Positions 1 through 64,000 of a stretch of 64,000 bases of DNA are shown here, in pieces (the first letter of the stretch is position 1; every line of letters begins with the position of its first letter). The position numbers and the translations under genes were made by a program. The DNA lies in NCBI GenBank assembly GCA_001643675.2, contig LSRY02000020.1, positions 930,001 through 994,000 of the forward strand. The letters run 5' to 3'. A model generated the notes under the pieces. The model made no database searches. It was not told the origin of the DNA and saw only the letters and a program-made list of their open reading frames with translations. The stretch is from Monocercomonoides exilis PA203. Lineage: Eukaryota > Protista > Preaxostyla.

Positions 1-3000
1 GCCTTTCAAAGAGGAAGAGCGAACTGGAACAGAAGAAGACAACAAAGAAGAAGAGAAATGATGGGAGTATGTCAGAATGTATCTCTGGCTTTCAGTTCCA
101 GAGGAGCGTAAATGGAATGATGACTGAGAATGTGATAAATCAGACTGAGCTGGTTTTTCTTCATTTAAATCTGAATCTTTATTCTTTTGTTCTTTATCAG
201 AAATGTTAATATTCGCTTGTGCTTCTTCTTCTTCTTCCTGTTTATGACTGCTGCTCTTTTCATCAACTTGGTCTTTCATTGAATCATTTTTATGTGTTTG
301 TTTTAGATTCCCCTTCGAAAATGTCCTTTTTCTCGCCTCAATCCAGCTCATTCCATTGACGCATCTGCCCACTTTCTCTATCTCCACATGCAGTCTGCTA
401 AATGTCCCCGTCTTAAAGATGCGCATCCCGCCTTCCAAAGAACCCACAGCGAGTCTTGACGAAGAGAGGCACACGCCACTCATCCGGGGCTTGTTGTTCA
501 GCTGGTGCGAAAACAGAAGGGAAGGAGCAGAACAAGAGGGATCAGATGAAAAAGATGAAGGTGAAGAGGGTGAAGGAGATGAAGATGTTGTGGTTGAATG
601 AGAGTTTGATGCAGTTGCCCGAGCATTTGCAGATGAATTGCATGATTCTAAATCGTCTGATGCTGACTCTGATGAAATGTCCCACTGATTGACACAGCCA
701 TCATACGAAACAGAAATGAGATATTGCGATGAAGCTAAGAATGATGGGGGAAAAAAATAACGAGATATTTGAAAAATGAATTTAAATAATAGAAAAAATA
801 ATGAGTACCAATAAAAGGTTTTGAAAACAAACAATTTGTATCCTTTTCATTGCTCTTGTTTTGGTCTTGTTTCATACTTCTAATCATCTTATCTGTACCA
901 TCCTGATCTTTCCTCTCCTTTCTATCATCACTTGCATAACTTTTCCCAACTTCAACTTTTTCGTCTTCTCCACTCTCCAAGCTATTAATCCGATCTTTCG
1001 ACACGACCGAAGCCGAAGAAATCGTCAGCCCAGTCACTTTCTGTGTGTGTTTGTCCAAATGCTTAATCATCCCTCTCTGAAGCGTCCACTCCACAATCGC
1101 TCCATTGTCGCATCCAACATACACAACATCGTTTCTATTCTCGTTCTCGTTTTCGTTCTCGTTTTCTTCTTGCTCATCATCCTCAGCATCTTCATCTTCA
1201 TCACCATCTTCTCCTTCTCCTTCTCCTTCTCCTTCATCCACCTCATTCTTATCTTTTGCTTTCTCCCTTTCCGACCCACTCATCTTTCTAGCCAATGAAT
1301 ACTCCGTCTGGTTCCACAGCATGGCTGTGATGGAAGCAGAGGGAGAAACACTCACCCGATGTATTTGTGTGTATGTAAGCACGTCAAACACGCAGACTGA
1401 CCCAGCCGACGTGCCCACAAAGAGAAGAGAAGGCACCTCGCAAATGGAAGGGAAGCGTAAATGCGCTAGTGCTGGTGTGGTGTTCTGCAGGGAGTCGAAG
1501 AAAGACACAGAAGAAAGCGCGACAGAAGAGTCGGAACATTCGTCCGTCTCGTTTGGCAGTGGAATGAACGTCATCATCTGCGAGGCAGCTGGTGATGAAG
1601 TGAAATGCGATGAGGTTTGTGGGCGTTTGAGGGAAGTGCTGTGATGTGTGGTTGTATTCAGGCGGTTGCTTGAAGGAGGAGGAGGTGGTGGTGGTGGGGG
1701 GGGAGGTGGAGGTTGAAAGTGAGATAAACGATTGGGCGATGAAGTTGATTGAAGCTCTGTTTGGGAATCTAACATTGAGCGTGAAAGAGGCGGAATGGGA
1801 GCTGTGCGCTTGGTTGTTTGGGGAATGTTGGATGTCTTTTGTTCAGATGATTGTGCAACTGGTTGAGTTAGAGATGGATCACTCACAATCTCATTCTGTT
1901 GATACAAAGTGGATTTATTTGGATTCTCAACTGATTCGGTTGGTTTTGCTGTGATTTCTGATTCTTCTGCGGTTTTGTCTTTAGTTTCTGGATTCGTTTC
2001 CTTCTCTTCTTTTGCTTCGTCAGCCTCATCCCTTTCATCGCTGGCTTCACTTTCCATGGTTTCCTCTCTTTCCTCCCATTGCTCACTCCACTTCTTCTCT
2101 TCTTCTTCATTTCCTTCTTCCTCCTCAAACCCTGGCTCCTCTTTGCCCACTCTCCTCTTTCCCCAGCAGGCAGCAGTCGGGTTCAGCCCGTCCTTCAGCC
2201 TCCATCTTTTCACCAGCACGCCATTTTTCACATCGACAATCACAATTTCTCCGCTCACTGACCCCAAGCAGAGGAGTCGGCCACAGGGCGATATGACAGT
2301 CGGGCGGGAGTTCAGATAGCACGATGAAGGGAACGTGTGGAAGGACAGAAGAGACAGCAGCTGAGAGGAAGTGAAGCGATGAAGAGGATCTGAGGAAGGT
2401 TTCGGAGAAATATCGGTTGGATTTTGTTTGAGCTCCGGAGAATTAGAAGGTGAACAAGAATTACTAGATTCATCGAGAGAAATAAGAGGAGCAAGAGAAG
2501 AATTCGATAAAGACAGAAATGGATCGCCTGAATGGTCTATTAATTGTTCAGGTGTTGCAGAGTTTTTGTTTGATGAAAGAGAAGAAGACGATTTTGAAGG
2601 AGAACCTTGTGATGTGGAGTCCTTTTGAGGAAGAAATGGAATCAAAGCCTGTTGTTGTCATAAGCAGTTGATATTTTCACACATTCAAAAATAGTATCGT
2701 AATTAATCATAGAATAATGTGAGTGATAGAAAGAAAAAATTGCAAAATCAAAACATAACAAAAACAGTCTCATTCGTTCGTTTTGTGAAATTACACATCA
2801 AACGCAAAAAATTCTTTCATTTTCATTTCATTCCATTACTTTTCTTCATCTTTTTCTTTTTCTTTTTCTAATTAATTCTATCAACCCATCACATCAAATC
2901 CACACACATCCCAGTCCTGCTTCTCAAAGGCGTGCACATGGTCATCTGAGTCCACTTCTGTCAGAATGTTGTCCAGCTGAAACTTCTCGTCGAATTTGAC

Positions 3001-4560
3001 ATGTTTCGGTGAGTCCAGTTCTCTTGCTTTTAAGCTCAGCAGCGAATTCGCCTGGTGCATTCCTGTGTGAAATGCATACCGAAACAAAAGAACCCCTTTC
3101 ACTTTCATATATGCAGGCACTTTGCTTTCTCCTTCTTCATCAATCTCTATTTCCTTCTCAGTGTGGGAGTAGCTGTTGTGTGAATGGGATACTGCTGAAA
3201 CGGCTGATGATGATGAAGACAAAACTTGTGTGTTTGAATGAGCTGGCTCGCCTGCTGGAATTGTAACTGGGTGTCTCATCGATGATGCTGGTGAGTAGCT
3301 CATTCCTGCTCCTTCGTATGGAGGTGGAGGCTGTGGTGGTGTGGAAGTGTGACTTGCCAATGAATTGGATGTAGAGATGGCTGAGGGATGAGAAGATGCA
3401 GCGGGAGATGAAGAAGCCAGTGGCGATGTTGAAGGGGTTTGACCAGAAGATGCTGTTAGTTGAGTGTTTGGATAATGGAAGAACTCAATCAGCACATCTC
3501 CATAGAGCACAACATCGCAGCGGAGCAGGATCGCTCCGTCTGGTTTTGTGTAGTATTGAGGTGGCTGTTTATACGGGCATCCAGTCAAAGGATCGATTCT
3601 CGAGTCGAACACTCTTTTGTTCTGAAGAGAAATACAGAAATACGGGCAAATTCCTCCGTGTTTGTCAGCTTTGGGAATTGAGTGAAATATGATTGACTTC
3701 AGCTAAAAAGTAGAATAATGGTAAATTGGTTGATTATTTATGAACAAAACAAAAACACAGCGATAATTAAAAGACATTATGGAAAAAAAATGATGAAAAT
3801 ATAATTTAATATTTTGATCTTATTCAAAAGATTAGCAACACTCACAAACTTTTATGGGCTCGTGAGAGGGATAAATATCACGGTTAACAATCTTTGCGAA
3901 ATACTCAACATATCGCCTTTGAGAAGGAACAGCAACTCCACCACCTAAATTGTGGGCTCGTTTAGCTGCAAAATAGTTCATTGCATCCCCAGCATTTCGA
4001 TACATTCCGGTGTATAAAAAATAACAACTTACTGCAACTCCTGTTCTACCCTTTCCAGCCTAATTGGAATTTAAATTTTTAAAAAAAATTCTCTAAAAGT
4101 AACTTCAAACTTTACAATGGATTGCTACAACATTCTTTGCATTACTGTCAAGCCATGATTTAACATATTTACAAATGATAAACAATTGATGAAGCTCTGG
4201 TGGATGATGATCAGGGAATCCAAAATCTAAAACATTTCCATGAAATTTCTCGTAATCGTAAGGAATTTGAGATAAATTTACAATAAGGTAATGGTCTTTA
4301 TGATGTTCGTCAAAGAAATTTGCGACATCATCAAGTCTATTTCGATACAGACTTTGAATTCCTTCAGATGGAAGGCCCATTGCTATTCAAATTATTTTAT
4401 GTTTTTTGTTTCATAACGTGATAAGAAAGAAAAAATCATTCAAGTACTGCAAACCAATTATCCTGTTTGTAATATATGTCAAGTCCAGATCATATTTTTC
4501 ATCATGAAACCGTACACGATTCCCAGAAACAAGTTTCCTTATTGAAGCTGTTAATGACAT
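1..4560 (-). CDS. PTEN: PTEN-like lipid/protein phosphatase + C2 domain fused to a long Ser-rich/poly-Pro, WD40-repeat C-terminal region (multi-exon; 3' end runs off the window start)
   Basis: ATG at 4560 gives MSLTASIRKLVSGNRVRFHDEKYDLDLTYITNRII; after a GT-AG intron (4454-4383) comes AMGLPSEGIQSLYRNRLDDV...FPDHHPP...VAIHCK; after intron 4110-4060 comes AGKGRTG...VAVPSQRRYVEYF. This is the HCKAGKGRTG PTEN P-loop. ORF 2881-3612 has C2-like GDVLIEFFH and LFRYAFHT. A phase-0 intron joins ...QDWD to ALIPFLPQ (2648). Downstream WD40-like motifs include LFVGTSAGSVCVFDV, VYVGCDNGAIVEW, LISVSYDGCVNQWD and LAVGSLEGGMRIF. Confidence 0.88.
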
Positions 4561-4849
4561 TTATCGATACTATTTGAATAATGTGTAGCAACAAAAATTT
4601 TAATTAGTCTTTTACTTCAACTTAAAAACCACAACAAATGATTTCAAAAAAAGTTGACATATTGTTTGATCTTTTTCAAAATGACTATTCATTAAATCAT
4701 TTATATGTGATGCAAATGTTAACAACTTGAATTTGTTCTGATTTATAAATTCTGTGATTCTTTCAAAAATAATAAAGGTATTCAGGAAAGAAATGGATGT
4801 TTCCTGATATATTTGTTTGTAATTTACCGTGTAATGCTTTCTACGATAG

Positions 4850-7800
4850 GACGATATTTTGATATCGGGAATTTAGAAAGAGAGCAAGCACGTTTCGCTG
4901 ACCTTCATGCAGACCTTCAAGAAGAACTTTTTTCTGCATCTGAGGCTTGTACAAAGTTAAGCAAACTAAAGAAGACAATGGTTCGAGAAGGAAATCAAAT
5001 TTATTTTATTGGTACAGATGTCAGCTGTCATGAAACAGAAGGTTTGTGACTTTAATCATGTAAATTGGAAGTTTTGACAAAGTTTTCCAGGTGTCATTCA
5101 TGTTAAATTAAATGATGGTAAAGTGAGCACTCTTAGGAGGCAATTAGATTTAACAACAAATGATTCGGTTATGAGTTCTGTGAAGGAAACCACTCTCATT
5201 TTACGTCAACTTGTCGAAATACTATCCCGTTCAATTGTTTTGACACGGCAATCATATGAAGGCATGGAATATTCTAAGTATCATATCGTTGCATTTATGT
5301 TTTGTTTTGTTGCAGATGTTATTGGTCGTTTATTGTCCCAATTTCATGAAGTCCTTTCTTCTGATGATCCCACTACATATCTCTCGATGGATGCCCCTGC
5401 GCCTGCACAGGAAAGGGGATATCGCACAATCATCAGACCTGAAGGGTTTCCATTGGATCGTTCGCCTGGAGAAGGTGTTCTTGTGGAGCCGTTTCCTGCT
5501 CTTGGAATGATGGTGTATCTTGTTCCACGTTCGGCTCAGCGGGATAACGGGACCAATCAGCAGCGACTCGAGAAGGAGCTTCGCATCGGAACAGAAATCG
5601 TCCAGGTTCTTAATGAGTTGATGGAGCTTATGCTGACACACGTGAGGTGGATGAAAGAAACACAGCCTTTACCATCAGATGGATCGAACATCCGCACAGA
5701 GCTGAGTTCGCCTTTGTGGCGGAGGCTGTGGAAGAAGTTCTCGCGCTTCATTATTCGGGTGATGCCGTCAGTTCTGAGAGGAGCAGGTGCAGTTTCGACA
5801 TTTGGAATCATGGTGTGTCTGATGTTCATTAATTACTATTTCCATGTATAATTATTTATCAATGCGTATATTGAACATACACAATTTAACTTTCCATTTA
5901 TATGAATTAAATGTGTTAAACACACTCAACTTTGTTCAGATAAGTGTTACTCTGCTATTCTTCCTTCCGACTGCAGGGACGGTGTCGTTTGCGGTGACGT
6001 CGCTGTGCATGCTGCTGTCGTCGTTCTACCCGGCGGCGCTGCATCGGAAGGAGCAGCGGGAGGGCGAGTGGGAGGCGTCGACGGAGGACCTGTCGCTGCG
6101 GGAGAGCTTCCGGGAGTGCGAGAAGGAGCTGATGGGGATAGCAGCCGCAGCAAAGCGGCTGGAGAGGGCAGAGAAGACGAAGCAGGGTGTGATTGTTCTG
6201 ATGCTGATAATAATAATAATATCAATAAATTTTCATTTCCTGTTTTTTTTTCAGGAGGAGACAGGCGGTTTGAAGAGGCAGAGCACACGATTGTGTCGGA
6301 GATGGTGAGTGCGTTTGGGTCGGTGCTGTCGTCAGCATCGTCGTCGGTTCTGAAGTTCGACTCGTCGCTTGCGCTGAACTCGCTGCGTGCACAGAACGAG
6401 GCGCTGAGGCGAGCAGGGCAGGCAAAGAGAGAAAGAGAGAAGAAGAGAGGAAGGGGAGAGAGCAGATATCCAGTCAGCGATGAGAACATCCATGTGTTTG
6501 GGCAAAGTGACGATGATGAAAGTGATGATGATGATGATGATGAAGGAAGAGTTGGGAACGATAATGTGGGGGATGAGATGGATCTTGTTTTCCACCCATC
6601 GGCTGTTGCTCCACCATACACCCCAACACCTTCATCCTCTTCATCCTCTTCATCATCAACATCAATTTCGCCTTCAACCACAGACAACACAGTTTCTGCT
6701 GCTGGTGGTGCCCAGTTTCCGCCTTATCCTTCGTTTGGGGAGACTCCGCCTCCTGCGTATCTTCCCACTCAGCTTCCCTCTCCCTCCCTTTCTCTTCCTC
6801 AGCACCCGACATATGAGCAAGACATCCTGAATGCTCGTCTGCTTCCTTCCTCTTCTGCCACTTCTACGTCGGAAGGCACAACAGATTCAACAAGTTCAGC
6901 TTCAATGGCAGCACAGCCAGAACATCAACAGCAGGCAGAGGGTGTGTTTGGAGAGGAGAACGAAGGGTTGCAGCCGATTCAGAATGTGATCCAGAACACA
7001 GAGAACGGAGCAGATGGTGAGACAGAGGGAGAAAGAGAGAGGGAAAGGGAGCAAGCGACAGAGCTGAGGATGGACAACTTTGTGGCGATGCATGTGCTGG
7101 AAGGGGCAGGAGGGGCGGAGGTGCCGGCGCTGCTGTTCCAGACGCAGCCTCCACACCCGCTGCACCCGCCACGGCTGCTGCGGCGGTTTGGGTCGTCGTA
7201 CCCGCCTCAGGCGTCGGAAGGAACACAAACAGGGAAGAGGATGTGCCGACGCTGGCGCCTCTGCTGGCGACGCTGCGGCGGCTGCTGGCGGTTGCACAGA
7301 AGTACACGGAGGCAGTGCAGATGGACACGCAGCGGGACTACGACGAGGTGCGCCACGGGATGCAGTTTGTGTGCTTCTGCTGGGAAAAGCCCTTTGGCGA
7401 CGACCCTTCCTCAGCCAGCACACCCTCTGCATCTTCCTCGGTTGTCCCTTCGGCTGTCCCTTCTGCTTCTGTTTCTTCGTCCACCCAGCCATCTCCCCGC
7501 TCTTCCATTCCTTTCTATCCGTCATCTGATTCTGCTTCTTCCTCTTCCTCTTCATCTTCATCTTCATCATCTTCGGCAATGCGCAAGCGCCGGCGCCCCC
7601 ATCCGCCCCGCCACCGGCATGCAGTGACAGTCGAGTTTGCGCGGTTCTTTGGGGATGTGCATGTGTTCCATCGAGACTGCCTGGCAGAGTGGCTGGAGCA
7701 GAGGAGCGGGGTGCATCTTCCGCATGCAGGCGAGGCGATGCACGAGGAGGATGCCAAAAAGCGTGTGAGCTGCCCGGTTTGCAGAAGGACGTTCAGAAGC

Positions 7801-7872
7801 GAAAAGATAGTCGTGTGGACTGCAAATGCGCCGTGGAATGACGATGCAGAAGAGAGCTACATCGTTTATTGA
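4850..7872 (+). CDS. Multi-exon membrane-associated protein with a C-terminal degenerate RING-H2-like zinc finger; this copy has an apparent 1-bp frameshift at ~7235 and its 5' end is uncertain
   Basis: Exons joined by GT-AG introns (~5042-5090, ~5813-5939, 6187-6254). Hydrophobic segment GAGAVSTFGIM/ISVTLLFFLPTAGTVSFAVTSLCMLL. C-terminus FVCFCWE...GDVHVFHRDCLAEWL...SCPVCRR. The left copy reads gggaagagg versus gggaaagagg in the inverted copy, which breaks the frame before the RING. Confidence 0.65.
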
Positions 7873-8117
7873 ACAAATGCAACTTATCTTTCGCATCATT
7901 CGTTTTTCATTCGTCTCATCAATTTTAAAAAAAATAGGCCGTATATCCGCAAAAAAAAAAAAAAAATAACTCTCGGGATTTTTCAAAAAATTTTTATGCT
8001 AATAATATTCATTTATCGAAAAACCAAATGATAAAAATAATAAAAAATTATAAAATTCTGTATGTGTTGAATCTGCTTAGCATATATATATAGATGATTG
8101 AATAAATAGAATGCAGA

Positions 8118-8909
8118 TCAATAAAGAGATTTCTTGTGCCGAGCAGTCGGGATAAGTGAATAAAATTTGAAAAAGAATGCAAGTAGAAGTACAACTATGA
8201 AAATAATAGGAAACGAAAACATCTTCAATTTGCAGTCCACTTGCACTAAGTCATAGGCTCCGTTATTGCGGAGTTTCTCTAAATCTGAAAAGGCGTTCTC
8301 CCTGTTTGTGCAGTCAATTTTCAGATGTGTAAAACGGTTCGCAATAGGTTTTACAATAATCTTTTCTTTTTTGTCGTTTTGAGATGTGAATTGCAACATT
8401 TTGTTCTGTGTCATTTGAAATGGTTCATTGCGTTGCTCTGCGGCGATGGACTTCATCAACGCAGAATGAGCGCGTGCAACAACAACTCCATTAAATGGAT
8501 AGTTTCCTTGTTCTGTAATCCTACTCGTCCACAAACAATCAGCACCTTCTTTATTTGCTTCGTCTACAAGTGATTGAACAAGTTTCTTATTTCGCACAAA
8601 CACATTTTGGTCGATCCAAACTCCACCATACTTTTCGAGAATAAGTGGCTGCAATACCATTGACTGCATTGTAAAATTAAGTGAATCAAAATCACGAGGT
8701 AATTCTGGCTGTCCTGCATAGAATGGAAGGGATTGTTTGTTAAACATGATGACAGGAATAGGTGAAAGTTCTTTTGCTGTTTTCTGAAGGAGATGCTCCA
8801 TAGATGGCTGCATTTCCACATTCGTATATGTGTAAACTTTGGTTGGAATTATTTGATTTGACAAAACAAAAAGTGTCGTGAAAAATACAGGGACAAAAGC
8901 CAGAAACAT
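8118..8909 (-). CDS. Glycosyltransferase family 32 / capsular-polysaccharide-synthesis-like protein, intronless, with N-terminal signal and C-terminal TM (copy 1)
   Basis: MFLAFVPVFFTTLFVLS signal-like start (ATG 8909); IPTKVYTY; ILEKYGGVWIDQNVF resembles the L.KYGG.W/Y.D.D motif of GT32/Caps_synth; NGVVVARAHSALMK; hydrophobic C-terminal FSFPIIFIVVLLLAFFF. Confidence 0.7.
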   Translation of the reverse strand: MFLAFVPVFFTTLFVLSNQIIPTKVYTYTNVEMQPSMEHLLQKTAKELSPIPVIMFNKQSLPFYAGQPELPRDFDSLNFTMQSMVLQPLILEKYGGVWIDQNVFVRNKKLVQSLVDEANKEGADCLWTSRITEQGNYPFNGVVVARAHSALMKSIAAEQRNEPFQMTQNKMLQFTSQNDKKEKIIVKPIANRFTHLKIDCTNRENAFSDLEKLRNNGAYDLVQVDCKLKMFSFPIIFIVVLLLAFFFKFYSLIPTARHKKSLY

Positions 8910-8973
8910 TTGTCTCAAAAAATTATCAAAAAAGAATAATGGGAAATGATGAAATGTTTGGATAATATAGGTT

Positions 8974-9843
8974 TTAATCAAAGAAAAATGAAATATCTAC
9001 TTTGGAATTTTGCATCCAAGCGTCATAATCCTTGGCTAAATGGCCCATGTCCAGAGCACGCCGTCCAGCTTTTACAAGATCATAAGCAAGAACCTTTGAC
9101 AGTGGGCCAACTGCCAAAATAAATAGATTGGACGGATCTTCTTTAAGTAAAGTGCTTTTAATGTTTTCATATTCTGACCAAACTTGCTTTGATGGAGCGA
9201 AGAAGACCTTTTGCGAGCGTGCGGTGTCATAAATGTCGTATTTGTACACTTGGCTGTTATTTCCTCGAACAATAACAACGTCTTTTCCTCTCCATATATC
9301 TCGCAATGCAGAGTACACTTGGGGGAGTAACTCGCAGTATGTTCCTGAAGTGGATACATAAGGGCTAGTGATGTGAGCCGCGAAATATTGGCGATCCATT
9401 CTGATGTGATCCATTAGCCACTGCCGAAATTCATTCCAGCCATTCCAAAACATAATATCTCGCTCACTCATCGGTGGAAACCATGAAAATACATCTGGTA
9501 TTCCAATTAGCAAGTCAGGAAGCTCATCTACAAATACTTGCTCAAGTCTTTTCCCAAGTTCAGGATTTGGGTCTTGGAATGGGAGTTTTTGGTTTAGAAT
9601 AAGTGCAACTTCACCGTCTCCAAATCGTGCAAGACTTTTATTTGTCAAAGAGAGATATTGTGCTGTCTCTAGAACTCTAGTCACTCGAGGAGCTTGCTGT
9701 TTTACACATTTTTGGTACTTGGGGGTAGGTGGGGGACAGGGATGGCACTTTGTGCAGTAAAGGGGAAGAAGATATGACTTAATAAGAAAGAAGCTGGCTA
9801 TAACGCACAATACCGCCGCCACAATCCTCTTCCGAATCTTCAT
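8974..9843 (-). CDS. GT-D fold (DUF1792-type) glycosyltransferase with N-terminal type II membrane anchor, intronless (copy 1)
   Basis: KSLARFGDGEV...PFQ..NPELGKRL...LLIGIP...IWRGKDVVIV...LFILAVGP..KVLAYDL.K.G.RALDMGHL is the motif series of DUF1792/GT-D proteins. N-terminal anchor KIRKRIVAAVLCVIASFFLI. Confidence 0.85.
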   Translation of the reverse strand: MKIRKRIVAAVLCVIASFFLIKSYLLPLYCTKCHPCPPPTPKYQKCVKQQAPRVTRVLETAQYLSLTNKSLARFGDGEVALILNQKLPFQDPNPELGKRLEQVFVDELPDLLIGIPDVFSWFPPMSERDIMFWNGWNEFRQWLMDHIRMDRQYFAAHITSPYVSTSGTYCELLPQVYSALRDIWRGKDVVIVRGNNSQVYKYDIYDTARSQKVFFAPSKQVWSEYENIKSTLLKEDPSNLFILAVGPLSKVLAYDLVKAGRRALDMGHLAKDYDAWMQNSKVDISFFFD

Positions 9844-10239
9844 TTTTTCAAACAGTCCTTACCGGAATTTCCCAAAAGAAAAGTGATGGACAGATCAAAA
9901 TACTAATTTTTCTTCTTGCGAAGTTTTTCCAACGAAAAATTCAATAATAAGACTTTCAATTTTTTATTTTTTATATATATCTTTTGTTAGAAAACTGTCT
10001 GATTTTGTTTTTATTTAAGATATTTTGTTCAGACCTTGCTGTTAATGAAATGTGAATAATATTGTTTAATTCAAATGATCTCGTTTTTATCCAAAATGAA
10101 GTAGATTAACTTCAAATTAACTAAGATTTTTTCAGATAAATTTTATTTGTTCAGAATAAAGTGAAATTCTGCTGAAAAAAAGAAAAATTAATAAACAAAG
10201 CTAAAAAAATTATATTTTTATGATTATTTTACAAATTAT

Positions 10240-10292
<53 letters not shown>

Positions 10293-12614
10293 CGGAGTGT
10301 GGATAATTAAAAAATTTTTTTAATAATTGGGTTGTTATTTCATGTTGAAGTGTTCAATGCATTGAAATTAACATTAAAATAAATGTTTGAGACAAACAAA
10401 AGACAATAAACTCTTCAAATAATGTTATCCTTTAAGGTTCATTTTCTGACTTTATTAAATAAAAATTCAAACCGAATTTTTTGATAGAAAAAATGCAGTT
10501 ATAAAAATAATCACCTTTTTATTTAATATTTTCCATTACAAATGTTTGTGATTGTGAATGAAAAAAATTTTTTTGATAATTTTATAAATAAAAAGCGAAT
10601 TATTTAAACACATATTATTGTTCAAAGTTGGGAAACCAATTATTCGATTCAGGAAAAAAAATAACTATTCAAAAAGAATTCTCAAAATGAGAATTTCCTT
10701 ATAAATAATTTCCTTTCTGTTACTAATTTTTCATTATTCCATTTTTTATTCAAATTTGGAAACTTTTGATTCAAAAATAATCAATTTGAGTAGTTTTTAA
10801 AAAAACCTTTTTTGAGAAAAGTTGGTTATTAATCGAGTGCCAGAAAGTGCTCATTTTGTTAAATTTTATCAATGTTTGTGAAAAGGACGAAATTTTGAAC
10901 CTCTATTTATATTATTTGTCAATAAATATCAAAATGCATGCCTTTTCAGAAAATAATCGTTAAATATGAAATCGAAGGACTCTTAAATGGTTTTTGTTCA
11001 AACAATTGATTCATGTTCCAATCAATGTTATTAGTACAATTTTTTGAAATTTCATTCAGCTAAATGAAATGTCATTTTATTTATTTTTTCAAACGCATTC
11101 AATTTTGATAAATTAAAATTTTCAATTGTTTCCAACATCAAAAACTGAAATAAATAATATTGAAAAAATTGAATATATGACATAGCAGATCTATCACTCT
11201 TTTTAAAATACAGGTTGTGCAAAAAAATACATTTATCGCAAAAAATACCGGGCAATATCGATTTCACAATAAATGCAAGAGGAATAATTCTGTTAATTTT
11301 CCTCAAAATATATCTCATTAATACAAATTCATTTTGCTAAATTTTTTTGAAAACTTCATTTTGATTAATTATCAAATAAAACAAATTTTTCAAATTTATA
11401 TCATGTTTCTGTTGCTACTAATAAAACTTCACTGAAATGAAAATAATAACATAGCAAAGGTTCTGTTTCCATTTCAGTGAAGTTTTATTAGTAGCAACAG
11501 AAACATGATATAAATTTGAAAAATTTGTTTTATTTGATAATTAATCAAAATGAAGTTTTCAAAAAAATTTAGCAAAATGAATTTGTATTAATGAGATATA
11601 TTTTGAGGAAAATTAACAGAATTATTCCTCTTGCATTTATTGTGAAATCGATATTGCCCGGTATTTTTTGCGATAAATGTATTTTTTTGCACAACCTGTA
11701 TTTTAAAAAGAGTGATAGATCTGCTATGTCATATATTCAATTTTTTCAATATTATTTATTTCAGTTTTTGATGTTGGAAACAATTGAAAATTTTAATTTA
11801 TCAAAATTGAATGCGTTTGAAAAAATAAATAAAATGACATTTCATTTAGCTGAATGAAATTTCAAAAAATTGTACTAATAACATTGATTGGAACATGAAT
11901 CAATTGTTTGAACAAAAACCATTTAAGAGTCCTTCGATTTCATATTTAACGATTATTTTCTGAAAAGGCATGCATTTTGATATTTATTGACAAATAATAT
12001 AAATAGAGGTTCAAAATTTCGTCCTTTTCACAAACATTGATAAAATTTAACAAAATGAGCACTTTCTGGCACTCGATTAATAACCAACTTTTCTCAAAAA
12101 AAGTTTTTTTAAAAACTACTCAAATTGATTATTTTTGAATCAAAAGTTTCCAAATTTGAATAAAAAATGGAATAATGAAAAATTAGTAACAGAAAGGAAA
12201 TTATTTATAAGGAAATTCTCATTTTGAGAATTCTTTTTGAATAGTTATTTTTTTTCCTGAATCGAATAATTGGTTTCCCAACTTTGAACAATAATATGTG
12301 TTTAAATAATTCGCTTTTTATTTATAAAATTATCAAAAAAATTTTTTTCATTCACAATCACAAACATTTGTAATGGAAAATATTAAATAAAAAGGTGATT
12401 ATTTTTATAACTGCATTTTTTCTATCAAAAAATTCGGTTTGAATTTTTATTTAATAAAGTCAGAAAATGAACCTTAAAGGATAACATTATTTGAAGAGTT
12501 TATTGTCTTTTGTTTGTCTCAAACATTTATTTTAATGTTAATTTCAATGCATTGAACACTTCAACATGAAATAACAACCCAATTATTAAAAAAATTTTTT
12601 AATTATCCACACTC

Positions 12615-12667
<53 letters not shown>

Positions 12668-13067
12668 ATAATTTGTAAAATAATCATAAAAATATAATTT
12701 TTTAGCTTTGTTTATTAATTTTTCTTTTTTTCAGCAGAATTTCACTTTATTCTGAACAAATAAAATTTATCTGAAAAAATCTTAGTTAATTTGAAGTTAA
12801 TCTACTTCATTTTGGATAAAAACGAGATCATTTGAATTAAACAATATTATTCACATTTCATTAACAGCAAGGTCTGAACAAAATATCTTAAATAAAAACA
12901 AAATCAGACAGTTTTCTAACAAAAGAATATATATTTAAAAAATAAAAAAATTGAAAGTCTTATTATTGAATTTTTCGTTGGAAAAACTTCGCAAGAAGAA
13001 AAATTAGTATTTTGATCTGTCCATCACTTTTCTTTTGGGAAATTCCGGTAAGGACTGTTTGAAAAAA

Positions 13068-13937
13068 ATGAAGATTCGGAAGAGGATTGTGGCGGCGGTA
13101 TTGTGCGTTATAGCCAGCTTCTTTCTTATTAAGTCATATCTTCTTCCCCTTTACTGCACAAAGTGCCATCCCTGTCCCCCACCTACCCCCAAGTACCAAA
13201 AATGTGTAAAACAGCAAGCTCCTCGAGTGACTAGAGTTCTAGAGACAGCACAATATCTCTCTTTGACAAATAAAAGTCTTGCACGATTTGGAGACGGTGA
13301 AGTTGCACTTATTCTAAACCAAAAACTCCCATTCCAAGACCCAAATCCTGAACTTGGGAAAAGACTTGAGCAAGTATTTGTAGATGAGCTTCCTGACTTG
13401 CTAATTGGAATACCAGATGTATTTTCATGGTTTCCACCGATGAGTGAGCGAGATATTATGTTTTGGAATGGCTGGAATGAATTTCGGCAGTGGCTAATGG
13501 ATCACATCAGAATGGATCGCCAATATTTCGCGGCTCACATCACTAGCCCTTATGTATCCACTTCAGGAACATACTGCGAGTTACTCCCCCAAGTGTACTC
13601 TGCATTGCGAGATATATGGAGAGGAAAAGACGTTGTTATTGTTCGAGGAAATAACAGCCAAGTGTACAAATACGACATTTATGACACCGCACGCTCGCAA
13701 AAGGTCTTCTTCGCTCCATCAAAGCAAGTTTGGTCAGAATATGAAAACATTAAAAGCACTTTACTTAAAGAAGATCCGTCCAATCTATTTATTTTGGCAG
13801 TTGGCCCACTGTCAAAGGTTCTTGCTTATGATCTTGTAAAAGCTGGACGGCGTGCTCTGGACATGGGCCATTTAGCCAAGGATTATGACGCTTGGATGCA
13901 AAATTCCAAAGTAGATATTTCATTTTTCTTTGATTAA
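13068..13937 (+). CDS. GT-D fold (DUF1792-type) glycosyltransferase (copy 2)
   Basis: Protein identical to 8974-9843; ATG at 13068. Confidence 0.85.
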   Translation: MKIRKRIVAAVLCVIASFFLIKSYLLPLYCTKCHPCPPPTPKYQKCVKQQAPRVTRVLETAQYLSLTNKSLARFGDGEVALILNQKLPFQDPNPELGKRLEQVFVDELPDLLIGIPDVFSWFPPMSERDIMFWNGWNEFRQWLMDHIRMDRQYFAAHITSPYVSTSGTYCELLPQVYSALRDIWRGKDVVIVRGNNSQVYKYDIYDTARSQKVFFAPSKQVWSEYENIKSTLLKEDPSNLFILAVGPLSKVLAYDLVKAGRRALDMGHLAKDYDAWMQNSKVDISFFFD

Positions 13938-14001
13938 AACCTATATTATCCAAACATTTCATCATTTCCCATTATTCTTTTTTGATAATTTTTTGAGACA
14001 A

Positions 14002-14793
14002 ATGTTTCTGGCTTTTGTCCCTGTATTTTTCACGACACTTTTTGTTTTGTCAAATCAAATAATTCCAACCAAAGTTTACACATATACGAATGTGGAAATG
14101 CAGCCATCTATGGAGCATCTCCTTCAGAAAACAGCAAAAGAACTTTCACCTATTCCTGTCATCATGTTTAACAAACAATCCCTTCCATTCTATGCAGGAC
14201 AGCCAGAATTACCTCGTGATTTTGATTCACTTAATTTTACAATGCAGTCAATGGTATTGCAGCCACTTATTCTCGAAAAGTATGGTGGAGTTTGGATCGA
14301 CCAAAATGTGTTTGTGCGAAATAAGAAACTTGTTCAATCACTTGTAGACGAAGCAAATAAAGAAGGTGCTGATTGTTTGTGGACGAGTAGGATTACAGAA
14401 CAAGGAAACTATCCATTTAATGGAGTTGTTGTTGCACGCGCTCATTCTGCGTTGATGAAGTCCATCGCCGCAGAGCAACGCAATGAACCATTTCAAATGA
14501 CACAGAACAAAATGTTGCAATTCACATCTCAAAACGACAAAAAAGAAAAGATTATTGTAAAACCTATTGCGAACCGTTTTACACATCTGAAAATTGACTG
14601 CACAAACAGGGAGAACGCCTTTTCAGATTTAGAGAAACTCCGCAATAACGGAGCCTATGACTTAGTGCAAGTGGACTGCAAATTGAAGATGTTTTCGTTT
14701 CCTATTATTTTCATAGTTGTACTTCTACTTGCATTCTTTTTCAAATTTTATTCACTTATCCCGACTGCTCGGCACAAGAAATCTCTTTATTGA
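14002..14793 (+). CDS. GT32 / capsular-polysaccharide-synthesis-like protein (copy 2)
   Basis: Protein identical to 8118-8909; ATG at 14002. Confidence 0.7.
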   Translation: MFLAFVPVFFTTLFVLSNQIIPTKVYTYTNVEMQPSMEHLLQKTAKELSPIPVIMFNKQSLPFYAGQPELPRDFDSLNFTMQSMVLQPLILEKYGGVWIDQNVFVRNKKLVQSLVDEANKEGADCLWTSRITEQGNYPFNGVVVARAHSALMKSIAAEQRNEPFQMTQNKMLQFTSQNDKKEKIIVKPIANRFTHLKIDCTNRENAFSDLEKLRNNGAYDLVQVDCKLKMFSFPIIFIVVLLLAFFFKFYSLIPTARHKKSLY

Positions 14794-15038
14794 TCTGCAT
14801 TCTATTTATTCAATCATCTATATATATATGCTAAGCAGATTCAACACATACAGAATTTTATAATTTTTTATTATTTTTATCATTTGGTTTTTCGATAAAT
14901 GAATATTATTAGCATAAAAATTTTTTGAAAAATCCCGAGAGTTATTTTTTTTTTTTTTTTGCGGATATACGGCCTATTTTTTTTAAAATTGATGAGACGA
15001 ATGAAAAACGAATGATGCGAAAGATAAGTTGCATTTGT

Positions 15039-16981
15039 TCAATAAACGATGTAGCTCTCTTCTGCATCGTCATTCCACGGCGCATTTGCAGTCCACACGA
15101 CTATCTTTTCGCTTCTGAACGTCCTTCTGCAAACCGGGCAGCTCACACGCTTTTTGGCATCCTCCTCGTGCATCGCCTCGCCTGCATGCGGAAGATGCAC
15201 CCCGCTCCTCTGCTCCAGCCACTCTGCCAGGCAGTCTCGATGGAACACATGCACATCCCCAAAGAACCGCGCAAACTCGACTGTCACTGCATGCCGGTGG
15301 CGGGGCGGATGGGGGCGCCGGCGCTTGCGCATTGCCGAAGATGATGAAGATGAAGATGAAGAGGAAGAGGAAGAAGCAGAATCAGATGACGGATAGAAAG
15401 GAATGGAAGAGCGGGGAGATGGCTGGGTGGACGAAGAAACAGAAGCAGAAGGGACAGCCGAAGGGACAACCGAGGAAGATGCAGAGGGTGTGCTGGCTGA
15501 GGAAGGGTCGTCGCCAAAGGGCTTTTCCCAGCAGAAGCACACAAACTGCATCCCGTGGCGCACCTCGTCGTAGTCCCGCTGCGTGTCCATCTGCACTGCC
15601 TCCGTGTACTTCTGTGCAACCGCCAGCAGCCGCCGCAGCGTCGCCAGCAGAGGCGCCAGCGTCGGCACATCCTCTTTCCCTGTTTGTGTTCCTTCCGACG
15701 CCTGAGGCGGGTACGACGACCCAAACCGCCGCAGCAGCCGTGGCGGGTGCAGCGGGTGTGGAGGCTGCGTCTGGAACAGCAGCGCCGGCACCTCCGCCCC
15801 TCCTGCCCCTTCCAGCACATGCATCGCCACAAAGTTGTCCATCCTCAGCTCTGTCGCTTGCTCCCTTTCCCTCTCTCTTTCTCCCTCTGTCTCACCATCT
15901 GCTCCGTTCTCTGTGTTCTGGATCACATTCTGAATCGGCTGCAACCCTTCGTTCTCCTCTCCAAACACACCCTCTGCCTGCTGTTGATGTTCTGGCTGTG
16001 CTGCCATTGAAGCTGAACTTGTTGAATCTGTTGTGCCTTCCGACGTAGAAGTGGCAGAAGAGGAAGGAAGCAGACGAGCATTCAGGATGTCTTGCTCATA
16101 TGTCGGGTGCTGAGGAAGAGAAAGGGAGGGAGAGGGAAGCTGAGTGGGAAGATACGCAGGAGGCGGAGTCTCCCCAAACGAAGGATAAGGCGGAAACTGG
16201 GCACCACCAGCAGCAGAAACTGTGTTGTCTGTGGTTGAAGGCGAAATTGATGTTGATGATGAAGAGGATGAAGAGGATGAAGGTGTTGGGGTGTATGGTG
16301 GAGCAACAGCCGATGGGTGGAAAACAAGATCCATCTCATCCCCCACATTATCGTTCCCAACTCTTCCTTCATCATCATCATCATCATCACTTTCATCATC
16401 GTCACTTTGCCCAAACACATGGATGTTCTCATCGCTGACTGGATATCTGCTCTCTCCCCTTCCTCTCTTCTTCTCTCTTTCTCTCTTTGCCTGCCCTGCT
16501 CGCCTCAGCGCCTCGTTCTGTGCACGCAGCGAGTTCAGCGCAAGCGACGAGTCGAACTTCAGAACCGACGACGATGCTGACGACAGCACCGACCCAAACG
16601 CACTCACCATCTCCGACACAATCGTGTGCTCTGCCTCTTCAAACCGCCTGTCTCCTCCTGAAAAAAAAACAGGAAATGAAAATTTATTGATATTATTATT
16701 ATTATCAGCATCAGAACAATCACACCCTGCTTCGTCTTCTCTGCCCTCTCCAGCCGCTTTGCTGCGGCTGCTATCCCCATCAGCTCCTTCTCGCACTCCC
16801 GGAAGCTCTCCCGCAGCGACAGGTCCTCCGTCGACGCCTCCCACTCGCCCTCCCGCTGCTCCTTCCGATGCAGCGCCGCCGGGTAGAACGACGACAGCAG
16901 CATGCACAGCGACGTCACCGCAAACGACACCGTCCCTGCAGTCGGAAGGAAGAATAGTAGAGTTATATCTTTGATAATCAT
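15039..16981 (-). CDS. 5'-truncated duplicate of the RING-H2-like gene with an intact frame and a possible new ATG at 16981
   Basis: aaaATG at 16981 gives MIIKDITLLFFLPTAG...KTKQ; intron 16725-16658; the frame is then open through the RING to the stop at 15039 (ORF 15039-16907 has no frameshift). Confidence 0.55.
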
Positions 16982-17792
16982 TTTTAAAAGAACAATTTTT
17001 TGTGAGATTTTATTCAATGTGCAGAAAATCTCCTTCAACTCATTTGCTTTTTCATTAATCAAGATTAAAGAGTTAAAAACGAGCAATGTTTAATGAACTT
17101 TTTGTTAGATAGCTAAACATTCGATTTTGTTGGAAAAAATGTAGAATTGAGCCTTTTTCACACTAAAACATCATCATTCATACTCTGAATCAATAATTTT
17201 TATTTAAAAATAAACAGACGACACTTCAGCAAGATATCCATTACAACATCTTAGGTGAAAAATTTTTTGCTAGAATCTTTTTCATTTAGAAATAATATTC
17301 ATACCAGAGAAAGATGCTTGCATCGATATTCACACAAACAAAGCTGATTGAATGTTGCTCATTGAAGGTAAAGAAGACCACAAATGGTTCGATAGTTCAC
17401 AGTTTATATAATACGAAAATTTTGGAAGATTCAATGAAGAATGAGAATAGGAAGGAGAATATTGATAACTACGAAGAAGAGTCAAAACATTGAATAAGAA
17501 CAAATTGGACATTATCAGCTGATAAAGAACAAAAACGAATAAAAAACGAAACATTTTTTAAATTCAATAGAATAGGTTATTTTGATTGATTTGTAGTTCT
17601 TGCTGCATTAACATCACATCTTTGATGAAAATGCATCAAAATAATTACAATTTGTATTATTATTTTAATGATTTATCGTAAAATTAACCTATTTACCTTT
17701 TCATTCCATCAAGAATTAGTTTTCTTTTAATCAGAAATTTATTTTATAAATGGATCATTTTTTGTTTTATTTAAATAACAATTTCAAATTGT

Positions 17793-20734
17793 ATGAGCCT
17801 CTTCCAAAAGAAAGAAACTGTGTACGGGAAATCTGGTTGTTGTTACTATCGTGCCATTGTTATTGATATTCTAGAAAATAGGGGAATACCCTTGTATCGT
17901 CTTCATTACCACGGATGGTCTGCTTCGCATGATGAATGGGTTTCAGAAGATAACATCATAAAAAACACAAAGGAAAATGCAGAAATGGCAAAAAAATTAT
18001 ACAAGGATGAACTGAAAAAAGAACAAGAAGCGAAATCACATTCGAAAGCCAAAAAGAAATCTTCAATTACAGACATTGATAATTCTGTGAATGATGCTCA
18101 TGATAGCTTTCAATCGAAGTTTTCTAGAAAGTTAAAACCTTTACGTTTGCGTTCACTTTTTCACTTATTAAGAAACACATTCTTTTTCAGAGGAAGCTTT
18201 TCCAATCATAATGCCTGAACGACGTTCAGTAGATCCACCAAATGAAAATCAATCTATAATATCAACTCCACCGTTGCCAACACAAGAAATCGAGATAGAG
18301 ACGATGAAAGAGCCTCCAATCAACGATTCTCATACTGAAAAACAGGAAACCAATGATGTGGTCTTTGAAAAAAACGTAAAAGAAATTGTTAAAACTCCCA
18401 TGTTTCCATTATTGCTTAGGAACAGGTTATATGATGATTATATGAGTATGATGCAGGGAAAAGAAGTTTGCAATTTTCCATTTTTTTTAATGCAATGATT
18501 TTCCTAATATGTAAACAAAATTCAGTCTCAAATCCTTGTTCTTCCATGCAAACCAAATATCACAACAATCTTAAACTCGTTTATTGTCCACATTTCGCAG
18601 CAGATCCAAAAGGCGCATGAAGATTCCGATTCTTCTGAAAAGGACAGCAAAAGAAATGTTGATGCTGCGATAGGCTTTTGCGATGCGCTGAAGCTGTACT
18701 TCAACACGTTTCTTGGGCAGTTTCTGCTGACAGACGTGGAAGTTCTGCAGTATCACTGCATTGAATACTTTTTGATGGTTAACCGGATGAAAAAACTCGA
18801 AAGAGACAAAAACGAGCCAACTGTGGATTTGAAGAAAAATGCCAAAAGAAAAATCGAAGAAGAAAAAGAAGAAGACGATGCAGCGATCACAATTGAAAGG
18901 GAGAAAGAGAAAGAGAAAGAGAAGCTGTTTGAGAGAGAAGCAGAGGAAAAAGACTTATCTGCACATCCACTGGGTCTTTCTGCTTCTTCTGCTTCTGCTT
19001 CTGCTTCTTCTTCTTCAACATCTCCTTCTCCTTCTCCTTCTTCTTCTTCTGTTGTCCATTCTTCATTTCACCTTCCCGTCTTTTTGCAGCCCATCACATC
19101 GCTCTCTGCAAACGACCGCGCCGTTCTCTCTTCCTTCGAGTTTTCTCCCTTCTGCTCGCTTTCTTCGCTCTACGCCTCGTTTTCGTCGTCAAACTTCGAT
19201 CTTTCTTCGGTTGCGTCTCTTTTAGCGCTTTCATCTGCATCAGCTTCTGCGTCTGCGTCTGTATCAGAATCAGGTCAAATATCCGTTGCAGCACAAACAT
19301 TTCCCATGTCACCTTCTTCTTCTTCATTTCCAGAACAATCATCATCATCATCATCCACATCACCTCAAGTGGAATCAACTCAAAGCTCTTCAGAAGCATC
19401 TCTTTCAACTTCTTCCTCTTCTTCCTCTTCATCTTCCTCTTCAAACAAACCAATAAAAGACGATCCTTCATCCCCAGCCAACCAAAAGGGAACCATCTTT
19501 TTCGCGCCAATGCTCACTTCGCCTTCTCTTCCTCTTCCTTTCTCTCCAAATTGCCTCTCCCTTTGCGATGTCTATGGAGGCATTCATTTGCTTCGCCTGC
19601 TTATCAAACTCCCCTTTTTCATTAACAAGCTGAGCTCGTTGAAAGAAGCGGGGTTTGTGAGCAGCTTGGTGGAGATGGTGAAGGAACTGACAGAGTATGC
19701 GTAGAAATTAAGTTTTATTTATTATTTATTATTTATTTTAAGTTTTTAAGTTTTTAATTTTTAATTTATATTTATTATAATTTTATTCTAATTTCAATTC
19801 TTGTTTATATATATATATATATATAAATTCTTATTTTATTTTTTTCCAAAAATATTAATCGTATTTTTCAAACTTTTATGTTAACTTTTTCACTTTTCTT
19901 TATTTTTATTTTATTTTATTTTTTTTATGTTATTCCCTCCTCAGCTATCTCGCACTCTACGAAGCATACATATTTACAGAGAGCTATCTTCCGTATTCAA
20001 CGCTGTCTTCCTTCTATCTTTCCCTCCTTCGCCTCTGCCCGAACATCGAGAACGGCCATTTTTCTGTGGACTCTGCGGCAAAAAGTGTGAATAAATACGA
20101 AAATTTCGTTGAGAATTCAGCGCAGAAGAAAATTAACTTGAAAGACCCGAAATTGAACGAGGAGCAGAGCCCAAAAAAGGAAGAACCCAAAATTAAACAG
20201 AAGAAAGAAAAAGAAAATTTAACTCAAAAACACAAAAAATCAACAGAAAAATCCAAAAAACCCGAAGAAAAACCCGCTCCAAAGCCACAAAATAGAGTTG
20301 TCCGGAAGAAAAAAACAAGCATGCCCGTAATTTTTCCTGACGTTATTCCGGCAGGTCTCGTTGCGCCTCCAGTGCTCACATCTCTCTCAATATTCCCTTC
20401 CCCGCTGACTTCACCCGCCTCTTCTGCCATCCTCTCCCAATCGCACCCACACCTGTTCACACAGCCGCAGCAGGCTCCTCTTTCTGCGCAGTCGGCCCTC
20501 CAGGCGTATTCCCCTGGTTTTGCCGGCGCGCCTTCTTCGGCAAGTTTTTCCGGACAGTCTTCGCAAATTACTTTTGGGCCTTCTTCGCATAATTTCCCTC
20601 CGTATTCTCCTTATCCTTCTTATCCTTCGTATTCACCGTATTCTTCATATTCATCTTCGAATGTTCAACCAATGGCATCGAATCACACGCCTGTTTATTT
20701 CAGTTTGAATAATAATGGAATACAAAAGTCATAA
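17793..20734 (+). CDS. MRG15/Eaf3-like chromatin protein (chromo-barrel + MRG domain, with Ser-rich insertion), multi-exon
   Basis: YYRAIVIDI...YRLHYHGWSASHDEWVSEDNI (Tudor-knot chromo barrel). MRG-domain motifs LLRNRLYDDY, LPCKPNITTIL, LKLYFNTFLGQFLL...E..QY and DVYGGIHLLRLLIKLP. The last exon from ~19945 is in frame with ORF 20066-20734. Confidence 0.85.
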
Positions 20735-21230
20735 TATTTGCACATTAATAAAAGTTCAATTTTTTTTTTTTCAAATGAAAAAAATCAATAATGAAAAAAA
20801 AATATGTTTTTGAATGGTTATTTCGATGATTGTTTGAGCGATATATATTTTTTGTTCACATTTTGTTCGATAAATTGAAATGAAATTATTTCTTCCTTCT
20901 TTGTTTTGAATAGAGTTTTCATTTTCACTTAAAGAAGCACTATAGACTTTCATTTCTACATCTTTGCATCGATGTAATAATTATGTTTCTTTTTAATTTG
21001 AAGTCTTTTTATAATTTATTAAAAATTACTATCTTTCTTTCATTTCATTTTTATTTCGTGATTTTTTTTTTATTTTAGATAAAAATTGCTTTTGATCAAA
21101 AGATTGAACAAATGATTAAAAAAGAGATTTTAGTTGGAAGCCACAAAAAAGTACCAATATTTATTGTTAATGATTACGCGAGAAAGATAGAAATAAGAAA
21201 AAAACATTATTCCAATAATGACAAAAAAAG

Positions 21231-23291
21231 ATGACGGAATATTTAAATATTTTGGGTAATCTCCCCATTATTAGTTCTGTTTTCTCGAAAAGAACAGATC
21301 CAGACTTGATGTTGCGATCAAGCGTAGATTGCAGCCAGGGACAGCTTGGCGAGAGCCAAAGCTTTTTGCCCCCTGCAGCTGACAACGAATACGCGGAACA
21401 AGCAGCTCCCAACGATTTGGCGCCTTCGAGCGGGATGGAGCTGTGCCTGAGCAATGACAAGCGTAATATGCTGTCTCAAGGCGTATACGCGCAGAACATT
21501 GTTGAGATGATTCCATCAGAGGAGTTTTTCGACATTGCGGTGCACCAAGGATGCAGCGCAGAGGAGCGCAATGTGCCTGCTGGAGAGCTTCTCGTTTCAC
21601 GTGCTGCAAGACAGCTCTCGAGCTATCTGCGCTCGTCGCAGCAGGGCATGCAGGCATATATTCGGCAGATCATTCAACTGTTCCAACTCGACGAAGAGGT
21701 GCTGTTTCTTTCATTGCGAAAACCTTTTTTTCAAAATGTTTCATTTTTTTCTTTTTTTAATGGAAATCACTCGTTGCATTGCAGGTATTTTTGACAGCAG
21801 TGGTGATTCTGTTCCGCTATGTGAAATCAGCCAGTTTGCCATTTTTTAAATAATAATTTCAAAAACATATCTTTTGTGGATTGGTATGTTTCAGGGGCGT
21901 TTTTGAAAGTGAAGCAGGAGTCTGAGCTGTACTATCTGATCCTGCTGAGCGTGGTGATTGCATGCAAAGCGCTGCTGGACATCCCAATCAATTCGGGACA
22001 GATAGCGCGCTTCTTCCAATGCGATCCATCGAATGTGTTCAGAAACGAGGTGCAGATCATGAAGAGCCTGGGATGGTCGATCTTTTATGGAAGAGGAGAT
22101 CTGGAGGACGATGAGAAGGCGCTGGCGTTGGAGGCAAATGGAATTGTGAGCAGCAGCACAGGCGAAGAAGCAGAAAAGCTGCTGTTCCATCCACTGTCGC
22201 TGTCGACGATTGTTCCTGTGGATGTGTATCTGTGCCTGACATGTTCGAAGGAGAAGCCGTTCCTCCAGCTGGGGATGATGGTCAATGGGCAGCTGCGCCA
22301 GAAAAGGAAGAGGAAGAACGCAGGTGAGATGGGGATGCTATTGAAGTTTGGGCAGAGTGGTCTAACAGCGCTGCTGTTTCAAGAGGAAGAGCTGAACAAC
22401 ACACCATTGGGACAGAGTGAGTGGAGAGAAGAGGATGAGGAGGCAAACAGCGAGTCAGAAACAAATACAGAAGAGGATGCAAACTCATTGTCTTCAGATG
22501 AGTTTGGAGAAAACGTTGAGATGAATGCAATGGAATCGCCAGCCACAAAAGTTGAAGAAGAAGAAGAAGAAATCATTGTTGAGGTGAATGAAGTGAGTGA
22601 TGAGAGCGATGAATCAGAAGAAGAGGAACAAGAAAAGAGATTTGAAGAAAATGAGGAGAAAAGAGTTGAGGTGGAGATTGAAGAAGACGAAGTTGCAGAA
22701 ACAAAAGCATCAGAAACACAACCTTCTTCTTATCGTTCACACACGTCTTTGAAGAGCTGGGGAAGGCAGAAGTTGTCATTTGGTCTTCTCCTCATGCTGC
22801 TTGTTGTGGGAATAGCAGCATTTGTTATGTTGTGCTGTCCAATGATTGATGCTCCACACGCTCTGTTCACAAAACATTCAACACAAATCAATGGAAACAC
22901 ACAGTTTGAAGAATATCAAGGCAGATTTGATGAAGTGAGACAGGCAGCTGAAGTTCAACTTAGCAAAAAGAATGGAGAGCTTATGTTGCTGGCAGTTAAC
23001 ACAGGAAAGGAGGAAAAGAGCGAAAAGAGCAAAGAAAGCAGCGAAGGAGAAGAAAAGAAGAAAGAGTCGAGCGGGGCATCATTCAGCATCGAGACAGTGT
23101 TCTCGACTGTGATGATTGCTGGATCGAGTCAGTTGGCGTCGGTGCTGATGGTCTGCACGAGCTGTGCATCGTCAGCGTTTGGAGTGGAAACGGAATGGTC
23201 TTCGACGTTTGTGTCGTCTGTTGCAGTCACAGCGACAGCCACACAGCAAGTCTCATTCAATTCTGTGGGGATGGTCTTGGTCATGGCATAG
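21231..23291 (+). CDS. Cyclin-box-like protein with acidic linker and a predicted transmembrane segment (intron ~21700-21894; start uncertain)
   Basis: YIRQIIQLFQLDEE then LYYLILLSVVIACKALLDIPINSGQIARFFQCDPSNVFRNEVQIMKSLGWSIF resembles the cyclin N-terminal fold (ACK, E..IL..L.W). TM-like FGLLLMLLVVGIAAFVMLCC. Confidence 0.6.
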
Positions 23292-24419
23292 ATATGCTTT
23301 GTGTGTTCTCCTTTGCCACAGTCGTTTGCATATTTTATTTTTCCTATTTTTTAAGTTTGTGCTGCGGCTGAAGAGGAGAAAAGAGGAGAAAAGAAGGGAA
23401 GTTGGAAGTGAAAATGATGAAAGATGTTGACGAATGTAAATATCACTTTTTGATTGTTTTTCCTGTCGAGGTTATTATTGCGTAACATTTTTTTTTCCGT
23501 GCCTTTTTCTTTTTTTACACTCTTTTTGTATTATTTGCTTTTATTTGTCTTTTATTGCCATTTCCACTTTTTTTTAAACATCTTTTTTGGATTCTCATTT
23601 CTTCTATGATGAGTTATAATCAAAGAATCACACTCATTGAGTTTTCCCCTTCCTTTTCTTTTGCTTTGAAAAATGCGTATTTCTTTTATAATTGTGCTGT
23701 TTCTGCCTTTTGGTGAGCTCAAATCATTTTATTTTTGAAAATTTCTTCTTTTGCTGCAACAATCAATTTTGGAGGGCAATGTTCACAAGAACTGAAAGAA
23801 AAAATAAATAGCAACAGAAACGAGCAAAACATTAACCAAAAAACACAAAACTCAAATCACACTAACAATGAAACATTTAACATCTAACAAAAAACAAATT
23901 TCAGGATGATTGGTAAGAGCTTATGTCTCAAATTTGACATGCAACTGAACAAAAACATGCTTACAGCTTAAAATTATATCTTTTATCAAGCATTTGCATC
24001 GGCATTCTGCTCCTTGAATTTTTTCTTTAATTGTTGTTTTTCCGCTTGTTCTCGAGCCAAAAACAGGTTTTTCATTGACGCAGCTGAAAACAATATTCTG
24101 CGCAACAGAGGCACAACATTACTCGCAACAAGCAGAGATATCCTCAGAGATTTTCACAAAACATCTTTTCATCGGTCGCTGTGCCCCGAGTCCAAAGGTT
24201 GTTGGCTGCAAATCAATCATCAAAAGCATGTCCGCACAATGCCAAAGCGTCCAGGAGTCGTTTGGACGACGGAGAAGCGGCTGTAGTGAGAAGCAGTGTT
24301 GGATTTAGAGCTTCAAACGAAATTCAAACTATGGAAAAAAGTTTGACTTGATGCTTTTTATTACATTTGTGAAGGGGCAGATCAACTTTGGAAATTTGAA
24401 CCTGAAAACATAAAATTTA

Positions 24420-27400
24420 ATGAATAAAAATACCAGAGGAAGTGGCGAGAAAAATGGCGGGCGCCCATCTGGACCCCAAACACGCGATGAAATAACTGCC
24501 CCTAGAGGTTTGTTGGCTGTTTTTTCATTATTTTCACCTTTTTTTTCAATGTTTTGCTTCATATCATTCCCAAACACTTCCTTAATGTGTATTCTCTTTG
24601 TATTTGATGAATGCTATTTATTTCCTTGTTTGTTTCGAACAGATGAAAATTCACACAACGTTCACTCACATTTTGATTCAACATCTGATCTTCATGAAAT
24701 TAGAGAGGGTGTGATCAGTGCAGAAAATGAAAGATCGCTGATATTTGAGCCAGAGGAGGAAGAACCGAGTGTGAAGATTGCAAGCTATGAGCCGCCGATT
24801 CCAGCGGTTGAAGATTCCGGAATTTGGTACATCGCCCCTGAGACTGTATGCGAATTCTTTGAATATTCGAAGGATATTGATGATGAATTTTTGAAAAATA
24901 TTTTTTTCTTCAAACGTTTGCACGCTGCATGCAAACATAAATTTGGAACACCCCATAACATCGAAACATTGATTTCTGATTTGCTTGTCGTGCTTTTGCG
25001 ACTTTTTGAAAAATGATTTTTCCGCTTTTTTGATGAATTCTGCGTTGTAAATCATTGATATTTATCCTGACATTGTGCAGATGGCCGATTTATACTTGGG
25101 AAAGTACCCAGGATTCAGCTTTGTTGTTGTGGACTGCAGATATCCGTATGAATATGTATGTTTTCCAATCACATCGCTTCGCACTTATTTTTCTTGAGCC
25201 GAGTGATTTTTTAATTTCCTTTTATGAAGTGTGTGGAGTGTGTTGATGTTTATGCTGTACATTTTTTATTTCGTTTTATTATTTATTTCACTTTATCTCT
25301 CTCTGTGTCGCATATGTGCATCATTGTGTTTCCACAAATGCAGAAAAGAGGACATCTGATAAATGCTGTGAACATATTCACGGCATTCCAGCTGGCGCAA
25401 TTCTTTTTCCTGAATCCAATAGATAGCCCGAATGTCATTTATGTATTTCATTGTGAGTTTTCGACCGTCAGAGGTATTTGCAAGCTTATTTGGTTGTGTT
25501 CTGAAGCATTTGATGATCATGCTTTGCTTTCTTTATCACCCGTTCCGATCACAGCTCCTCTGCTGGCGCGATATCTGCGATACCTCGACCGCTGTGTGAG
25601 AGGAGAATATCCCAAAGTGTATTATCCGCATGTTTTTGTGCTCAAAGAAGGATTCTGCAGAATGTTCGCAACATACAGCAACTCTGAAGTGTGCTCTCTT
25701 ATCTTCTAGTTTTCTCTCTTTATTTTCAATTTCATTTTCTTGCATGTTTCTTTATTTCTTTTTTTGTTGTTGATGCAACTGTTCTTTTACTGTTGGAATA
25801 TTCTACTGCTGTGTTGTGTGTATTGTGTGTGTGTTGTTCAATCGGTCTGATGTCTCGCAGAGGTTCTTTTCGACTGGAGCTGAATACATCAAAATGTACG
25901 AGGAGAAATACGGACTTCAGCGCAAGCAATACAAGGCGGAAAAGAAAAAGGGGAATGATTGGGTAAATGAACTGAAGCATCTGAAAAGAGAAGAGCTGCT
26001 CCGTTCGCTGCCAACAGACTTTGGCTGCGAGGACTTTCTGAAACTGAAAATGGTGCTGGCCGACCCATCCATCGCTGAGGTGTGCTCGATGCCGCCGACG
26101 GATGTGCTGATAGCTGGCATGGACAACGCCAGGCGGAGCAGAAGAGAGAAAGAAGGAAGAGACAGAAAGGGATTCCCCACTGAAGAGATAAAAGAAGAAA
26201 AAGAAGAAGAAGAGAAGGAATGCAAAAGAGAGGCAGACTCAGAAGCCAATCGGGATTCGCCTGTCCAAATCACATCCAACTCACCGCAGAGTGTCGCAGA
26301 AACGCCAAAAGGGCAAATTCGCCCGCTGCCAGTGATATTTGAGATGGCTGCAGCTGGCAAAGAGGCAGCAGGGAAGACGAATGGCAAAGCAAAAGAAGAG
26401 AAGAAGATGCACAACGGCAGTTCTCATCCATGTTGCTTCTCATCTTCGCCTTCAGCATCTTCTTCTTCATCGCCATTTTATACTTCTTCTTCTTCTTCTA
26501 CCCCTTCTTCTTCTTCTTCTTCTTCTTCTTCTTCTTTCTCTTCTTCTTCTTCTTCTTTCTCTTCTTCTTCTTTCTCTTCTTCTTCTTCTTCTTTCTCTTC
26601 TTCTTCTTTCTCTTCTTCTTCTTCTTCTTTCTCTTCTTCTTCTTCCTCTTCGTTCAGTTTTGTCCCATTCGAATTGTCTGCCCAGCTCTCCTCGTCGTTT
26701 GCTGTCTACACGCCCCACACAGCCACCACGCGCATTCTCACAATCGACGGCAAAGACGGCGAAAGGGCTGAAGACGAAGCAGACGAAAGTGCTGCGACGC
26801 TTGCTGCTCGTTTGGCATCTGGCAGAATGTGCTTTGTGGAGTCGCCTTCAATCTCACTTTCATCTTCTTCTTTGATGAGTGCTTCTTCTGCCTCTTCTGC
26901 CTCTTCTGCTTCTTCTGCCTCTTCTTCCTCTTCCTTCCTTCTTCGTCCATCTGCTCTGACTGTGCCAGAAGTTCTGCTCATGCAACGCCTTGTGGAAGAA
27001 GAAAATTGCAGCCCCAAAGGCAAAAACAAGAAAAACAACAGAAAGGATGAATCTGATTGTGAAGTGGAAGAAGAGGAAGGGGAAGAGGAGGAAGAAGAAG
27101 AAGAGAAAGAGAAAGAGAAAGACGAAGGAGTTGCAGATGTTGACAGCGACTCGTCAGACATTCTGTCGCTTCCGCACTTTCCAGGAAGCAACAGCCTGCC
27201 ATTCGACTGCAACTTGCCATCGGCAAACTTAGAAAACGACGACGACGCTTTTCTGATGAACATTTCGAGACATCCGCCTTCTTCTGAGCAGCAGAAACAG
27301 CCTTCACTTTCTTCTCTGCCTGAAACACAAACAGAAACACAGCCTTCTGACAACGAAATTATTCCAATTCTTCCTTCTTCTTCTTCCTCCTCCTCCTCTT

Positions 27401-28260
27401 CCTCATCTTCTCTCTCTTCTTCTCCATCTGCAGCCTCATCCAGCACTCCTTCTGCTGAGCGTTCTCCTTCGCTGCTGCTGACACCCTCGCACTTCTTCCA
27501 CTTCTCGCCTGTGACGTCGCCTGATGTGAATCCCCCGCTGCCTGACGAGCTGTCCCCGCAGACGCTTTCAGACTGCCTGGACATCGCATCAGCAGCTGCA
27601 CAGCCAGCGCTGTTCTGCGCCTCGCCTTCTGCCTGGACAGCACTCCCCACACGCTGCCTGCCTCCAAACAGCAGCCCCGCCGATGTGCCTGCATATCCCC
27701 CTTCTTTTGCACCTGCTTTTGAGTCTGCTTTTGCAGCAGAGCCTGCGCCTGCCTCTTCGCTTGGGCTGGCGGGGCTTCTGAGGGCAGCAGCAGAAATGGG
27801 CAGATGGCAGGGCAGCTGGGCAGCAGAGAAAGAGAACAGCTCGAAAGACGGGAGGGAAGAAGGAGAGAATCCAGTCAGCCCAGAACAGAGTGAAGAAGTG
27901 CTTGGAAACAGAGGCCAAAGCCAAAACCAAAACCAAAGCCAAAGCCAAAGGAGAGGGGCAGTCAGCGGAAGAGCGGGCATTGCATTCCGCCTGTTGGACT
28001 CACCTGTGCAGCCGAATGTGTCTGTGCCGACACAAACACCGAACTGTTCAGGCAGACGCAACTTGTGTGCAGCACATTCAGCAGACACAGCCACAGACAC
28101 AGCTGTTGAATTGCACATGGCATCTGAATCGAGAATGCCATCAGCTGCACCGAGGGAGTCTTTCTTGCCTTCTTCTTCTCTTTTTGCTCCCAACAGCTCC
28201 TCTGTCTTTGAATCTGATGGGTTTCTGAGAGCGCCATTTCTGAGGAATGGCTCAGTGTAG
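24420..28260 (+). CDS. CDC25: Cdc25-like (rhodanese-fold) dual-specificity phosphatase with a very long low-complexity C-terminal tail, multi-exon
   Basis: Spliced pieces: YIAPETV; VVVDCRYPYEY (~25125-25157); GHLINAVNI; YVFHCEFSTVR; APLLARYLRYLDR...YYPHVFVLKEGF. These are the Cdc25 CH2A/CH2B motifs and HCEFS..R active site. ORF 25816-28260 supplies the tail. Confidence 0.85.
26461..26650 (+). repeat. (TCT)n microsatellite with periodic TTC interruptions encoding poly-Ser
   Basis: Direct reading of tcttcttct...ttctct units inside the Cdc25 tail. Confidence 0.9.
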
Positions 28261-29571
28261 ATTGAGCGGCAGAAGAGGAGGCCAAGCGAAGAGAATTGCT
28301 GATGGAAGCAATGAAGATGAAGATGGCGTTGTGCATCAATCATTTGGAACGTCGGAGTTAGTATTTTGAGAAGCTTATGTGCGGGTATGTGGTGGAACAG
28401 GACAAAATGATGATGAAACTTAAAGGACGGAAGAAGACGAAAGCGCGGGTCATTTGATCAAGCACAAGACGGCTGTTTTATGAAGCTTTGTTTTATATCT
28501 CTGATTGGCAGACAAAAGAACGGTTATTTTTATTTTGTTTGTAATTATTATAATTCATCTTCCTCAATTGGTTGCTTGCTGTTTCGTTTCACTTCTTCAC
28601 TCGTGTTTTCATATCTGTGAGTATTTTTGTGGGATCCGTTCATTGCGTTCACATTCATACACATTTCTTCTTCTTCTTATTCTTCTTCTTTTTCTTCTTC
28701 AACTATATCATATTATTATTATTATCTTCTTCTTCTAATAATAATAATAATATTTCTTCCATTTTTGTTTTGATGAGCTTATTGCGTCAGAAACAACGCT
28801 AAGGATTTTTTGTATTTTTGTTGGGCTTGTATTTCCATTTGCGCCCTGTTGCGTGTCTTGTCGGTTGTTCTTGTCTGCCTGTCCTGCCGTTGAAAGTCCA
28901 CTTTCTCGCTGTTTGCGCCTTCTTCCTTCCTCTTCGTGCTGTATTTATTCATTCCATGCATTCAGTTGCATTGGACACTCTTTTCAGTCTCTTTCTTCAA
29001 ATTTCTCTTTCTCTTTTCTCTTTTTCCTTCTCTTTCTCTGTTGCTTTCTTCCTTTTCTCAACAACGTTCTTCTCTTTCTCATCGGACTCTTATCACCTCA
29101 CCTGATGCGTTTGCCCTTGTTTGTATTATGCTTACACAACGATTTATTTGCGTATTTATGAAGTCTTTTATAAATAGTATTTTTATTTTGTGCCTTTTTT
29201 CTCTTTCTCATTCTCTCATTCTCATTCTCTCTTTCCCAGCTATGTCACATTCATGTATTCTTTTTGCTTTGCTTTGAAATGTTTATTTGAGATTAAAGTG
29301 CCTATTTCACATGCCTTTTATTTTGAAAGTCTTCTTCATTTTGCGACTGTTTTTAAAATAGGCATCGGAATGTTACAACACTATTTGGATTAATTGCGAA
29401 TTCTCTCTCTTTTTTTTCTTTGTTTAATTTTTTTATTGTTGCTACCACAAGATGGCTTGCAAATTAAAAAAAATGTAATTTTGTGGTTAATAATAAAAAG
29501 CTAAAATAATTGTAATAAAAAGGTTTTGATGTTTTTCCAAATTCAATGCAAATGTCGGTGCATCAACGCTT

Positions 29572-31929
29572 TCATTCTGCGCGGAACATGAAATCCGAGG
29601 AAAAGGCTGAAACTGGTTGGTAGAAAGGTGACTTTAGAGAAGAACTTTCCGGTCTGTTGTGCTCGATAATAGGCGCGTTTTCATTGTGTGACGTGTCAAT
29701 TGCTGAATTTCGTGCTTTGAGATGCTTCCTACCATCATTGACAATTTTGGATGCACTTTTCTGAGTTGCAGATGAAAATGCTGAAATGATTTTTGTTGAT
29801 ATTGGTGCGGCAACTACCAAAGGCAAAGGCGAATAAGGAGAGTTGTGCAAATGTGCAGCTCTGGGAGAAGGTCGAAGAATACGCGGAGGAGGAGTTCCGA
29901 CCAGCGAAGGCACAACCTCAGGCTGTTTGCTTTCCTCTCTGGATTCTGCTGCAGAAATTGAAAGAGGTGGCGAATGATGTTGAGACAGATGTGATTGCGA
30001 TGTGGATGATGAAGATGACAATGAAGATGAGGTTGATTGTTGTGGAAAATCATTTTTTTCTTTGCTTTGCTCTTCATCAGCATGAACTTCGGAATTGATT
30101 TTTTCGATTTTTTCTTTCTCTTCCTTTCTCTCGTTTTGCTCAGTCCTTTCTCTTTTCTGCTCTGCTCTCTCATCATCAGGTGTGTTCTTTTTCTTTCTCT
30201 CTCTCTTCTTTTTTCTTTCTTTTTTACGCTCTTCATCCTTTCTGTCATTACCATCTTCTTCTTCTTCTTCTTCTTCTTCTTCTTCTTCTTCTTCTTCTTC
30301 TTCTTCTTCTTCAAAGCGCTCTTCTCTCTTTTCATGCACTTTCTTGGTTCTTCTCATCAGCTTGTCAAACACACTTTCATTCATCTTTTGCTTGTGACTC
30401 CTTTTTCTTTTGCTCTCTTTTGCCCTCTTCCTCTGTTTTCTCTTTCTCCACTCTTCCACCTCCTTTCCCTCAAATGCATCCCAGCCGTTGTCTTCCTCCT
30501 CCTCCAGCAGATTCACAGCATTCTTTTCAAAAGCAAACGAGCGCGGAAATGAAGAATCTTGCAGCAGAACTGCTGATGGCATTGAAGGAATCGACGGAGA
30601 ATATGAGTGTGAAGGGATGGTTGATACAAACACATCTGGCTGCAAAGGATAAAGAAGCGAAATGGATGCTGTGGTCGGTCGCTGCACAGAAGACGCTGCT
30701 GAGGCAGACGCGGAAAGAAACGAAGATGGGAAGGGATTCGGTGTCAGTTCACGCGCTGGTGAATCTGGTGAATAAGATGAAGGAAAAAGACTTCTTTTCA
30801 GAACACCTGTTGAAAATGAATTCTTTTCTTTCTGGTGAACAATGGAAGAAGGGGGTGATGATATTAATTCCGAAGAAGAAGAGATGGAGCCATCTTCATC
30901 GTCTTCCACAACTGCAACAATACTTCTCTTCTTTTGTTTCCCCTTGTTCTTCTGCTCCTTTTCTTTCAAACTCTTTTCTTTTGTTGATCTCCTCCTCTTT
31001 TCCTTCTCTTTCATTCTTGTGGGGTCTTTTTCCTTCTCTCTTTTATCGTCTCCAGTTTCTTTTTCTTCCTTCTCTTTTCTAACTTTCCCATCGTCTTCCT
31101 TCTCTTTGTTTTCTTCTGTCAAACAGCTATCATCAAAATAATCCATAACCCCATTCTGCTCTACAAGCAAGCCTTCATCTTTCCTTTCCTCTTCCTTTTT
31201 CTCTCCATTAGCGTCATCCAGCAACAAAGGAGATGAAGGAGAATTGCCCAAGGTCTGCACTGGCGAAATGGGTGTTATGGATGTTTCAAAGGGAGAAAAA
31301 CTTGTCGATTGCGGAGGTTTTGGAGGAGGTGTTGAATGGGAAAGAATCAAAGGAGGAGAAGATATAGAAGAAGAGATATCTGAATTCTTTTGATTGTTAT
31401 TTGAATGCCCTGCACGATTCATCTGCTTTTTTGGTGTATTTTGGATGGGAGAAGATTCTGAAGAAAAGGTTGATATTTCAGAAGTTGATGATGAAACCAT
31501 TTCAGGAAGATTAACTGGACTTTGTGTGTGCGTTTGTATTGAAGGCAGATGAGGTGAAAGAGACGAAGAAGGCGCATCAATAAAAGAATCTTCTGTTTGC
31601 ATGTGAGCAGATGATTCAAAAGGCTCAGAAGATGGTAATGGAGAATCACTTGAGAATAAACTAGAACGAGAAGGTGTTGGGGAAGGTGAAGAAGATGCAG
31701 TGTTATTATCCTTTGCCTTTGAATGTGTCGTTGATGATGATGATTCCGAAGCAGAGTCTGGAGGAAGACGAAGCTGTGAAGCACTTAAATGTGATGAAGA
31801 TATTGTTGCCTTTTTCACTTCATTTGCGATGTGCTGGTCATGAAGTGGAGATGTTACAGCATCAGATGTTGTGGTCGAAATAGTCGAAGGAAACAACAAA
31901 TTTCTTGAAAGAGAAGAAGAAGAAGACAA
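29572..31929 (-). CDS. Hypothetical low-complexity Ser/Pro- and Lys/Glu-rich protein (5' exon/start not defined)
   Basis: 785-codon open frame with the same compositional bias as neighbouring real genes; no recognisable domain. Confidence 0.5.
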   Translation of the reverse strand: MSSSSSLSRNLLFPSTISTTTSDAVTSPLHDQHIANEVKKATISSSHLSASQLRLPPDSASESSSSTTHSKAKDNNTASSSPSPTPSRSSLFSSDSPLPSSEPFESSAHMQTEDSFIDAPSSSLSPHLPSIQTHTQSPVNLPEMVSSSTSEISTFSSESSPIQNTPKKQMNRAGHSNNNQKNSDISSSISSPPLILSHSTPPPKPPQSTSFSPFETSITPISPVQTLGNSPSSPLLLDDANGEKKEEERKDEGLLVEQNGVMDYFDDSCLTEENKEKEDDGKVRKEKEEKETGDDKREKEKDPTRMKEKEKRRRSTKEKSLKEKEQKNKGKQKKRSIVAVVEDDEDGSISSSSELISSPPSSIVHQKEKNSFSTGVLKRSLFPSSYSPDSPARELTPNPFPSSFLSASASAASSVQRPTTASISLLYPLQPDVFVSTIPSHSYSPSIPSMPSAVLLQDSSFPRSFAFEKNAVNLLEEEEDNGWDAFEGKEVEEWRKRKQRKRAKESKRKRSHKQKMNESVFDKLMRRTKKVHEKREERFEEEEEEEEEEEEEEEEEEEDGNDRKDEERKKERKKKRERKKKNTPDDERAEQKRERTEQNERKEEKEKIEKINSEVHADEEQSKEKNDFPQQSTSSSLSSSSSTSQSHLSQHHSPPLSISAAESREESKQPEVVPSLVGTPPPRILRPSPRAAHLHNSPYSPLPLVVAAPISTKIISAFSSATQKSASKIVNDGRKHLKARNSAIDTSHNENAPIIEHNRPESSSLKSPFYQPVSAFSSDFMFRAE

Positions 31930-32170
31930 TGCAGATGAATATTCAGTTTTTTCAAAAATATTAACGAATACACCTCACAAACAACAAACCAAATAATGCT
32001 TTCATCTTTCTTTTGACTTCCGATTAGCATCAGCTTGTATAGATAATCTCAGAAAAAAAATTCATTTCATAACAAAAAATTTTAAATTAGCTATTTTTTT
32101 TAAATAAGAAATGAATGCTAATATTGCGTTAAAAAACACATCAGAAAATATTTAACAAAAATCAATTGAT

Positions 32171-32620
32171 TTACTCCTCTTCTTCGTTTCCAGTTTTGGA
32201 TTTCTTTGGAATAAGAGCGCTGTGGATGTTGGGCATCACACCTCCAGATGGAACTGTGATGTGTGAGAGAAGTTTGTTCAACTCTTCGTCGTTGCGGATA
32301 GCCAACTGGATATGTCTGGGAACAATTCTCTGCTTCTTGTGATCACGAGATGCGTTTCCTGCAAGTTCCAACACTTCGGCTGTTAAGTATTCCAAAACAG
32401 CAGCTAAGTACACTGGTGCTCCTGCTCCAATTCTTTCAGCATAACTTCCTTGGTGCAACAGACGATGGATACGCCCAACAGGGAACTGCAGTCCTGCGCG
32501 CTCTGAGCGAGACTTTGATTTCTTGTCACCGTCAGCTTTCTTAACACGCACTGGTGCTTTCTTTGCAACCTCAACACGCTTCTTGTCTGCAGATTCAGAT
32601 TCAATTTTTTTAGCTGGCAT
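32171..32620 (-). CDS. H2A: Histone H2A
   Basis: [19 protein letters not shown]...[28 protein letters not shown]...[21 protein letters not shown]...GGVMPNIH; intronless. Confidence 0.98.
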
Positions 32621-33137
32621 AATTATATTAAAATTTCAATTCTTTCAAAAAGAACTAAAATAAAACAAATATCCAGATAACTTTTATAATAATTACAATT
32701 AACCTTCATTTGATTTGCACACAACACAAAAATATATATTTAGGTTCTGATCAATTTTTTCAACAATTCAATTTTATCGTTCAATTTTTTCTCAGTGCGT
32801 TTGCTTAATGTAGAAAATTACATAAACTATCCAAATTTTTAACCAGATTACATGGAGATTATTTAATTCGAGAATGCTTAAAAAATGAAAGAATTTCTTT
32901 TATTCGGGTTGTGATTGATTATGAAACTTGATTCTTTCATTCATTTCATCCTTAAAATCCTCATTTCTTTTCATTTTCTTTTTTCTAAATCGTTAAAAAA
33001 ATGCTTTTTGGAATTCATATTCATAATTTAAAGTTTTTGAATTCATATTCAACAATTTAGATGATAAAAAGAATGACATTCAACGGAAAAAAAATCATAA
33101 TCTAAGTTTTATTTGTGAAGAAATTACCTTTTTGAAA

Positions 33138-33948
33138 TCATTTTTCTTCATTTTGTTTCTCTTCCTGAGGTGAAGTTGAAGCAGAAGAAGGCACTGATGA
33201 TGATGATGCTGCATCTTTCATTGCAAAATCTCTCATTCTAGCAATGCATAAAGGCTGTTTCATATTAACAATATTGGCTACAAAGCTTGGAACCATTCCT
33301 CCCAAGTCCACTTGTCCCAAATAAAACACCTTTGTTCTTGTTGGAGATTCCGCAATCATTCTTGTTCCAGAAATTAGGCACGTAGCTCTAACAAAGCCCT
33401 TCATGACAGGGCATTTTTCATGTATTATCGATGTTTGAGCATCGATGTATTCAGTGTCAGATAAATGATCTGTGTAAAACACACAGAAATCTCGATTTGA
33501 GGCTGCTCCACCGTTGAACTTCGAATGAATCACTTTCACGTGTTCGGATATATCCTCTACAACTTCGTTTCCCATCATTTGCTCATTCCATTGCTTTCTT
33601 TTTTCCGCATCTTTGACAACAGAAACCACTTTGTATTTTTTTTTTAAATATGAAAAAGCTCCAAAAAAGAGATCAAACTTGTTGCAAGAGGCTGATCAAC
33701 ATATCCGACACCCCTAAATTGACGATACTTTGTTGATACTACAATTTATTGAAAAAAATCATGATATTAAAAAAAATATATATAAAAACACCTTTTCCTT
33801 CAAAAATATCAACTCCGGAATCTGTTTTCGACTTTTTCCATAGTGACTCATCTTCGGACATTTTTCTCATACGATCAAGGAGTTCATCTGCATTCGGAAA
33901 TGTTGAAACTTGCTCTTTTGACATTTTGATCGATTTTGATGCCAACAT
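33138..33948 (-). CDS. START-domain lipid-binding protein (about 3 exons)
   Basis: W..SK...GVDIFE; RKQWNEQM...VVE.I; SNRDFCV; HEKCP...GFVRA; TKVFYLGQVDLGGMVPSFVAN are START-domain motifs. Confidence 0.85.
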
Positions 33949-34980
33949 TTAAAATAAAGATAATTCAAATTCTTATTAGGAATAATTTTTTTTGTTTTAT
34001 GAATTTTGTTCCACGAAGTTCTTTCAAATATTTTTTTCGATTTTTCATGTTTTTTAAATAAATGTAACACTATGATTTTTGAATAATAATCATTCGATTT
34101 CAGAAAAAGTTTGGTACAAAACATCGAATTTTTCTAAATGAAAGAATTCAATCAATATGAGTTAAATATCGGTCGATGTCACCTTTGTTGGACGTTCTAT
34201 TTTTTTGTAAATTATTAAAGATAAGGGTGATTTATAAACCCGAAAATTTTTATGAAAACCCGAACAAAAAATAAATAAATTATTATTGTGGATAGTGTAT
34301 TGATTTTGTGTCTAAAAATATATTAATAATAAATAAGCCTCTGCGACACAAAAAATAAAAGTCCAATTTGTCGATCGAGCAGACAAGCTTGTGTCGAAAA
34401 GTTATTATAAGCGAATAAATTCATTTTTTTTTTTAATTAAATAGCATTTTTCAAATTTTCAACGAATTTATCAATGCTAAATTTTCTGTTTATTGTTTTT
34501 TATGTATAATCAAAAATTATTTTGCTTATTGAAAAATATTTTGTGAAATTTGGAAATGAATATTTAATTATATGATTCGATCAATTTGAAAACTGCTTTC
34601 CTTGATGTTATTTTATTTCCATTAACAATTATTCTTTCTTACGGGAAAAACATTTGAAACTTTTCTCATCTCTATTATTTGCAATTTTGACATCAAAGGT
34701 ATTCATTCAAATTCGCATTACAGTCTAAACCGGATATAATCACATCGGTTTTTGCACAACTTTTTGTGACTATATCCGATTGTGATTATGCACGATTATG
34801 CTTAACATAGAAAAAAATAAAAATAAATTTTGGAAATAATAAATTTTGGGTCGATTTTTTTATTTTTGGAAATTCAATACAAATACACTTTTTTCTCTTG
34901 CTTGAACAATTTTTTCCATTAATACATATAATTTTGACTTATTTGAGAACATTTTTGAAAAAGCGAAAAATTGAAATTTT

Positions 34981-36382
34981 GGCATATTGTAAATATAGCG
35001 GAAATTGAATTTTAATAATTAATACTTAAAAATACAACGAAGTTAATCATTGGTTGTTTGTGAAAAATGTTTTCGTTGAAAAAATTCGTTTTTCATTCTC
35101 ATATTTTTTATTTATGAAATGTTTGTTTTTCACATGTTTATGGGTTTTGATCCTTGTTGTGATGCAATTTCCTGAAGCAACAGAGAGTAGAATTTCAATT
35201 GCTGATTTATCCAGTATATTTCATGATGCCGATAGAGCCTGGAAGTGGTTTTTTGAAAAAGCTTTTTCGAATAAACCGAAAAAATGCTCAAAATGTCGGA
35301 AAGATATGAAAATATACAGTGAGCGAATTAATTTTCGATATTTCCATTGTTCATCTTGCAGAATAAAACGATCTGTTTTGCACGGAACTGTGTTCAGCAA
35401 AAGCAAATTGCCCTTTCACAAAATTATGATTGTTATTTTATTCAGTTGGATTGGATTAGCTTCAAAACATATTAAAATGTTAACAGATGTGTCTTACTAC
35501 ACAATTGGTTATTGGAAAAGCGTCATTAGAGTGGTTTGCACAAGGATATGGAATAAATCTATGGAGAAAATTGGAGGGATTGGAAAAGTGGTGGAAATCG
35601 ACGAGGCAGTTTGGAGGAGGAGAAAATATGCGAGAGGAAGAAAAAAGGATCCATTGTGGATATTCGGCGCAGTGGAAAGAAAAGAAGGTGGAGGCGCAGG
35701 GAGGAATTTCGTAATGATAGTACCCAACCGTTCAAAAGAAACATTAATTCCGATCATAAAAAAATGGATTCTCCCAGGAACTACAATTTTCAGCGATGAA
35801 TGGAGAAGTTATTCTTGCCTCGGAGAATGTGGATATACACATTTAACTGTATGTCACAAGAGAAACTTTGTCGATCCAATAACAAAGGCGTGCACGAATA
35901 CTGTGGAAGGTCTCTGGAGTCATTTAAGGGGTTTTTTCCCTCGTCATGGAGTTAGAAAAACATTTATTGAGGATTGTTTATCAATGTGGCTTGTTCAACG
36001 CAATTTACATATTAATTTCGAAGATCTTTTTTCTGAATTAATCAAATTTCAGCCTGAAATACAACCCATTATAATTTCTGATCAAAAAGAAATCGAAGAA
36101 ATAGATGAAGAAGTTCCAGATGCAGATGACTTACTTGGCGCTGATGAGGAAAGTGAAACGGAGGATGATGAATTGCGTGCTGGGGATGGTTTGGATGCTT
36201 CATAATATGTCGATGATAAATTATTCACAACACACAATTTTTCCGAATCTTTTCTTGTTGTCATTTGATATTTCTTAATAATACATTATTATTCAAACAC
36301 ATATTAACACATAACACTTTTCAAACAGGTCAAACTTTTTAAAACACTGATTTTTGAAATTCCGCTATATTTATAATTTGCC
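34981..36382 (+). mobile_element. Intact Merlin (IS1016/IS1595-related) DNA transposon
   Basis: Left TIR ggcatattgtaaatatagcggaa (34981-35003); the right TIR reverse-complements to ggcaaattataaatatagcggaa (ending 36382). Perfect 8-bp TSD gaaatttt at 34973-34980 and 36383-36390. Confidence 0.95.
35162..36205 (+). CDS. Merlin/ISXO2-like DDE transposase (start could be 35114 or 35162)
   Basis: N-terminal CSKC...CSSC zinc finger; KIGGIGKVVEIDE, RRKYARGR, WIFGAVER, VPNRSKETLIPII, TIFSDEWRSY, HLTVCH..NFVDP, TNTVEGLW. Confidence 0.95.
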   Translation: MQFPEATESRISIADLSSIFHDADRAWKWFFEKAFSNKPKKCSKCRKDMKIYSERINFRYFHCSSCRIKRSVLHGTVFSKSKLPFHKIMIVILFSWIGLASKHIKMLTDVSYYTIGYWKSVIRVVCTRIWNKSMEKIGGIGKVVEIDEAVWRRRKYARGRKKDPLWIFGAVERKEGGGAGRNFVMIVPNRSKETLIPIIKKWILPGTTIFSDEWRSYSCLGECGYTHLTVCHKRNFVDPITKACTNTVEGLWSHLRGFFPRHGVRKTFIEDCLSMWLVQRNLHINFEDLFSELIKFQPEIQPIIISDQKEIEEIDEEVPDADDLLGADEESETEDDELRAGDGLDAS

Positions 36383-36810
36383 GAAATTTTTGATGAAAAA
36401 ATCGATTTTTCATAAGATGAAATATGAATAGACTTATTCAATTCAAATAAACCCATTTAATTCAAATAAAGTTGGCTTATTTTAAATGAAGTTGGTTCAT
36501 TTTAAATATAGATAATAAATTCAAATTAACGCTGAAATCCATCCTGGAAAAGTATTGAAAAACAATATAACATTTTTAAAAATTGCTTGTTGGTTCATTT
36601 GGTGATGTTTTTTTAAGTATTTTTAACCTAATTTTTAACAACAATTTTGATCTTTTTGTCTTTTATTGGAAATGTGCAAAATTACAAAAAAAAAATGAGC
36701 TTCAAATACAAAATAATAAAAAATTTAGTGAGTTGACTGTTTGTTTTGCTTATATTTTTGTGTTTATTTTGAAAAAAACACAGATGGTGAGATAATTATT
36801 TGGATAAATA

Positions 36811-38065
36811 CACCAAAAATAATTCAAATTCGAAAAAGAATAATTCAATTTCGTAATTAATAATTCGAAATCGAAAATTAATAATTCGATTTCGGAATTA
36901 ATATTTCAATTTCGAAAAAAAATAATTCAAATTCGGAATTAATAATTCGAAATCGAAAAAGAATAATTCGATTTCGGAATTAATAATTCGAAATCGAAAA
37001 TTAATAATTCGAATTCGAAATTAATATTTCAATTTCGAAAATTAATAATTCGATTTCGGAATTAATATTTCAATTTCGAAAAAAAATAATTCAAATTCGG
37101 AATTAATAATTCGAAATCGAAAATTAATAATTCGATTTCGGAATTAATAATTCGAAATCGAAAATTAATAATTCAATTTCGTAATTTATTAATTCGATTT
37201 CGAAAAAGAATAATTCAATTTTAAAAATGATTATTTCAATTTCGAAATTCATTATTAACTGAAATTTTTTATTTTTATCAAGAATGGATTTCAGAAAAGT
37301 TCAAGTTATTTTTTAACCTATCAAATTTTATTACTCATAGAAAACTGTTTTTTTATTGCAACAATCAATAAATCAATTTTTTGAATTTTTTTTTCATTTT
37401 CGAAAATCATCACTCAAATATTAATAGTTTTATAAAAATTCATTCTATTGAATAACCAAATAAAATTTTTAAAAAATTTAATCACGATTATTGAATTATT
37501 TCTTCACAATAATGTTATTGTTTCATTGGCAAAATTCTGAATAATATCGGTTTTAAACATGAAAATGTATTTCTTTCCTTTTCAAATTAACTTCAATCAA
37601 TGAATCTTCATTCAAAATGAAAGAATATTTTTTAATGAAAATGCAACATTTTTCAATTATTGATAGACTAAATTTGCTGATGAGATAAAAATAAAATGAA
37701 TTTATAACCCCAAACACAAGTTATTCATTCCACAAATCAAAAAAATTCACGTTTCGAAATTGAATTATTCTTTTTCGAAATCGAATTAATAAATTACGAA
37801 ATTGAATTATTAATTTTCGATTTCGAATTATTAATTCCGAAATCGAATTATTAATTTTCGATTTCGAATTATTAATTCCGAATTTGAATTATTTTTTTTC
37901 GAAATTGAAATATTAATTCCGAAATCGAATTATTAATTTTCGAAATTGAAATATTAATTTCGAATTCGAATTATTAATTTTCGATTTCGAATTATTAATT
38001 CCGAAATCGAATTATTCTTTTTCGAATTTGAATTATTTTTTTTCGAATTAGAATTATTTTTGGTG
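36811..38065. mobile_element. Foldback-type non-autonomous element with modular TIRs made of ~20-22-bp tandem repeats; flanked by TA
   Basis: TA|caccaaaaataattc ... gaattatttttggtg|TA. Left array ~36811-37245 and right array ~37751-38065; ~36954-37221 reads as the reverse complement of ~37758-38025. AT-rich non-coding middle. Confidence 0.8.
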
Positions 38066-38329
38066 TAACTCCACAAAAAAAAATTGAAAAGTTCTGAAAA
38101 ATATCATTGTCCAATTTACAAATAACTGTAAAAATGCACTTAATGCAACGTTGAAGCTAATGAATATGCCTTTGTTTTCTTCTTTTTCTTCTTCATATCT
38201 CAATTCTTTTTGTATTATTTTCTCTCTCATCCTCCATTCTTGTAACCACATCGATAGTGTCATCCTCCCCAATCCCAACAGCCCATCCACTTCTCCTTTT
38301 GAATTCCACATCTCTTTCCTCCATCAAAC

Positions 38330-39100
38330 ACGCTCTTCAACCAATGCCGCTGTTGAACATATTGGAACCGAATCTCAAAGAAAGGAATTAAAAGATTGTC
38401 CTTTACTGAATTGAACAGCTATATTTTTGAATGGTGCGAATGGAATGATTCAAATGGAGGAAATGAATATGGAGGTGCACTTTGTATTTCTAACACGAAT
38501 GCAAATCTCACTATCACATCTGGCTTATTTGGAAAATGTAGTTGTTCAGGCGATTGTAGTGGAGGAGCTTTGTTTTGTGAAAACTTATTGTAAATCAGAT
38601 TCGCAAAATCCAATTTCACAAGTTCATCTGCTATGCATGGAGGAGCTTCAGAAATAATATATCCTCAATCCAATTCTGATTGGTCATTCTCAGAAAATTG
38701 TGTGGAAAGTCGTTCAATAACAAGAAGTGTTGGAACTGAGTGGTATTTTGGTCTCGATAACATGTAATCAGATGCAAAATTCTTGTTCAAAAATTGCACC
38801 TGCATTGCAAATACTGGTGGTGATGCTGCCGGTGCAGTCACATTTAATTATCCTCCACCAGTAATACCTCTTCAATATTTGCTCCAAGAGTGCCAGTTCA
38901 TCAACAACAAATTGACAAGCACTTCAACTTCCTATGGTGGTGCAAATATTCATTGCACCAGAATATATGATTGGATGAGCGGATTCAAATTCATCTCTTT
39001 CTGTTTCTTCGATAACAACAAGACTCTTGTGGCAAATGGAATAATGATTTCTTCAGTGGTTATTCCTTCACTTAATCCCCATTTGAAGTATGCAGATCAT
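38330..39100 (+). pseudogene. Degraded gene of a GGA(I/L)-repeat, right-handed beta-helix (Pmp/pectin-lyase-like) surface-protein family
   Basis: Fragments YGGALCIS, SGGALFCE, FKNCTC...GGDAAGAV, ECQFINNK...YGGANIH and SFCFFDNN, broken by stops and frameshifts. Confidence 0.55.
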
Positions 39101-42100
39101 CAATTCCAACGAAAAGAGTTTGAAATATCGGAACTTTTGGAAAAGAGATTACCAACATTTGCTCCCTTTCATATCTTCTCCCTTTTTTCTTCAAATCAAT
39201 TCCATATACCATATTCCCACAGACATTTCTTTCTTTTCTTCTTTTCCATCTCTTTCTATTTCAACCGTTTCTCCTCTGAATTTTTCAAATCTTCCTTTGA
39301 TGATGCTTAATTTACGCATCCACTCCTTTCTTGAATCTCATAAATCCATCTCATTATTTCTTCCTTCTGCTTTAGTAATTCATATTCATTAATAATTAAC
39401 TTCAAATCCTCTTTTTCTTCATCTTTATCCTCTTCTGCTCCACCTTCCTTAGCCTGTTCTCTTTCCTCCATAATTCCAGCGCAATCGCTGTATGTTGGAG
39501 AACTTCATCTTTTGACCTCCATTCTTTGCCCCACAGTCTCCGGCTTCTTCTGCACAGTCTCCACAACTTCACACGCTGCAACCACTTGCCCCGTTACTTC
39601 ATCTTTCAACTTCACCAAGTATTTTAACTGTGGCGATCGACAAATATGCAGCAGCGATGGGTCAAACATATCGCAGATCGACTGGATCGCATTCACTTCT
39701 GCCGCTTCAACGATCCGCTCACTCCCCGATTTCGTGCTCACGGATGCTGCAAGCGATGGATCCTGACCAACATGCGGAACAGAAAGCATCACCTAAAGCA
39801 CAACATCGTCAGCTCACGTAACACATCCATGCAGTACTTTCCGCCGAGCCACAACATAACTTTTGAAGCGTCTGTTTCTCCATCAGTTACGAATTCTTTT
39901 GATTTGCATGTGCCCCAGCTTCTTCTGACACAGAAATTAGCATCCGTCTATTGATATCGTCCATCGCTGCTACAGACGTGAATGACGACGAAACACCCGA
40001 CGCATACGAAGAGTTAATTGCAGGCGAAGATGAAGATGATAATTACTTGTCATCTCCTTTTGCTTTCTTCTCCTAGCTGCTCTGCTTCCTGAATGGAGAA
40101 GAAGATCTACGTTCGGCTTCAGTTGAATAAGATGAAGTCAAAAAAAAAAAATAGGATGACAAGAATAATGCTGTGCTGTTTTCCTGAAATAAAAATGTGT
40201 GAGAGATGTGAGATTATTTTTTTAAAGTTGACCATCAAGCTTCACTTTGACTTCTTCAATTTTCGCATCAGAAAGTTTAAACAGTTAATGAAGTCATTCA
40301 CCTCAAAATGATGAAACTTCGTTGTGTTTTTCTTTTTCTTTTTCTTTTTTTGAAATATCATTGCAGATTGTATGACGTCGAACTTTGAATAGTTAATATT
40401 CAAAAAATTTCGTTTATATTGATTGCAAAATAAAAGGAGATATAACAGAATGTTTGTATTTGACTGTGTAAACATCAATAAAGTTTGCAAATGAATATCA
40501 GATTTCTTCAGTTCTTTCGAGAAGAGTACAGTATAAACAATCAAATTGACTTCTTATGCATATGCCATTTCCTTTGTTAAATTGGTCATTCATATTTGTG
40601 ATTAATGACTTTTGTGAATATCTCTTTTCAATTGTTTATTTTTTATTTTAGTATTTTTTAAAAATGCAACCAAAAGATCATAAATCAACATTGAAGTTTA
40701 TTTTTTTGTGACTATTTTAATATTTTTAACATGTCCAAAAATTCAATAAGTTTGAAAAGAACAATAAAAAAAATCAGTAAACAAGAATAAACCAAATTCT
40801 TGCTCCAAAACTCTAATCACAAATTAAAAGCAATTCCAACTGAAAACACAATGCTTCACAGAACCCTTTGAGGTTGAATAAATAATTTGAAGTTTGTGCA
40901 GCCATTGTGGAATGATTAATTTGATACAGATAGACTGTTGATTGAAAGTTGAAAGGAAGCTGAAGCTCGGAAATGAAAGATAGTCGAATGGAAGATGAAA
41001 GAGTAGCGTGATTGTGGAAGAGTTGTGAAAAAATTATTTGATGAAGCTCTGCAATTGAGCAATATTGGCTAAGGAAGAAACAAGTTTGTCTGAAGATGAG
41101 GTTGCAATATGATAAGAGATAAAAGTATTTTTTCGATAATTATGAAAGAAAAATGAATTTTGATGAAGGAAAATGTGAGTTGAGTGAAATGGTTGATGAA
41201 GAATGCTGATAAGAAGAAGAAGAAGAAGATGATGATGATGAAGGAGGAGAAGGAGAAGGAGAAAAAGAAGTGAATGAAGAATTTCGTGCTTTCATGTTGC
41301 TTGGCGAAGAGTAATGATAAGGCAATGAGCCAATTGTTGACGATGATGATGAATGAGAATAACTTGTATTTTCGCTTGTTTTATGCGAAAACTACCAAAA
41401 ATTCGACAGGAATGAATCCAAAGTTTCATTAATAAAAGCATATGTTTTAAAATAGAAAAAGTCGATGTTTTTATCAGATCAAGAAATTGATGGATTGCGA
41501 TGTATCCAGATCTTATCGATCATTCTCTTTGGCTTTGCTGTTCACCACTTTCATTTGAACGAACTTTTTTATGCGTTGCTGTTTCATTTATCGGTTTAAT
41601 CGCTTCTTTTTCTTCCTCTTTTTCTCCATTTTTTCTTTATTTTCTTCTGCTATCACATCTTCTTCAACTTTCCCTAAAAAGCATTTCTAAAACATATAAA
41701 TAGACAGTCTCAAAACTTTTTCATATTACTCTTGTGAATACTCGACAAAACTTTCAATTCTCACATATTCCGATTTTTGTTCAGCAACTTTGGTCGACTT
41801 TTCATCTTGGCATATAACTTTAATTCTTTTATTTCCTTTTTTTTCTCTTCTTCCTCTTTTCCCTCTCTGCTATTATCTCTTTCTCTTCCTTCCTCATTGT
41901 TCTTCCCTTCCTGCTTCAGCTGCACTCGTTGGAGTCATATAATGTCGTTCATCAAGTTTTGATATCTCTTGCTTTTTATCATCTGCATAACTGCTTCTAG
42001 GCACGTTTCTTCCTCAAATATTCATTCTTGTCTGTTTGGTGATCTCTCATTCAGCATTGCTCTCACTGAGTGAACTACTTTTAATATTAATTTGTTTGTG

Positions 42101-43136
42101 CTGTATGGTTATTCGAATATTCTTTCTAAAGCCTAAGGAAATTTTTAACTTAGAGGATGTCTGGTTGCAGATGCCGTATAAAGAAGCACTTATTCAAAGG
42201 AGTGAAAATTATAAAGGAGCAAACAAATGAATTTGAATGTACAGGAAAACTGTGGATTGATGAGAAAACATTGGATGTATTTTCTACAATTGATTGAGCA
42301 AATATATTCATGTGATTTATTTGTCGAACATCGTTTAATAAAAGCACATTTTTTTTAAGCGCAAATATTTTTTTTCCTTTAATTGTTGCTTTTTAAATTG
42401 GAATCTCTGCAATTCACTTTTGCCGAATTGAAATGACACAAAAGTGAATAAAAAGGAGAATTTGTTAAAATTTGTATTACTTTAAATAAAAATCGTTTTA
42501 AGCAACCAAACCTGGTTTCATTCAAAAGTTGTATCGGTGCAAGCTTCCGTTCTGCAGAAACACATTTTTTCCCACTTTCGTTCAATGAATATTTGTCAGG
42601 ATAAACTAATAATAAAGAAAATTCTCAGTGAAAACGTTAAATAAAATCTTAAACTTGAAATTTGTAAAGTGTTCAATATCCATCAATTCAAAAAATGCAT
42701 GTGCTCTTTATTCATTTTCCACGCATTGATGTTTGTTTTTAAAAGTTAAAATTGTCAACAATAAAAGATTTCGCAGATCATCCCATTTGTGGAACTTTGT
42801 TATCACAAAGTATAAACTATTTTTTGTTGAGTCATGGAACGAATCAAGTTTTCTCTTTTATCAAACTCGAGGAAAAGCGAAAGATGCAGAGATGTTTGGG
42901 AGTATCAAACAAACAAATCTGCAAATGATTGTGTGGAAATGCTGAAGTGCATGCTTTTCCAAATAAATACGGGTAAAAAAATATTTCCCCAGATTCAAAA
43001 AATATTTACGGTTTGTTTTTATTTTTTGTATTTGTTTTTGTGAAAAATCTAATTAAAATGACATCATGAAAAGAACAAAATCAATATTTCATGTTACGAC
43101 TGGCTTCTGCTAATAATCAAGAAGAAAATCAACATA

Positions 43137-44146
43137 GGGTCAACTTTTTAATGGGACTTTTTCCCTTATTGGCACTTTTTTTGTTTTTGACTGCCAACTT
43201 TCAACAAACGTTGATTGGCTTTCAGTACTTCAAAAAACCTTTTTTACAAGTTTAACACAATTTATTTACAGTTGGTTTTTTAATTTTTGCTTATTACACA
43301 TTGAGAAATTACGTTTTTTTTGTTAAATTTGAAAGGACTTTTACCAGCCAACTAGGCAACGTCCAAGAAATTGGATACATGTTTTGAATAGCAAATACTA
43401 TTATCTAACTACTTTTAAATTCTTTTTTTTCATAAACACTTTTTTCTTGTTTTTTTCACATTTCATTTTTTTAACAACATTCTAACATAAAACCGATTAT
43501 TTCTTTGTTAATATAATGAAATGATAAAAATAAAAATTTGATATGAAAAACAAATAGTCTAATAATAAAGAATTGGAAAAATGAAACATTATTTTTTTCT
43601 ATTTAACTAAAACGGACAAATGGCGCTTTCTTAAAATAATTGATGATCAAGTTTTTGCAAAAAAGTTAAGTTCTTGACAAATAGAAAAAAATAATGTTTC
43701 ATTTTTCCAATTCTTTATTATTAGACTATTTGTTTTTCATATCAAATTTTTATTTTTATCATTTCATTATATTAACAAAGAAATAATCGGTTTTATGTTA
43801 GAATGTTGTTAAAAAAATGAAATGTGAAAAAAACAAGAAAAAAGTGTTTATGAAAAAAAAGAATTTAAAAGTAGTTAGATAATAGTATTTGCTATTCAAA
43901 ACATGTATCCAATTTCTTGGACGTTGCCTAGTTGGCTGGTAAAAGTCCTTTCAAATTTAACAAAAAAAACGTAATTTCTCAATGTGTAATAAGCAAAAAT
44001 TAAAAAACCAACTGTAAATAAATTGTGTTAAACTTGTAAAAAAGGTTTTTTGAAGTACTGAAAGCCAATCAACGTTTGTTGAAAGTTGGCAGTCAAAAAC
44101 AAAAAAAGTGCCAATAAGGGAAAAAGTCCCATTAAAAAGTTGACCC
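43137..44146. mobile_element. Foldback/MITE-like element: 468-bp apparently perfect TIRs (43137-43604, 43679-44146), 74-bp spacer, TA TSD
   Basis: TA|gggtcaactttttaatgggac ... gtcccattaaaaagttgaccc|TA. Removing the element and one TA restores N-Q-H-T-K-V-T-L, which aligns with N-K-H-A-K-V-T-L in the paralog at ~62550. Confidence 0.92.
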
Positions 44147-45019
44147 TACAAAAGTCACTTTATAGAAATGTATTTTCCAAGAATACAGCCTAACGCAGCT
44201 GATTGATTTAGGCTTTTCATGCTCCCATGGAAGTTATTATCATACAAAGAAAAATAGCTCATTTGCTTCGTTAAAAATTAAAGCTCTGAAAAATCCAGCT
44301 CTTCCACCATCTGAACAACGTTTGTTTTCATTATTTTTTATTCTTGTTAAAAAGAAATTTTTGATTTGAATACGAATATCATTCAAGTATATCAAAATAG
44401 AATTGAATTTTGAAAATGAGAGAATTTTCAATGAGTTTTTTTAATGAAAATTCGACCGAATCATCGGAATGCATCCGAAACTTCTCCCGTTAAAGCCGTA
44501 GTTTGTTTTCACATTAATTTTTTCTGATTTCAGTGTATATCAATTTTATCATTCAGATTCTGAACCAGAAATAGATGATGATTTTCAGATTATCAACTGC
44601 AGTAACGAAATGCAAGAGGATGTTGATCCTCTTTATCATTATTTCAAAGAGAATGATATCAGAAGCGACAGTTTGCATACTGCTGGAGAACAGAACGTTT
44701 CTGGAAATGATAGTTACAGCCAAATGGACATTGATGAAGAAATTTCCCTTTTGGATGTTCAGGAAATAGCTGACCATTCTTTTTCTTTTGAACTTGAAAT
44801 AATACTGAACAATTCTAAAATGATTACTGAAGACAATTTCGAAAATGATGCGGAGCTTGAGAAAATGGCAGATTCTCATTGAATGGAAGAAGATAGTCAC
44901 ATATTTGAACGGAAAAGTCAGAATTTTCAATTTTCTCATTGTTCTGCTTCAGATGTTTGTGCTCAAATGAAACATTCAAGGAATGAAACAGGTCAGCAAA
45001 TGGAATCAGATGTTTATTC

Positions 45020-45845
45020 TCCTTTGCCAAATATGGGGAATACATGTAATTTGTCTTCAATGATCCAAGTGTTTCGATCAATTTGCATTCAATTATGTGA
45101 ATTTAGCCTAAGGAAAGGAAGAATATCAAAATTCTTGGTTAGCTTGAACAAAATAATTCAAAGCAACAATTTGAGACTGTGATCGATAACAACAGAAAAA
45201 GGCAACCGTGGTCCTCATCTTTCGTAAGAAATTGGGTAAAAAGACATGGACTTTAAAATGGTGAACAACAGGAATGCTATGAGACATTTTCAAATTTGTT
45301 TAGCGATCTTTCATCTACAACTCCAATGATAGCAAAAAAAATGTCAGCTAAAATCTGCTATCCAAGAAAGTGCAACGAATGCGGTAGGTTGGAATTTGGA
45401 ATGATTGAATCGACCCCATTAATTCGACTTCAGATGAGAGATGTCATTTCCGAGTTAAACAAATCATTCAGGACAAGCAAAACAAATACCAACAACAGAG
45501 AAGCTTTCTGCTTCCAATGTCAGAAAATAACAAATCAATTTTCGTCGATGAAAATAAATCTATTCCCTCACATTTTAACATTCACTTCAGGATCTGATAT
45601 TGAAAACAAAAAGAGAATATTTAATATTCCCTCCGCAATCTCGTTTTCTGAATCAAAAGGAACGATGATTTCTCATCCTTCTAATACAGAGAATTCCCAC
45701 AATTACAGTTTGATGGCCTAGCTTTTTCATCAAGAATCAAAAGAAAGCGGTCATTTTTGTTCAATGTGAAGAAGCAGATGCCCATCGCCAAAATGTTCAT
45801 CATCCAAAGATAGTTGGTATATTTGCATCGACGGAGAAATATCCT
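45020..45845 (+). pseudogene. Ubiquitin-specific protease (peptidase C19/USP) domain embedded in transposase copy 1
   Basis: Cys box PLPNMGNTCNLSSMIQVF; EQQECYETF (QQD-box equivalent); CNEC and CFQC zinc knuckles; LFPHILTF; His box YSLMA*LFHQESKESGHF; WYICIDGEI. Confidence 0.75.
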
Positions 45846-47869
45846 TCATAAATAATGAAATAACAACAGAAACAAACTCTAACATAAACAATGGTTCAAT
45901 TCCGTTTATGAATGTTGACTCTCAGGAGAATCGTGGATGAATTCCTGTTTCCGATATTGCTTCACCAAATTTGTTTCAATTGGGACTATCACATCAAGGA
46001 AGTTCTTTTTCTAATAATATTTCATTAGTGTATCAGAGGAAAACAAATGCACGTTCTGTTAACATTAATTGTGATGGTTTATTCCAAGATCCTTCTTATT
46101 CACATCATCAAAAACCAACAATTCCACATCATTCCACTTCACCTTCAACAGCATCAGATGAAATAGCTCATATTCATTCTTCATCAGAAAAACGCCCTAA
46201 AAAATCAGCCTGATCTAACTTCGAAAACGGAGTCTCTCCGAAATTCATTTCATTAAGAAATGACACTTAAACACATTCAACTTCAAACAAAATCATTTCA
46301 GATCTTAACAATCATAAGAACTCAATTCGCAAAAAATCAAATCAGTTTCAAATAAATAATCATTTCCCAGAAAATGCTCTCTCAACAGCGGATTTCAATA
46401 ACAAGCAATCACAAGTTTCAGATATTGTTTTGTCAACACAATTTGGCAAAACAAAAAACGCATCAACCATTTGTTGCAATCCTCATTCAAATTAGATCGT
46501 TCGGCAAAATTTGCAACATCCACATGACAATAGTTTAAATAATTCTTTCACCCACAATTTGGCAGACGAAACTCATTATCCAATGAATAAACAACAAGTT
46601 CGCGTTGTCAATACAACAAAATCGCATTTGCATGAAAAGCTAATTGAAACAACAAATGTCAAAATGTCGAAAAGAAATTTCTACAAAAAGACAAAACACT
46701 TCAAAAGGTCAACTCGGCGGACTGATTTGTGCGACTTATGTGAGAAGTGTCATCGATTGAAGAAGAGAGAGGATTATTTGAAATCTCAATCACAAACATT
46801 GAATGATCAGGAACAGCAAACAATGAGACTTATCGAAAATCATCGCTTTCTTGCATCAAAACAACGTGAGCATTTCCATCAAATCAAAAAAAAAACATTT
46901 CATTAACGGAGGCATTGGTTTTATTCGACTTTAAAGAGAATTGGACGCTTCCTATTTGCAAAAATCAAATAAGTCGAGACTATTATGAAAAACAGGAAAT
47001 ATCTCATTTTTGCGTTATTGTTTTCATTGTCTACAAAAAAGGAGACAAGGAAACACATTTTCAACTTTTTCTCAAACGCCCTATCTCACGACTGCCGTTT
47101 CACCATTGAATGTTTGAAGCAAGTTTTGGAAAATGAAATCGTCAAAAACAAGCAAACTCTTCTTTTTGTGTGTGATACCGCGCCACACTTTCAGAATTCC
47201 CAGCTTATGCATTTTCTCCTTTCTGACAACTCTTCTCCCGTCAAAGGCAAACGAACAACTCTTTCCTTTTTCTATGAAAAACATGGAAAAAGTGAATGAG
47301 ATGGAGAATTCGGGAATCTGACAAACTGTGTAAAATAGAACTTGTCCAATGAAACTTCAATCAGAAAAATTGATGAACTTATGATATTTCTAGAAAACAA
47401 TTCAGATAACACGAACAAATTCCTATTTGATAACCAGGATTTCAATCAAAAGGCCATTCGTCATTTACTAAAGTTTTGTTCGCTTTATCTAATATTTAAT
47501 TTACATATTTTTTATATTTTTTTACATAGATACACTTCTGGAAACAAAATTCGATGGAAAAGGATCGTTTTGAAAGAAATGAAGACCTATTTATTCTATG
47601 AAAAAAGAGGAAATCAAATCTACAGATCTGTGTGCTCTCCAGAAAATTCGTATGGAAAATGGAAGATAAACTTTCAAGAAAAAAGCATCAGAGATGAAAG
47701 GTCAATGAAGTCATCAAAACAATACTCTCACAAAGAAAATTTATTTGAAATAGGAAATATAACTTTGTAACTTTTGAACGATAGAAAAATGTTGGATCCA
47801 ACTTGTTTTGTTAGTTCTGTTCAATTTAATGAGTAATTTTGTTTATTGTTGGATGTTATTATTGAGATG

Positions 47870-48086
47870 AATGAAGTTTTTTTTTAATACGTCTGCTGCT
47901 CAAGCCATTAAGTGTTTGCTTCCAACAAATACTCATTGGTACCCTAGTTTTCGCTCAAGAGCGAAACAAATGTGGATAGGCTGATTCCGTCCTGGGACTG
48001 TGACGTAACCGGTCCAGCACAGTCCCTTGAAGGCTTTGGGTCCAGAATCAGCCTCCCAGGGCAGATAGTCAAAAAAACAATTCGTT
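47870..48086 (+). ncRNA. Candidate conserved structured RNA downstream of transposase copy 1
   Basis: Stems aggctgattc (47978-87)/gaatcagcct (48045-54) and gggactgtg (47994-48002)/cacagtccc (48018-26); closing gtctgc (47891-96)/gcagat (48061-66). Covaries with the copy at 59289-59468. Confidence 0.55.
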
Positions 48087-51000
48087 TTATTGATTACATT
48101 GGTTTATTTCACTGTTTTTGCAATTTAACATATTTCAAATGTCGACATTTGAAAATTTTTAATTTTTTTATCGAGCGACATTGAATTTTAAATAAGTTTT
48201 CTGAATAAAGAAAAATTTTCAAAATCAGATCCAGAGATACGCAATTTTTTTTGTGATTATTTTATAATCTGAGAACAACAATGTTTTAGCAAATGAAGTT
48301 TATTCTTTCTTTGCACATCAAGAACTACTGAATATTGGAAAATTGTTTTTTCAAACGTGAATGATTATGCACTGAATTGAATAAATTGAGAAATCAAACG
48401 CAATAAATGATTTTCATCATTCATGAATAAGATTTAAATACCAATAGTTTATTTTCATTTTGATCTCTTCAATTTTTATTAGTTGACATATAATCAAAAA
48501 TGACTTGGTATCAGTTTCTTTGGAACAACTTTTTGAAATTTTCACTTTATTCAAAAGTGGAACGTTTGTGGAGCGTTTTTGAAGAATGAAAAAACTCAAA
48601 TAAAGATTGTTTGACCGGAAAATTATTCAAAGTGTGTATTTATCTCATTGGATGATGAACATATTTTTTTAATAACAAACTTTTTAAACTCTGTTTTCAT
48701 ATTTTGAATGAATATTAAACAAATAAAGAACAAAAATTTCCACAGGAATAAAAATGATCAAATGTAATCCAAAAGTGTTAAAAAGCGTTTGAAGGAAGAG
48801 AAAAAGAAAAGTGATATTTCTTTGATAGATTTTGATAAGAAAGAAAGGCCGAATCAGATTTGATAATTGACAACTGCCCACACTTATAATTGCTTAAAAC
48901 GGGAAACAAGAATCATCATTTTTGAAAATGAAGTGCAAATCACTTTATAAAATATAAGTTTTCATTGACATTCTCAAATGAACAAAACAAATTGCCAGAA
49001 AGTCCGTTGAAATGTGGAAATAAGGAGCGTTTTCACACTTAAAACCTTCAGAATATCCTGTCATATCCAAACGTTCAATCGAAACCTTGACTTTCATCTG
49101 TCGATAATCACATGCTTCTTTCAATCGTATTTCCTTCCTTTTCTCTCTTTCTGATTATATTCATTCTTCTGCAACATTGAACGTTGGATTGTTGGTTTTT
49201 CATGCAATAAACACAAGTTTTGACTTGACGTAGCATCAATCAGCCCCTTTAGTAAAAAGGATACGCTTTTCCATCAGATACAGCTGATTGAATCGAGGAA
49301 AATGCGATATGTTTTTGTTTTTAACATTTTATCATTAGAAATGCATTGTTTTATTATTCGATGAACATGAAACAAAACAGGAAAATGAAATGCATTGTTT
49401 CTGCATATCAATATTTTATTCTTATTAAACAATTTCTTCTTTTTCTTTGATAAATTTATATTATCATATTCTTCTCCATTTCCTTCTTCATCCACCTCCC
49501 TCTTCTGATGAAGCAGAGTATCAAATGTCACATCTTCAACTGCACAATAGCACCATAGGTGTTAATGTTTTTTTTACAAACATTTTGCATTCTCTTTGTC
49601 TGATTGCAAGGAGAGGCGCACACAGAATTTAGCAAGATGTGAATAAGGAAATGCTGATAGAGAAAATGAAAGGAAATATAACAAAAGAGTGAAAAAAAGA
49701 GAATGATAAAATGAATTGAAGAGAAAGCGATAAAAGTTCGAGAGATTGAATCTTTAGACAATAAAGAAGATGTTAATGTTGCGATCATGTGAAGGCGAAA
49801 AGGAAGATGGCAGAATGAGTGATGACAATTAGATAATCGAAGTACAGTATTTGGAGCTGTCAGTGGAAGAGGTGGAAGATGAGAAGCCACAGATTTGATG
49901 TGACAGTTGGGGGATGATGAAGAAGGACAGTTGGAGGCTGATACGTAGCAGATAAATGTGGAGAAGGAGATTGAGACGAACCAGAAGCACTCTGCATTGT
50001 AGTTAATGTTGATGCACCATGTCCCTTTTCTAGCCAAGGCAACACAAACTTTGTCTTTGATTCGTCTCTATTCGACATAAGTTCTGGTAATAATATTCTT
50101 GGAGGTGCATTGCAGCGAGGAGTTGACGAAATCTTTTACGTAATTCATCAGGGAGAAGAGAAGAATGATGATCAAAGAGCACAGACCAGAGATTCAACTG
50201 AGAGAGGAGGAAGGGAAGGCGAAGAAAGCAGAATATACACTTTTTTCAATCAGCCCTAATCCAGAAAATTTAGCAACAAACTCGTCTCATGAATTTGCAG
50301 ATTGTAAAAGCAACCCACAAGACACAAAGGGTTACAATGCTTTCCCTTCAGTATTGCAATTAGCAACTTCATCCATAACATATTTCACAACTGAGTTACC
50401 AAGGCGAACTCTTTTCTTCAAAGTGAAAGTTTCAGCCACGTCAATAGATCGAACATGTCAACTTTCAAAGAAATATTTTTGATTTTCCACGGGATGACGC
50501 ATGAAATGAAGCATTGACTGATTCCATCCACAGAGAAGGTGGAGAAATAGATGGTGACATTGATAGAAGACATATTAAAAATGGCCAGGAAGCGAAAAAA
50601 TTCAGGAAAAAGATGATGAAGAAGAAAAAGAATGTGGAACTTGAGTCGGAGTGGAGGAAGCTGAATATTGGAAAAAAAAAGAAGCGGGAGGACGACAGAT
50701 TAATCGAGGCAAAAATAGAAACGGAGGGTAATCATCATAGAGAAAGAAAGGATTCTTATGAAGCAAAAATCGAAAAACAGAATGTTTAAGAAAAACCCGC
50801 AGCTTCCATTGTTTGAAAGCTTTCCACCCAGCCATGCTTCTTCTGTGTTTCCAAAATCGTCATATCCTTCTTTATCTTTGAATTACACTTCTTCTTATGA
50901 TGCTTCAGATTTGAAGAAACAAATGTGCAAGCATCTTTAAAAGTTTGCGGACATGTTGATTGAATTTGCTGTCTCTATGTATTTATATTCATTGCTGCGT

Positions 51001-53234
51001 TTGAGAGGGGAAGTGTGAAGGCGTTATAACAGAAATGTGAAATATGCATGATTGATTTAAGTCACGTTTATTTTTGAACTGTTATCGATTTCCTTACTTT
51101 TCAATTTTGGAAATGAAAACTGAGTTATCAATATTTCTTTTTCAATTTCCTCATTTTTTTGCTTTCATGAAAGCACTTTCATATCTGTGAATTGCATTCA
51201 ATTTGTGTTTAATATTTGTTCAAACTCCTGCATTTCTTCCTTTCACCTCTCTGCACTTGCAATTATCAAATCTCATCCCTGTTCATATTATCACCACAGT
51301 TCAACCAAAACTCGTCGAACAATATCGCTTCAACCTCTCTGCCATGCACGATCCAATGCAGCCTCTTCAAAATTCTCCTGTGCCTCAAAATTATCAGAAC
51401 TTCAACATCCTCTTTTTTGTCTTTTGCAACCACTCCGCATTTACGTTCCAATAAAAGCTGAACATGCAGAAAAAACTGCCTCCTTTGGAGATAATGCGCA
51501 AGTGCGATAAAAGAAGGGCTTGGAAAGAGACAGGTTAAAGAAATGAAAAAAACAAAGGAGGTTTGGGATGTATAGAGAGTAATTGTGCACGAAATATCAC
51601 AGTTATTGATACTTTGGAAGTGTGCAGATTTCATTTTGCATAGCTACTGAGAACAGAAAGAAAGCAAAAGCAGAAAAGGCAGAGGAAGAGAAAAAGAGGA
51701 TAAAGATAAGATAGATGAGAAAGATGAGAAAGAAGCGGAGGCAATAGAATGCAATGAGGAAAAGAAAGGGAAGAAAAATAAAAGAATGAGATTAACGAAA
51801 AAGAAAAATTAGCGTAAATTGAAGAACCTTATTATTTCGGTTGATACAACAAATTTGTTTCAGAACGCATCTTTTTGTGTAAAAAAAAAATAGATTTCAA
51901 TTAAGTTAAAAAACAATTCACGTTTCCAATTTTATCTGTTTCATTTGTATTCTTTAACGATGAAACACCGATAGATAATTAATGAAGAAAAAAATATTAT
52001 CTAACCTTTTTAATGGAGAAAGAAAAATTTCTTCAGTGAATTGAATTATCAGTTTTTGAGAAAAGAAAAAAAGCAAAAGAAAAAAATAAGGAATTGAATA
52101 AATCTTCATTCCAACAAAAATAATATGATAAATGTGAGGAAAGAACGATTTCGTGTAAATGAGGCTGTTTTTCAAGCAAGTTTCAACATAATAATAAACG
52201 GCATTTGAAATATTTTTGGAATGAACAAAGATGATGTTTTGTTTTGCGTATATGTAAACATATTTATCATATAAAAAACAATTGATAAATTATTAATAAT
52301 TAAAATTTCTTATCAAACAAACAGATAACAAAAGCTCTTGATTGAAGTTCATGAACTTTTATTCCAAACAGGTCTTCTCGTAAATGTTGGTTTTTTCCTG
52401 AAAAAGCAAATGGGGCATAATTTTTAATTTTGTGAAAAAAACATCGATTTGTTCCATACACTAACTGCTTTCATTAATTGATGCGTATGTCATTTTAATT
52501 GATTCAAAATGTTGAGCATGCTTCTATTATATTTTTTTTGATCATCAGTTGATAAAAGAATTCAATATTTAAGGATATAACTAAAATAAACTTTCAAAGA
52601 AAATGAAAAGTGTCAATTTGTTCATGCAGTGACACGAATATGCAGAAAAGACATGTTTTACCATCGTCTGGGAAGCAATTGGAGATTTGACTTTATTTGT
52701 TTGCAATTTAAGGAAACTTCATATTTTTGGAAATGATAAATTAATTGAATATTGAGATTTGATATTTTCATTGAATGAACCAGTCTCAACCTCTGTCTTT
52801 TTTATTGAATCCATTTTCCACGTATTTTCTTTTGTTGTTTCTGTATCTTATTTCTGAGAATGTTTTTGTTAATTTTGCATGCATTTTCCTTTTCCGAACT
52901 CACCCCAACAGTTGCTTCAAGTCAACTTGCTCTTTTGTTTTGCTTATATCCAACAAGCAAAACAAACTGTTCAATATCTTTTTATTTGTTCAACAGATAA
53001 AAGCTATCAAACATTGACTTTCAAATAAGAAATAAATAGAAACAAAAAAGTGAAGAGTTCAATTTTTATATCTTCTTTAAAGTATTTGTCAATTCATTTA
53101 ATTGCAATTAAACAGTGACAAAAATCGAAAAATCTATCAAATGCTTGAAAATTTTTGAATTGATATAAAATCGAAGCATTTAAAGTCTAATTTACTGTTT
53201 GTAATTTTCATCTTTTCTGCATTCTTAAATGTGC

Positions 53235-53278
<44 letters not shown>

Positions 53279-53479
53279 AATCTTTATCATTTTTCAAACA
53301 AAAACATACATCATTTTCATTCTGAATTGCAAAATCGCATTCTCATTTTTCAATTTATAAGTTTTTCATCTTTCATCCACTTAAACAGTTTTTTCTTCAC
53401 TGGCTTTTTATTAATCTTCTTCCATTTGATAATCCTCCTCTTTTTGCAGCATCGTCTAGTGTTCATAAAGCAATGCAAA

Positions 53480-54580
53480 TAATCCTTAATGTTTTTTATC
53501 TTCTAAAGTTGATTGATGAAATCTTCTATATGAATTGAGAGATATGGCTTTAACATTAAACAAATCATCGACCATGAAAATTCTGTTTCCTTCTTCATCA
53601 ATTAGAAATGAATAAATGCAATGAACACAAATTGCTCGGCAATTTTCTTCAGGTGCTTGAATAAAAGAAAGATGAAACTTTTCCGTCAAACAAGCTTTTT
53701 ATTCGGTATTTCGCAAATATTTAAGATAAACTTTCATATTTTCGTCCATTCTATCAAATATTGACTTCTATCATATTTTCTTTACTCATTTCATTTTTCT
53801 TCGTCAGTCAATGCGTTTCATTTAATCTTCCAATAAGTTCACTTGAATTTTTGCAAAGGATAATTCATTTGATAGTATTCCTTCCAAACAAAATTTGTGA
53901 AATATTCGATTAATCAAAAACTGACAAGCAATCAAAATAAGCAAGTCTGTTCAGATTTCTGTGCTCTTAATGATGTGAGATTGCATCAGAGTTTTCATTT
54001 CCAAAAGTTCTCGTTCAGTTTTCTTTTATTGAAAAAGGAGAATGCAATTTATAAAGTTAAAAATGAAATCGAAATACACCTTCATCTTATTCAAAGTGAC
54101 TCAAATTTGCTAAAGCTTTTTCAACTTCTTCAAAAACTTCATCGTTTTTATTTTGCTCAATGCAACTTTAACGAAACAAAGAACACTGCCTGAATGTTTT
54201 TTCTGAAACACCATCGTCGAGCGAAAGGAAACATTAACCACCACCAACGTGCTGTTTTAATTTTTTCATATTCATTTTCCAATCTTCATCAATTATCATC
54301 TTTCAAATTCATCTTCTCAATAGTTATTCATCAAAAGAATAATATAAAAATCTTTATTCATTTTTGAAAGATCCAACTCTCTTCATCAACAATTTTGAAT
54401 TTTTCAAATTCGTTTTCTCCTTATCAATCATTTTATCAATTTCATGAAACAATTTTGATGATAAAAAATATAAAAACTTTTCCTTGTTCATTTGATAAAA
54501 ATATCCATCAATCTCCTCTTTTTTCTGTTTCTGTTCATTTTCATCGAAAGATTCCAGTAAATCAAATATCACCTTAACAA
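53480..54580 (-). pseudogene. Degraded member of an expanded lineage-specific helical-repeat gene family
   Basis: Fragments EIDKMIDKEKTNLKNSKLLMKRVG and a CVLC.VKVAL-like segment. Similar degraded sequence lies at 63150-63560 on the + strand; many stops. Confidence 0.4.
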
Positions 54581-56627
54581 ATATTCAAACACTGACATTC
54601 GAACTTTCAGTTAAACAGTGAAAATATTCAAACTTATAAACATTTCTGTTGATAAAATCTCATAAATTCGATCATTAGCTTTGCAATCAATAATCATTTG
54701 CATATTACCAGCCATGTCAAATAACAAAATTTTGTGAATTATCTTTCGTTAACAAAAAGGCGCAATAAATTCAAATGTCTTTGATTAGAATGCAAAAGAA
54801 AATGGATATGCAACAACTCATTATTGTTAAATGCTTCACAATCATTATTGCAAAAGAATGAGTACAGTAACAACTTGGATTGAATGTTAAAAATCAGATA
54901 AAGAATTTTCGAGTTTCGTTTTGATCTCACCAACAATTTGTTTGAGGATGAAAGTCTTTTTTTCCTTTTTCGAAAAAGAATAAGATCCATCAACAGAAAT
55001 GTTGTTTGAACGATAAGAAAAGAAATGGGGTGAATGATTTTGAAAACGGAAGTTTTTTTTCCTTCAAGAAAAAAGATGGAGATTGAAAACCAGAACATTT
55101 CATAATCACATGATAATTATTGATTGTCGATAATGGAATGTTTATTGAGAATGTGTTTTCAGATGCTTCAGAAGTTTATGGATAATAAAATAAATGTTCT
55201 TTTGAGAATAAATTTTGATTGACAAAAGAAATGAACTTGAGCATGGTCAACATACTTGCAGAGTTACAGAAAATCAATACTCAATGCTCTGATCGTTAAA
55301 TAACTTGTATTATGAAGATATGATTAATAATTCGGAAAAAACTGCAAAGGCCACATTCAACAGAAAAGAAGGAGATTCAGATGTTTCGTGAAGCTCTCAC
55401 TTCAGATAATATTTGCATGCTTCTTTCAAACATATCAAGATTTTTGGTTTTCTCAACAATTTTAATTTCAATAGATTAAAAAGTCAACATTGAATATTGT
55501 GAAAGCCACCTCTCTTCTGGAACTCTTATGAAAAGTTCACTTTGATATTTTTTGACAGCTGAAAACGAAGCAAAAACAATATATGAAGCTTCTGTATAAA
55601 AATAATAAAGAGATTCTCAAATAGTATTATGATACTATTTCTGAAGATTTATTTGGACGGGCTCAATCTGACATTGAAAATCCTCAATCATGTTCATATG
55701 CATTGCAAGCATCATTCGAGCACAAAGACAAATGAGTATAAATTGTTCGAGTTCTGGATTACTTGAATCATTTCTTTCTTCTTTAATCAATGTTGCAAAA
55801 AAAGATAGCACTTTTTTTTTACAGTCGTTCATCGAAGCAACTCAATAAGTGGTCTGTGTGTTTGATTATCTCTGATAAACCTTTTTTCATTATCAATTTT
55901 TCTTTATTCCTTGGTTAATTTTTTTCAGAAAAAAAGTATTGAATGATATCTGTCATGATTTCAACAGACTTATCCAGCACTAATTACCATTCAAATCTGA
56001 TATCCATGATGGAACAATGAAATCAACACATTTTTTTATATGTTTGCACATTTATACCGAACAGACAATTGTTCAAGATACAAATCATCAATCTATTGAA
56101 ACAAAGACAATATTTTTTCTTGAAGATTCTATCTGCAATTGATGTGCGTGCAAATTTTTAAAGCTTATAGTTAATTTCTCATTTTTTTCGATTGAAGATC
56201 TTTTATTAGAATTGTTTTTTGTTGTTTGCAACTACGCATTCGTGAGTGATTGATAGTTCAAAAGACAGCGATGAGAAAAGAAGAAAAGTTCGGAGATTCC
56301 GACATCGAAAGGAATATATTTCAGTGATTTATTGTGATAATAAAAATCGGATTGTTGTTGAATATTGTTTATATTAATATCTTTCAAAAGTTGCGTTGAA
56401 TGGGGTTTTTCATCAAAGTTGATAACATAACAATCACTGTTTTATTCAGATAAAAGTTCTTCTTTTCAGTCTGCAACATGTGAGTTTCGTTATTCAGAGT
56501 ATTTCAAACCCAGTCATTCTTTGCATGTCATTTGTTTTCCATTGTATTCACTCTCGCAAAAATAAAAGAATATTTCAAGAAAATACATTAGATTATTATT
56601 TCATTAGAAATATACCATTATAGATAC

Positions 56628-59004
56628 ATGATAAACACTAATAAAAAAAAAGTGTATTCCGACAGGCCTCGCTCAACAAAAAGCAGGCATGCCGCACAGC
56701 TGTCAAAAGCTTTGAACGACATGGATTCGGAGGACCCGGAGGGATGCTTAATTCACTTCATCCATCATAGCAAACCTGGTAAATCCTTTCGGGAAGTAAT
56801 TGAAAGCAATTACAAAAGTGTGAACATTAATTAAAATTGTTGAATGATAATAATAATATAACTTCTTTGTTTATCTGGATTTATTAATGTTTCTAATGTT
56901 GCTGAACAGTAAAAATAAACAAACTTCTGGAAAATCTTTCGCAGCTACTTTCTGTTCTGAATAGGCATGAAAGGGTTTTGGTTCTCGGTTGTGTGTCAAA
57001 CATTTTCCCCATGGGAAAACTGGAAAAGAGTGATTGGAATGTGACAAAAAGCGAATTCTATTACTCCCAAAAAGCTTGGAAAGATTTTTTAGAGGAAAAA
57101 ACAGTTTCTTCAAACGAACAAAAAAAGGATAATTGCTCCAATTTGAAATGTTTGTCTTTTCTATTTTTTCGTTAACGATAGTTTTCTTGTATTTTCTGTC
57201 ACCAAATAAAGCAAGCCAATTTAATATGGCAGAATCCTGGATGTTGTGCCACAGTTCTTGTAGCTGTGAAAACGGAAGAAAACGAAAAAAATGTTTGCTC
57301 ATTTGCATTTTTCTGAACAATTTGGAATTTTATCAATATCGTTTTTTATATTCACTGCCTTTGATCAAAAACTCTTTTGTATTTACTATTTCAGCTGTGA
57401 AAAAAAACCCTCGGCACAACGATCTGAACGAATCCCAGTCTTGCATTATTACAAATGTGTGTGAAAATGATGCGAACTCAAAAAATCAACATGCAGTTGA
57501 TGTTGATCGAAAAGAAGTCGTCAAAACTTCCTCTCGATCTGAATTTGAAAAGAAAAAAGAAAAGAAAATTATAAAAGATAAAAAAAAAGAAACAGTTTTC
57601 TCTCCGACAGAGAAAAGACTGATAGAAAAAACAAAAAAGAATTTATATTCTGAAATGACGAATGAATTGGAAATCAAAATGGCTTATTCTACGTTTTGTG
57701 AAAAAACAAAGAATTTTAAAAAAGCCAAGAAAAGGACAGATCTTTGTGATATTTGTGAGAGAGGTAATTTTTTAGAGAGGAAAGAAAAAGAATTAATGAA
57801 AAAGAATAAGAAATTAAATGATGAAGAAAAAGAAGAAATAGAATTAATTGAAAACCATAGAAAAATGGCAAAATGCCAGCGTGATTATTTTTATCACGTG
57901 AAAAATAACATGAAACAAAATGAAGTTTCCATCATTATGGACTTCAAAGAGAATTGGGCTTTGCCCATTACAAGAAACGAAACTTGTAAAAATTTTTATG
58001 AAAAAAAACAAATTTCACACTTGTGTTTTGTTGTTTTTAAAGTTAACAAATTTTATAAACTTGAGAAATTTTGTTTTAATTTCTTTTCAGAAATTTTATC
58101 TCATGATTTTAGATTTGTGTTGGAATCATTAAAACAATTATAGAAATTTGATATTTTCAAAGATGTTTCTTCTTTTCAGTTCTTTTGTGATAATGGTCCC
58201 CATTATAGGGACTCACACATATTACACTTTTTATTATCTAATTCGTCTCCAATTTTTTCTAATAAAATTTGTTCTTTGTCATTTTTCGCAGAGCACCACG
58301 GGAAAAGTGAGTGCGATAGTGAATTTGGTCATTTAACTCGTTTAATTAATAATAATTTAAATGATAATGTTTTAATTACTATTGATGATTTAATTTGTTT
58401 TTTCAATTCTAAATGCAATTCTGAATATTGTGCCAATAATTTTATTAATTTTAATATTGATAATATTTCTTTTTCTGATAGTGATACACAGATAACAATA
58501 AATGAACAAGATAATACAACAATTTCTACTGATTTGTCTTTTAATACCAACGGACAAAGAGAAAATGAAACGAAACATATATTTTTAAAGTGTGTTTAAA
58601 TTTTTTTTTAATTTGATCAACATAATTTTTTCTTATAAACTAAAATCTTTATTTTAATATTAAATTTGATATATCTTAATAAATCTGATAGACACGAAAT
58701 AGAAGCAGACAATATCTGGGGTGAATTAATCATCTCTGGAATGAAGAAATTTTTGTTTTTCACAAAGAAAAATAGAAAAATATTGTCTTCTCCTCTCAGC
58801 AGTATTGATTCTCAGAATTTTGTAGAAATAAATTATAGAGAAAGAAAAAGAAAAACCGAAAAGGAAAGGAAAGTTTATTTGGGTAATGGAAAGACCGAAA
58901 ATTCGTTTAATATTGAAATGGATAAAAGTATTGGAAAAAGCGTGAAGAAAACAATAAAGGATAGAATGAATTATTTGAAAGCTTTTAATTATGATTCAAC
59001 ATAA
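56628..59004 (+). pseudogene. DDD-type (Sola2-like) transposase gene, copy 2, intron-containing, mildly disrupted, without USP
   Basis: AYSTF...KKAKKRTDLCDICE...HRKMAKCQR, IIMDFKENWALP, FYEKKQISHL, FFSEILSHD, in-frame TAG at 58141, FFCDNGPHYRDS, FFAEHHGKSECDSEFG. Collinear with 46600-47770. Confidence 0.75.
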
Positions 59005-59288
59005 TTAAATAACACTTTTTTTTCTGATGACTCTTTAATAGGTGAAGATTCAAACTGCTCCATTGAAAGCGAATCAGGTATGTTACGTATGCAAGAAATA
59101 AACATTTCTCCAAAGAATTGCTCTATTCATTTTCAAACCATAAATAATTATTCACATTTCAATTCTTTTAATTTTGATAGCTCTGAAGGTCAGAATAATT
59201 CTTCAAATTTGTCTGATTTTTTTATTAACTCAAATTCATCAATTGACAGCAACTCCACAATGGAGGAAGTTTTCTAAATATTTATAAC

Positions 59289-59468
59289 TTTTTTATAAAG
59301 TCCATCTTTTGAAGTCTTGCTTATCCAATGATAACTGTTTTTTTCAGTTTGAGGACTAAACTGAATCCTTCCTATTTTTATTCAAATTTTTTTTGGATAA
59401 GAATTTGCAGGCCTTGGGTCCAGATTCAGTTTCCCAGGAGACTTTCAAAAAATGGACTGTATAAAAAA
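59289..59468 (+). ncRNA. Candidate conserved structured RNA downstream of transposase copy 2
   Basis: Stems aaactgaatc (59358-67)/gattcagttt (59423-32) and atttttattc (59374-83)/ggataagaat (59395-404, two G-U); ~29-bp closing stem 59289-59317/59439-59468. Confidence 0.55.
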
Positions 59469-62263
59469 ATATGTGTGAATAATTTCACATTATGCCAAAA
59501 CCAAGTGAATATACTTTAATATTTATCATTATTATTAATTGTTTTTTTTATGATAAAAATTTTTTCTATTTTTTTTCATTTTCGATTTTTATTTAATTTT
59601 TATTGTATTTGCTTTTTCGATTTTCTTTATGATTTATTAATTGATTTTTTTCCTTTATTTATTAATATAATTCTATTCATTAGGCGTAATATTATGGGTG
59701 GAACAAAAGTCAGAAAGAGCGAAATACTGTCCCAAATATTAAAAAAGCATGTTATTAATAATGATTATCCATAAAAAACGCATGAAGAAACATTTTTTTT
59801 TCATCAAAATTCACATTAATATTCATCGTTCAAAAAATTAAATTCATCTGATTTAATACTTCAATTCTTGCCAGTTTAAAAATGTTCTCAAATTCAAGCC
59901 CGAAAAAAAGTGTGATCCCAAAAATAATCACCCACATGTTTTCCTCAAACGTTTCGACATTTTTTCGGCTGTAAAAAGTGCATGTTTTCCATTGAAGATT
60001 AATGACCAGTCTTCTTGATCAAATAGTTATTATTGACAGAAAAACACTAAAAATTCATGATTTGAACAGGAAAATACTCATAAATATAATTGTCTTAATC
60101 AGTCTTTCTCAAAAAGGCAGTGCTTATTGACTAATAATCACCACCTTCATCTGACCAAGAATCCGCATTTCCTTTTTTCTTCAAGCTCATTCCTCTGAGC
60201 CTTTCAACGCAAATGTATCCAAACAGGTAAACCTTCTTCTGTTGTCCAATTTCTATCTGGCAATTCTTCTGGCTCTCCTTGAAGAGCCTTTGCCAGTCGA
60301 CGTGAGTGATGTCTGAGAAGGGCTTGTCCATCTGAGCAGTTGAATGTGACTCTTTACCGCCTGTGTCATCTTTCGTGCACCGCACCTGCTTGATGGAGAC
60401 GCGGGTTGGTAGCAGGGCGAGGAAGGAGTGAAAAGAGGGGAGAAGAGAGAAGCTGTGCGGAAGTGCTTGATGCTAGTTGGATGAGAACGCAGCAAAGGTG
60501 AAGGAATTGTGGTTTTCTTGATGTATTTCTGGACGAGAAATGATGTTTTGTGCTTTTTCTGTTGTTTCATTGCATTTGGACAGCAAATTGTTTTGTTTGC
60601 CTTGTGATATTGCTTCAGAAGTAGAGCTGTGGTGTTCTTTTGTTGTTTTGTGTTCTCTTTTTTCTTTATCAACATTCGCTTCATTCTGCTTCAGAATGTC
60701 CCTTATTGTCTGCACAAACAGCGACTGCAGCCCATCCACATCGATCCACATGGCACCTATTGCCTCAAAGTGGATTTTCTATTTCTCTTCTTCATTCAAT
60801 ATGTACTCCATCAGGGGGCACTGAAACGATGAATTAGCTGCAAAATTAGTTCTGTCTGGAAGCACTGGCTGAGATGTGTTTGAAGATGTCTTGCTTTCAT
60901 TCCATTACGTTGATGCTTTTCTTTCGCTTCGATAAATTTTGGATTTGCTTATCTCACTTTATATCTCATCCTATAACTTTCCTTTCTCTCTTTCTCCATT
61001 CTCTTCTTCAGCCTCAGTCTCTGTTTCAGCCTTCGTTTCCTCTCCGCCTGTTGTTTCCACTCTCCCCCAAAAGCATCCTTTGTCTTCCACTCCTCTCTCC
61101 ATCACATTTAAGCCCACAACTCTTCCTCCCTTCCAATGCTTCTCCAGTGGCGCTGGGTCGCACAACACTCCGATTCCTTCGACTTTATGCACAAACAGCG
61201 TCTTCACCCCTGGCTGTTCAGACAGAATATGTGTGAGTGTACAGTTGGCAATGAAAGAGTGCAGCTTCAAAGCGTGTTTCAAGGGATGCATGCACTGGTT
61301 ATGCCTGTTGAAACGGTAGTCAGCCCAAAGAAGGTTTGAAACAATTCCGTTGATCTAAAAAATTAGATAACAACAATTGAAAGAGGAAAAAGTTGACTGG
61401 GAGTTGAAGGAGGAAGAAGATGAAGATGATGAAAATAATATGGATTTCTGTTCAGGCTCCTAATTGGAATTGCATTTTCGACTTTGTTCAAATGCTTCTC
61501 CCACGTTCTTTGTATTCATTTCCTTGCATCCAAAGTCTTCACATTGAATTTCTCTACCCAGCTCCCCACTTCTTTATCAATGGAGAATGTCAGTCAGTTG
61601 CTAAAAAGCAGCTTCAGAGAAATATCGAGCAGCTGAAAAATTGATATAATAGCATTATTTTGACAAATAGGCAAAATAAAGGCTATACTGATTTTATTAA
61701 GACAAAATTTCCTTTATTTTGACCTTTCTTACAGATCAACTTCAATCTGGAAGAGCAGAGCATCGATTCGCAAGTCGGATTTCTTGAAAAAGGTTGTGCT
61801 TAGTTCAGTCTGTGAAGAAGAAGAATTAAAAGAAGATTCAAATTATTTGAATATGAAAATGAAAACATTTGTAGAATAACAGAAATTTTCGTTCATAATT
61901 GGAACTATGAATATCGTTTTTAAAGCAGAAGCCACAATGATTATATGCAAATAATAAGTTCGAGAGATTAACACGTATCAAAAAGCAAAATTCAAAACTG
62001 TTTTTATTCAAAAACAATTGAATTTGTTTTTCATATTTTATTTCTTTATAATTGATTATTGAATACAACTGGAGTTAAATTGCTTCCCTTCATGCAAACG
62101 GAATGGATAGAAGCATCCTTCTTTTGTTGAAACTCTCAATCAGCAAAGCAAATGGAAAAAATTGAAATACAAAATAATTAATTATCGAAAATTATGGAGT
62201 GTTTTGATCATCCCATTGAATGATCTTGAAAATTGCTAGTAGAAATAGAATTAATTTTGAAAC

Positions 62264-62680
62264 ATGGAGCAAAAAATTTTCTCATTTGTCATATTCTCGG
62301 CAGAGTGAAAAGTGCACAGATGTATGGAACTTTCTTGTCACCAAATCCGGACACGACGAAGCAACAATGATCAAACATATGTTTTTGCATACAAACAATG
62401 GGAAAGAATTGTTTTCAGATATCCAAAGCATATTCAATGGTTTGTATTAAGCCAGTTTTCATAATTTTAATATTTGAAATTTTGAAACGATATTTTTTGA
62501 AAAAAAAAGGTTCGTCCTGTTGCGAATGGCATCAGCTTACAATTCAGAGCAAAATAAACACGCGAAAGTTACATTGCTAAAGTGTGTGTGCAACGAATTC
62601 AGTTTAAGGCAGCTTCATGATTGTGGCTTCCAGGGTTCGCAAGGAAACAACAATCATATCAAAAAGAGGCGAAATATTAT
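62264..62680 (+). pseudogene. N-terminal fragment of a third copy of the same transposase family (no catalytic domain seen)
   Basis: KFSHLSYSRQSEKCTDVWNFLVTKSGHDEATMIKHMFLHTNNGKELFSDIQ aligns with KFSLLSNSRKSERCRDVWEYQTNKSANDCVEMLKCMLFQINTGKKIFPQIQ (42834). LRMASAYN...KVTLLKCV..EFSLRQL.D.GF aligns across the MITE site. Confidence 0.7.
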
Positions 62681-63149
62681 CTAGGTGACAGTCGAATCGC
62701 GTGAAATGATTAACATATTCTTTCTTATTTGTAGCTTCTAATGTTTATTAAATTACGATTATTGAACGACTCTCACTCCTTATCGATCTTTCTTTTATTA
62801 TGAACAATAAAATTTTATAATGGGTTAGATCAACATGATGAATTGGTTGTTTCCATATCTTTGAATGGAAAACGAAAAACACAGTGTGACCTCGTATGAA
62901 CATGTTTATTTTTGATTCTTATTCATAATCTGTTTGCTATTTATTTTAAAACATTTTGAACAAAGGAAACAGAAGTTAAGATCATTGTTTTCTTTGCTTT
63001 ATTGGAGATCTGCTTAAATAAAAATCAACAACAAGCAAAATCGTTTGTCCATTTTACAGATATTAGAATATACACCTATTTAAAATTAATTTGTTTGTTA
63101 TTAACATTTTTTGTCCAATAATAATATTAACACTTAAAATAGCTGCAGT

Positions 63150-63560
63150 GGTACAGAAAGTTACATGAAATTAAAGAAATGAAAGGATTTATGGAAAAAA
63201 ATTGTGAAAGAAAAATTTAACTCGACTTGCCTCAGAGAATTATTCATGAAAAGACACTTAATGAATGAAAATGGGAAACATTTGATGAAAGAAACAACTT
63301 TGTTGAAAAAACGTTTTGCCAATTATTGTTTGAAGAATATTGAATATTTTATATGATTAAACGATACACTATTAAAAAAATATTTGGAGTCATTTTCAAA
63401 AAAGATGAAAAGAAAATAAGAGGAAAACAGAGAAAAACTTTTAAGTGGTCTTTACGAATGCTATATGAAGCTTGGAAATAATTTCCTTTTGAGCTATCTA
63501 TCAATTCATGTGCTCTGCTTCTGAATGTTGCGTTGAAGAAAGAGTGAAAGATGATATACG
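63150..63560 (+). pseudogene. Degraded member of the same expanded helical-repeat family as 53480-54580
   Basis: K/E-rich fragments followed by a C..LLLNVALKKE-like segment; many stops. Confidence 0.35.
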
Positions 63561-64000
63561 ATGAAACAAAGGTGGGAAATGAAAAATTGTTGACACAATA
63601 GCTTCATGTTTGTCATTATGAGTTGTCTGTTAATTGTTAATTAACTATCGATTAATCTCAAATAATAAACTAGAAGATCAAACAATCAATGATTTCTGTT
63701 TTGAAGTTCAAAATCAATAAAAACAATATTTACTATTTTTTGTTGAGAACAAAATAAACAAGCATTCTTTTTTTTTGTTTTAAACAAATCATAAATACAT
63801 CACTTATATTTGATAAAAGCAAAAACAACATTTCTATTTTTTCTTAAAGGCTTTTTGCATTTCAGAAAACTCAAACTTTCTTATCTTCGCTTTATTTTTG
63901 TCAAATAAAAACATAAAAAAATTGAGAAAAAAAATAATATATATTAACAAAATATCAAAAAAGAATGTTAATTATTGTAAATTAGATAAATAAAAAACAA

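Follow-up and report, generated by a model that had tools for sequence, protein, structure and literature searches.

Two decayed transposase genes in the 64-kb window (the whole stretch of Monocercomonoides exilis DNA analysed here) are each followed by a copy of the same RNA motif, which recurs behind the genes of related transposases in fungi and metagenome contigs. The motif is conserved and covarying, lies on the sense strand behind the stop codon, is linked to particular transposase clades and tolerates circular permutation of its stems. We read it as a compact RNA fold that acts in cis within the 3′ UTR of the transposase mRNA, in a clade of Sola2-like transposons with terminal inverted repeats (TIRs), and tentatively as a small self-cleaving ribozyme of a new kind, a reading to which we give a probability of about 0.4.

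Both transposase genes of the window lie on the plus strand and both are pseudogenes of one Sola2-like DDD family, with 37% identity over 250 aa. Transposase A (46511–47836) is broken by frameshifts and stops; its probable intron (47473–47529) is proposed from the GT..AG ends and from its location at the same place as that of B. Transposase B (57580–59277, where 57580 is not a defined start) has a probable intron at 58590–58691 and in-frame stop lesions at 58141–58143 and 59002–59004. The original prediction rightly saw two diverged transposases, each with the motif downstream, but ended gene B at 59.0 kb; most likely, B runs through the stop at 59002–59004 to the one at 59275–59277. A SECIS element was considered and rejected, since gene A carries several lesions, of which its UGA is one, and no in-frame UGA is present in intact relatives. 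Upstream of transposase A, a decayed segment resembling a USP (C19 deubiquitinase) was recognised by eye from translations (44990–45860, plus strand), with a Cys-box-like stretch near 45016–45070 and a His-box-like stretch near 45700–45850; the single piece of it scanned against Pfam gave no match. One relative (P0200) is a transposase-UCH fusion, and when long fusions with USP were sought among proteins, the search returned none from the M. exilis genome.

The acidic triad D68, D151 and D192 is invariant in the transposase alignment (A3), and the predicted structure (pLDDT 82; Z 13.9 against retroviral integrase and 12.6 against Mos1) identifies the enzyme as a DDE/D transposase with a plain integrase/RNase H fold. 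A Pfam search returned neither a family for the transposase nor an additional RNA-binding domain, and homologs were not found in the viral contigs searched. By its motifs the family is probably Sola2-like; P0067, matched from it at E 3e-8, is presumably Sola2-like on the same grounds, and P0129 has a weak DUF7869 match. DNA transposons of the Sola superfamily, which is listed in PMC4455052, resemble the present family in their DDD triad in an integrase/RNase H fold, preceding Cys-rich motif, TIRs and one ORF; the present family differs in its palindromic TIRs and in the USP fusion of some members. A literature search found no RNA element described for Sola transposons. One relative, L008, is a complete element with perfect 62-nt TIRs at both ends, and its RNA motif lies about 590 nt inside the right end, so the motif is not an element end. 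The suggestions of a TIR-less system and of a single-stranded DNA end structure were therefore not borne out. Around the decayed window copies, a search for TIRs found nothing, and a palindrome scan, with settings that may be too strict, also returned nothing.

The core of the motif consists of a P1 stem of 10–11 bp (3′ strand mostly 11–12 nt), a P3 stem of 2–3 bp and a pseudoknot in which the loop letters N-G-G pair with C-C-N′ directly behind P1. Copy A (type O, plus strand), bounded on both sides by the strands of outer stem X, lies at 47891–48066, with further weak outer pairing to about 47867–48085. It comprises a conserved GCUYA junction that is a candidate catalytic-C strand (47898–47902), the P1 5′ strand (47978–47987), the optional hairpin P2 (47991–48026), P3 with its loop (48032–48043), the P1 3′ strand (48044–48054, with 48045–48054 in the 10-bp stem) and the pseudoknot partner CCCAGG (48055–48060). 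Copy B, also type O and on the plus strand, begins 22 nt past the last stop and occupies 59299–59458 with its outer stems; the GCUYA junction is at 59319–59323, stem Y and an inner hairpin fall within 59319–59357, and P1 5′ strand, P3 with loop, P1 3′ strand and CCCAGG partner follow at 59358–59367, 59410–59421, 59422–59432 and 59433–59438, respectively, with 59423–59432 as the 3′ side of the 10-bp stem. The positions of both copies, their inner hairpins, their outer stems and the GCTYA word were found as originally described, and the 10-bp P1 stems differ at exactly three pairs, all compensatory; the junction lengths, given as identical, are so except for one that differs by 1 nt (GGA-T in A vs GGA-CT in B). 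Outside coding sequence, the best match between the two copies is the motif core (80% over 50 nt, E 6e-6), and the folding z-scores against dinucleotide shuffles are −3.6 for A and −4.9 for B.

Across the window, Smittium fungi and metagenome contigs, we curated 16 copies from 15 loci; each has the sense orientation and closely follows the stop codon of a gene for a Sola2-like DDD transposase, which upholds the predicted tie to the transposase family. Where measured, the distance from stop to motif is 2–356 nt; many copies start at 2–22 nt, and the longer distances are 54, 103 and 356 nt (L067, L004 and L003). The copy in L008 is compact, at 85 nt (L008:2170–2254). No motif was found in L082 (P0060), and L014, which has at most a very divergent copy, was left out of the count. 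Exact-pattern scans of viral and GTDB collections, which return exact matches only, gave 12 matches, none with both P1 and P3. Transposases that have the motif core in common are only about 35% identical, and motif subtype follows the transposase tree, type O falling in a clade with support of 98 and type F in one with support of 87.

The proposal that the structure is under selection is supported. In P1, cognate strands make 6.6 of 7 pairs vs 3.6 for mismatched strands (0 of 20000 permutations), and two-sided changes occur at 13 pairs, a number reached in 0 of 500 shuffles and compared with 1–3 in slid controls; these shuffle counts are not probabilities, since the 16 copies from 15 loci are related sequences in a hand-curated alignment. 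The predicted pairing of the loop with CCC is upheld by the four forms of the variable pair N:N′ (U-A, G-C, A-U and U-G). The first P3 pair is G-C, A-U or G-U, and the spacing from P3 to the end of P1 is fixed at 23–24 nt in 15 of 16, a constancy that a tertiary fold would be expected to show. A structural descriptor matches 13 of 16 real regions and 1% of shuffled 400-nt regions, although it was derived from the same copies that it scored. The predicted bias toward the sense strand also held, with G-U outnumbering A-C by 7 to 2 in P1; only L008 folds slightly better on the minus strand. A second pseudoknot, GGA with TCC, did not hold up as a family feature: it is possible in only three of 16 copies, whereas GG:CC around the loop is fully paired in 15 of 16, and the GGA of copy B may alternatively form the 3′ side of a local stem for which covariation is seen in five copies. 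Rfam covariance models, among them those of hammerhead, twister, twister-sister, pistol, hatchet, HDV, xrRNA and SECIS, were run at E up to 10 over the window and 13 loci and had no match over the motif, in agreement with the earlier failure to place it in a known family, and no description of the motif was found in a literature search.

The flanking stems occur in three circular permutations: the outermost stem is X in type O, Y in type F and P2 in the inner copy of a nested pair in L064 (fold z −5.4). Hairpin P2 is absent from most type-F copies, and in most copies 5–6 nt stand in its place. The GCUYA strand is found in five of five type-O copies and UGCMA in nine of 11 of type F, so that 14 of 16 copies have a C...A strand behind the pseudoknot or stem X, and L065 and L066 lack it; the length of this strand and that of the linker before P1 differ between types O and F. 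A YYAWAG word at the 5′ side of type-F copies could pair with the loop, without clear compensation.

It is this architecture that suggests a ribozyme. Small ribozymes such as hammerhead and twister typically have a core that can be permuted and peripheral stems that can be lost, and the motif has both. HDV-like ribozymes have a P1 of about 7 bp with a purine:pyrimidine first pair and no G at position −1, and their P1.1 joins C in the loop with G after P1. In the motif, P1 begins with a purine paired to a pyrimidine in 15 of 16 copies (14 A-U, one G-C) and position −1 is never G, which likewise points to a ribozyme. The core may fold as a rewired HDV-type structure, with P1, P3 and its loop, and a short pseudoknot stacked under P1; the optional stem X would be the counterpart of P4, the C-N-(N)-A strand that of J4/2 and stem Y that of P2. 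Cleavage would be expected immediately 5′ to P1, in most copies at U|A, which places candidate sites between 47977 and 47978 in copy A and between 59357 and 59358 in copy B. The transposase transcript would then be terminated well inside the right TIR, and the outcome may be less transposase or the avoidance of TIR-containing read-through RNA that could trigger silencing.

HDV-like ribozymes, minimal and theta forms included (PMC10879173; PMC4035085), resemble the motif in a P1 closed by purine:pyrimidine, a P3 of 2–3 bp that adjoins the 3′ strand of P1, a short pseudoknot from the loop to the letters right behind P1, an optional stem like P4, a putatively equivalent C...A strand ahead of the next stem, and a tie to mobile elements. 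Minimal HDV-like ribozymes lack P4, and their J4/2 opens with the catalytic C and continues with a conserved A (PMC10879173). Membership in this class is nonetheless rejected. P1 is 10–11 bp and not 7; the pseudoknot letters are swapped, with GG in the loop and CC after P1, although some variation in P1.1 is known (PMC4035085); stem Y, the one after the C...A strand, pairs upstream of P1 instead of with the strand preceding P3, so that the nested P1/P2 double pseudoknot is not formed; the motif is located 3′ of a DNA-transposase gene and not at the 5′ end of a retrotransposon; and the Rfam ribozyme models are silent. The HDV strand order (P1, P2, P3, P1′, P1.1′, P4, J4/2, P2′) is found on neither strand, and for an HDV fold on the minus strand, also rejected, the G-U counts favour plus as well. 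In pistol ribozymes, a small hairpin with a GG/CC stem has a G-rich loop that pairs with CCC further downstream. The motif shares these features and an identical circular stem order, and differs in junction lengths and conserved catalytic letters, with no Rfam match. Against a ribozyme of any kind, a cut in the 3′ UTR would normally remove the poly(A) tail of the mRNA, which a transposon need not favour, and the C...A strand is uneven in length between the types and absent in L065 and L066.

A doubtful but possible explanation is that the fold blocks nucleases or stabilises the mRNA 3′ end, as viral xrRNAs or ENE-type elements do. In plant and fungal transposon transcripts, ENEs and dENEs are conserved structures near the 3′ end of transposase mRNA, a position that the motif shares; the motif, however, has no U-rich internal loop and no Rfam match, and its core is pseudoknotted and permutable. 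Class 1 xrRNAs of Flaviviridae, in which a ring of 15–16 nt surrounds the 5′ end (PMC8374639), have the same order of P1, P2 and P3, with loop pairing behind P1. Pk2 (P3 loop to the strand behind P1) is present with its four pair types, and the site is a 3′ UTR; the strand closed by the pseudoknot, 16–18 nt long in the common copies and about 21 nt in L031 and L032, may be comparable to the xrRNA ring. The 5′ pseudoknot Pk1, in which 5′ nucleotides pair with the junction ahead of the P1 3′ strand and which would use the upstream GG, is nevertheless possible in only three of 16 copies and is not conserved, P1 is longer, P2 is missing from most copies, outer stems enclose the fold, and the host is a cellular transposon and not a virus. 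In the permuted inner copy of L064, moreover, the P1 5′ strand stands behind the core, which leaves no 5′ entry for an xrRNA.

It is also conceivable, though on balance unlikely, that the fold is a binding site, within the transposase mRNA, for the transposase itself or for a host factor, and serves feedback control, cis preference or localisation. The match between subtype and transposase tree, the conserved unpaired letters and a location adjoining the stop codon, where the nascent protein is released, are consistent with this. The tree match is explained by co-inheritance alone, however, and the core is shared by the divergent transposases noted above, in which no further RNA-binding domain was recognised. 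A signal for translation termination, read-through or formation of the transcript 3′ end by the host is improbable: many copies do begin 2–22 nt past the stop, but the three longer distances, the lack of any conserved downstream ORF and the circular permutation are hard to accommodate.

Even less probable is that the fold is released as a discrete small RNA, for example by self-cleavage, and that the DDD transposase binds it and requires it as a cofactor. The originally suggested role as guide or scaffold, for which OMEGA, bridge and seek RNAs would be the models, has in our view only a slim chance. A structured RNA is closely linked to a mobile-element enzyme and some copies have a variable hairpin, but only 5–6 nt stand at that place in most copies, including the complete L008, and comparing the motif with the rest of its own locus gave only isolated 12-nt matches, none informative. 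The internal position of the L008 motif would allow no guide to be read from the flank, and the transposon has TIRs and an enzyme of ordinary integrase fold. A DNA structure (element end, single-stranded hairpin or unrelated MITE) is largely refuted: no TIRs were found around the two decayed copies, but those of L008 are genuine and far from the motif, P1 shows the sense-strand G-U excess, the motif keeps its position in 15 loci without a TIR or TSD of its own, and the exact-pattern matches in viral or bacterial collections included no structured copy.

A DNA transposon has no obvious need of a conserved tertiary RNA fold, yet the present fold persists in a protist, fungi and metagenome contigs. 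Small self-cleaving ribozymes known so far fall into only about a dozen classes, and the mobile-element ribozymes known to us are all in retrotransposons, which move via RNA. Were the motif a cofactor, the enzyme would be the first ribonucleoprotein among eukaryotic cut-and-paste transposases; were it to block Xrn1, it would be a cellular xrRNA, described as still sought in 2021 (PMC8374639). If self-cleavage is true, the motif would represent a new ribozyme architecture and would indicate RNA-level self-restraint, or an escape from silencing, in DNA transposons.

Two structured motifs follow the decayed transposase genes A and B of the window, at 47891-48066 and 59299-59458 of the forward strand, where the original prediction had placed them, and the 10-bp stem indeed differs between them at three pairs, each one compensatory. 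Folding z-scores are -3.6 for region A and -4.9 for region B, and the motif core is the top match between A and B beyond the coding region. No Rfam family lies over copy A or copy B or otherwise matches the motif, and no paper describing it was found in literature searches. Among sequencing runs, region A is present in four, all of them DNA runs. Gene A has accumulated frameshifts and stops and gene B two internal stops; the two appear, as read by eye from the sequence, to have an intron position in common. The word CCCATGG(R) occurs only twice in the window, ahead of gene A at 44224 and ahead of gene B at 57008, by a few hundred nt in each case. It is similar to the palindrome centre of the TIR of a complete relative (L008), and these words are possibly left-end remnants of the A and B elements. 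Just upstream of the USP-transposase A, positions 43135-44148 hold a foldback or MITE-like inverted repeat (479 nt, 99% perfect, 56-nt spacer). Elsewhere in the window, 35054-36205 is an ORF for a Merlin/IS1595-type transposase (Pfam PF12762, E 1e-21), and a gene block of ~4 kb is found twice in inverted orientation with identical proteins (~5800-9850 and 13035-17090), representing either a recent duplication or an assembly artefact.

Pieces of B as query returned four homologs, a profile search returned 68, including Smittium and Dentiscutata proteins, and an exhaustive search gave 331 clusters at E 1e-30. Three aspartates are invariant in the homolog alignment, and the predicted model of one relative (pLDDT 82) gives structural matches to Mos1 and to retroviral integrases, with Z of 12-14. 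The transposase motifs are what we take to be Sola2-like. A complete element of 2.9 kb makes up the metagenome contig L008, with a single ORF of 573 codons and perfect, internally palindromic TIRs of 62 nt at each contig end; its RNA motif begins 5 nt past the stop, ~590 nt inward of the right TIR. Thus, the family consists of ordinary TIR transposons, and the motif does not form the end of the element. Family members share a palindromic word, terminal or subterminal in position, whose centre is CCATATGG or a variant of it (L008 1-64 and 2841-2904; L065 1572-1623 and 5177-5203; L066 near 1531 and 5112; L005 near 22). Many ORFs close with a short (P)-M-E/D word, directly followed by the stop and then the RNA motif (L001, L007, L009, L064, L068 and window B). 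A USP domain precedes the catalytic core in window copy A, whereas in the related transposase P0200 of locus L081 it sits at the C-terminus; no motif was detected downstream of the L081 gene.

In circular order, the motif runs from the P1 5' strand (purine first) through a 5-6 nt linker or optional hairpin P2 to P3 (R-G ... C-Y), which encloses an N-G-G loop, and then through the P1 3' strand and C-C-C-N', stem X where present, a G-C-(U)-N-A strand and stem Y to a short linker that rejoins P1. Type O has X as its outermost stem, and type F has Y. Reading 3' of homologs yielded 14 more copies, in L001, L003 (Smittium culicis), L004, L007, L008, L009, L031, L032, L064 (two), L065 (Smittium megazygosporum), L066, L067 and L068, of which those in L065 and L066 are divergent; L010 has a further, truncated copy. 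Loci were picked by closeness, and some copies were spotted by eye. Type O (A, B, L067, L031, L032) coincides with one transposase clade (SH-aLRT 98), which is unresolved in a smaller second tree, while type F occupies a clade with SH-aLRT 87 and the motif in 11 loci; among its members with enough flank, only L014 has no clear copy. No copy was present in about 20 loci that are more distant and have enough flank, and exact-pattern matches in viral and bacterial collections were without the motif stems. Some relatives without the standard motif have other structured islands past the stop codon: L038, sister to the type-F clade in the second tree, has a fold able to form a pseudoknot (~600-770), L037 has tandem short hairpins (~2480-2620), L014 possibly has a divergent motif copy (1040-1150), and L022 has an island at ~5570-5630.

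In 15 of the 16 copies, P3 and the end of P1 lie 23-24 nt apart. With relatedness ignored, the top seven P1 pairs average 6.6 with cognate vs. 3.6 with swapped partners (0 of 20000 permutations), and a machine alignment of seven type-F copies has two-sided changes at 13 pairs, where shuffles give 6.3 and slid controls 1-3. P3 changes from G-C to A-U in L008. At its variable position, the pseudoknot has U-A in 12 copies and U-G in two, while L066 has G-C there and L065 has A-U. These forms reflect few independent changes, of which two belong to the divergent L065 and L066. The two G-C pairs of the pseudoknot are intact in every cell but one. G-U outnumbers A-C in P1 (7 vs. 2), indicating that the sense strand is favoured. 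The GGA:TCC pairing does not extend to the family, being possible only in A, B and L067 (there as GGC:GCC). In B, an alternative for GGA is to close stem Y, a stem with covariation across all five type-O copies. Around the loop, GG:CC is fully paired in 15/16 copies; type O may switch between GGA:TCC and these alternatives.

In L064, two cores lie within one rod (z -5.4). The inner copy forms 11/11 P1 pairs crosswise vs. 10/11 in tandem, and both long linkers pair with one another, which indicates that this copy was opened at P2. Given such circular permutations, what matters for function appears to be the core rather than the point of chain entry. Small self-cleaving ribozymes have this appearance: the core is small and permutable, its spacing is fixed, unpaired letters are conserved and the outer stems can be dispensed with. 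By this analogy, the motif may self-cleave 5' of P1, a tentative reading to which we assign a probability of roughly 0.4. Like HDV-like ribozymes, it has a purine:pyrimidine pair at the P1 base (15/16 copies), a position -1 that is never G, an optional P4-like stem and a C...A strand (14/16 copies) (PMC10879173). However, because its P1 is longer, its pseudoknot letters are swapped round and its P2-like stem is wired otherwise, it is not a member of that class and would at most work like one. An xrRNA-like or stabilising role agrees with the order of P1, P2 and P3 and with ring size (PMC8374639), but the motif is without Pk1 and the permuted copy is at odds with such a role, which we consider unlikely. 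Binding by the transposase, which would make the motif a candidate autoregulator, is doubtful to a similar degree. A termination signal (improbable), a guide RNA (more so) and a DNA structure (very improbable) are all poorer fits than these three.

Taken together, the motif is a genuine and previously undescribed structured RNA that belongs to a clade of eukaryotic DNA transposons, with a putative function. New here are its copies outside the Monocercomonoides genome, the revision of the core, the permuted forms and an element bounded by TIRs. If self-cleavage occurs, it would end the mRNA inside the element and may thereby limit transposase or avoid TIR-containing RNA. Behind the motif, L068 carries a second, decayed copy of the transposase in tail-to-tail orientation (1770-2560, minus strand), and L064 probably does too (6513-6773). 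Read-through at these pairs would yield long double-stranded RNA.
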